A stretch of DNA of 32,000 nt from Halomicrobium mukohataei DSM 12286 (GTDB lineage Archaea; Halobacteriota; Halobacteria; Halobacteriales; Haloarculaceae), in the NCBI RefSeq assembly GCF_000023965.1, contig NC_013202.1:3030001-3062000 (forward strand). The letters are read 5' to 3'. Every line of letters begins with the position of its first letter. The stretch's first letter is position 1. The translations under genes were made by a program, and so were the position numbers. The notes beneath the pieces are model-generated. The model worked only from the letters and a program-made list of their open reading frames with translations, ran no database searches and was not told the DNA's origin. Positions 1 to 32,000 of the stretch are shown here, in pieces.

Positions 1-1104
1 AACGCGCTGGCGTTCGGTCTCGACCGCGTCGATCTGGTCCCTGAGCGAGCGTCGCATCCGGTCGAGAGAGTCGTACACCGACCCGAACTCGTCTTCACGG
101 CCAGTCTCGATCGGTGTCTCCAGATCGCCGTCGTCGAGGGCTGCTGCATGGGCTTCGAGATCCGAGAGCCGCCGTACCGTGTTCCGACCGATCGTCGCGC
201 CGACAACGCCGAGACCGAGCAAGAGAACACCGAGGAGCACGACGATCCGGTCACCGACGGTCGATTTCAGCGCGTACGCCTGCTCGGACGGGACTCGATG
301 GAGAACGGTCCAGGGTTGCCCTTCGACGCCAGAATACCCGACGGCAGTACCACCGCCAGCGCTGTGGGAGTAGAATCCGGTCGCGTTTGCCCGCTCGTCG
401 AGCCCATCGGCCGTCGGATCACGGGTCAAGATCTGGCTGTGGTTGTCCGAGAGGACGACCCGTCCTCGATCGTTGGTCACAGATAGCGTCCCGCCCTCGT
501 TGCTCGCCTCCCCACTCCCGAGCAGGCGCTCTGAGAGCGCCGGAAGTTCGACCACGACGACGATAGCTCGTTCGTCGTTGCTCGGTATCTGTGTGGCCAC
601 GAGCATGACCGGCGTCTCGTCGGGAGCCCGGAACGGCGGCGAGTGCTCGACGGTTCCGGCGGCACCTGCGACGGTGGTACTGACAGTCTCCGAAAGATTA
701 CCGGTGATACGATCGTCGTCGGTCGTGATCCGACTATCTCCGCTGTTGACCGTTGCCATCCCCGTCGATTCGTTGACGACGTAAGCACCGGAGATCGCCT
801 CGCGTTCCGCGAGGCGAACGAGACGGTCACCCATCCGGAACTGGTCTCCGGAGCGGAACGCGGTCGTCCGCCGCATCGAATAGATCTCCCGGTCAGTTCG
901 GTCGAACCAGTTGTCGATCTGATCGGCTTCACCGTGTGCTGTCGACGTGAGCCGATCGCGCGTTTCGCCGTCGAGTCGGTCGTCGACGGTCGTGTATATC
1001 GATGCCCCCGCAATGCCCGTCAGTGTGAATATCAGGAATAACAATAAACCGAACCGGTACGCGTACCGCCTCTCTATTGCGTTTCGAAGTGTTCTGAGCG
1101 GCAT
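1..1104 (-). CDS. Methyl-accepting chemotaxis protein / halobacterial transducer (Htr), N-terminal 368 codons; the C-terminus lies beyond the window start
   Basis: Absent from the ORF track because it runs off the window edge. My reverse-strand translation from the ATG (complement of 1102-1104) reads MPLRTLRNAIERRYAYRFGLLLFLIFTLTGIAGASIY... It shows an N-terminal TM, a ~250-aa extracytoplasmic sensor region, a second TM (IVVLLGVLLLGLGVVGATI), then a HAMP-like segment (RRLSDLEAHAAALDDGDLETPIETGREDEFGSVYDSLDRMRRSL). The frame stays open to nt 1. Confidence 0.8.
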   Translation of the reverse strand, partial: MPLRTLRNAIERRYAYRFGLLLFLIFTLTGIAGASIYTTVDDRLDGETRDRLTSTAHGEADQIDNWFDRTDREIYSMRRTTAFRSGDQFRMGDRLVRLAEREAISGAYVVNESTGMATVNSGDSRITTDDDRITGNLSETVSTTVAGAAGTVEHSPPFRAPDETPVMLVATQIPSNDERAIVVVVELPALSERLLGSGEASNEGGTLSVTNDRGRVVLSDNHSQILTRDPTADGLDERANATGFYSHSAGGGTAVGYSGVEGQPWTVLHRVPSEQAYALKSTVGDRIVVLLGVLLLGLGVVGATIGRNTVRRLSDLEAHAAALDDGDLETPIETGREDEFGSVYDSLDRMRRSLRDQIDAVETERQRV

Positions 1105-1152
1105 CAATTTACAAGATATGATATTCGTAGAAAGAAGTAGCTATGAGGGATC

Positions 1153-1166
1153 TATATAAGTATATA
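1153..1166. promoter_or_regulatory. TATA-rich element (tatataagtatata) in the AT-rich divergent intergenic region between the Htr gene and rad25
   Basis: The 1105-1245 spacer is the most AT-rich stretch nearby. It contains a near-palindromic double TATA. Which gene it serves is not determined. Confidence 0.4.
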
Positions 1167-1245
1167 CCAGGTTCAATGGAACAGTTAGATTCCGTCCGAG
1201 AGTGCTTTTTCGGCGAGTAATTCCGGCCGGGACTCTCGACAGCCG

Positions 1246-3180
1246 GTGACACAAGGTGTTTACTCGTCGGGCCGATACCCATCCCCAGTGACCACAGAGG
1301 ACGACGCCGAGGCCGGCGGTGACGACGCGGGCGACCAGCCCGAGACGGTGACCGTCGCCGACGTGTACGACGCCATCGACGCGGTCGGCAAACCACACCT
1401 CACCCCGGCGGAAGTGGCCGCCAAGACCGGACTCACCGCCGACGAAGCCCGCGAGGCGCTTGAACGGCTGGGCGAAGACGCGGAACTGGAGCGCCAGGAC
1501 GTGAGCGGCGCAGAGGCGGTCTACTACCCGCCGGATCTGGACGCGGTGACGGATCGGGAGCGCGTGATCCTCTTCCCCGACCGCCACGAGGTCGTCGTGG
1601 AACACGCGGACCAGTTCACCCGGGCACAGCTCTCGCAGTTCGCCCACCTCGTCGACACGAACCGCGCCGGCGGTGCCATCTACGAGATCCGCGAGGAGGA
1701 CGTGTGGCAGGCACCCTACGAGTCCCTCGACGAGCTGCTGGCGACGATCCACGACGTGGTCGGCGAGCGCTCCGAACACTTAGAGGAGTGGGTTCGGAGC
1801 CAGTGGGAACGCGCCCGGAAGTTCCGGCTCGTCACCCACGAGGACGGCTACACCGTCCTCGAAGCCGAGAACGACGACCTGATGGGCAACGTCGCCCGCC
1901 AGAAGCTCGACGACGACGTGTTGCGCGCGCCGATTTCGGACTCGGAGTCGTGGGTCAACGAGGAGATGACCGCCCAGCTGAAACGGACGCTGTACGAGGC
2001 CGGCTATCCCGTCAGAGACGACCGCGATCTCGAGGACGGCGACGCGCTGTCGGTCGAACTGGGGCTTCCCCTGCGGGACTACCAGGCCGACTGGGTACAG
2101 CGCTTCCAGGAGCAGGGGTCGGGCGTGTTCGTCGGCCCGCCGGGATCGGGCAAGACCGTCGCGACGATGGGCGTGATGGAGGCGGTCGGCGGCGAGACGC
2201 TGATTCTCGTGCCGTCGAGGGAATTGGCGAGCCAGTGGCGCGACGAACTCCTCCTGCACACGGATCTCGACGAGAGCCAGATCGGCGAGTACCACGGCGG
2301 CGAGAAGGCGATCCGACCGGTGACGATCGCGACCTACCGCACCGCCGGGATGGACCGCCACCGCAAGCTGTTCGACGAACGGCGCTGGGGACTGATCGTC
2401 TACGACGAGGTCCAGCACATCCCCGCCGACGTGGCCCGCCGGAGCGCCCGCCTGCAGGGCAAACACCGCCTCGGGCTGACCGCGACGCCGGTCCGCGAAG
2501 ACGATAAGGAAGAGGAGATCTTCACGCTCGTGGGCCCGCCGATCGGCACGGACTGGTCGGCGCTGTTCGACGCCGGCTTCGTCCAGGAGCCGGAGGTCCA
2601 GATCCGCCAGATTCCCTGGAGTGACGACGAAGTGGCCGACGAGTACGTCTCCGCGGTGGGCCACGGCCGCCGCCAGACCGCCGCGACGAACCCCGCGAAG
2701 ATCGACGAGATCCGCCACCTCCTGACCGAGCACCCCCACGCGAAGGCGCTCGTCTTCGTCGAGTACCTCGACCAGGGCGAGGCCATCGCCGCAGAGCTCG
2801 ACGTCCCTTTCATCAGCGGGGAGACCCGCCACGCCGAGCGCGAGCGCCTGTTCGACGAGTTCCGACGCAACGAGCGGGACACGCTCGTGATCTCCCGGGT
2901 CGGCGACGAGGGGATCGACCTCCCGGACGCCGAACTGGCCATCGTCGCCTCGGGACTGGGTGGGTCCCGCCGCCAGGGCGCCCAGCGAGCGGGCCGGACG
3001 ATGCGCCCCGTCGGCGACGCGCAACTGTACCTGCTGGCGACCCGTGGGACCGAAGAGGAGGACTTCGTCCGCCAGCAGATGCGCCACCTCGCGTCGAAAG
3101 GGATCCGCGTGACCGAGCAGGACGCCGAGGCCGTCGGGGAGCGCTCTGGTCGAGCGGAAGACGACGCAGGCGACGAGTAA
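1246..3180 (+). CDS. rad25: XPB/Rad25-type SF2 DNA repair helicase with a long N-terminal extension (acidic tail plus wHTH-like segment)
   Basis: Walker A GPPGSGKT, DEVQH box (YDEVQHIPA), LGLTATPVREDDKEEE (XPB RED motif), motif VI QRAGRTMR. The start is GTG at 1246 per the ORF track; an in-frame GTG at 1288 is also possible. There is no ATG in the first ~200 codons. Confidence 0.88.
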   Translation: MTQGVYSSGRYPSPVTTEDDAEAGGDDAGDQPETVTVADVYDAIDAVGKPHLTPAEVAAKTGLTADEAREALERLGEDAELERQDVSGAEAVYYPPDLDAVTDRERVILFPDRHEVVVEHADQFTRAQLSQFAHLVDTNRAGGAIYEIREEDVWQAPYESLDELLATIHDVVGERSEHLEEWVRSQWERARKFRLVTHEDGYTVLEAENDDLMGNVARQKLDDDVLRAPISDSESWVNEEMTAQLKRTLYEAGYPVRDDRDLEDGDALSVELGLPLRDYQADWVQRFQEQGSGVFVGPPGSGKTVATMGVMEAVGGETLILVPSRELASQWRDELLLHTDLDESQIGEYHGGEKAIRPVTIATYRTAGMDRHRKLFDERRWGLIVYDEVQHIPADVARRSARLQGKHRLGLTATPVREDDKEEEIFTLVGPPIGTDWSALFDAGFVQEPEVQIRQIPWSDDEVADEYVSAVGHGRRQTAATNPAKIDEIRHLLTEHPHAKALVFVEYLDQGEAIAAELDVPFISGETRHAERERLFDEFRRNERDTLVISRVGDEGIDLPDAELAIVASGLGGSRRQGAQRAGRTMRPVGDAQLYLLATRGTEEEDFVRQQMRHLASKGIRVTEQDAEAVGERSGRAEDDAGDE

Positions 3181-3196
3181 TCCCTCCTTTGATGCG

Positions 3197-3284
3197 GTGG
3201 CGCACGCTGTCGCTCGCTTCGTCGAGCGACGACACTGTGCGAGGGATGAGTGAGTGAGCACAAGCGAGCGACAGTGCGCGCCAC
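3197..3284. terminator. Large imperfect inverted repeat between the convergent rad25 and folCP stops; possible bidirectional terminator structure
   Basis: The left arm 3197-3219 (gtggcgcacgctgtcgctcgctt) pairs with the right arm 3262-3284 (aagcgagcgacagtgcgcgccac) at 21 of 23 positions. A third related copy (cgagcgacgacactgtgcg) at about 3223-3241 forms an alternative 8-bp hairpin, gtcgctcg/cgagcgac. Confidence 0.35.
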
Positions 3285-3295
3285 AGCGTGCTCGG

Positions 3296-5800
3296 TTAGC
3301 CTTCGTCGACGAACGACCCAGGCTCGTCGGCGGCTTCGACCACGTTCACGGCGGTCACGGCCTCGGGCACATCGTGGACGCGAACGATGTCGGCCCCGCG
3401 CTCGGCGGCCAGGGTCGTCCCGGCGATGGTGGCGTCCAGGCAGTCCCCGGCCTCGGCTCCGACGAGTTCGAACATCGACTTGTGGGAGTGACCGACCAGG
3501 ATCGGGCAGCCCAGCGACTGGAACTCTTCGAGTCGGCCCAGCAGTTCGAAGCTCTCGGCCGCCGATTTGCCGAATCCCAGCCCCGGATCGACCACGATCT
3601 GTTCGCGGTCGAGGCCCGCTTTCTCGGCCAGCAGGACGCGTTCGGTCAGCTGGTCGATGCAGTCCTCGACCACGTCGTCGTAGTCGACGGCGCTGTCGGG
3701 ATCGACCGGTACCTCGATGCTGTGCATCACGACGACGGGCACGTCGTAGTCTGCGGCGACGAGGCGCATCTCGGGGTCTTCGAGCCCGGACACGTCGTTG
3801 AGGATGTCCGCACCGGCGTCCAGCGCGGCGCGGGCGACCGGTGCCTTGCGTGTGTCGACGGCGACGGCGGCGTCGAGGTCGGCGAGGCGCTCGATCACCG
3901 GGACGATGCGCTCGATCTCCTCCTCGACGGGGATCTCGTCCGCGCCGGGGCGGGTGGACTCGCCGCCGACGTCGAGGACGTCGACGCCGGCCGCGACCAT
4001 CGACTCGGCGCGGGAAACGGCGTCCTCGACGGCGTCGTACTCCCCGCCGTCGTGGAAGGAGTCCGGCGTGATGTTACAGATCCCCATGACTGCGGTGCCG
4101 TCGTCCCAGGGATAGCCCCGGTCTCGATCGGGCTGCTGGATGTCCAGCGCGGTCCGGAGTTCGTCGGCCAGCGACGCGAGGCCGTACGGTTGGCCGTCGA
4201 GCTTGTCCGTCAGGCGGCGGAACTGGGCCATCGTCCCCATCAGGAGTACGTCCAGCATCTCCTCGTCCTGGTCGTTCAGCCCCGAGGTCGCACAGTCCCC
4301 ACCCAGCGAGAGCAGCTCTTCTTTGAGGTACTGTGCCTGTCGGGGCTGGACCCGCGTCTTGAGGAGGCGGTGGACCGCCTTGCCGCGCATGCGCCACGCA
4401 CCGGCGTCGGTGACGTGGGCGGCGTCGATCGTCTCGCGTGCCGACGCCACGCCGTCGACCCGCTTGGGAATCGTCGGCCGGATCCAGCGCTGGCGAGCCT
4501 CTGCGACGGCGTAGAGCGAGCCCGTGACCAGCACACAGTCGTCCTCGCCGGCCCCATCGAGGGCGACATCGAACGCGCCGGCCACGTCGCTGCGCGTCTC
4601 GACGCTGGCCGCAGTCTCGTCTCGGAACGCCTTCGCGACCACCTGCTCGTCTTCGGCCCGGTCTCGGTCGGGCTCGCAGGCGACGACGTGGTCGGCCCCG
4701 TCGAGTGCGCCCGCGATGGCACGCAGGTCCTTGTCGACCATCGACCCCGCGACGACGTGGAGCTCGTCGTAGTCGAACGCGGCCAGCGTCTCGACGACGC
4801 GTTCGACGCCGCCGGGGTTGTGCGCGCCGTCCAGTACCACCAGGGGATCCCGTCCCATGATCTCGAAGCGACCGGGCCAGTGGGCGTTTCGCAGGCCGCG
4901 TGCGATCGTCGCCTCGTCGACATCCGAAACCTGGCGACACAGCGTCGCGGCGATCCCGGCGTTGATCGCCTGGTGGGCACCGAGCAGCGGGAGCTTCGTC
5001 TCGACGCCCCACTCGTCGCCCGCGATCGAGACCGATCCCTCCAGTCCCTCGCGGCCGTGGTCGGTGACCGACACGTCGCCGGCCTCGCCGTCAGCGGTGT
5101 CTGCGACGGTGACCACGTCGCCGGCCACGTCCCGGACGGCGTCGAGCGCATCGCCCTCTGTGGCAGTCACGAGCGGGCGGTCCGCGGGCGCGACGTGTGC
5201 CTTGTCTCGGGCGATCTCGCCGACCGTGTCGCCCAGGATGTCCGTGTGTTCGAGCGTCACCGTCGTCACCGCGCTGGCGACGGGGTCGACGACGCTGGTG
5301 GCGTCGAGCTTGCCACCGATGCCGACCTCGATGACCGCCACGTCGACCGACTGGCGCTCGAACTCCCAGTAGGCCAGTGCCGTCAGCGTCTCGAAGAGCG
5401 TCGGCGAAGTGCCGTCGGCCGCGCGGTCGGTGACGTACGGCTCGACCGATTCGACGAACTCGACGATCGCCGACTCGGTGATCTTCCGGCCGTTGACCCG
5501 GATGCGTTCCCGAACGTCGTCTAGGTGTGGCGAGGTGTACAGGCCCACGTCGAGCCCCGCCTCCCTGAGCGTCCGTTCGACCATGCGAGCCGTGCTTCCC
5601 TTGCCGTTCGAGCCGGCGATCTGCACGCAGTCGAGCGAGTCGTGCGGGTCGCCCAGCTGGGCCAGCAGCGACCGAGTGGCCTCCGTGCCCGGTCGGAGCG
5701 CGAATCGGCGGAGATCGAAGAGGAAGTTCGCCGCCTCGTGGAACTTCATGCCCAAAGCAATCCGGTGGGCGCGCTTTAGAGTGGCGGTTATAGTAGCCAT
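3296..5800 (-). CDS. folCP: Bifunctional folylpolyglutamate/dihydrofolate synthase (FolC) - dihydropteroate synthase (FolP) fusion
   Basis: 834 aa. The N-terminal Mur-ligase/FPGS part has the P-loop GSNGKGST. The C-terminal pterin-binding DHPS part has GICNITPDSFHDGG, VDVGGESTRPG and GFGK. This fusion is known in haloarchaea. Confidence 0.9.
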   Translation of the reverse strand: MATITATLKRAHRIALGMKFHEAANFLFDLRRFALRPGTEATRSLLAQLGDPHDSLDCVQIAGSNGKGSTARMVERTLREAGLDVGLYTSPHLDDVRERIRVNGRKITESAIVEFVESVEPYVTDRAADGTSPTLFETLTALAYWEFERQSVDVAVIEVGIGGKLDATSVVDPVASAVTTVTLEHTDILGDTVGEIARDKAHVAPADRPLVTATEGDALDAVRDVAGDVVTVADTADGEAGDVSVTDHGREGLEGSVSIAGDEWGVETKLPLLGAHQAINAGIAATLCRQVSDVDEATIARGLRNAHWPGRFEIMGRDPLVVLDGAHNPGGVERVVETLAAFDYDELHVVAGSMVDKDLRAIAGALDGADHVVACEPDRDRAEDEQVVAKAFRDETAASVETRSDVAGAFDVALDGAGEDDCVLVTGSLYAVAEARQRWIRPTIPKRVDGVASARETIDAAHVTDAGAWRMRGKAVHRLLKTRVQPRQAQYLKEELLSLGGDCATSGLNDQDEEMLDVLLMGTMAQFRRLTDKLDGQPYGLASLADELRTALDIQQPDRDRGYPWDDGTAVMGICNITPDSFHDGGEYDAVEDAVSRAESMVAAGVDVLDVGGESTRPGADEIPVEEEIERIVPVIERLADLDAAVAVDTRKAPVARAALDAGADILNDVSGLEDPEMRLVAADYDVPVVVMHSIEVPVDPDSAVDYDDVVEDCIDQLTERVLLAEKAGLDREQIVVDPGLGFGKSAAESFELLGRLEEFQSLGCPILVGHSHKSMFELVGAEAGDCLDATIAGTTLAAERGADIVRVHDVPEAVTAVNVVEAADEPGSFVDEG

Positions 5801-5812
5801 TGAAAATCAATG

Positions 5813-5848
5813 CACACCCGATCGCACGATGGCAGTGCGATCGGTGTG
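5813..5848 (-). terminator. Stem-loop followed (on the minus strand) by a T-run, downstream of the chitinase gene
   Basis: cacacccgatcgcac (5813-5827) pairs with gtgcgatcggtgtg (5835-5848), giving 14 bp with one bulged base and a 7-nt loop. Reading the minus strand, the hairpin is followed by cattgattttcaatgg (T4). It lies 50 nt after the chitinase stop. Confidence 0.45.
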
Positions 5849-5897
5849 TAAATCGTTTCAATTGTTACTATAGCGGCGTGTCACAGTCGACACAGTA

Positions 5898-7589
5898 TCA
5901 CTTCCCGAGCGCGTCGTTGACCGCGTCGATCAGCGTCTCGTTGGGGTCGTGACCGGAGGCCCAGTACATGATGGGGTGGCCCCGCTCGTCTGCGTAGTCG
6001 GCCTTGACCGCGACCGACTCCTCGTCGTCGTAGCTCAGCAGGCTACTGCCGTCGAACTTGTAGGGCACCTTCGCCTCGTCGTCCCAGTAGCGGGTGTGGC
6101 CCCCGAACTGCTGGTCGATGTCGGCGAAGCCGGTGGCCCCGCCGCTGCCTCCGAAGGGCTGGAGCAGCCCGTCGTTGGCCGTGCTCTCGACGCCGGTGAA
6201 CTCGCGGCCGTAGAAGGCCAGTCCCATGACGAGCTTCTCCGCGGGCCATCCCTGCTCGCGCATGTACGTGAGGGTGTTGTGGATCGAGTCGTCGCTGTCG
6301 GCTCCGGAGGTGGCGTACAGCGGCGAGTTGTGGTTGGTCTCGTCGACCCAGACCGGCGAGTGCATGTCGTAGGTCATCATCTTCGCGTAGTCCAGCGCGT
6401 CGGCGAGCCGGTCGTGGGGGAGTCCGGAGAGATGTGACTCCGCGTGGTTCAGCGCCGCTGTGAGGTAGTACTCGGTGTCGTCCTCGGCGGCGGCCGCGTC
6501 GAACTGTCGGCGACACTCCTCGATCAGCGCGGCGAAGTTCTCCTCGTCGTCGGGGTACGACGTGAGTCCGTCGGGACCGTACGGACCGGGGAACTCCCAG
6601 TCGATGTCGATGCCGTCGAGATCGCGGTCACGCAGGAGCGCGACACACTCGCTGGCGAACGTCTCCCGGCTCTCCCGATCGCTCGCCAGTTCCGGGAACC
6701 CCTGGGAGTTCTTCCAGCCGCCGATCGAGAGGAGCGTGGTGACGCCGTCGATACCCCCGGCGTCCCACGGTGCCGAGACGGAGCCGTCGGCGCTGACGCT
6801 GCCGAACGTCTGGATGACGTGGGTGAGCTTGTCGGCCGGGGCTGCCCCCTGGAACTCGTAGGCCATGACCGGGTGCTCGTCCCAGCCCGGCGAGGACCCG
6901 TCTCCCTCGGAGACCGACACCGTCGTCGTGGCCGAGTCACTGGCCCCCGAGCCGTCGGTGACGGTCAGGCTGACGGCGTACTCCCCGGCGTACTCGAACG
7001 ACCGCGTGTGTTCGACGCCGGTCACCGTGTCGCCGTCGATGGTCCACTCGTAGTCCAGCGCGTCGCCGTCGGGGTCCGAGGAGTCGGCCCCGGAGAAGGT
7101 CACCGTCTCGCCCGGCGTCGGTGCCGAGGGAGTGACGCCGACGACGGCCGTCGGTGCCCCGTTCTCGTCGCCGTCGGAGCCGTCGTCGCTCTCGACCAGT
7201 GCCCAGACGGTCGCGTCGGCGGCGGGCTCGGTCCCTTTCGTCCACCACGCCGCCTCCCAGACGGAGCCGTCGTGAGTCACCCGGTCCCCGCCACTGTAGG
7301 CGACGCTGGCGTCCCAGGCCGGGTACGAGCCGTCGCCGGAGTCGTCACCGCCACCGTCGTCGGCGTCGATGCGTTCCCAGACCGCCGCGTCCGTCGACGG
7401 GGGCGTCCCCTGGGTCCACCAACTGGCCTCCCAGACGGAACCGTCGTAGGTCACTCGATCCCCGCCGGTGTAGACCGTGCCGTCGTCGTAGGCCGGGGGT
7501 GATTGCTGTGCCGCTGCTGTGCCAGCGCCGGTCAACGCTGCGACCAGCGCCGAGGCGTTCCGAAGAACGTCGCGTCGTGTTTCTCTCAT
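5898..7589 (-). CDS. Secreted modular GH18 chitinase: Tat signal, 2x CBM5/12-like chitin-binding modules, PKD domain, GH18 catalytic domain
   Basis: Tat signal MRETRRDVLRNASALVAALTGAGTAAAQ. Duplicated motif Y(D/S)GGDRVT(Y/H)DGSVWEA(S/A)WWT(Q/K)G. PKD-like segment VTFSGADSSDPDGDALDYEWTIDGD...VSLTVTDGSGASD. GH18 signatures SIGGW, DGIDIDWEFP (DxxDxDxE) and MTYDMH. Confidence 0.9.
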   Translation of the reverse strand: MRETRRDVLRNASALVAALTGAGTAAAQQSPPAYDDGTVYTGGDRVTYDGSVWEASWWTQGTPPSTDAAVWERIDADDGGGDDSGDGSYPAWDASVAYSGGDRVTHDGSVWEAAWWTKGTEPAADATVWALVESDDGSDGDENGAPTAVVGVTPSAPTPGETVTFSGADSSDPDGDALDYEWTIDGDTVTGVEHTRSFEYAGEYAVSLTVTDGSGASDSATTTVSVSEGDGSSPGWDEHPVMAYEFQGAAPADKLTHVIQTFGSVSADGSVSAPWDAGGIDGVTTLLSIGGWKNSQGFPELASDRESRETFASECVALLRDRDLDGIDIDWEFPGPYGPDGLTSYPDDEENFAALIEECRRQFDAAAAEDDTEYYLTAALNHAESHLSGLPHDRLADALDYAKMMTYDMHSPVWVDETNHNSPLYATSGADSDDSIHNTLTYMREQGWPAEKLVMGLAFYGREFTGVESTANDGLLQPFGGSGGATGFADIDQQFGGHTRYWDDEAKVPYKFDGSSLLSYDDEESVAVKADYADERGHPIMYWASGHDPNETLIDAVNDALGK

Positions 7590-7784
7590 AGGTACGAACG
7601 GCCGACCGATCGGGGCGCTCCGCCGGAGAACCCGGCGCCCAACATCCCCCCGCGTCGGTGGCTAGACAGTAACACACGAAGAACGGGAATAATACTGTCG
7701 GTGCGAATCGAAATAATGTGTCGAAAGAGAGAACGACCACCAGTCGCTTCGCTCCTCGCCGCCGGCTTTCGCGTCGCGGACCGG

Positions 7785-8315
7785 TCAGCGATCGCGGTCG
7801 TCGGGCCGCTGGACGCGGCGCAACACGGCACCACCGAGCGACAGCAGGGCCATTCCGACCAGCGGCGCGGCGTCGACCGTCTCCCCGTCGGCCGCCGACC
7901 GAGATCGCTCGGGGCTCGGCTCGTCGGCGTCGCCGAACGGCCCCGGTAGCGTCCCCACGTCCGGGATCGGAACGTCCGGCAGCGTTTCGCCGGACCGCCG
8001 ACGGTACACCACCACGGCGAGAACCGTCAGCAGCACCACTGCGGTGCCAGCGGCGGCCACCAGGAGCGTGCGACGCCCGCCGTCGCTCGCTTCTGGACTG
8101 TCATCGGCGGCGTTCTGATCGCCGGCACCGGGCGGCGGCGTCTCGCCGACGCGTGGGCCGGTCCGCTCGCCGTGCGGTTCGCTCGCACGCTCGTCGTCGA
8201 TCTCGTCGGGCTCGAACGCCGCTGGCACGGACGGCTCGACGCCGAGCGATTCGAGGAGGGCACGCATCGCCTCGGCGTCGACGTCGAAGCGAAACACGCT
8301 GAACTCGTCGGTCAT
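7785..8315 (-). CDS. Hypothetical acidic membrane protein (two hydrophobic segments)
   Basis: 176 aa and D/E-rich. TM segments LLVAAAGTAVVLLTVLAVVVY and PLVGMALLSLGGAVL. A TATA-like box sits at the right distance upstream (see 8340-8347). No recognisable domain. Confidence 0.6.
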   Translation of the reverse strand: MTDEFSVFRFDVDAEAMRALLESLGVEPSVPAAFEPDEIDDERASEPHGERTGPRVGETPPPGAGDQNAADDSPEASDGGRRTLLVAAAGTAVVLLTVLAVVVYRRRSGETLPDVPIPDVGTLPGPFGDADEPSPERSRSAADGETVDAAPLVGMALLSLGGAVLRRVQRPDDRDR

Positions 8316-8339
8316 ACGATTACCGACGGCGGGCCGCGG

Positions 8340-8347
8340 TATAAAAT
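8340..8347 (-). promoter_or_regulatory. TATA-like box (minus strand attttata) 25-32 nt upstream of the ATG at 8315
   Basis: The spacing is typical of leaderless haloarchaeal transcripts. Confidence 0.45.
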
Positions 8348-8354
8348 CAGCGTG

Positions 8355-8933
8355 CTACTCGGCGTCGGATTCGAGTTCGGTACTGGTGGTTCCGCTGTCG
8401 GCCGCTCTTCGGGCCGTCGTCTGCTCCCCGCCAGCGGCGAGGTCGGCCTCGATCTGGTCTCCGGCCGACGCGACCGCGTCGTCGGCCTCGGCCAGCAGTG
8501 CCTGCAACCGGCGCTCGTACTCGACCTCCGTGATCTCGCCGTCGACGTAGCGCTCTTTCAGCCGCTCGCGCCTGGTCTCCGTCGAGACGGCGAAGCGGTC
8601 GGCGAGTGCCAGTCGAGACAGCGGCGGGACGATTCGCTCGGCGCGTTCGAAGCCGTCGGCGACACGGTCGTTCTCGGGCAGAGAGGGCAGCGACGCCCGG
8701 CGTGCGAGGGTGACGAGAAAGGCCAGTGCGAACGCGACGTCTGCGGCGACCAGGAGGGCAGCGATCGACAACACGAGCGCCACGTCGCCCAGCACGGCAC
8801 CGAGACCGGCACCGCCGGCCAGTCCGGCGAGGACCGCGACCAGCCCGACACCGACGGTCCCGACGGCGAGGACCGTCGTCACCGCGACGAGCGCGAGCAA
8901 CAGCCAGTGGCGATTGCGGCTAAACCAGGACAC
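8355..8933 (-). CDS. Membrane protein with a C-terminal SHOCT-like domain
   Basis: Two or three TM helices, followed by RRERLKERYVDGEITEVEYERRLQALL (SHOCT-like). The ORF track starts at ATG 9041. I prefer the in-frame GTG at 8933 (VSWFSRNRHWLLL...) for two reasons: the 36 upstream codons are Arg/Ser-rich, and a TATA-like box (8955-8962) lies 22-29 nt upstream of that GTG. Confidence 0.65.
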   Translation of the reverse strand: MSWFSRNRHWLLLALVAVTTVLAVGTVGVGLVAVLAGLAGGAGLGAVLGDVALVLSIAALLVAADVAFALAFLVTLARRASLPSLPENDRVADGFERAERIVPPLSRLALADRFAVSTETRRERLKERYVDGEITEVEYERRLQALLAEADDAVASAGDQIEADLAAGGEQTTARRAADSGTTSTELESDAE

Positions 8934-8954
8934 GGGCGGGCTTGGAGCGGCGGC

Positions 8955-8962
8955 GATAAAAA
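8955..8962 (-). promoter_or_regulatory. TATA-like box (minus strand tttttatc) upstream of the GTG at 8933
   Basis: Its position supports the shorter, leaderless start of the SHOCT-domain gene. Confidence 0.4.
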
Positions 8963-9060
8963 CGCGCGGTGACAGCGTCGTACGGATCGCTGTCGATCGG
9001 TACCGGATCGACCGCACGACTGCACGCGATCGACCGGGCAAGCGGCGACGAGACTCCGGA

Positions 9061-12000
9061 TCACTCCGCTTCGGGCTCGTCGTCGAACAGCCGTCGCATG
9101 ACTCGCTGTTGGCCCAGTCGGAGGTGGCGGTTGACGGTCGGCTGGGACACGTCGAGCATCGCCGCGAGTTCCTGGCCGGTCGTGTCGCGCGGCCAGTTGA
9201 AGAACCCCGAGAAGTAGCCCGTCCGGAGAACCTCCCGCTGGCGGTCCGTCAACGCCCCCAGGATCGACTCGGCGAGCGCGGGGTCGGACTCCGGAGAGCG
9301 TGCGCGTTCGCGTCGGCTGACCAGTTCGACCGTGCCGTCGTCGGTGAGCGTCTCGACGAACGAGCGCACGTCCACCGAGGTCGGCACGTCGACCTCGATG
9401 TCGATGCCGGACCCCTCGGCGGCGATCTTTCGCACTCGCCCGCCCTGCCGGGCGAGTCGAGCGAGGACCGTCTCGCCCCGGATCGTCACCTCGAACACGC
9501 CGCCGTCCTCGCTCTCGGAGACGAGGTGGTGGTCGGCGATCGTATGCCGATCGGCGAGCAGCTCCGAGACGGTCGCGGGAGCACAGCCACTCACCCGGAC
9601 GAACAGTCGAGTCTCGTCGGACGAAACGGTACCCACGCCCTCGTAAGTGACCGTACAGCCGCTCTCGAACGCGATGTCGAGCAGCGGGTCCGTCGTGTCC
9701 TCGACGCACAGTTCGAGCGCGGTCAGCGTGTCGGCGTTGAGCGCCTGCCGGGTCGTGATGCTCGTGATCGCGTTGGCGATGCTCGTCCCCAGCTCCGCGA
9801 ACACGGCTGTCTCGAACTCGCCGAACACGTCCGGCTCGTCGGCGTACACCGCCAGCACGCCGTACTGGTAGTCGTCGAGCGAGACGGGGACCGCGAGCGC
9901 CGACTGGTGACCCACGGCGAGTGCCGCTCGTCGCCACGCCGCCTGCTGGACGTTCTGGGCGATGTTCGAGACCGCGACCGGCTCGTCGTCCACCGCCGCC
10001 GAGACGGCCGGGTCGGAGTGCGTCGCCGAGCGGTCGAACGAGGGCGTGTCCAGATACGACTCGCCCTCACCGGCCCACGCACGGGCCTGGAGCGTCTCGC
10101 CGCCGGAATCGAACGACCCGATCCAGGCGAAGGAGATGTCCTCGTCGTCGACCAGCCGCTCGCACACCGCCGCTTCGAGCTGGTCTCGATCGGTCGCACC
10201 GATGAGGGTCTGATCGACGGAGCGGATCGTCTCGTTGGCCCGGATCTGGCGTCTGAGCCGCTCGTTCTGGGCCTCGATCTCGGCCTCGCGCTCGCGCAGC
10301 GTGGCCTCGCTTTCGAGTCGCTCGAAGGCGGCCGCCGCGGTCGCGACCAGCGTCTCGACGAGGGAACGATCTCTCTCACCGATCTCGCCGGCCTCGTCGA
10401 GTGCGGCGAAGACGCCGTGGCTCCCGATCGGCACCACGATGCCGGTGTCGACCGCGTCGACGAAAAGGCCCGACTCGCCGCTGGTGTCGACGCCTTCGAG
10501 GACGCTCTGGGTCCCGGTGACGTAGGCGTGCCAGAGGAACGACTCCGTCCCCGGCCCGACGGCATCCGGCTCGCCGCCACAGAGCGCTTCGAAGCCCGGA
10601 GACACCGAGGCGGGTTCGAGCAGGTTCGTCGTCTCGTCGTACAGGTAGATCCCGACCGCTGCCTGGTCGAGCAGCGATGCGGCCGTGTCGACGATCAACC
10701 GGGTGGCGTCGTCGATCGACTCCGTCGTCAACAGCCCGCGCGCCGAGTCGTGGAGCGACTCCAGCGCGAGTTCGCGTTGCTTCTGTGCGGTGATGTCCTG
10801 GACCGAGCCCCTGATCTCGACGACAGTGCCGTCTTCGAGAACCGGCTCTCCGATGGTGTGGACCCACCGCTGGGTGCCGTCGGGAGTGTCGAGTCGCAGT
10901 TCCTGCTCCCACCCGATCCCGTGGTCGAGCGCGCGCTCGATGGCGTCGCGGTGTCGCTCCCGATCGTCGGGGTGGTAGAACTGGGGCATCGCCTCCACCG
11001 AGCGGGCCTCGTCGTCGGCCAGCCCGAAGATGTCGAACAGTTTGTCGGTCCACGTGGTGTCGACGGCCGCGCCGTCCTCGACGACCGCCGCCCAGCCGCC
11101 GATCGCCGCCATCTCTTCGGCTCGCGAAAGCAGGTCCGTCGTGCGTTCGAGCTGGCGCTCCCGGCGCTTTCGCTCGCTGATGTCTCGCCCGATTCCCGCG
11201 ACGAGCTGGTTCCCGTCCGGGTCTTCGAGAGCGACGGCGACGAACTCGTGTGGGACCTGCTCGCCGTCTTTGGTCAGGTAGGGAACCTCGACCACCGCGT
11301 CACCGGTCGCTTTCGTCTCTTCGATCGCCGCCTCGATCTCGCTGCGGTGTTCGGGCGCGAAGAAGTCCGTCGCGTGCATCGATTCGATCTCCGCGTCCGA
11401 GTAGCCCGTCACCTGCGTGTGTGCGCTGTTCCAGCGCTGGAGGGAGCCGTCCTCGTCGAGGACGTAGAACACGTCGTCGACGGCGTCGAGGATGTCTTCG
11501 GTGAACTCCCGGTAGCGGTCGAGTTCGCGCTGGTGTTCCCGGAGCTGGCGCTCCTGGCACTTGCGCTCCGTGATGTCCTCCATGACGGCCATGATCCCGG
11601 TGATCTCGCCGTCGACGTCTCGCAGCGGGGCCGCCGAGAGGCTCACGTCGATCAGTGTGCCGTCCGTGCGGCGTCGTCGCGTCTCGACGCTGCTGATCGA
11701 CTCGCCGGACAGCAGCCGCTCGCGGAACGCGTCGAACTCGGACTCCCTGTCGGCCGGGACGAACGGCAGCGTGTCGCCGACGACCTCCGACTCGCTCCAG
11801 CCGAAGATGCGCTCGGCGGCGGGGTTCCACAGCTCGACGACGCCGTCCGGGTCGGTCAGAATGAGGGCGTCGGGCGAGGCGTCGATGAGCGTGTTGAGCC
11901 GCTCGTTGGTCCGGCGAAGCTCGCGCTCGCGTGCCTTGCGATCGGTCACGTCGGTGACGACGCCCTCCAGGGCTCGGACGGTCCCGTCGTCGTCGTAGAT

Positions 12001-13830
12001 ACCGACGCCGCGTTCCCACAGCCACCGACGCTGCCCGTCGGCGGTCTCGATCGGATAGGTGACCTCGAACTGTTCGTGTTCGTCGACAGCGCGCTGGACC
12101 GTCTCCCACAGCTCGTCGTTGTCGCCGACGATGATGTCTTCGGCCCAGTTGACCGCCCCGCTCCGGATCGCCGCTGGCTCGTACCCCGTCAGCTCCCGGC
12201 ACCCGTCGCTGACGAACTCGAAGGGCCAGTCGGGTTCGTTTCGACAGCGATACACCATCCCCGGGAGGTTGCTCATCAGGGTCGCGAGCTCGCGCTTGCG
12301 CTCACGCAGCTTTCGTTCGCGTGCCTGTCGCTCGGTGATGTCCTTGCTGATCCCCATGACGCCGATGATCTCGCCCGACTCGTCTCGGTACGGGTACTTG
12401 TTGTCGAGGAAGGACCGGCGCTCGCCGTCGATCTCCGCCGTCGTCGTCGTCGTCACGGTTTCGCCCGACGACAGGACGTTGCGGTCCTCCGAAATGAGCG
12501 CCTCGGTGGTCCCGCTGTCGAAGAGTTCGTCGTCTCGCTTCCCCAGAATCTCCGCCGGCTCGCGGTCGAACAGCTCCGCAGTCGCCTCGTTGACGAACTG
12601 GTAGACGCCGTCCGAGTCCTTGATGTATATCTGGTTGGTCGTGTTCTGGACGATCGCCTCCAGCTTCCGTTCGTGTTCCTTTCGCTCGGTGACGTACTGC
12701 GTGACGCCGATCAGCCCACACACCTCGCCGTCGGGTCCTCGCCAGGGCACTTTGGAGGAGACCACCCACTCCTCTGCCACGGGATTGTACTCCTCTTTCC
12801 CGATGATCGGTTCGCCCGACTCGATGACCTGCATGTCGTCGGCGTAGGTCTGTCGGGCCAGCTCCTCGTCGTAGATGTCGAGGTCGGTCTTGCCGCGGTA
12901 CCACTCCTCGTCGTCCGGGAACTCCGTCACCCGGTCGGAGACCGACTTGCGGAGGTGTCTCCCCGCCTCGTCTTTGACGTACAGGGAGACGGGCAACTCC
13001 TCGAACAGGGAATCGAGCATCGAGGCGTGTCGCTCCAGCGTCTCCATCCGTTCGCGGCGCTCGACGGTCTGGCTGATCCACCGACCCACGAGATCGACGA
13101 AGGCCTTCTCTGCGTGGCTGAACGGACGCTCTCGGGGCTCCGGGCCGACGAAACAGAGCGTCCCGTACAGTTCCCCATCGACGAGTAGCTTCGAGCCGAT
13201 GTAGCTGCGCACGTCCGAGTCCGCGTACTCGGAGTCGTCGAGGTCGCTCGCCGCGGCCGTGTCGGCGATACCGAGCACGTCGTCGGACGTGATCGTCCGA
13301 CGACAGAGCGTCTCGGAGAGGTCGAACACGCTCTCCTCGGCGACGAGCGGGCCGGTCGCCCGCTCGATCTCGTAGCGCCCGTCGGCCTGGTCGATCTGTG
13401 CGATGAAGCCGGTCTCGACCCCGAGTCGCTCACAGCCCAGTTCGAGCAGCCGGTCGAGTTTCGCGTCGTCGTCGAGCGCCGGATCGCTCGTGATCTCGTA
13501 GATCGAACGGCGAAACGCCTCGTCGGTCTGGTCCTCGGCGTCGGTCGCAGTGACGAGGTCGTCGATCGCGTCGTACAGCGCACCGATCTCGTCGTCGCGG
13601 TCGGTCGTGAACGTGACGTCGTCCGCGCCGGCTGCCACGCGACGCACCTTCTCGGTCAACTGTGCGATCGGATCGTCGGCGTCGCCCCGGACCGCCAGGC
13701 CGACCAGTCCGGTAAGCACGAACGCGATCGAGAACGTGTCAAACCCCGTCACGCCGCCGGAGACCGAGAAGAACCACTCCCCGCTGGCCGCCCCGACGAA
13801 CGGGACCACGTCGTGCCAGAGTGAGATCAT
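9061..13830 (-). CDS. Giant (1589 aa) membrane-anchored one-component regulator: TM/HAMP - GAF - about six PAS - GAF - GAF - Bat-type HTH_10 DNA-binding domain
   Basis: The N-terminus has hydrophobic segments, then HAMP-like PIAQLTEKVRRVAAGADDVTFTTDRDDEIGALYDAIDDL (about nt 13546-13683). PAS units recur and each ends in a D(I/V)(T/S)ERK..RE..L linker: YVTERKEHERKL, DITERQARERKL, DVTDRKARERELRR, DITERKCQERQLRE, DISERKRRERQLER, DITAQKQRELALE. The C-terminus is LTDRQREVLRTGYFSGFFNWPRDTTGQELAAMLDVSQPTVNRHLRLGQQRVMRRLF (HTH_10, about nt 9064-9252). No histidine-kinase domain is present. A TATA-like tcattatc (complement of 13852-13859) lies 22-29 nt upstream of the ATG. Confidence 0.9.
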   Translation of the reverse strand: MISLWHDVVPFVGAASGEWFFSVSGGVTGFDTFSIAFVLTGLVGLAVRGDADDPIAQLTEKVRRVAAGADDVTFTTDRDDEIGALYDAIDDLVTATDAEDQTDEAFRRSIYEITSDPALDDDAKLDRLLELGCERLGVETGFIAQIDQADGRYEIERATGPLVAEESVFDLSETLCRRTITSDDVLGIADTAAASDLDDSEYADSDVRSYIGSKLLVDGELYGTLCFVGPEPRERPFSHAEKAFVDLVGRWISQTVERRERMETLERHASMLDSLFEELPVSLYVKDEAGRHLRKSVSDRVTEFPDDEEWYRGKTDLDIYDEELARQTYADDMQVIESGEPIIGKEEYNPVAEEWVVSSKVPWRGPDGEVCGLIGVTQYVTERKEHERKLEAIVQNTTNQIYIKDSDGVYQFVNEATAELFDREPAEILGKRDDELFDSGTTEALISEDRNVLSSGETVTTTTTAEIDGERRSFLDNKYPYRDESGEIIGVMGISKDITERQARERKLRERKRELATLMSNLPGMVYRCRNEPDWPFEFVSDGCRELTGYEPAAIRSGAVNWAEDIIVGDNDELWETVQRAVDEHEQFEVTYPIETADGQRRWLWERGVGIYDDDGTVRALEGVVTDVTDRKARERELRRTNERLNTLIDASPDALILTDPDGVVELWNPAAERIFGWSESEVVGDTLPFVPADRESEFDAFRERLLSGESISSVETRRRRTDGTLIDVSLSAAPLRDVDGEITGIMAVMEDITERKCQERQLREHQRELDRYREFTEDILDAVDDVFYVLDEDGSLQRWNSAHTQVTGYSDAEIESMHATDFFAPEHRSEIEAAIEETKATGDAVVEVPYLTKDGEQVPHEFVAVALEDPDGNQLVAGIGRDISERKRRERQLERTTDLLSRAEEMAAIGGWAAVVEDGAAVDTTWTDKLFDIFGLADDEARSVEAMPQFYHPDDRERHRDAIERALDHGIGWEQELRLDTPDGTQRWVHTIGEPVLEDGTVVEIRGSVQDITAQKQRELALESLHDSARGLLTTESIDDATRLIVDTAASLLDQAAVGIYLYDETTNLLEPASVSPGFEALCGGEPDAVGPGTESFLWHAYVTGTQSVLEGVDTSGESGLFVDAVDTGIVVPIGSHGVFAALDEAGEIGERDRSLVETLVATAAAAFERLESEATLREREAEIEAQNERLRRQIRANETIRSVDQTLIGATDRDQLEAAVCERLVDDEDISFAWIGSFDSGGETLQARAWAGEGESYLDTPSFDRSATHSDPAVSAAVDDEPVAVSNIAQNVQQAAWRRAALAVGHQSALAVPVSLDDYQYGVLAVYADEPDVFGEFETAVFAELGTSIANAITSITTRQALNADTLTALELCVEDTTDPLLDIAFESGCTVTYEGVGTVSSDETRLFVRVSGCAPATVSELLADRHTIADHHLVSESEDGGVFEVTIRGETVLARLARQGGRVRKIAAEGSGIDIEVDVPTSVDVRSFVETLTDDGTVELVSRRERARSPESDPALAESILGALTDRQREVLRTGYFSGFFNWPRDTTGQELAAMLDVSQPTVNRHLRLGQQRVMRRLFDDEPEAE

Positions 13831-13915
13831 GTGTCTAAGTTAACAACGGACGATAATGACTTGCAGGGGTCACGCGGACGAGCCCGCGCGTCGCAGTCGA
13901 ACACTGATACGGACG

Positions 13916-13979
13916 GTTGTAGGCGTTTACCCAGTCGACCACACGACGGCGTGCGGTCGATCTGGTAAAGACCTACAAC
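13916..13979. repeat. 64-nt extended imperfect hairpin / inverted repeat in the divergent intergenic region
   Basis: The outer arms gttgtaggcgtttacc (13916-13931) and ggtaaagacctacaac (13964-13979) pair at 14 of 16 positions. The inner stem tcgaccacacg/cgtgcggtcga (13935-13960) has one mismatch and a 4-nt loop. Confidence 0.5.
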
Positions 13980-14048
13980 TTTCCGTATGAGAGGGTCCCG
14001 CGACACCGGCAGTGAAACCACACGGCGGAGCCGGGGCGACGGCGAGAC

Positions 14049-14062
14049 GCTATATGTATAGC
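14049..14062 (+). promoter_or_regulatory. Palindromic TATA-like element gctatatgtatagc upstream of the HalOD1 operon
   Basis: It is the only strong TATA-like sequence in the 305-bp spacer on the HalOD1 side. It lies about 75-85 nt upstream of the ATG at 14136, which implies a leadered mRNA if it is used. Confidence 0.35.
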
Positions 14063-14135
14063 CCAGAGACACCGCTGCCACGAATACAGTTCTAGGGGAA
14101 GCCAAAGGAGACAGCGGGCTACGTTTCAATCAGAA

Positions 14136-14384
14136 ATGACGACCACATCCGTGAAACGCCACGCGCAAACACCGTCGCTGCGCGTCGTCGACGCAGTTGC
14201 AGCCGAAACCGACACCGATCCGACCGAACTCACGCCGCTTGGCACAGTCATCGACGCCGACGCGCTCGACGCACTCGTCTCGTCTGCCGGCGACCTCTCC
14301 GTGAACTTCGAGTACGAAGGTTACCGAATCTCGATCGACAGCGACGACCAGCTCGCGCTCGAACCGCTGTCGGAGGAGATCTGA
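14136..14384 (+). CDS. Stand-alone HalOD1 (halobacterial output domain 1) protein
   Basis: 82 aa: PSLRVVDAVAAETDTDPTELTPLGTVIDADALDALVSS...VNFEYEGYRISIDSDDQLAL. This matches the HalOD1 pattern as I remember it (v..vA..eg.dP.eL.PL...iDpDALd.L....v.F.Y.Gy.v.v). Confidence 0.8.
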   Translation: MTTTSVKRHAQTPSLRVVDAVAAETDTDPTELTPLGTVIDADALDALVSSAGDLSVNFEYEGYRISIDSDDQLALEPLSEEI

Positions 14385-14386
14385 GG

Positions 14387-14542
14387 ATGTCGACGAACGA
14401 ATCGACACAGGCCGACGACGAGCAGATCCGCGAAACCTACGAGGAGTACGTCATCCGAGGCGAGAGCGTCGCGATGATCGCGGATCCCGAGCGCACCCAC
14501 GCCTGGATCCAGTCGGACGTGACCGTCGAAATCGAGCAGTGA
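14387..14542 (+). CDS. 51-aa acidic microprotein (not in the ORF track, which omits ORFs this short)
   Basis: MSTNESTQADDEQIRETYEEYVIRGESVAMIADPERTHAWIQSDVTVEIEQ. Its ATG starts 2 nt after the HalOD1 stop, and its TGA overlaps a GTG (14539) in the frame of the next gene. The composition is typical of halophile proteins. Confidence 0.5.
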   Translation: MSTNESTQADDEQIRETYEEYVIRGESVAMIADPERTHAWIQSDVTVEIEQ

Positions 14543-14589
14543 ACCCACCGCCGTGTCGTCCCGGCCAGTCCAGCTCGACAGATCCACCA

Positions 14590-15357
14590 ATGGACACGAC
14601 CACCGAGACGCTAGTTCGGCCCACGAGCGCGCGACCGGCGACAGCCCTCTGTGTCGACGACGACCGCGAGTACCTGTCGGCGATCGAACGAGCCTTCGAG
14701 GATCGCGACGAGCTCCAGATTCGCGTCGAGACCGACCCATCGGCCGTGCCCGACCGGCTCGACGGCGTCGAGTGTCTGGTCAGCACCGTCCGACCCGACG
14801 GCCCTGACGGGCGCTCGCTGCTGAGAGCGGTCCGGGAAGTCGCCCCGAACGTCCCGTTCTTGTTTCACTCGGCCGTCCCCTTCGAAGAGATCGATCGGGA
14901 CGCCCTGTGGGACGGTCCGACGGACTACCTCGAAAAGGGCTCGGGCGACTCCCACATGGCACTCCTGGCGTATCGCATCGGCCGACTCGTCGGGCAACAC
15001 CGCCTGACTGCGAGCGCGCGGCGCTGTCACGAGGCCCTCGAAGCGAGCCGCGAGGCCACGCTGATGGTCACGCCAGACGGTGCGGTGACCTTCGCCAACA
15101 ACCGACTCGCGACGGAACTGTCCGCGTCGCCGGCCGAGCTGCGCGGCCGAGAGTGGACCGAGCTGCTATCGGAGGCGTCCATCCAGCGACTCCGGACAGA
15201 GGCGTTCCCCGTCGCCGCCGACGGGTGGAGCTGGACCGGACAGACGACGCTCGCTACCGACACCGACGAGCCGAGCAGTTCGCGGACGACGCTGTCGACG
15301 CTCGACGACGGGAGCGCGATCCTGGTGTTTCACGAACTGGATCGGACCGACGAGTAG
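14590..15357 (+). CDS. Receiver-like (pseudo-REC) plus PAS domain protein with no output domain
   Basis: The REC-like N-terminus has LCVDDDREYL (acidic pocket), FLFHSA (Thr/Ser position) and DYLEKG (Lys position). A PAS-like segment follows (LEASREATLMVTPDGAVTFANNRLATELSASPAELRGREW). The ATG at 14590 is preferred. GTG 14539, which overlaps the upstream stop as GTGA, is an alternative start. Confidence 0.75.
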   Translation: MDTTTETLVRPTSARPATALCVDDDREYLSAIERAFEDRDELQIRVETDPSAVPDRLDGVECLVSTVRPDGPDGRSLLRAVREVAPNVPFLFHSAVPFEEIDRDALWDGPTDYLEKGSGDSHMALLAYRIGRLVGQHRLTASARRCHEALEASREATLMVTPDGAVTFANNRLATELSASPAELRGREWTELLSEASIQRLRTEAFPVAADGWSWTGQTTLATDTDEPSSSRTTLSTLDDGSAILVFHELDRTDE

Positions 15358-15432
15358 CGTAATCGAGCACGCGCCCGACGGACAGATTCCGGACGAGCAG
15401 CGACTGCAGAACGCGATCCCGAGACGCGTCGA

Positions 15433-17043
15433 TCAGTCGTGTCGGAACGACCGCTGGCCGGTAAGGACCATCGCCACGTCGTGTTCGTTCGCGGCCTCGA
15501 TGACCATGTCGTCGTTCTTCGAGCCGCCCGGCTGGATGACCGCCTCGATGCCCGCCTCGGCGGCGGCTTCGAGGCCGTCCGGGAACGGGAAGAAGGCGTC
15601 GCTCGCCATGACCGCGCCGTCGGCGTCCTTGCCCTGGGCGTGCTCGTCGGCCTTCATCGCGGCGAGGCGGACGGCGTCGACCCGAGAGACCTGGCCCATC
15701 CCGATGCCGACCGTCTCCGTGCCCTTGGCAAAGAGGATGCCGTTCGATTTCACGTGCTTGAGCGTGTGCCAGGCGAACAGCATCGACTCGATCTGCTCGT
15801 CGGTGGGCTCGCGGTCGGTGACGACTTCGAGGTCGTCGGCCGTGAGGTGCTGGGTGTCCCGCTCCTGGACGAGGCGGCCGCCGACGAGTGGTTTCTCCGT
15901 GATCGGCTCGGTCACGTCGTAGTTTTCCGGCCGGCCGGACTCGCCCGTCCGGCCGTCTCCAACGTCCAGCACGCGCAGGTTCTCCTTCTGGAAGAGCACG
16001 TCGAGCGCGTCGTCGGTGTAGCCCGGCGCGACGACGATCTCCTTGAAGGAGTCGACGATCTGCTCGGCCGTGGCAACGTCGCACTCGCGGTTCAGCGCGA
16101 CGATGCCGCCGAAGGCGCTCTGGGGGTCCGTCGAGAGGGCCCGCTCGTAGGCCTCGGCGACGGAGTCGGCGGTCGCACAGCCGGCGGGATTGGTGTGCTT
16201 GATGACGGCGGCGGCCGGCTCGTCGAACTCCTTGATCAGATTCAGGGCTCCGTCGGCGTCGTTGTAGTTGTTGTAGCTGAGTGCCTTCGCGCCCTCGTTG
16301 AGCTGGTCGGCGTGGACGACGCTGGCCTCTTCGGTCGTCCGGTCGGCGTACACCGCGGCGTCCTGATGCGGGTTCTCCCCGTAGCGCAGGTCGGCGGTGC
16401 GGTCGTTGCTGACGAGCCGGCGCGCGGGGAACGGACCGCCGTCGTCGCCCTCGACGGTGACGCTGTGGGCGTCCCAGTCGACGGTGACGCGGTCCTCTGC
16501 GAACCACTCGATCGCGCGCGGATACGCAGTGAACTCGCCCTCGTAGAGGACGCGCTCTTTGAGGTCGGCCACGTCGTCGCCGTCGTACACCGGGATCGGT
16601 TCCTGCGTGACGATCGGGCCGTCGTCGACCTCCTCGTCGACGACGTGGACGGTACAGCCGGTGGTCTTGACTCCGGCGTCGAGCACCTGCTCGTGGGCGT
16701 CCATGCCCGGGAAGGCGGGCAGCAGCGACGGGTGGACGTTCAGCGTCGTGGGCACCTCGTCGAGGAACGTCTCCGTGAGGACTCGCATGTAGCCGTCCAG
16801 ACAGACCAGATCGAAGTCGTACTCCTCGATGGCGTCCAGCACGCGCAGTTCGTGGGCTTCCCGCTCCTGGTCGTCGGGGCGCTCGACGACCTCGGTGGGA
16901 ATGTCGCGCTCGGCGGCGGCCTCTATGACGGGCGCGTCGGCGTCGTTCGTGAGCACGACCGCGAGCTCCGCTCCACCGGGCGCGCGGTCGGCGACGTTCA
17001 TCAGGTTGCGGCCACGGTTGCTGGCCAGACCGGCGATTTTCAT
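15433..17043 (-). CDS. purNH: Fusion of phosphoribosylglycinamide formyltransferase (PurN) and the AICAR formyltransferase domain of PurH
   Basis: The N-terminus MKIAGLASNRGRNL...NVHPSLLPAFPG...TGCTVH is PurN-like. The C-terminus GENPHQ, LSYNNYNDADGA, VIKHTNPAG, FGGIVALN, GGRLVQ, SDAFFPF, VIQPGGS is the AICARFT part of PurH. No MGS-like IMP cyclohydrolase domain is present. The start is set at ATG 17043 (MKIAG), with aattacttt (complement of 17069-17077) 26-34 nt upstream. Confidence 0.9.
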   Translation of the reverse strand: MKIAGLASNRGRNLMNVADRAPGGAELAVVLTNDADAPVIEAAAERDIPTEVVERPDDQEREAHELRVLDAIEEYDFDLVCLDGYMRVLTETFLDEVPTTLNVHPSLLPAFPGMDAHEQVLDAGVKTTGCTVHVVDEEVDDGPIVTQEPIPVYDGDDVADLKERVLYEGEFTAYPRAIEWFAEDRVTVDWDAHSVTVEGDDGGPFPARRLVSNDRTADLRYGENPHQDAAVYADRTTEEASVVHADQLNEGAKALSYNNYNDADGALNLIKEFDEPAAAVIKHTNPAGCATADSVAEAYERALSTDPQSAFGGIVALNRECDVATAEQIVDSFKEIVVAPGYTDDALDVLFQKENLRVLDVGDGRTGESGRPENYDVTEPITEKPLVGGRLVQERDTQHLTADDLEVVTDREPTDEQIESMLFAWHTLKHVKSNGILFAKGTETVGIGMGQVSRVDAVRLAAMKADEHAQGKDADGAVMASDAFFPFPDGLEAAAEAGIEAVIQPGGSKNDDMVIEAANEHDVAMVLTGQRSFRHD

Positions 17044-17154
17044 GGTCGAGAGGGCGCGGCGGGCGCGCAAAGTAATTGCGGTGTCGGAATGACACAATCG
17101 ACACGGTTCGGCTCGACAGTAACGCTTTCAGGGACCGCCGCCGAGCGACGTGAT

Positions 17155-17718
17155 ATGACCGAAGCTGAGCGCCCGTGGGCACAGCTGGCGCTCGCCGTCG
17201 GCGGCCTCTGCTGGATCGGCTGGAGCCTGGCGACGATCGTCACCGGATCCGCCGACGGATCCGTCCGGCTCCTCGTCGGCGCGTCCGGATTCGTACTGGC
17301 GGTCGGACTGCTCGGCGTCGTCCTCCGGCTTCCCTGGATCTACCAGTTCCCCGGCGGCGAGGGCTGTGGGTTCGCACTGCTGGGCGGCCTCGCCTTCGCC
17401 GTCGGCCAGTGGTCGAGGGTGCTGCTGGGCGGGACCGGGTGGTTCGCCGAGGGCATCGTCGCGCTGGGCGTCCTCGGACTGTCCGGCGGGACCGTCCTGC
17501 TGGCCGCCGGTGTCGTCCGGGCTCGCCGGGTCCCGCCCTGGCTCGGCGTCGCCCTGCTCGTCGGAACCGTACTGTTTCTCGGGTTCGGGAACGGGGACGG
17601 GCTGCGTGCGTGGCTCGCACCGCCGCTGGGCCTGGCGTGGCTCGCGCTCGGGGGCTACCTCCTCCGGTACCCGGAGCAGCCCTCGGGCCACCTCGAACCC
17701 AGCGCGATCAGCCGGTGA
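17155..17718 (+). CDS. Hypothetical polytopic membrane protein (187 aa, G/L/W-rich, roughly 5-6 TM)
   Basis: This is the real 3' portion of the chimeric track ORF 15439-17718. From ATG 17155 it reads MTEAERPWAQLALAVGGLCWIGWSLATIV... and is strongly hydrophobic throughout. No domain recognised. Confidence 0.6.
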   Translation: MTEAERPWAQLALAVGGLCWIGWSLATIVTGSADGSVRLLVGASGFVLAVGLLGVVLRLPWIYQFPGGEGCGFALLGGLAFAVGQWSRVLLGGTGWFAEGIVALGVLGLSGGTVLLAAGVVRARRVPPWLGVALLVGTVLFLGFGNGDGLRAWLAPPLGLAWLALGGYLLRYPEQPSGHLEPSAISR

Positions 17719-17765
17719 CCTCGTCCAGCGAAAGACATTCTACGGCGGCCAGTGATAGCCGAGTC

Positions 17766-18755
17766 ATGCCCGACCGTGATCCCGTACAGGAAAGACTGGC
17801 CGGCGAGGACCTCTACGACGTGGCCGAGTGGGACGCTCGATCGCTGTTGGATCGATTCTCCGTGGCGCTGTACGGCCTCTTACACGCGAGTCGTCGCTGG
17901 GCGCTGCTGATCGTCGCGCTGGTCCTGTTCGTCGTCCAGCTCGGGTTCGCCGGCCTGCTGGTCGTGCGCGAGCCGAACCTCGGCGTCCTAGCGCTGCTGT
18001 CTGCCGTCCCGGCGGTCGCGCTCGTCGCGTACGTCTGGTACGGCGACCCGACTCGGCGGGAACCGATCGACACGCTGGCGATCACGTTCGTCCTCGCGGT
18101 CGTCTTCGCGGCGATCGCAGCACTGATCAACACGCTGTTGAGCGGCGTCTTCGAACTGATCCCGATCGTCGGCCTCCCGCTCTTTTTCTTCCTCGTGGTC
18201 GGCCCCATCGAGGAGACCGTCAAGTGGCTCGCGATCCGGACCTACGCCTACGAGACCGAGAGCTTCGACGCCGTCGTCGACGGGGCGGTGTACGGTGCCG
18301 TCGCCGGACTCGGCTTCGCGACGATCGAGAACGCCCTCTACATCGCGCAGGGCTACCTACAGGCCGCCAGCCTCGGTGAGATGGTACAGCTCCAGCAGGC
18401 CATCGGCACCTCGCTGAGCCGATCGCTCGTGGGGCCGGGCCACGTGCTGTACTCCGCGTTCGCCGGCTACTACCTCGGACTGGCGAAGTTCAACCCCGAC
18501 AATCGCGGGCCGATCGTGGTCAAGGGGATCGTCGTGGCGGCGCTGATCCACGGGGCGTACAACACGCTCGTTTCGACGCTGCCCTCGATCCTCCCCTGGA
18601 ACATCGTGACGCTGCTGGCCTTCGTCGTCGTCTTCGACGGCGTCGTCGGCTACGCGCTGTACCGGAAGCTATCGCGCTATCGGTCGTACTACGCCCGAGC
18701 GAACGAGGCGACGGACGCAGTGACCGAGACGGGCGACGGTCCCGCCGAACCCTGA
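17766..18755 (+). CDS. PrsW-family intramembrane metalloprotease
   Basis: A polytopic protein with the PrsW signature elements GPIEETVKW (EExxK), GLGFATIEN (FATxEN) and HGAYN (HxxxN). ATG 17766 lies within track ORF 17175-18755. Confidence 0.85.
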   Translation: MPDRDPVQERLAGEDLYDVAEWDARSLLDRFSVALYGLLHASRRWALLIVALVLFVVQLGFAGLLVVREPNLGVLALLSAVPAVALVAYVWYGDPTRREPIDTLAITFVLAVVFAAIAALINTLLSGVFELIPIVGLPLFFFLVVGPIEETVKWLAIRTYAYETESFDAVVDGAVYGAVAGLGFATIENALYIAQGYLQAASLGEMVQLQQAIGTSLSRSLVGPGHVLYSAFAGYYLGLAKFNPDNRGPIVVKGIVVAALIHGAYNTLVSTLPSILPWNIVTLLAFVVVFDGVVGYALYRKLSRYRSYYARANEATDAVTETGDGPAEP

Positions 18756-18793
18756 TCGACACGCTTTTTCGCCGGCCTCGCACATCCCTCGGT

Positions 18794-20176
18794 ATGACTG
18801 ACCGGGGTCCACTCGACGCCGTCTCGCCGCTCGACGGCCGCTACGCTCGTTACACGGAACCGCTCGTGCCCTACGCCAGCGAGCGCGCGCTGATGCGCGC
18901 TCGCGTCCGGGTCGAAGTCGAGTACCTGCTCGCGCTGGCCGATCTCGACGCGACGCCGCTGACGATCGACGCGGCCCAGCGCGACCACCTGCGAAACTGC
19001 TACGAGGCCTTCGACGAGGAGGACGCGGCCCTCGTCAAGCAACTCGAAACGGAGGGGTACGGCGAGTACGCCGCGACCAACCACGACGTGAAAGCCGTCG
19101 AGTACTTCGTTCGCCTCCACCTCCCCGACGGACTGGACGCGGCCAACTGGATCCACTTCGGACTCACCAGCGAGGACGTGAACAACCTCGCTCACCGGCT
19201 GCTGGTCGGTCCGGCCGTCGAGGACGTGCTCGTCCCGGAACTGCGCGCCGTCCGGGACCGCCTGGTCGCGTTCGCTCACGACTACGGCGACCTCCCGATG
19301 CTGGCCCGCACCCACGGACAGCCCGCGACGCCGACGACCTTCGGCAAGGAGATGGCCGTCTACGCCTCGCGGCTGGGGAGAGCCATCGCGCGGATCGAAG
19401 CCGCGGCCGACGACCTCTCGGGCAAGCTGGCCGGCGCGTCCGGCACCTACGCCGCTCACCACGCCGCGTATCCCGAGGTGGACTGGCCCGCCGTCTCCGA
19501 GGCGTTCGTCGCGGACCTCGGGCTGGAACACGAACCGCTGACGACGCAGGTCAACCCCTGTGACGACCTCGAAGCCGTCTTCGACGCGGTCCGCGGAGCC
19601 AACAACGTCCTCCGGGACCTCGACCTCGACATGTGGCTCTACGTCTCCGATCGCTACCTCGGACAGGAGGCCGTCGAGGGCGAGACCGGCTCCTCGACGA
19701 TGCCCCACAAGGTGAATCCGATCGACTTCGAGAACAGCGAGGGGAACCTCACGAAGGCGAACTCGGACCTGACCTTCCTCGGGGACTACGTCACCACCTC
19801 CCGGCTCCAGCGGGACCTCTCTGACTCGACGGTCAAGCGCAACATCGGGTCGGCGTTCGCCTACTGTCTGATCGCCTACCAGAAGTGTCAGAGCGGCCTG
19901 GACAAGGTCGTCCCCAACGAGCGGGTCATGCGCGAGGAGCTCGAATCGACCCCCGAGATCGTCGGCGAGGCCGTCCAGACGATCCTCCGGCGCGAGGGCC
20001 ACGACGACGCCTACGAGCAGGTGAAGAAAGCGACGCGGGGCAAGTCCGTCACTATCGAGGACTTCCGGGAGATGATCGCGGGCCTGGACGTGAGCGAGTC
20101 CGTCCGCGAGGAACTGCTCGCCGTGACGCCCACGGGCTACACCGGCGTCGCCGACGAACTGGCCGACGACGTGTAG
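18794..20176 (+). CDS. purB: Adenylosuccinate lyase
   Basis: 460 aa. It contains SPLDGRY, fumarate-lyase family signatures (GSSTMPHKVNP) and the typical PurB C-terminal domain. Confidence 0.95.
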   Translation: MTDRGPLDAVSPLDGRYARYTEPLVPYASERALMRARVRVEVEYLLALADLDATPLTIDAAQRDHLRNCYEAFDEEDAALVKQLETEGYGEYAATNHDVKAVEYFVRLHLPDGLDAANWIHFGLTSEDVNNLAHRLLVGPAVEDVLVPELRAVRDRLVAFAHDYGDLPMLARTHGQPATPTTFGKEMAVYASRLGRAIARIEAAADDLSGKLAGASGTYAAHHAAYPEVDWPAVSEAFVADLGLEHEPLTTQVNPCDDLEAVFDAVRGANNVLRDLDLDMWLYVSDRYLGQEAVEGETGSSTMPHKVNPIDFENSEGNLTKANSDLTFLGDYVTTSRLQRDLSDSTVKRNIGSAFAYCLIAYQKCQSGLDKVVPNERVMREELESTPEIVGEAVQTILRREGHDDAYEQVKKATRGKSVTIEDFREMIAGLDVSESVREELLAVTPTGYTGVADELADDV

Positions 20177-20263
20177 GCACGAGCGCGGTTCTCCGATCAC
20201 CGCACACGGCACAGCCCCGAGACGCTGGTCGCTAGCGTCGACTGACGCTGGGCGGTCGCGCGA

Positions 20264-20716
20264 TCAGTCCTGTGCCGTCGCGCCGCGGCTCTCGTAGTCC
20301 ACGTCGGGACGAGTCTCCAGATTCTCGATCGCCTCGATCCGGTCGGTCCGCTCCATCTGCTCGTAGACGCTGCGCCAGACCGCGGCCTCCTCGTACATGC
20401 TGACTGCCCTCAGGAGAGCGATCCCCTCACCCGTGACGGCGTAGAACGTCGTCGGCGGATCGTCGACGCTCTTGGCGCGCGGGACCGGGATCTTCTCGAC
20501 GATGCCGCGGTCGACGAGCTCGTCGACGTGGTACCGGAGGTTGGCCTCGGTCTCGTCGGGGTTGCGGTAGAGAAGCTCCTCGACGGAGAGGACGCCGTCG
20601 GGCTGGGCGAGGATCTGGTGGAGGACGTCGAGGCGAGTCTCGTGGAGGACGAAGCGCCGTCGCTCCAGTTCGTCCCCGAAGCCGTTCGGTCGCTCGCCGC
20701 GGTCTTGCGTCGCCAT
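20264..20716 (-). CDS. Winged-helix (ArsR/PadR-like) transcriptional regulator, 150 aa
   Basis: MATQDRGERPNG...FVLHETRLDVLHQILAQPDGVLSVEELLYRNPDETEANLRYHVDELVDRGIVEKI...FYAVTGEGIALL. This is the only plausible part of track ORF 20264-21763; the remainder is antisense to real plus-strand genes. Confidence 0.75.
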   Translation of the reverse strand: MATQDRGERPNGFGDELERRRFVLHETRLDVLHQILAQPDGVLSVEELLYRNPDETEANLRYHVDELVDRGIVEKIPVPRAKSVDDPPTTFYAVTGEGIALLRAVSMYEEAAVWRSVYEQMERTDRIEAIENLETRPDVDYESRGATAQD

Positions 20717-20840
20717 GTCTAGTCGGTGCCGTTCCTCGCCGATAAGCGTTCTGGTCAGTACTGGACCGTTGTAGTCGTCACTACACTGGTAAAGTCGTTC
20801 TGAGAGCGTCGACGACCGACGAGGACCGGACCAGCCACGG

Positions 20841-20847
20841 TTATATA
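20841..20847 (+). promoter_or_regulatory. TATA box ttatata 23-29 nt upstream of the ATG at 20870
   Basis: ggttatatacc is the only AT-rich element in the 153-bp divergent spacer. The spacing fits a leaderless transcript. Confidence 0.55.
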
Positions 20848-20869
20848 CCGCCCCGCCGACCGCGAAAGC

Positions 20870-21484
20870 ATGAGCGGGCCGAGCTTCGACGGGCAAGAGG
20901 TCCTCGACGAGACGCTGTCCTTCCTCGGGAGTCTCCCACCCGAGCAGATCACGGCGATGCGGGACGCGGTGTACGGCGACCTCGGCCGCTACGAGGAAGC
21001 CGACTGCACGTACTTCGTACTGGGCAACTACGACGAGTACGAGAAAGAGCGCGTCCTGTCGGTTCGTGACTCTCTGACCGACTCTGCGGCCGGCCGAGTC
21101 GCGTTCACGCTGGAGGATATCGATCCCGGCGTCGACGCCTGGCAGAACTTCTACGTGAAGTTCCGGGTGTTCGCCCGGCGGGCAGATCACATCGTCCTCG
21201 TCGCCGAAGACAACGACGGGGGGCACAAACTGGAGCTGGGCGAGGTGGATCGCGAGCGGCTGTACGTCCTCAAGCGAGACTACGACGGGGCGTCGCTCGA
21301 TCCGCCGGACGACGACGAGCGATCGGCCGCCGACCCGGCGTTTGGCGACCTCGACTACGAGCGCTTCGACGCGATGATGCTGACGCTGTTTGCCTACCTC
21401 GACGACGAGGGACGACTGTTCACCTGGGCCAGCGAGAGCGGGCTCGCCCGTGCCGTCGACCGCGTGCTCGCCGAGACAATCTGA
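20870..21484 (+). CDS. Conserved-looking hypothetical acidic protein (204 aa) with an alpha/beta pattern; function unknown
   Basis: An acidic, halophile-like protein with a good promoter. Alternating beta/alpha pattern: CTYFVLGNY - EYEKERVLSVRDSL - RVAFTLEDID - WQNFYVKFRVF - HIVLVAEDNDGGHKLELGEV - LYVLKRDY. I do not recognise the family. Confidence 0.7.
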   Translation: MSGPSFDGQEVLDETLSFLGSLPPEQITAMRDAVYGDLGRYEEADCTYFVLGNYDEYEKERVLSVRDSLTDSAAGRVAFTLEDIDPGVDAWQNFYVKFRVFARRADHIVLVAEDNDGGHKLELGEVDRERLYVLKRDYDGASLDPPDDDERSAADPAFGDLDYERFDAMMLTLFAYLDDEGRLFTWASESGLARAVDRVLAETI

Positions 21485-21530
21485 CAGTCGAGCACAATCC
21501 TCACGGGGTTCGGGACCGACTGGCTGGTAG

Positions 21531-22859
21531 ATGGTACTGGACACGGACGGTCGCGTCCTGACACTGGCGTTCGCGCGGATGGCCGACGCGCTGGGCAACT
21601 CCTTTCTGATCATCGTCCTGCCGCTGTACATAGCCAGCGGCCAGATCTCGCTGTCGGGCATCGCCGGCACGGAGATCCTCGGCTTCGTCCTGCGCGAGGA
21701 GACGCTGATCGGGCTCGTGCTCTCCCTGTTCGGTCTGCTGAACAGCTTCGGCCAGCCGTTCACCGGGCGGCTCTCCGACCGGACCGGCCGGCGGCGCGTG
21801 TTCGTCCTGACGGGACTGGCGATCTTCGCCGTCGGCAGCGCGACCTACCCGTTCGTCACGAGCTACTGGTCGGTGCTCGGGGCACGTGCGCTCCAGGGGA
21901 TCGGCGCGGCCTTTACCGTGCCGGCCACGGTCGCGCTGGTCAACGACTACGCGGCCAGCGACCGCGAACGGGGCGGCAACTTCGGCGTGTTCAACACCTT
22001 CCGGCTGATCGGCTTCGGCTTCGGGCCGATCGTCGCCGGAGTCGTCATCACGGGCGGGCTGGCCGCCGAGACCGTCGTCAGCTACGCGCTCCCGGCCTGG
22101 CTCGGCCCCCTGGCCGGCCTCAGGTTCTCCGGGTTCGTCGCCGCCTTCGCCGTCGCCGTCCTCGGAGCGGTCGTCAGTTTCGTGCTCGTCGTCGCTCTGA
22201 TCGCGGACCCGCCGAAAGTCGTCGGCGGGGCGGGCAAAGACCTCTCCATCGCGGTCCGCGACCGCGACGGAAACGGGCTCGATCCCGTCTTCGTCCTCGG
22301 CGTCGGGACCTTCTTCATGGCCACGACGATCGCGCTGTTCGCCACCCTGGAGGGGCCGATCCGCGCGCGACTGGACGAGACGACGTTCCTCTTTTCGGTG
22401 CAGTTCGCCGCGGTCGTCATCGCCAACGTCGTCTTCCAGATCCCCATCGGGCGCGCCTCGGACGTGTACGGTCGCCGCCCGTTCATCATCGCGGGCTTCG
22501 TCGTCCTGATCCCCGCCGTGTTCGCGCAAGGCGTCGTCACGGGACCGTGGACGATGCTCGCGGCCAGACTGCTCCAGGGCGTCGCCGTCGCGCTCGTGTT
22601 CGCGCCGTCGCTCGCGCTGGCTGGCGATCTCGCCGGGGACCGCGGGTCGGGGACGACGCTGTCGGTGCTGACGATGGCGTTCGGACTCGGCGTCGCACTC
22701 GGGCCACTCGCTTCCGGCGTGCTGTACAACCTCGGCGGTCTCGTCGCGCCGTTTAGCTTCGGTGCCGTCCTGGCCGTGTTCGCGCTCCTCTTGACCTACT
22801 TCGAAGTCGAGGACACGCTGGAGACCGGTCGGGCCAGTGAGCCAGTGCCACAGGAGTGA
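21531..22859 (+). CDS. MFS transporter (12 TM, drug/H+ antiporter-like)
   Basis: 442 aa. MFS motif A-like GRLSDRTGRRRVF between TM2 and TM3, and a second-half equivalent GRASDVYGRRPF. Hydrophobic throughout. Confidence 0.85.
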   Translation: MVLDTDGRVLTLAFARMADALGNSFLIIVLPLYIASGQISLSGIAGTEILGFVLREETLIGLVLSLFGLLNSFGQPFTGRLSDRTGRRRVFVLTGLAIFAVGSATYPFVTSYWSVLGARALQGIGAAFTVPATVALVNDYAASDRERGGNFGVFNTFRLIGFGFGPIVAGVVITGGLAAETVVSYALPAWLGPLAGLRFSGFVAAFAVAVLGAVVSFVLVVALIADPPKVVGGAGKDLSIAVRDRDGNGLDPVFVLGVGTFFMATTIALFATLEGPIRARLDETTFLFSVQFAAVVIANVVFQIPIGRASDVYGRRPFIIAGFVVLIPAVFAQGVVTGPWTMLAARLLQGVAVALVFAPSLALAGDLAGDRGSGTTLSVLTMAFGLGVALGPLASGVLYNLGGLVAPFSFGAVLAVFALLLTYFEVEDTLETGRASEPVPQE

Positions 22860-22874
22860 GATACTCATAAAACA

Positions 22875-22888
22875 CCGGATGCATCCGG
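22875..22888. repeat. Perfect 14-nt palindrome ccggatgcatccgg just downstream of the MFS stop
   Basis: Read directly from the sequence. It could be a short terminator hairpin or an operator in front of the hydrolase gene. Confidence 0.4.
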
Positions 22889-22925
22889 GAGCAGCCTCAG
22901 ACGGCTCGCAGTCAACTGTCACACG

Positions 22926-23810
22926 ATGACCGCATCCTCGACAGCCATCAGGGGGAGACGCGACGCCGACCCCACGACGACGATCTCGCTGAGCGGCGGC
23001 CGTCGACTCAGATACGCGGCGTACGGCCGTTCCGACGGGACGCCCGTGCTGTTCTTGCACGGGACCCCCGGCTCGTACAGGCTCGGCTCGCTGTTCGACG
23101 CGGCCGCACGAGAACGGGGGGTCAGGCTCATCGCGCCAGACCGGCCGGGCTACGGCGGCTCGACGGCGTGGTCCGACCGGACGATCAGCGACGCCGACCG
23201 CTACCTCCGTGCGATCCTCGACGACGCGAACGTCCAGCGAGCCGGGCTGATAGCCTTTTCCGGCGGCGCGCCACACGCACTGGCGATGGCCACGCAGTGC
23301 CCCGACATCGTCTCTCGGATCGACCTCGTCGCCGGGGCGACACCGCCGGACGTGACCGGCGAGACACCCACGACACAGCGGCTCCTCGGTGGGCTGGCGA
23401 CCAGGACGCCGACGCTGCTCGCTGGCCTCCTGCGCGGACAGGCGTGGCTCGCCGAGCGTCTCGACCCGTCGTTCGTCGTCGCACAGTACACCGCGGGCGA
23501 CGCGGACGAGTCGGTCTCCGAGGAAGTGGCGACGACCGTCGAGGCCGACTTTCTCGAAGCGCTCGCACACACCACGAGCGGCACCGTCACGGACCTCCGG
23601 ACCGCGGCCACGGAGTGGGCGCTCGACTACGAGGCGCTGGCCGCCGACGTGCGTCTCTGGCACGGGACCGCGGACACGAACGTCCCGATAGCGAGCGTGC
23701 GAGCGTTCGAGGACCGACTCCCGACCGCGACGATCGAGACGGTCGACGGTGCCGACCACCTGCGGACGCTCCTTCGAGCGGTGCCGGCAGCACTTGAGGA
23801 GTATCGATGA
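22926..23810 (+). CDS. Alpha/beta-fold hydrolase
   Basis: Oxyanion-region motif LFLHGTPGS, nucleophile elbow IAFSGGA (GxSxG-like), late acid WHGTADTNVP and His in DGADHL. Confidence 0.8.
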   Translation: MTASSTAIRGRRDADPTTTISLSGGRRLRYAAYGRSDGTPVLFLHGTPGSYRLGSLFDAAARERGVRLIAPDRPGYGGSTAWSDRTISDADRYLRAILDDANVQRAGLIAFSGGAPHALAMATQCPDIVSRIDLVAGATPPDVTGETPTTQRLLGGLATRTPTLLAGLLRGQAWLAERLDPSFVVAQYTAGDADESVSEEVATTVEADFLEALAHTTSGTVTDLRTAATEWALDYEALAADVRLWHGTADTNVPIASVRAFEDRLPTATIETVDGADHLRTLLRAVPAALEEYR

Positions 23811-23882
23811 CCGCGGCAGGCGTCGTCCGGGCGGCCGCGTGAGGTCTTTATGCCGGACGGACGAACGGCGGCCAACGGCCGC

Positions 23883-24527
23883 ATGAAACGGATCCAGTTC
23901 TCGGTCACGTACCCAGATCGGCTCCGTCACCCCCTCCAGAGCCACCTCGAAGGCGACGGGCCGCTCACGCGAGCCGAGCTGTTGCTGTGGAGTCCGACGG
24001 CGGACGCGACGACGCTGTGCTGGTTCGACGGCGGGCCGGCGGCCGTCGAGCGCGCGGTCGCGACGATCGACTCGCTGGAGACGACCAGCCACGTTCGGGA
24101 CGGCGACGGGACCTACGTCTACCTCCAGCAGGACGGGTTCGAGTTTCCCGACGTGGTGCTGGACCTGATCGCCGACGCCGCGGTGATCTTCCGCCCGCCG
24201 GTGGTGTTTCGCGACGACGGGACGATCTCGTTCGAGGCCGTCGGCGAGACGAGCGCCTTCAGCGCCTTTCACGACGCACTCGCGGCGGTCGGGGATCTCT
24301 CGATCGAGCGGGTCCGGCCGTTCGAACGCTCCAGTCGCCCCGCACGGCTCACCGATCGACAGCGAGCGGCCATCGAGGCGGCGGTGGCGGTCGGCTACTA
24401 CGAGATCCCGCGCGAGGGCACGATCGGGGACGTGGCGGCGCGACTCGACTGCGCGACCAGCACGGCGGGCGAACTCGTTCGGAAGGCCGAGGCCGCGGTC
24501 GTCGAGGGCGTCGTCGACCGCCAGTAG
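23883..24527 (+). CDS. Bat-type HTH_10 DNA-binding regulator (about 214 aa)
   Basis: The C-terminus LTDRQRAAIEAAVAVGYYEIPREGTIGDVAARLDCATSTAGELVRKAEAAVV is a typical HTH_10. ATG 23883 (MKRIQFSVTYP) is preferred over 23850. Confidence 0.8.
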   Translation: MKRIQFSVTYPDRLRHPLQSHLEGDGPLTRAELLLWSPTADATTLCWFDGGPAAVERAVATIDSLETTSHVRDGDGTYVYLQQDGFEFPDVVLDLIADAAVIFRPPVVFRDDGTISFEAVGETSAFSAFHDALAAVGDLSIERVRPFERSSRPARLTDRQRAAIEAAVAVGYYEIPREGTIGDVAARLDCATSTAGELVRKAEAAVVEGVVDRQ

Positions 24528-24574
24528 CTATCGACACCCCCACCCTGAAGCGGCCGGCTGCCGTAGTCGTCCAC

Positions 24575-25198
24575 ATGTTCCGCGACCGCACCGACGCCGG
24601 CCGACAGCTGGCCGAGGCGATGGCCGACCGCGGCGTCAGCCCGGAGCTCGTCCTCGCGATTCCGCGCGGCGGCCTGCCACCGGGCCGGGCCGTCGCCGAC
24701 CACTTCGACGCGCCGCTCGGCGTGGTCGTCGCCAAGAAGCTCGGCGCGCCGAACAACCCCGAGCTGGCCCTCGCCGCCGTCGCCGAGGACGGGAGCGTCT
24801 GGCGCAACGACGAGCTGCTCGCGCGACTCGACGTGACCGACGAGTACGTCGACGCCGAACGCGTCCGCGTCGGCGACGAGGCACGCGAGACGGCCGAGCG
24901 GTACCGCGACGGGGCATTTCCGTCGCTACGGGACCGGCGCGTCGCCATCGTGGACGACGGGATCGCGACGGGCGCGACGATGCGGGCCTGCCTCGCTCGG
25001 GTGCGTGCCGCGGAGCCAGCGTCGATCGCGGTCGGCGTCCCGGTGGGGCCCGCGGACACGATCGACGACCTCGGGGCGAGTGCCGACACCGTCGTCTGCG
25101 TCGAGACACCGGCGGCCTTCCGGGCGTTCGGGGCCTACTACCGGAATTTCGGACAGGTCAGCGACGAGGAAGCGATGGGGTATCTGGCGTCCGAGTAG
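24575..25198 (+). CDS. Type I phosphoribosyltransferase of the uncharacterised COG1926-like group
   Basis: MFRDRTDAGRQLAEAM...VLAIPRGGLPPG, with PRPP-binding loop RRVAIVDDGIATGATMRA. The ATG at 24575 lies inside track ORF 23987-25198. Confidence 0.85.
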   Translation: MFRDRTDAGRQLAEAMADRGVSPELVLAIPRGGLPPGRAVADHFDAPLGVVVAKKLGAPNNPELALAAVAEDGSVWRNDELLARLDVTDEYVDAERVRVGDEARETAERYRDGAFPSLRDRRVAIVDDGIATGATMRACLARVRAAEPASIAVGVPVGPADTIDDLGASADTVVCVETPAAFRAFGAYYRNFGQVSDEEAMGYLASE

Positions 25199-25209
25199 CC
25201 CCGCGACGC

Positions 25210-26313
25210 TCAACGGCTCGTCGAGAGCAGCCGTTCGACAGTCGCCTCGACGGCCGCCGCGGCCTCGTGGATCTCGCTGCGGCGGACGTACTCGCGCTCG
25301 CTGTGGGCGACCGCGCCCTCCTCGTCGGCCAGCACGCCCGGACCGAAGACGACCGTCGGTGCGTCGGGCGCGAAGTGGGCGGCCTCCGTCGCGGCACCGA
25401 ACGGGCGGATCGCACCGCCGCTCTCCGCGGCGAGCGTCTGGACGAGCGTCGCTTCCCGGTCGGTCTCGAACGCCTCGGGGAACGGCGTGTCGGGCCGGAC
25501 GAGCGACACGTCGAGGGACATGCCGTCCGGGAGCCACTGCCCGAGGTGTGCTTCGAGCCGTTCGGGGAACTCGTCGCTGGTCTCCGGGGGGACGCTGCGG
25601 CGGTCGAAGGTGATCGTACACTCGGCGGGCACCTGGTTGGGGGCCTCGCCGCCCTCGATCATCGAGGGGGTGAGCGTGGGGCGGCCCAGCGTCTCGTGTT
25701 CGCCCGGACCGTGGTGCTCGCTGTAGCTCTCCATGGCCTGCATGATCGGCGCGGCGGCCCGGATGGCGTTCGCGCCGTCGGCGGGATCGGAGGCGTGGGC
25801 GCTCTCGCCGTGGATGGTGACCCGCCCCTCGAACTGGCCGCGGGCCGCGGTACACACGTCCAGGTCGGTCGGCTCGCCGACGACGTACCCGTCGGCCGAC
25901 AGCGTCTCTTCGAGGTGGCCCGCACCGGTCTGGTGGGTCTCTTCGTCTGGCGTGATCGCCAGCGTCAGCCGCCCAGCACCCACATCCGCCCGGAGGAAGG
26001 CGGCGAGCAGCGCGGCCAGTGGCCCCTTCGCGTCGCAGCTCCCACGGCCCCGGACCACGTCGTCCTCGCCCTCGCGAAACGGAACGTGAGGCGGGACGGT
26101 GTCGATATGCGTGTTCAGGACGAGGTGAGGGCCCTCCTCGGCCGCCTCGCGGCTGGCCAGCACGTTTCCGGCCTCGTCGACGGTGGCCTCGTGGCCGCCG
26201 TCGGCGAGCGCGTCGACCAGCAGATCGCGCATCTCGTCGACAGCGTCGTGGGAGGGCGTCTCGACGGCCTCCCGGTGGAAAGCGTCGATATCGAACGTCG
26301 CGGCGTCGGCCAT
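25210..26313 (-). CDS. dapE: M20-family metallohydrolase (ArgE/DapE family), probable succinyl-diaminopimelate desuccinylase
   Basis: Motifs LVLNTHIDTVP, GRGSCDAKG and ITPDEET, plus the dap gene context. The ATG at 26313 overlaps the lysA stop (TAATG). DapE versus ArgE cannot be decided from sequence alone. Confidence 0.75.
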   Translation of the reverse strand: MADAATFDIDAFHREAVETPSHDAVDEMRDLLVDALADGGHEATVDEAGNVLASREAAEEGPHLVLNTHIDTVPPHVPFREGEDDVVRGRGSCDAKGPLAALLAAFLRADVGAGRLTLAITPDEETHQTGAGHLEETLSADGYVVGEPTDLDVCTAARGQFEGRVTIHGESAHASDPADGANAIRAAAPIMQAMESYSEHHGPGEHETLGRPTLTPSMIEGGEAPNQVPAECTITFDRRSVPPETSDEFPERLEAHLGQWLPDGMSLDVSLVRPDTPFPEAFETDREATLVQTLAAESGGAIRPFGAATEAAHFAPDAPTVVFGPGVLADEEGAVAHSEREYVRRSEIHEAAAAVEATVERLLSTSR

Positions 26314-27554
26314 TACTCTCCGGCCTCGTCTTCGACGCGAACCACGTCGGCCATCGTCTCGCGGCGGCGGACCACCCGCTCGTCGCCGTCCTCGATGGCG
26401 ACTTCGGCCGGTCGGGGCTGGGAGTGGAACTGGTTGGCCAGTTCGTAGCCGTAGGCCCCGGCGTTGCCGATCGCCAGCAGATCGGTCCGCTCGGGGCGGG
26501 CGATCGGACGATCCGTCGCGAACACGTCGGCGCTCGTACAGCACGGGCCGCCGATCGAGACGGGGTGTGGATCTCGGTCGGGGGCAGAGACGTTTCGAAT
26601 CGGGTGATAGGAGTCGAACATCGCCGGGCGGATCAGCGTCGCCAGCGAGGCGTCGACGCCGACGACGGTCGTCGCTGGCGTCTCCTTGACCGTGTTGACT
26701 GTCGTGAGGATCAGCTCGGCGTCGGCCACGACGTAGCGGCCCGGCTCCAGTTTGATCCGGGCCGAGAGGTCACCGACCGCCTCGCGGACCCGCTCGCCGA
26801 CGGCCTGCATGTCCAGCGGCTCGGTCTCCTCGCGGTAGGGCACGCCGAAGCCGCCACCGAAGTCGACGAACTCCAGATCGGAGTCCCCGACTTCGCGGGC
26901 CAGCTCCGCGACCTTCGCGATGGCCCGGCAGTGGTCGTCGAGGTCCTCGCGCAGGACGCCGCTGCCCGCGTGGGCGTGCAGCCCCACGAGGTCGAACCGG
27001 TCGCGGAGATCGTCTGCGAGCGCGGGCACTTCGTCGTAGGGGATGCCGAACTTCGCGTCCTTACCGGTCGCGACCTTCTCGTGGTGGCCCGTCCCGATGC
27101 CGGGGTTGATGCGAATCGCGACGCGACCGTCGTAGCCGCGGTCTTCGAGGCGGTCGAACGTGTCCTCGGCTCCGCCGGTGATCGTCAGGCCGGGGTGCTC
27201 GTCGGCGAGATCGACCGCGTAGTCGAGGTCGCCCCCAGGAGGGTTGACCGCGGTGTACTGCAGCGTGTTGGGGTCCGCGCCGGCGTCGATCGCTCGCTGG
27301 AGTTCGCCGGCAGCGGCACACTCGATGTCCGCGCCCGCTTCGAGGAGTCCCGAGAGGACGGCACGGCCAGTGTGTGCCTTCGCGGCGTACATCACGTGCG
27401 CGTCGGGGAAGGCCGCGGCGAAGCGCCGGTAGTTCGCCGCGACGCGGTCCACGTCCAGCACGTACAGCGGCGTCCCGTGTTCCTCGGCCAGCCGGGCGAG
27501 ACGGTCGTGGTCCCAGTCCGCCAGTCGACGGACCGGAGGCGAGTCGCTACTCAT
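26313..27554 (-). CDS. lysA: Diaminopimelate decarboxylase
   Basis: PLP fold-III decarboxylase: TPLYVLD, YAAKA (PLP Lys), HAHAGSG, FGGGFG, EPGRY, GGPCCTSADV. The start is set at ATG 27554 (MSSDSPPV); the track's 33-codon extension is Arg-rich. Confidence 0.9.
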   Translation of the reverse strand: MSSDSPPVRRLADWDHDRLARLAEEHGTPLYVLDVDRVAANYRRFAAAFPDAHVMYAAKAHTGRAVLSGLLEAGADIECAAAGELQRAIDAGADPNTLQYTAVNPPGGDLDYAVDLADEHPGLTITGGAEDTFDRLEDRGYDGRVAIRINPGIGTGHHEKVATGKDAKFGIPYDEVPALADDLRDRFDLVGLHAHAGSGVLREDLDDHCRAIAKVAELAREVGDSDLEFVDFGGGFGVPYREETEPLDMQAVGERVREAVGDLSARIKLEPGRYVVADAELILTTVNTVKETPATTVVGVDASLATLIRPAMFDSYHPIRNVSAPDRDPHPVSIGGPCCTSADVFATDRPIARPERTDLLAIGNAGAYGYELANQFHSQPRPAEVAIEDGDERVVRRRETMADVVRVEDEAGE

Positions 27555-27697
27555 TGGGGAGTACACGGCGCGGGCGAGTAAGAAGGGTTCCGTTTCGGGC
27601 CGCCGGTAGTCGGTCCGTGTGGCCGCTCGTCTCCGGTCCGGGAATCCAGACACAGGGACCGACCGCGGCTCGACGATGCGAGGGAGACGAGGCGGGG

Positions 27698-28558
27698 TTA
27701 CCCGCTCTCACCCTCAGCCGGCGACTCAGTCCCGTTGTCGGACGCCTCCGTTTCAGTGCCCTCGTCCGGTGTGTCGGTTTCCGTGCCCGGCTCTTCTTCC
27801 GGTGTGTCGGTTTCCGTGCCCGGCTCTTCTTCCGGCGTCTCCTCCATCTCGCCCGCCATGAACGGCTGGATCGCCGACAGCACGTCCGGGATGGGGAGCG
27901 CCGGATCGTAGGCGTCCGGGAACGGCGACTCGCCGACGAGTGCGTTGAGCACCGCGGCGTGGCGCGCCTCGACGCTGTGGATCGACAGCGCGGCCGAGAG
28001 GATGTCTGGGCTCTCGATGCGCGGTGCGACACCGGCGTAGGCGGCGACGCCGGTGTTTTCGAGCACCTGTGCGGTCGCGATGAAGGCGTCGGCCGAGTCG
28101 ATCCCGAACTCGAAGGCGGGCGGGTCGGCCGGCGTCCCGCCGAGCGTCTCGATCACGCGGGCCAGCTGCTCGGTGTGTGACTGCTCCTGAGCGCTGATAT
28201 CCGCGAAGAACGTGGCCAACAGATCCGGCGGCACTTCGAGCGCGCTCGCGCTCGCCAGCGCCTCGCCGTCGAACTGTTCGAGCCCCGTGTTGTAGAACTC
28301 GTCTTCGAGGTATTCGAGCGTCAGCGCGTAGTTGAGCACGTCCACGTCCGTGTCGGGCTGGTCGAACTGGGACGGAACCTCCATGGGCTGGTTGCCAGCC
28401 GCGTCGTCCTCCTGGGCCGTCGCGGCCGTCCCGACCAGTCCCGCACCGATCACCGCACCCGTGCCCGCGAGTACGTCGCGCCGCGAGCGCATCGTCTGGC
28501 GGATGTCTTCCATCGTCGGCAATGCTGTGCTGTCGTCAGTTCGGTGTCTGTCTGTCAT
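27698..28558 (-). CDS. Tat-secreted ferritin-like domain protein with an acidic Thr/Glu/Pro repeat tail
   Basis: Twin-arginine signal MRSRRDVLAGTGAVIGAGLVGTAATAQ. Ferritin-like region LNYALTLEYLEDEFY...AQEQSHTEQL...LENTGVAAY...SVEARHAAVLN. C-terminal tail EEEPGTETDTPEEEPGTETDTPDEGTETEASDNGTESPAEGESG. Alternative starts are at 28513 and 28492. Confidence 0.75.
   Translation of the reverse strand: MTDRHRTDDSTALPTMEDIRQTMRSRRDVLAGTGAVIGAGLVGTAATAQEDDAAGNQPMEVPSQFDQPDTDVDVLNYALTLEYLEDEFYNTGLEQFDGEALASASALEVPPDLLATFFADISAQEQSHTEQLARVIETLGGTPADPPAFEFGIDSADAFIATAQVLENTGVAAYAGVAPRIESPDILSAALSIHSVEARHAAVLNALVGESPFPDAYDPALPIPDVLSAIQPFMAGEMEETPEEEPGTETDTPEEEPGTETDTPDEGTETEASDNGTESPAEGESG
27766..27831. 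repeat. Perfect tandem duplication, 2 x 33 bp (ccggtgtgtcggtttccgtgcccggctcttctt), inside the ferritin-like gene tail
   Basis: The units 27766-27798 and 27799-27831 are identical, with degenerate partial copies on both sides. They encode EEEPGTETDTP twice. Confidence 0.95.
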
Positions 28559-28820
28559 GTGTGTATCCTGCCAGTGCCGTGGCGTCTCTCGCTTGCGGAG
28601 ACGGACGGTTTGTTATGCGCAGAGATTTCCAGCCGGCGCTCGATACGGCCGCGTTACCCGGTCGCGAGGCGTTCGAGCGGGAACGACCGCGTTGACACTC
28701 CGGGTGACGACAGAGAGCGACGAACGGCGGCGTCTGTGGCCGGCGTCGGCGACGGCCGCCGCGAGTAAGGCGAGACAGTGTTCGGGTGCGGTCAGCTTAC
28801 CGCCGTGCGGGCGGCCGGTC

Positions 28821-29651
28821 TCACTCCCGTAGCGCGTCCTCTCGTTCCGTCGCCTCCAGCGTCTCCGCTTCCACGTCGGTCGCGACGACGGCGGGCTTGT
28901 ACGCGCCGCCGTCGAACAGGTCGTGGTCGCTCACGCTGGACTCGACGAAGCGAGTGAACGCGCGCCGTTCGGGCGGCAACTCGCCGTAGATGACTTCCTC
29001 TTCGACGAGGTCGTAGATCGGAATGCGGGGCGTCAGCAGCGTGTTCTCCCCGACGATGCTGTTCTCCCCGACGACGAAGCCGCTGGTGACCCGACAGCCC
29101 GCGCCCAGCGAGACGCCGTCCTCGACGACGACCGGCGTGCTCTCGACCGGTTCGAGGACGCCGCCGATCAGCGTGTTCGCGCCGAGCTTGACGTCGTCGC
29201 CGATCTGGGCGGCCGATCCCACCGTGTCACAGGAGTCGACGAGCGTGCCGTCGCCGACGTGTGCGCCGATGTTGACGAACGCGGGCGACATGAGGATGGC
29301 GTCGCTGCCGACGTACGCACCGCGCCGGATGACCGTTCCGTCGGGCGTGTTGCGGCTCCCCCGTTCGTGCAGGTCGTCGGTCTCGCGCAGCGGAAGCACG
29401 TCGTGGTAGGTAACGTCGCCGTACTCGCGAGCGACGGTCTCGCGCAGGCCGAAGTTCAGGAGGATCCCCTGCTTGACCCAGGCGTTGGCCTCCCACTCCC
29501 CGCCGCGTTTCTCGGCGGCCCTGATCTCGCCGGCTTCGAGCGCGGCGAGAAAGTCGTCGAGGACGGCCAGGTGGTCGTCGGTCGCGTCGGCGGCCGTCAG
29601 TCCGTCCTGTTTGCGTTCCCAGAGGTCGCGTACGTCTGCTTCGAGACTCAT
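28821..29651 (-). CDS. dapD: 2,3,4,5-tetrahydropyridine-2,6-dicarboxylate N-succinyltransferase (hexapeptide-repeat transferase)
   Basis: MSLEADVRDLWERK... with left-handed beta-helix hexapeptide repeats (VGDGTLVDSCDTVGSAAQIGDDVKLGANTLIGGVLEP...VEDGVSLGAGCRVTSGFVVGENSIVGENTLL). ATG 29651 has a TATA-like cgtatatcc (complement of 29674-29682) 23-31 nt upstream. Confidence 0.85.
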   Translation of the reverse strand: MSLEADVRDLWERKQDGLTAADATDDHLAVLDDFLAALEAGEIRAAEKRGGEWEANAWVKQGILLNFGLRETVAREYGDVTYHDVLPLRETDDLHERGSRNTPDGTVIRRGAYVGSDAILMSPAFVNIGAHVGDGTLVDSCDTVGSAAQIGDDVKLGANTLIGGVLEPVESTPVVVEDGVSLGAGCRVTSGFVVGENSIVGENTLLTPRIPIYDLVEEEVIYGELPPERRAFTRFVESSVSDHDLFDGGAYKPAVVATDVEAETLEATEREDALRE

Positions 29652-29938
29652 TGGGGCGAGATTGCCCCTCCTCGGATATACGTCTCTGGGTTTCCGACCG
29701 AACGGACGCCGGAGCGAACCGCCACGGCTCGACGGTCCGGTAAGTGACGGTTTCCGACGGAGAGCCGTGGGAACGGGCACATACGGTCGAACTAACAATG
29801 CGTGCGTCGACCCACCGTCGGCCCACGACCGATGAGAGCCGACAGCGATCCAGCGAGCGAGACGAGTGCCAGGAAGTGTCACGAGGACAGAACGACCGTC
29901 GCGACGACGCGCGAGCGGGGCCGATAGGTGACAGAGAG

Positions 29939-31228
29939 ATGAATCGCGTGACAGTCGACGAGGTCACGGCGACCGACACGACGCTGCGAGCGACGGTGAC
30001 GACCAGTGGCCGCGTCGGGCGCTTCGTCACCGACGACCCCTTCCTCGCCGACTACGGCGTCGACATCGCCGCCGTGCCGGAGTCGCTGCTCGTGGTTCCG
30101 GTGCTCGCACACGTCTGTCCCGTCGCCTGGGCGACGGGGGCGACGGTCGCAGTCGATCGCGTCGACGCTGCGTTCCTCGACTCGCTCCGACACGTCGGCC
30201 AGCGCCTCTGTGAGATGTATCCGGCGTTCATGCAGGGGGGCTCCGTCGTCTGTCAGCGGGCTGTCGAGGGCGACCGTGATCCCGGCGACCGCGACGGGAG
30301 TGCGCTGCTGTTTACCGGCGGCGTTGACTCGACGGCGACGTACGTCCGCCACGAGTCCGAACAGCCCGACCTGATCAGCGTCAGAGGATGGGTGATGCGA
30401 GAACGGGACCGCTGGCAGCGCAACCGCGAGTTCTTCGCCGACTTCGCGGCCGAGCGGGGCCTCGACGCGCACTTCGTCGAGTCGAACATGCTGTCGTTTC
30501 TCGCGACGCCGCTGTTGCAGGCCCACTTCCAGCGGTACCTCGACGGCGCGTGGTACAGCTCCGTCGGCCACGGACTGGGGTTGCTCGGCCTGTGTGCGCC
30601 ACTGACGGCGGTCGCGGACATCGGCCGGCTGTACATCGCAGCGACCCACACCGAGGAGTGGACTCGTCCGTGGGGCTCGCACCCGACGATCGACGACCGC
30701 GTCCGGTGGAGCGGGACCCAGGCTGTCCACGACGGCTACGAGTCGACGCGCCAGGAGAAGATCGAGACCATCGCCGACTACGTGCGCGGCCGGTCCCGAG
30801 AGATCACGCTCCGGACGTGCGTCCACGCCGAGGGTCCGCAGAACTGCAACGACTGCGAGAAGTGCTACCGGACGATCGTCGGTCTCCTGCTGGCCGGCCT
30901 CGATCCGAACGACCACGGATACGACTACGACGCCGCGACGGTCCCGGCGATCAGAGACACCTTCGAGTCCGGCGGGAAACACCTCTCGGCACAGAAGCGC
31001 TACCACTGGGAGACGTTACAGGACGCCGCCCGCGAGGTCGAGGCGATCGAGGCACCCGGTGGCCGGGAACTGCTCGGGTGGCTCCGAGAAGCCGACTTCG
31101 GGCCAGCAGTCGAGCAGTCGGCTCGACCGCTCGGACAGCGCCTCCTGCAGGCGACGGCTCGTCAGATCCCGACGAGCGTCTACGCGACGCTGTACCCGGT
31201 CTATCGACGGCTGTCCGCCGATCGGTGA
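29939..31228 (+). CDS. Uncharacterised PP-loop ATPase (adenine nucleotide alpha-hydrolase superfamily), QueC-like Zn-Cys motif, 429 aa
   Basis: PP-loop LLFTGGVDST (nt 30305-30334). Cys cluster C-x8-C-x2-C-x2-C, TCVHAEGPQNCNDCEKCYRT (Cys codons at 30818, 30845, 30854, 30863). ATG 29939 (MNRVTVDE) is preferred; the track's 65-codon N-terminal extension is basic and atypical. Confidence 0.75.
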   Translation: MNRVTVDEVTATDTTLRATVTTSGRVGRFVTDDPFLADYGVDIAAVPESLLVVPVLAHVCPVAWATGATVAVDRVDAAFLDSLRHVGQRLCEMYPAFMQGGSVVCQRAVEGDRDPGDRDGSALLFTGGVDSTATYVRHESEQPDLISVRGWVMRERDRWQRNREFFADFAAERGLDAHFVESNMLSFLATPLLQAHFQRYLDGAWYSSVGHGLGLLGLCAPLTAVADIGRLYIAATHTEEWTRPWGSHPTIDDRVRWSGTQAVHDGYESTRQEKIETIADYVRGRSREITLRTCVHAEGPQNCNDCEKCYRTIVGLLLAGLDPNDHGYDYDAATVPAIRDTFESGGKHLSAQKRYHWETLQDAAREVEAIEAPGGRELLGWLREADFGPAVEQSARPLGQRLLQATARQIPTSVYATLYPVYRRLSADR

Positions 31229-31289
31229 GCCCGAGTCGAGACGACGGCGTCGGCGACCCGCTCGGCCTCGCGGCGCGGGACCGACGGCG

Positions 31290-32000
31290 TCAGGCGTCGT
31301 CGACGACCGCACCGAAGTCGTACCAGCCGGGGTCGCGGCCGACGAGCCACTGGGCCGCGTCGAGCGCGCCCGCGGCGAAGACGCCGCGGTCCTCGGCGCG
31401 ATGGGACAGCGAGAGCACCTCGTCGTTGCCCGCCAGCACCAGTTCGTGCTCGCCGCGGATGTCGCCGGCACGGCGGGCGAAGACGCCGATCTCGTCGTCG
31501 GCCCGGGGCGCGTGGCCCTCGCGCCCGTACACCGGCTCCACGTCGCGCTGCTCCTGGACGGTCTCGAGGATCGTGTTGGCCGTGCCGGAGGGGGCGTCGA
31601 CCTTGCCGTTGTGGTGGCTCTCCATGAGTTCGAGGTCGTAGTCCTCCAGCGCGCCGACGGCCGCCCGAACCGTCCGCAAGAGCGCCTGGATGCCCCGCGA
31701 GAAGTTCGTCGCCTTCAGGACCGGGATCTCCTCGGCGGCCTCGCGTAGTCGCTCGGACTGGGCCTCGTCGAAGCCGGTCGTCGCGACCGCGAGCGCGACG
31801 CCGTTGTCGAGACAGCCCGCGAGCACGTCCATCGTCGCTTCGGGCGTCGAGAAGTCGACGACGGCGTCCACGTCGTACTCTTCGAGGACTGTGCCGGCCT
31901 CGCTGGCGGGACGCAGTGGCAGGTCGTCCGTCTCGTCGGCCGTGCTGGCGAAGCCGGCGACGACCTCCACGTCGTCACGTGCTCGTCCGGCCTCGACGAC
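31290..32000 (-). CDS. dapB: 4-hydroxy-tetrahydrodipicolinate reductase, C-terminal ~236 codons (the N-terminus lies beyond the window end)
   Basis: DapB signature LMESHHNGKVDAPSGTA, plus ATNFSRGIQ. The frame remains open from 31970 to the window edge, so the true start is outside the window. Confidence 0.85.
   Translation of the reverse strand, partial: VVEAGRARDDVEVVAGFASTADETDDLPLRPASEAGTVLEEYDVDAVVDFSTPEATMDVLAGCLDNGVALAVATTGFDEAQSERLREAAEEIPVLKATNFSRGIQALLRTVRAAVGALEDYDLELMESHHNGKVDAPSGTANTILETVQEQRDVEPVYGREGHAPRADDEIGVFARRAGDIRGEHELVLAGNDEVLSLSHRAEDRGVFAAGALDAAQWLVGRDPGWYDFGAVVDDA

Follow-up and report, generated by a model that had tools for sequence, protein, structure and literature searches.

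A published map of the QueC scaffold takes the Pfam family PF06508 as its starting point and covers canonical QueC, QatC, Cap9, LarE and the WbpG-type enzymes; the zinc motif of QueC is C(x)8CxxCxxC (PMC13329287). Archaeal N-glycans contain 2,3-diamino-uronic acids that are amidated at C-6, Thr-amidated at C-6 or modified with an acetamidino group at N-3 (PMC11407970). In the Wbp/Vim pathway WbpB, WbpE and WbpD are accompanied by a CE4 deacetylase, a FemAB-type transferase and a uronamide-forming amidotransferase (PMC7468200).

A first-pass annotation of the window, which is the whole 32,000-nucleotide stretch of Halomicrobium mukohataei DSM 12286 DNA analysed here, drew attention to a stand-alone QueC-like gene located between two dap genes. 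In the following, family X is used as a label for the family of QueC-fold PP-loop proteins to which the encoded protein belongs. The family X protein is neither canonical QueC nor QatC nor Cap9. The family most likely takes part in making or decorating polysaccharides or glycans of the cell surface, and not in 7-deazaguanine metabolism.

The Gene and Its Neighborhood

The family X gene is a complete open reading frame of 429 codons plus stop at 29939..31228 on the forward strand, and is supported by GC3, dN/dS and a public gene call. GC3 is 0.87 in this frame versus 0.64-0.69 in the overlapping frames. A Shine-Dalgarno-like motif, AGGTGA (29926..29931, +), is found 7 nt 5' of the ATG at 29939. 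An alignment of 33 haloarchaeal homologues shows that this start position is common to all of them, and the identical protein is called in CP045142.1 and in 10 other contigs. An upstream GTG start at 29744 would give a protein of 494 amino acids, but was rejected since the homologue starts, the Shine-Dalgarno-like motif and the public gene call all favor 29939. The dN/dS ratio of the gene is 0.37 against a relative of 92% identity and 0.29 against one of 74% identity, while dapD is more tightly constrained (0.06-0.09). All residues conserved in the family are intact in the window protein. The gene is real and under purifying selection; a dN/dS around 0.3 shows moderate constraint only.

The gene is flanked by dapD (28821-29651, -) and by dapB, which starts at 31290 on the reverse strand and continues past the end of the window. 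It is thus situated on the opposite strand between the two dap genes, as first described, being divergent from dapD and convergent with dapB. The arrangement is seen only in relatives of 74-92% identity, and the importance first attached to the dap context does not survive this comparison of neighborhoods. The position is most likely a lineage-specific accident that is uninformative with regard to function; in this genome and those of close relatives the gene would have moved to a site between dapD and dapB, with no indicated link to lysine synthesis. The window contains no genes for TGT, QueD/E, TatD or a QatA-type ATPase, in agreement with the first-pass annotation, and neither queD nor queE is found in the 21-kb locus. 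Two genes on the same strand, one for a VimE-like deacetylase (E 5e-20) and one of the FemAB family, are located 2.2 kb from the family X gene. No such homologues are found beside family X in any other locus examined, and the link is weak, resting on one lineage.

Architecture of the Protein

The window protein consists of an N-terminal domain, a QueC-like core and a C-terminal region. With 429 amino acids it is about twice the length of QueC (median ~222), as had been remarked, and the two extensions (residues 1-~112 and ~321-429) are both real and conserved. The full-length AF2 model has a pLDDT of 88 and a pTM of 0.87. The N-terminal alpha/beta domain, comprising residues 1-112 (29939..30274, +), is family-specific as judged from the model and from conservation. 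Its elements are predicted to follow the order beta-beta-alpha-beta-alpha-beta-alpha-beta, and Y39, P54, P61, W64, and D76 are conserved. The pLDDT of this domain is 94-98 within the full-length model and 95 when it is modelled alone. A Foldseek search of the N-domain model against the PDB gave nothing significant, the best E-value being 0.08 with RNase H-like folds.

Foldseek assigns residues ~118-320 (30290..30898, +) to a predicted Rossmann-type ATP-pyrophosphatase core similar to that of QueC. The core contains the PP-loop LLFTGGVDST (residues 123-132; 30305..30334, +), a pyrophosphate-binding motif of the SGGxDS type that the first-pass annotation had recognized. G127, G128, D130, and S131 of this loop are invariant in the 33 haloarchaeal homologues and at least 90% conserved among 140 sequences of 24-48% identity, and the form S/TGGxD(S/A/G) is kept in 98 family X members from genomes. 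In the AF2 model TGGVDS (residues 126-131) comes after the strand 120-124 and before the helix 129-137. The placement of the loop, its conservation throughout the family, and the fact that the Foldseek matches are all PP-loop enzymes identify the protein as a member of the PP-loop ATP pyrophosphatase superfamily. The Cys cluster C294-x8-C303-x2-C306-x2-C309 is part of the signature NCxxCEKCxRT (30818..30865, +). It has the QueC-type spacing originally reported, its four cysteines are 100% conserved in the 140 sequences, and it is predicted to be a structural Zn site, as in QueC.

The C-terminal region (residues 321-429; 30899..31225, +) contains seven predicted helices in the AF2 model. P323, G327, W357, and W381 are conserved. 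The pLDDT varies between 54 and 94, with low confidence over the last 40 residues, and for distant family X members the profile match leaves this region uncovered. The best Foldseek matches of the AF2 model are QatC, TtuA, QueC, LarE, and Cap9. For the core the values are E 1.5e-6 for QatC, TM (target) 0.60-0.63 for the QueC structures 2pg3 and 3bl5, and 0.59 for Cap9; among viral structures, phage QueC proteins come out on top. The suggested structure check thus yielded a QueC-type core, which the model places nearest QatC, QueC, and Cap9.

A Large Family without a Database Model

The profile searches proposed in the first-pass annotation gave no assignment. The window protein has no match in Pfam, NCBIfam, or PADLOC at E<=10 and none among the PDB sequences, and the family X profile gives only chance-level matches to PDB sequences. 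PF06508 and TIGR00364 are among the models that do not match the window protein at E<=10. PF06508 does match 17 of 44 relatives, in all cases below the gathering score and at model positions ~156-203, which is the Cys region. The NCBIfam model for QatC (NF041925) weakly matches seven of the 44 (best E 6e-4), but not the window protein. The same is true of Pfam DUF6395 (PF19932), with weak matches in 24 of 44 members (best E 2e-3) to the Cys motif and the following helices, all below the gathering score. In the NCBIfam listings at E<=1 for the window protein and 44 relatives, no WbuX/WbpG model occurs. Asn_synthase does not match the window protein, while one of the 44 relatives reaches E 0.025, and no glutaminase domain is present in the AF2 model of the window protein. 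Some of the homologues are named "7-cyano-7-deazaguanine synthase" in UniRef. A literature search found no characterized member of family X, and nothing relevant linking a QueC-like or PP-loop protein to polysaccharides or to pyruvyl transferase.

Family X is very large and is covered by no database model. Clustered at 50% identity it comprises 5,512 clusters at E<=1e-3, 3,097 at E<=1e-10, and 979 at E<=1e-30. Nearly all of the best 150 clusters are ~400-450 amino acids long and aligned over most of the profile. The members are spread over many bacterial phyla as well as Bathyarchaeia and Halobacteria. Bacterial and archaeal loci were collected by means of a degenerate DNA pattern for NCxxCEKCxRT, and 119 of 120 such loci contained family X members. 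The bacterial loci encode several family X paralogues each. In haloarchaea the distribution is patchy and the genes are often plasmid-borne, many homologues being found on megaplasmids. Fusions of the types Acyl_transf_3-X and X-ATPgrasp_ST also occur. The published map of the QueC scaffold starts at PF06508, and family X falls below this model; the map therefore lacks a branch that comprises several thousand sequence clusters and is marked by a distinct N-domain.

Family X Genes in Polysaccharide and Glycan Clusters

In one haloarchaeal operon, with overlapping or abutting frames, the family X gene is found together with genes encoding a Hexapep acetyltransferase, a DegT aminotransferase, a Gfo/Idh/MocA oxidoreductase, an ATP-grasp enzyme, a GNAT-like protein, a GT4 glycosyltransferase, a CE4 deacetylase, an epimerase, a GT2 glycosyltransferase, and GlmS, the family X gene being situated between the oxidoreductase and the ATP-grasp genes. 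The best NCBIfam match of the oxidoreductase is UDP-GlcNAc 3-dehydrogenase (E 2e-68), and the genes that share this operon with family X include a WbpB/E/D-like set for 2,3-diacetamido sugars. In other haloarchaeal loci, including megaplasmids, family X is accompanied by genes for an orthologous ATP-grasp protein, glycosyltransferases, a CE4 deacetylase, and a flippase. A metagenomic locus found via a distant member (P0150) displays the order pyruvyl transferase, X, MurJ-type flippase, GT4, GT4, Gfo/Idh/MocA, DegT, Bac_transf, and a close subfamily from Bacteroidota and Firmicutes has the order Wzx, X, pyruvyl transferase. On a Priestia exopolysaccharide plasmid, two tblastn matches to family X are found along with genes for a UDP-glucose dehydrogenase and a pyruvyl transferase.

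The neighbors were counted in 8-kb blocks with crude ORF calls, at loci picked by the DNA pattern for the Cys motif; the figures are raw counts without a formal background. The commonest immediate neighbors on the same strand (n=92) were PS_pyruv_trans (8), Polysacc_synt (8), GT4 (6), ATP-grasp (4+4), PGA_cap (3), and GT25 (3). A pyruvyl-transferase homologue was found in 21 of the 102 8-kb family X loci, again as a raw count for loci picked by the Cys-motif pattern. An iterative search for the haloarchaeal type of ATP-grasp found none in the bacterial loci, where the ATP-grasp neighbors are of the RimK or ATPgrasp_ST types.

Homologous loci examined at 55% identity or below are mostly glycan clusters, and dap linkage is absent in all of them except Halosimplex, where dapB-dapD are found 8.5 kb from a family X gene that is outside a glycan cluster. 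Location in a polysaccharide or glycan cluster thus holds at the family level but fails for the window copy, which is outside any such cluster. The orphan status first given to the gene is not supported at the family level, the family being very large and recurring in these clusters. As family X is found in gene clusters for cell-surface sugar polymers, its substrate is most likely a sugar rather than a nucleobase.

Proposed Activity and Alternative Explanations

With QueC, QatC, Cap9, and further PP-loop enzymes as analogues, we infer both reaction and substrate: family X would be an adenylating enzyme acting on a sugar, either on a carboxyl group to form an amide or on an acetamido group to form an amidine. 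That it is an ATP-dependent enzyme exchanging oxygen for nitrogen on a glycan substituent seems on balance probable, while the more specific version, in which a carboxylate on the sugar becomes an amide, is put forward tentatively. The PP-loop would bind ATP, and an oxygen of a sugar substituent would then be adenylated. The likeliest target would be a carboxylate, such as C-6 of a 2,3-diacetamido-2,3-dideoxy-uronic acid or the carboxyl group of a pyruvate ketal. Displacement of AMP by ammonia or an amine would give an amide, either a uronamide or an amino-acid amide. Since no glutaminase domain or partner was seen, the nitrogen would come from an amine or, as in QueC, from free ammonia. The ATP-grasp neighbors could themselves be carboxylate-amine ligases.

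The same chemistry directed at another atom gives a variant in which family X is an N-acetyl-sugar amidotransferase that forms acetamidino groups, a functional analogue of WbpG, WbuX, PseA, and AglX. The carbonyl oxygen of the 3-acetamido group in a 2,3-diacetamido uronic acid would then be adenylated and replaced by ammonia to give an amidine. Amide-type carbonyls are commonly activated by PP-loop enzymes; GMP synthase, TilS, and QueC in its second step are examples. The WbpB/E/D pathway of P. aeruginosa O5 includes the installation of acetamidino groups, and family X is co-operonic with WbpB/E/D-like genes. The same pathway leads to acetamidino groups in M. maripaludis (PMC11407970), and the QueC superfamily of PP-loop proteins includes the WbpG-type enzymes (PMC13329287). 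Any carboxylate ligation could be covered by the adjacent ATP-grasp enzyme. However, the NCBIfam families listed at E<=1 for 44 members include no WbuX/WbpG model, the WbpG-type Cys motif is different and in reverse order, and no HisH/HisF-type partner for ammonia delivery is found in any locus examined. The strong link to pyruvyl transferase and the UDP-glucose dehydrogenase also fit a carboxylate target better. Formation of acetamidino groups is considered unlikely from this evidence taken together, although both it and carboxylate amidation are compatible with the data on family X, which cannot separate them.

Canonical queC, a Qat/CBASS defense function, an Fe-S sulfurtransferase, and a role in the dap pathway were rejected for the following reasons. 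A QatC/Cap9-like enzyme would join a carboxylated nucleobase (CDG) to the N-terminus of a protein in anti-phage defense. Structurally, QatC comes closest (E 1.5e-6, with an alignment spanning ~430 columns) and has a similar three-part layout and length (PMC13279940), NF041925 weakly recognizes some members, and many homologues are found on megaplasmids. Against this, PADLOC is silent even at E<=10, no qatA, qatB, qatD, CD-NTase, or Cap10 gene is found near any locus examined, and the neighbors are consistently glycan genes. The whole-length TM is only 0.41, which is about the level of the core alone, and QatC is absent among the 50 best listed PDB matches of the N-domain, none of which is significant. 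A defense enzyme of this kind is therefore very improbable, and the anti-phage affinity that had been suggested receives no support from Qat, CBASS, Dpd, or que partners. A sulfurtransferase of the TtuA/LarE type, which would hold an Fe-S cluster at its Cys cluster and thiolate the adenylated substrate, is brought to mind by TtuA (E 6e-4) and LarE among the Foldseek matches. The TM for TtuA is low (0.26), family X has four cysteines at the exact QueC Zn spacing, and no gene for a sulfur carrier, a cysteine desulfurase, or a TtuB-like protein is found nearby, which together make this equally hard to believe. TtuA uses three cysteines. Non-sacrificial LarE likewise binds [4Fe-4S] via three conserved cysteines and lacks the QueC Zn motif (PMC13329287). 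That the gene is the ordinary queC of the genome, serving archaeosine synthesis with lineage-typical extensions, would agree with the motifs SGGxDS and C-x8-C-x2-C-x2-C and with the UniRef name of some homologues. It is nevertheless extremely improbable given the absence of a PF06508/TIGR00364 match and the sub-threshold matches of relatives to the Cys region only, the loss of the essential QueC motifs YxQxHxxE, VPxRN, and YPDC, the absence of queD/queE linkage in the window and the 21-kb locus, and the distribution, with several paralogues per bacterial locus and patchy, often plasmid-borne genes in haloarchaea. Scarcely more credible is an accessory enzyme of the diaminopimelate/lysine pathway. 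The gene is found between dapD and dapB here and in the relatives of 92 and 74% identity, and Halosimplex dapB-dapD is not far away, but the gene is on the opposite strand, and the cluster is also broken up by an unrelated Ferritin_2 gene and, in one relative, by SCO1/Redoxin genes. Loci at or below 55% identity are without dap linkage, Halosimplex excepted, and we know of no step in the succinylase pathway that needs a PP-loop enzyme.

The proposal in the first-pass annotation of a new ATP-dependent amidation or nucleobase modification may thus be retained for amidation, which is still the best guess, while the nucleobase part is not supported, the CDG motifs being absent. No HMM or structure match to WbpG/WbuX or AsnB/WbpS places the protein in a characterized family of sugar amidotransferases; the genomic context nevertheless points to sugar modification. 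Returning to the preferred exchange of oxygen for nitrogen on a glycan, it is conceivable, though rather doubtful, that family X is an unrecognized, widespread class of glycan-decorating enzymes with QueC/QatC-type chemistry, responsible for a modification not yet assigned to a gene. Such a modification may be a uronamide formed from ammonia, independently of an AsnB-type enzyme, in the glycans of archaea and bacteria, the amidation of pyruvate-ketal carboxyl groups, or the attachment of amino acids or peptides to the carboxyl groups of sugars together with the recurrent ATP-grasp partner. For glycobiology, family X is a candidate for amide or amidine decorations without known enzymes, for instance the C-6 amidated 2,3-diamino-uronic acids of archaeal N-glycans. 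As QatC is its nearest solved relative, the Qat defense enzyme may even have been recruited from family X as a metabolic source. The case further shows that deazaguanine chemistry should not be concluded from a pair of QueC-like motifs, and that a position in a dap cluster can be silent on function.

Comparison with Known Systems

QatC (PDB 9y01/9y02; ~427 amino acids) is the closest structural match (Foldseek probability 1.0) and likewise has a QueC core, with SGGxDS and a Zn site of four cysteines, between an extension at the N-terminus and a helical one at the C-terminus; the CDG-binding motifs of QueC are lost in both. They differ in that the QatC HMMs (PADLOC; NCBIfam NF041925) do not match the window protein, and in that the Zn motif of QatC is C-x19-CGxCxxRR while family X has the canonical QueC spacing. 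The order of strands in the N-extension is also different, QatC having a four-stranded parallel sheet whereas the N-domain of family X opens with a beta-hairpin. The operon of qatA (ATPase), qatB, and qatD (TatD nuclease) is absent at all family X loci examined. The TM of 0.41 mentioned above refers to the full-length alignment with 9y02_B. Homology of the extensions to those of QatC is not claimed, because the search with the N-domain alone gave no significant PDB match and QatC was not among the 50 best listed.

QueC (PF06508 cluster 1; 3bl5, 2pg3) shares the PP-loop, the identical C-x8-C-x2-C-x2-C spacing, and the core fold with family X, and likely also a mechanism of adenylation followed by attack of nitrogen. 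Family X is twice as long and falls below all HMM thresholds, and the window copy has no queD/queE in its 21-kb locus. The motifs YxQxHxxE, VPxRN, and YPDC, essential in E. coli QueC, are replaced by the segments ISVRGWVMR, AWYSSVGHG, and PWGSHPTIDD, which were matched by the order of motifs along the sequence and not by superposition. Cap9 (type IV CBASS, PDB 9nto) has a QueC-like core (TM target 0.59), but is a minimal protein of ~185 amino acids that keeps the QueC catalytic motifs; its gene is next to those for a CD-NTase and the TGT-like Cap10, neither of which is found near the gene for the 429-residue family X protein. DUF6395 (PF19932), which family X members weakly resemble over the Cys motif, is a Pfam family with no known function.

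The closest functional analogy to family X would be WbpG, WbuX, and PseA (PF06508 cluster 5, subcluster 2). They too are PP-loop members of the QueC superfamily, and their genes are found in O-antigen or glycan clusters, some of which include WbpB/E/D. Their Cys motif, CxxC-x6-CxC, is N-terminal and precedes the PP-loop region, with Cys motif and substrate triad reversed, whereas the Cys motif of family X is C-terminal, and the HisH/HisF-type partners are missing around family X. WbpS and WbqG, the AsnB-type enzymes that form uronamides in the Wbp/Vim pathway, belong to an unrelated family with an Asn_synthase and a glutaminase domain, neither of which is present in family X. Family X nevertheless takes an analogous slot in its gene clusters, that of an ATP-dependent amidating enzyme next to a Wbp-type 2,3-diacetamido sugar pathway, a CE4 deacetylase, and an acyl or aminoacyl transferase.

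The Gene and Its dap Neighborhood

The open reading frame of X (29939-31228, + strand) is intact and comprises 429 codons followed by a stop. When composition was calculated per frame, its GC3 was 0.87 compared to 0.64-0.69 in the overlapping frames, which is the pattern expected for a true gene at 68% genome GC. A protein identical to X is annotated in CP045142.1 (GCA_009217585.1) as well as in ten further public contigs. Reading of the sequence places AGGTGA 7 nt 5' of the ATG, and all homologues share one aligned start position; a longer, GTG-initiated reading from 29744 was therefore rejected. The dN/dS of X is 0.37 against a relative of 92% identity and 0.29 against one of 74%, while the neighbors dapD and lysA display values of 0.06-0.09 and about 0.1. 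X is under purifying selection, but of a looser kind than that acting on dapD or lysA.

To the left of X lies the divergent dapD (28821-29651, -) and to the right the convergent dapB (31290 onward, -), so that X is situated between them on the opposite strand, as the first-pass annotation stated. X adjoins dapD in the 92%- and 74%-identity relatives, and in the latter also dapB, while homologues of 55% identity or less are located elsewhere. The dap location is lineage-specific. Insertions in this cluster are tolerated: a ferritin-like gene also breaks it up, and one relative has SCO1/Redoxin genes between lysA and the ferritin-like gene. The mosaic on the - strand (25210-32000) contains dapA-dapB, X (inserted on the + strand), dapD, a Ferritin_2 gene, lysA, and a dapE-like M20 gene; the last two abut at 26313. 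No dapF is visible in the cluster in the window (25210-32000) or in the related loci L004 and L132. The Ferritin_2-domain protein (27698-28558, -), encoded between dapD and lysA, carries a twin-arginine signal (SRRDVL) and an acidic C-terminal tandem repeat (TPEEEPGTETD twice), and its gene position is conserved in L004 and L132.

In addition to LysA, the M20 peptidase, the ferritin-like protein, DapD, and DapB, the window encodes an XPB-type helicase, a PrsW protease, PurB, an MFS transporter, a hydrolase, a phosphoribosyltransferase, and several regulators. Among the latter are a response-regulator/PAS gene (14539-15357, +) and a giant Bat-type protein of 1,589 aa (9061-13830, -) with HAMP, GAF, multiple PAS, GAF, BAT, and HTH_10 domains. 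Two fusion enzymes are found: one joins FolC-like Mur ligase domains to a pterin-binding (FolP) domain (3296-5800, -), the other a PurN-like Formyl_trans_N domain to a PurH-like AICARFT domain (15433-17097, -). A GH18 chitinase (5898-7589, -) with two CBM5/12 modules and a PKD domain suggests a chitin-degrading haloarchaeon.

Motifs and Predicted Fold

According to a 2026 survey of the QueC family, the hallmarks of QueC are SGGxDS and C(x)8CxxCxxC, and its median length is about 222 aa (PMC13329287). The first-pass annotation had pointed to a PP-loop, a Zn-type Cys cluster, and a QueC-like structure in X, and all three hold, the last at the level of fold. LLFTGGVDST occupies residues 123-132, and C294-x8-C303-x2-C306-x2-C309 is intact; neither varies among 33 haloarchaeal homologues. 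Among 140 family sequences of 24-48% identity the four cysteines are conserved in 100%, and G127, G128, and D130 in 93-99%. All family members examined retain an S/TGGxD(S/A/G) loop. The haloarchaeal members keep S/TGGVDS, while the close subfamily from Bacteroidota and Bacillota has SGGxDA, with Ala for the final Ser (loci L014, L017, L026, L027, L030, L045, L060, L066, L070, L088, and L109).

A confident AlphaFold2 model built on a 33-sequence alignment (pLDDT 88, pTM 0.87) predicts three parts: residues 1 to about 112 form an N-terminal α/β domain, about 118-320 a Rossmann-type core that holds the PP-loop and the Cys cluster, and about 321-429 a helical C-terminal region, the last 40 residues of which are of low confidence. 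The top Foldseek match in PDB is QatC (9y02_B; E 1.5e-6, about 430 aligned columns, TM 0.41), followed by TtuA, QueC, LarE, and Cap9. Normalized to the target, TM is 0.60-0.63 for QueC and 0.59 for Cap9. The best named matches among viral models are phage QueC proteins. The core is of the ATP-binding QueC type at the level of fold.

At a cutoff of E<=10 the window protein matches no model in Pfam, NCBIfam, or PADLOC; searching PDB sequences with it matched nothing, and the family profile gave no genuine match there. YxQxHxxE, VPxRN, and YPDC, defined as essential in QueC by mutagenesis (PMC13329287), were not found in its sequence, and judged by sequence order ISVRGWVMR, AWYSSVGHG, and PWGSHPTIDD take their place. 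When 44 diverse family members were scanned one by one against HMM models, sub-threshold matches were obtained to PF06508 in 17 (best E 5e-6) and to DUF6395 in 24 (best E 2e-3), and weak NCBIfam matches to QatC and to QueC in seven each. Where inspected, the Pfam matches are confined to the Cys-motif region. By any model, X is none of QueC, QatC, Cap9, or the known sugar amidotransferases.

Distribution of the Family

A profile search covering 1.84 billion representatives returned 5,512 clusters (50% identity) at E<=1e-3, of which 3,097 reach E<=1e-10 and 979 reach E<=1e-30; nearly all of the best 150 are 400-450 aa long and match most of the profile. A degenerate DNA pattern for NCxxCEKCxRT located at least 120 genome loci, and a family member is encoded in 119 of 120. 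The bacterial hosts include Nitrospirota, Verrucomicrobiota, Planctomycetota, Acidobacteriota, Bacteroidota, Bacillota, Actinomycetota, Pseudomonadota, Chloroflexota, and candidate phyla; the archaeal hosts are Bathyarchaeia and Halobacteria. The family is two-tiered, with full-length matches in a close tier (haloarchaea, Bacteroidota, Bacillota) and matches limited to the core and the Cys motif in a distant one. The description of X as an orphan applies to the copy in the H. mukohataei genome but not to the family. The public annotations examined read 'hypothetical protein', and this large family with its distinct N-terminal domain is not covered by any database model.

Tandem arrays of two to four diverged paralogues are common in bacterial polysaccharide loci (L089 with four copies, L040 with at least two, L098, L055, L079, L105, L106, L034, L022, and L068). 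These could represent hetero-oligomers or several sequential modifications.

Genomic Context

The leaning of the first-pass annotation toward nucleobase or defense chemistry found no support; no TGT, QueD/E, TatD, or QatA-like gene is found in the window, and the neighbors of the family are glycan genes. Two related haloarchaeal genomes have X in a compact operon, in fourth place after a Hexapep acetyltransferase, a DegT aminotransferase, and a Gfo/Idh/MocA oxidoreductase. For the oxidoreductase, NCBIfam gives archaeal UDP-GlcNAc 3-dehydrogenase as the top match, though below cutoff (E 2e-68). The trio ahead of X follows the WbpD/E/B logic for 2,3-diacetamido-2,3-dideoxy sugars. Genes for an ATP-grasp protein, a GNAT-like protein, GT4, a CE4 deacetylase, an epimerase, GT2, and GlmS lie 3' of X. 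Halobacterium zhouii, Halosimplex, and Halorientalis also have an orthologue of the ATP-grasp gene (55-65% identity), adjoining X or close to it. Recurrence was seen in four lineages for the CE4 deacetylase and in three for the GNAT-like gene. X is also encoded on thirteen haloarchaeal megaplasmids. The haloarchaeal copies are frequently found on megaplasmids of 130-400 kb, inside glycan clusters (L134, a Halorientalis plasmid, L008, L009, and ten further plasmid records), while the window copy is chromosomal.

In crude counts of 92 same-strand immediate neighbors in bacteria, the most frequent Pfam families were PS_pyruv_trans (8), Polysacc_synt/Wzx (8, plus 4 Polysacc_synt_3), GT4 (6), ATP-grasp RimK (4), ATPgrasp_ST (4), PGA_cap (3), and GT25 (3). 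The gene order in the close subfamily is Wzx, X, pyruvyl transferase, and a homologue of the latter is present in 21 of 102 8-kb X loci. Complete EPS loci with X are found on a 243-kb metagenomic contig, with WbpB/E/D-like genes and Bac_transf, and on a Priestia plasmid, with UDP-glucose dehydrogenase and pyruvyl transferase. Natural fusions of X also occur: in one (784 aa) it follows an Acyl_transf_3 O-acyltransferase, in another (813 aa) it precedes an ATP-grasp domain of the 'sugar-transfer associated' type. The same fusion set (proteins P0184, P0253, and P0208; L011 2364-4805) has an 884-aa protein with a PS_pyruv_trans-like C-terminal half, a weak match below threshold (E 0.002). The genomic context of the family points to glycan and polysaccharide biosynthesis.

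Proposed Reaction

The closest structural relatives, QueC, QatC, Cap9, and LarE, adenylate a carboxylate, after which a nucleophile displaces AMP. We therefore propose, tentatively and by analogy, that X might adenylate a carboxylate on a sugar and that ammonia or an amine would then be joined to it as an amide. The target would be C-6 of a 2,3-diacetamido-uronic acid or a carboxyl added by a pyruvyl transferase. No glutaminase partner of X was seen. The conserved W64, W205, R271, K274, K308, R311, W357, and W381 would, speculatively, suit a pocket for a sugar nucleotide or a lipid-linked sugar. Archaeal N-glycans contain 2,3-diamino-uronic acids that are amidated or Thr-amidated at C-6, and also acetamidino forms (PMC11407970). 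The former would agree with the proposed amidation, while the latter would fit the main rival, conversion of acetamido to acetamidino groups as proposed for WbpG-type enzymes, which we consider less likely.

Comparison with Known Systems

About 1.4-3.4 kb beyond the right end of the window, past dapA, lie two genes that are read in the direction of X (L001 13461-15433, +). The first encodes 304 aa with UDP-2,3-diacetamido-2,3-dideoxy-glucuronate deacetylase VimE as best NCBIfam match (E 5e-20, far below cutoff), the second a 334-aa FemAB-family (Acetyltransf_6) protein, and a GH3 glycosidase gene is next. The Wbp/Vim pathway of Porphyromonas, which unites WbpA/B/E/D, VimE, VimA (FemAB-like), and WbpS (an amidotransferase), leads to 2-N-seryl-3-N-acetyl-glucuronamide (PMC7468200), and by this suggestive parallel X may fill the WbpS slot. 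The parallel is weighted lightly, since no homologues of the pair were found beside X in the other loci compared.

QatC is about 427 aa long with N- and C-terminal extensions flanking a QueC core (PMC13279940, PMC13639016), a layout like that of X. The QatC N-extension consists of three helices and a parallel sheet of four strands (PMC13279940, PMC13639016), while the N-domain of X opens with a β-hairpin. Modeled separately (pLDDT 95), this domain had no significant match in PDB (best RNase H-like folds, E 0.08), and QatC was not among the 50 matches listed. Homology to QatC is therefore claimed for the core only, and the overall QatC-like layout may be convergent. The conservation of Y39, P54, P61, W64, and D76 across the close family argues that the N-domain is functional. 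In the proposed amidation reading, X would be a PP-loop amidating enzyme of glycan synthesis, a kind of enzyme already known.
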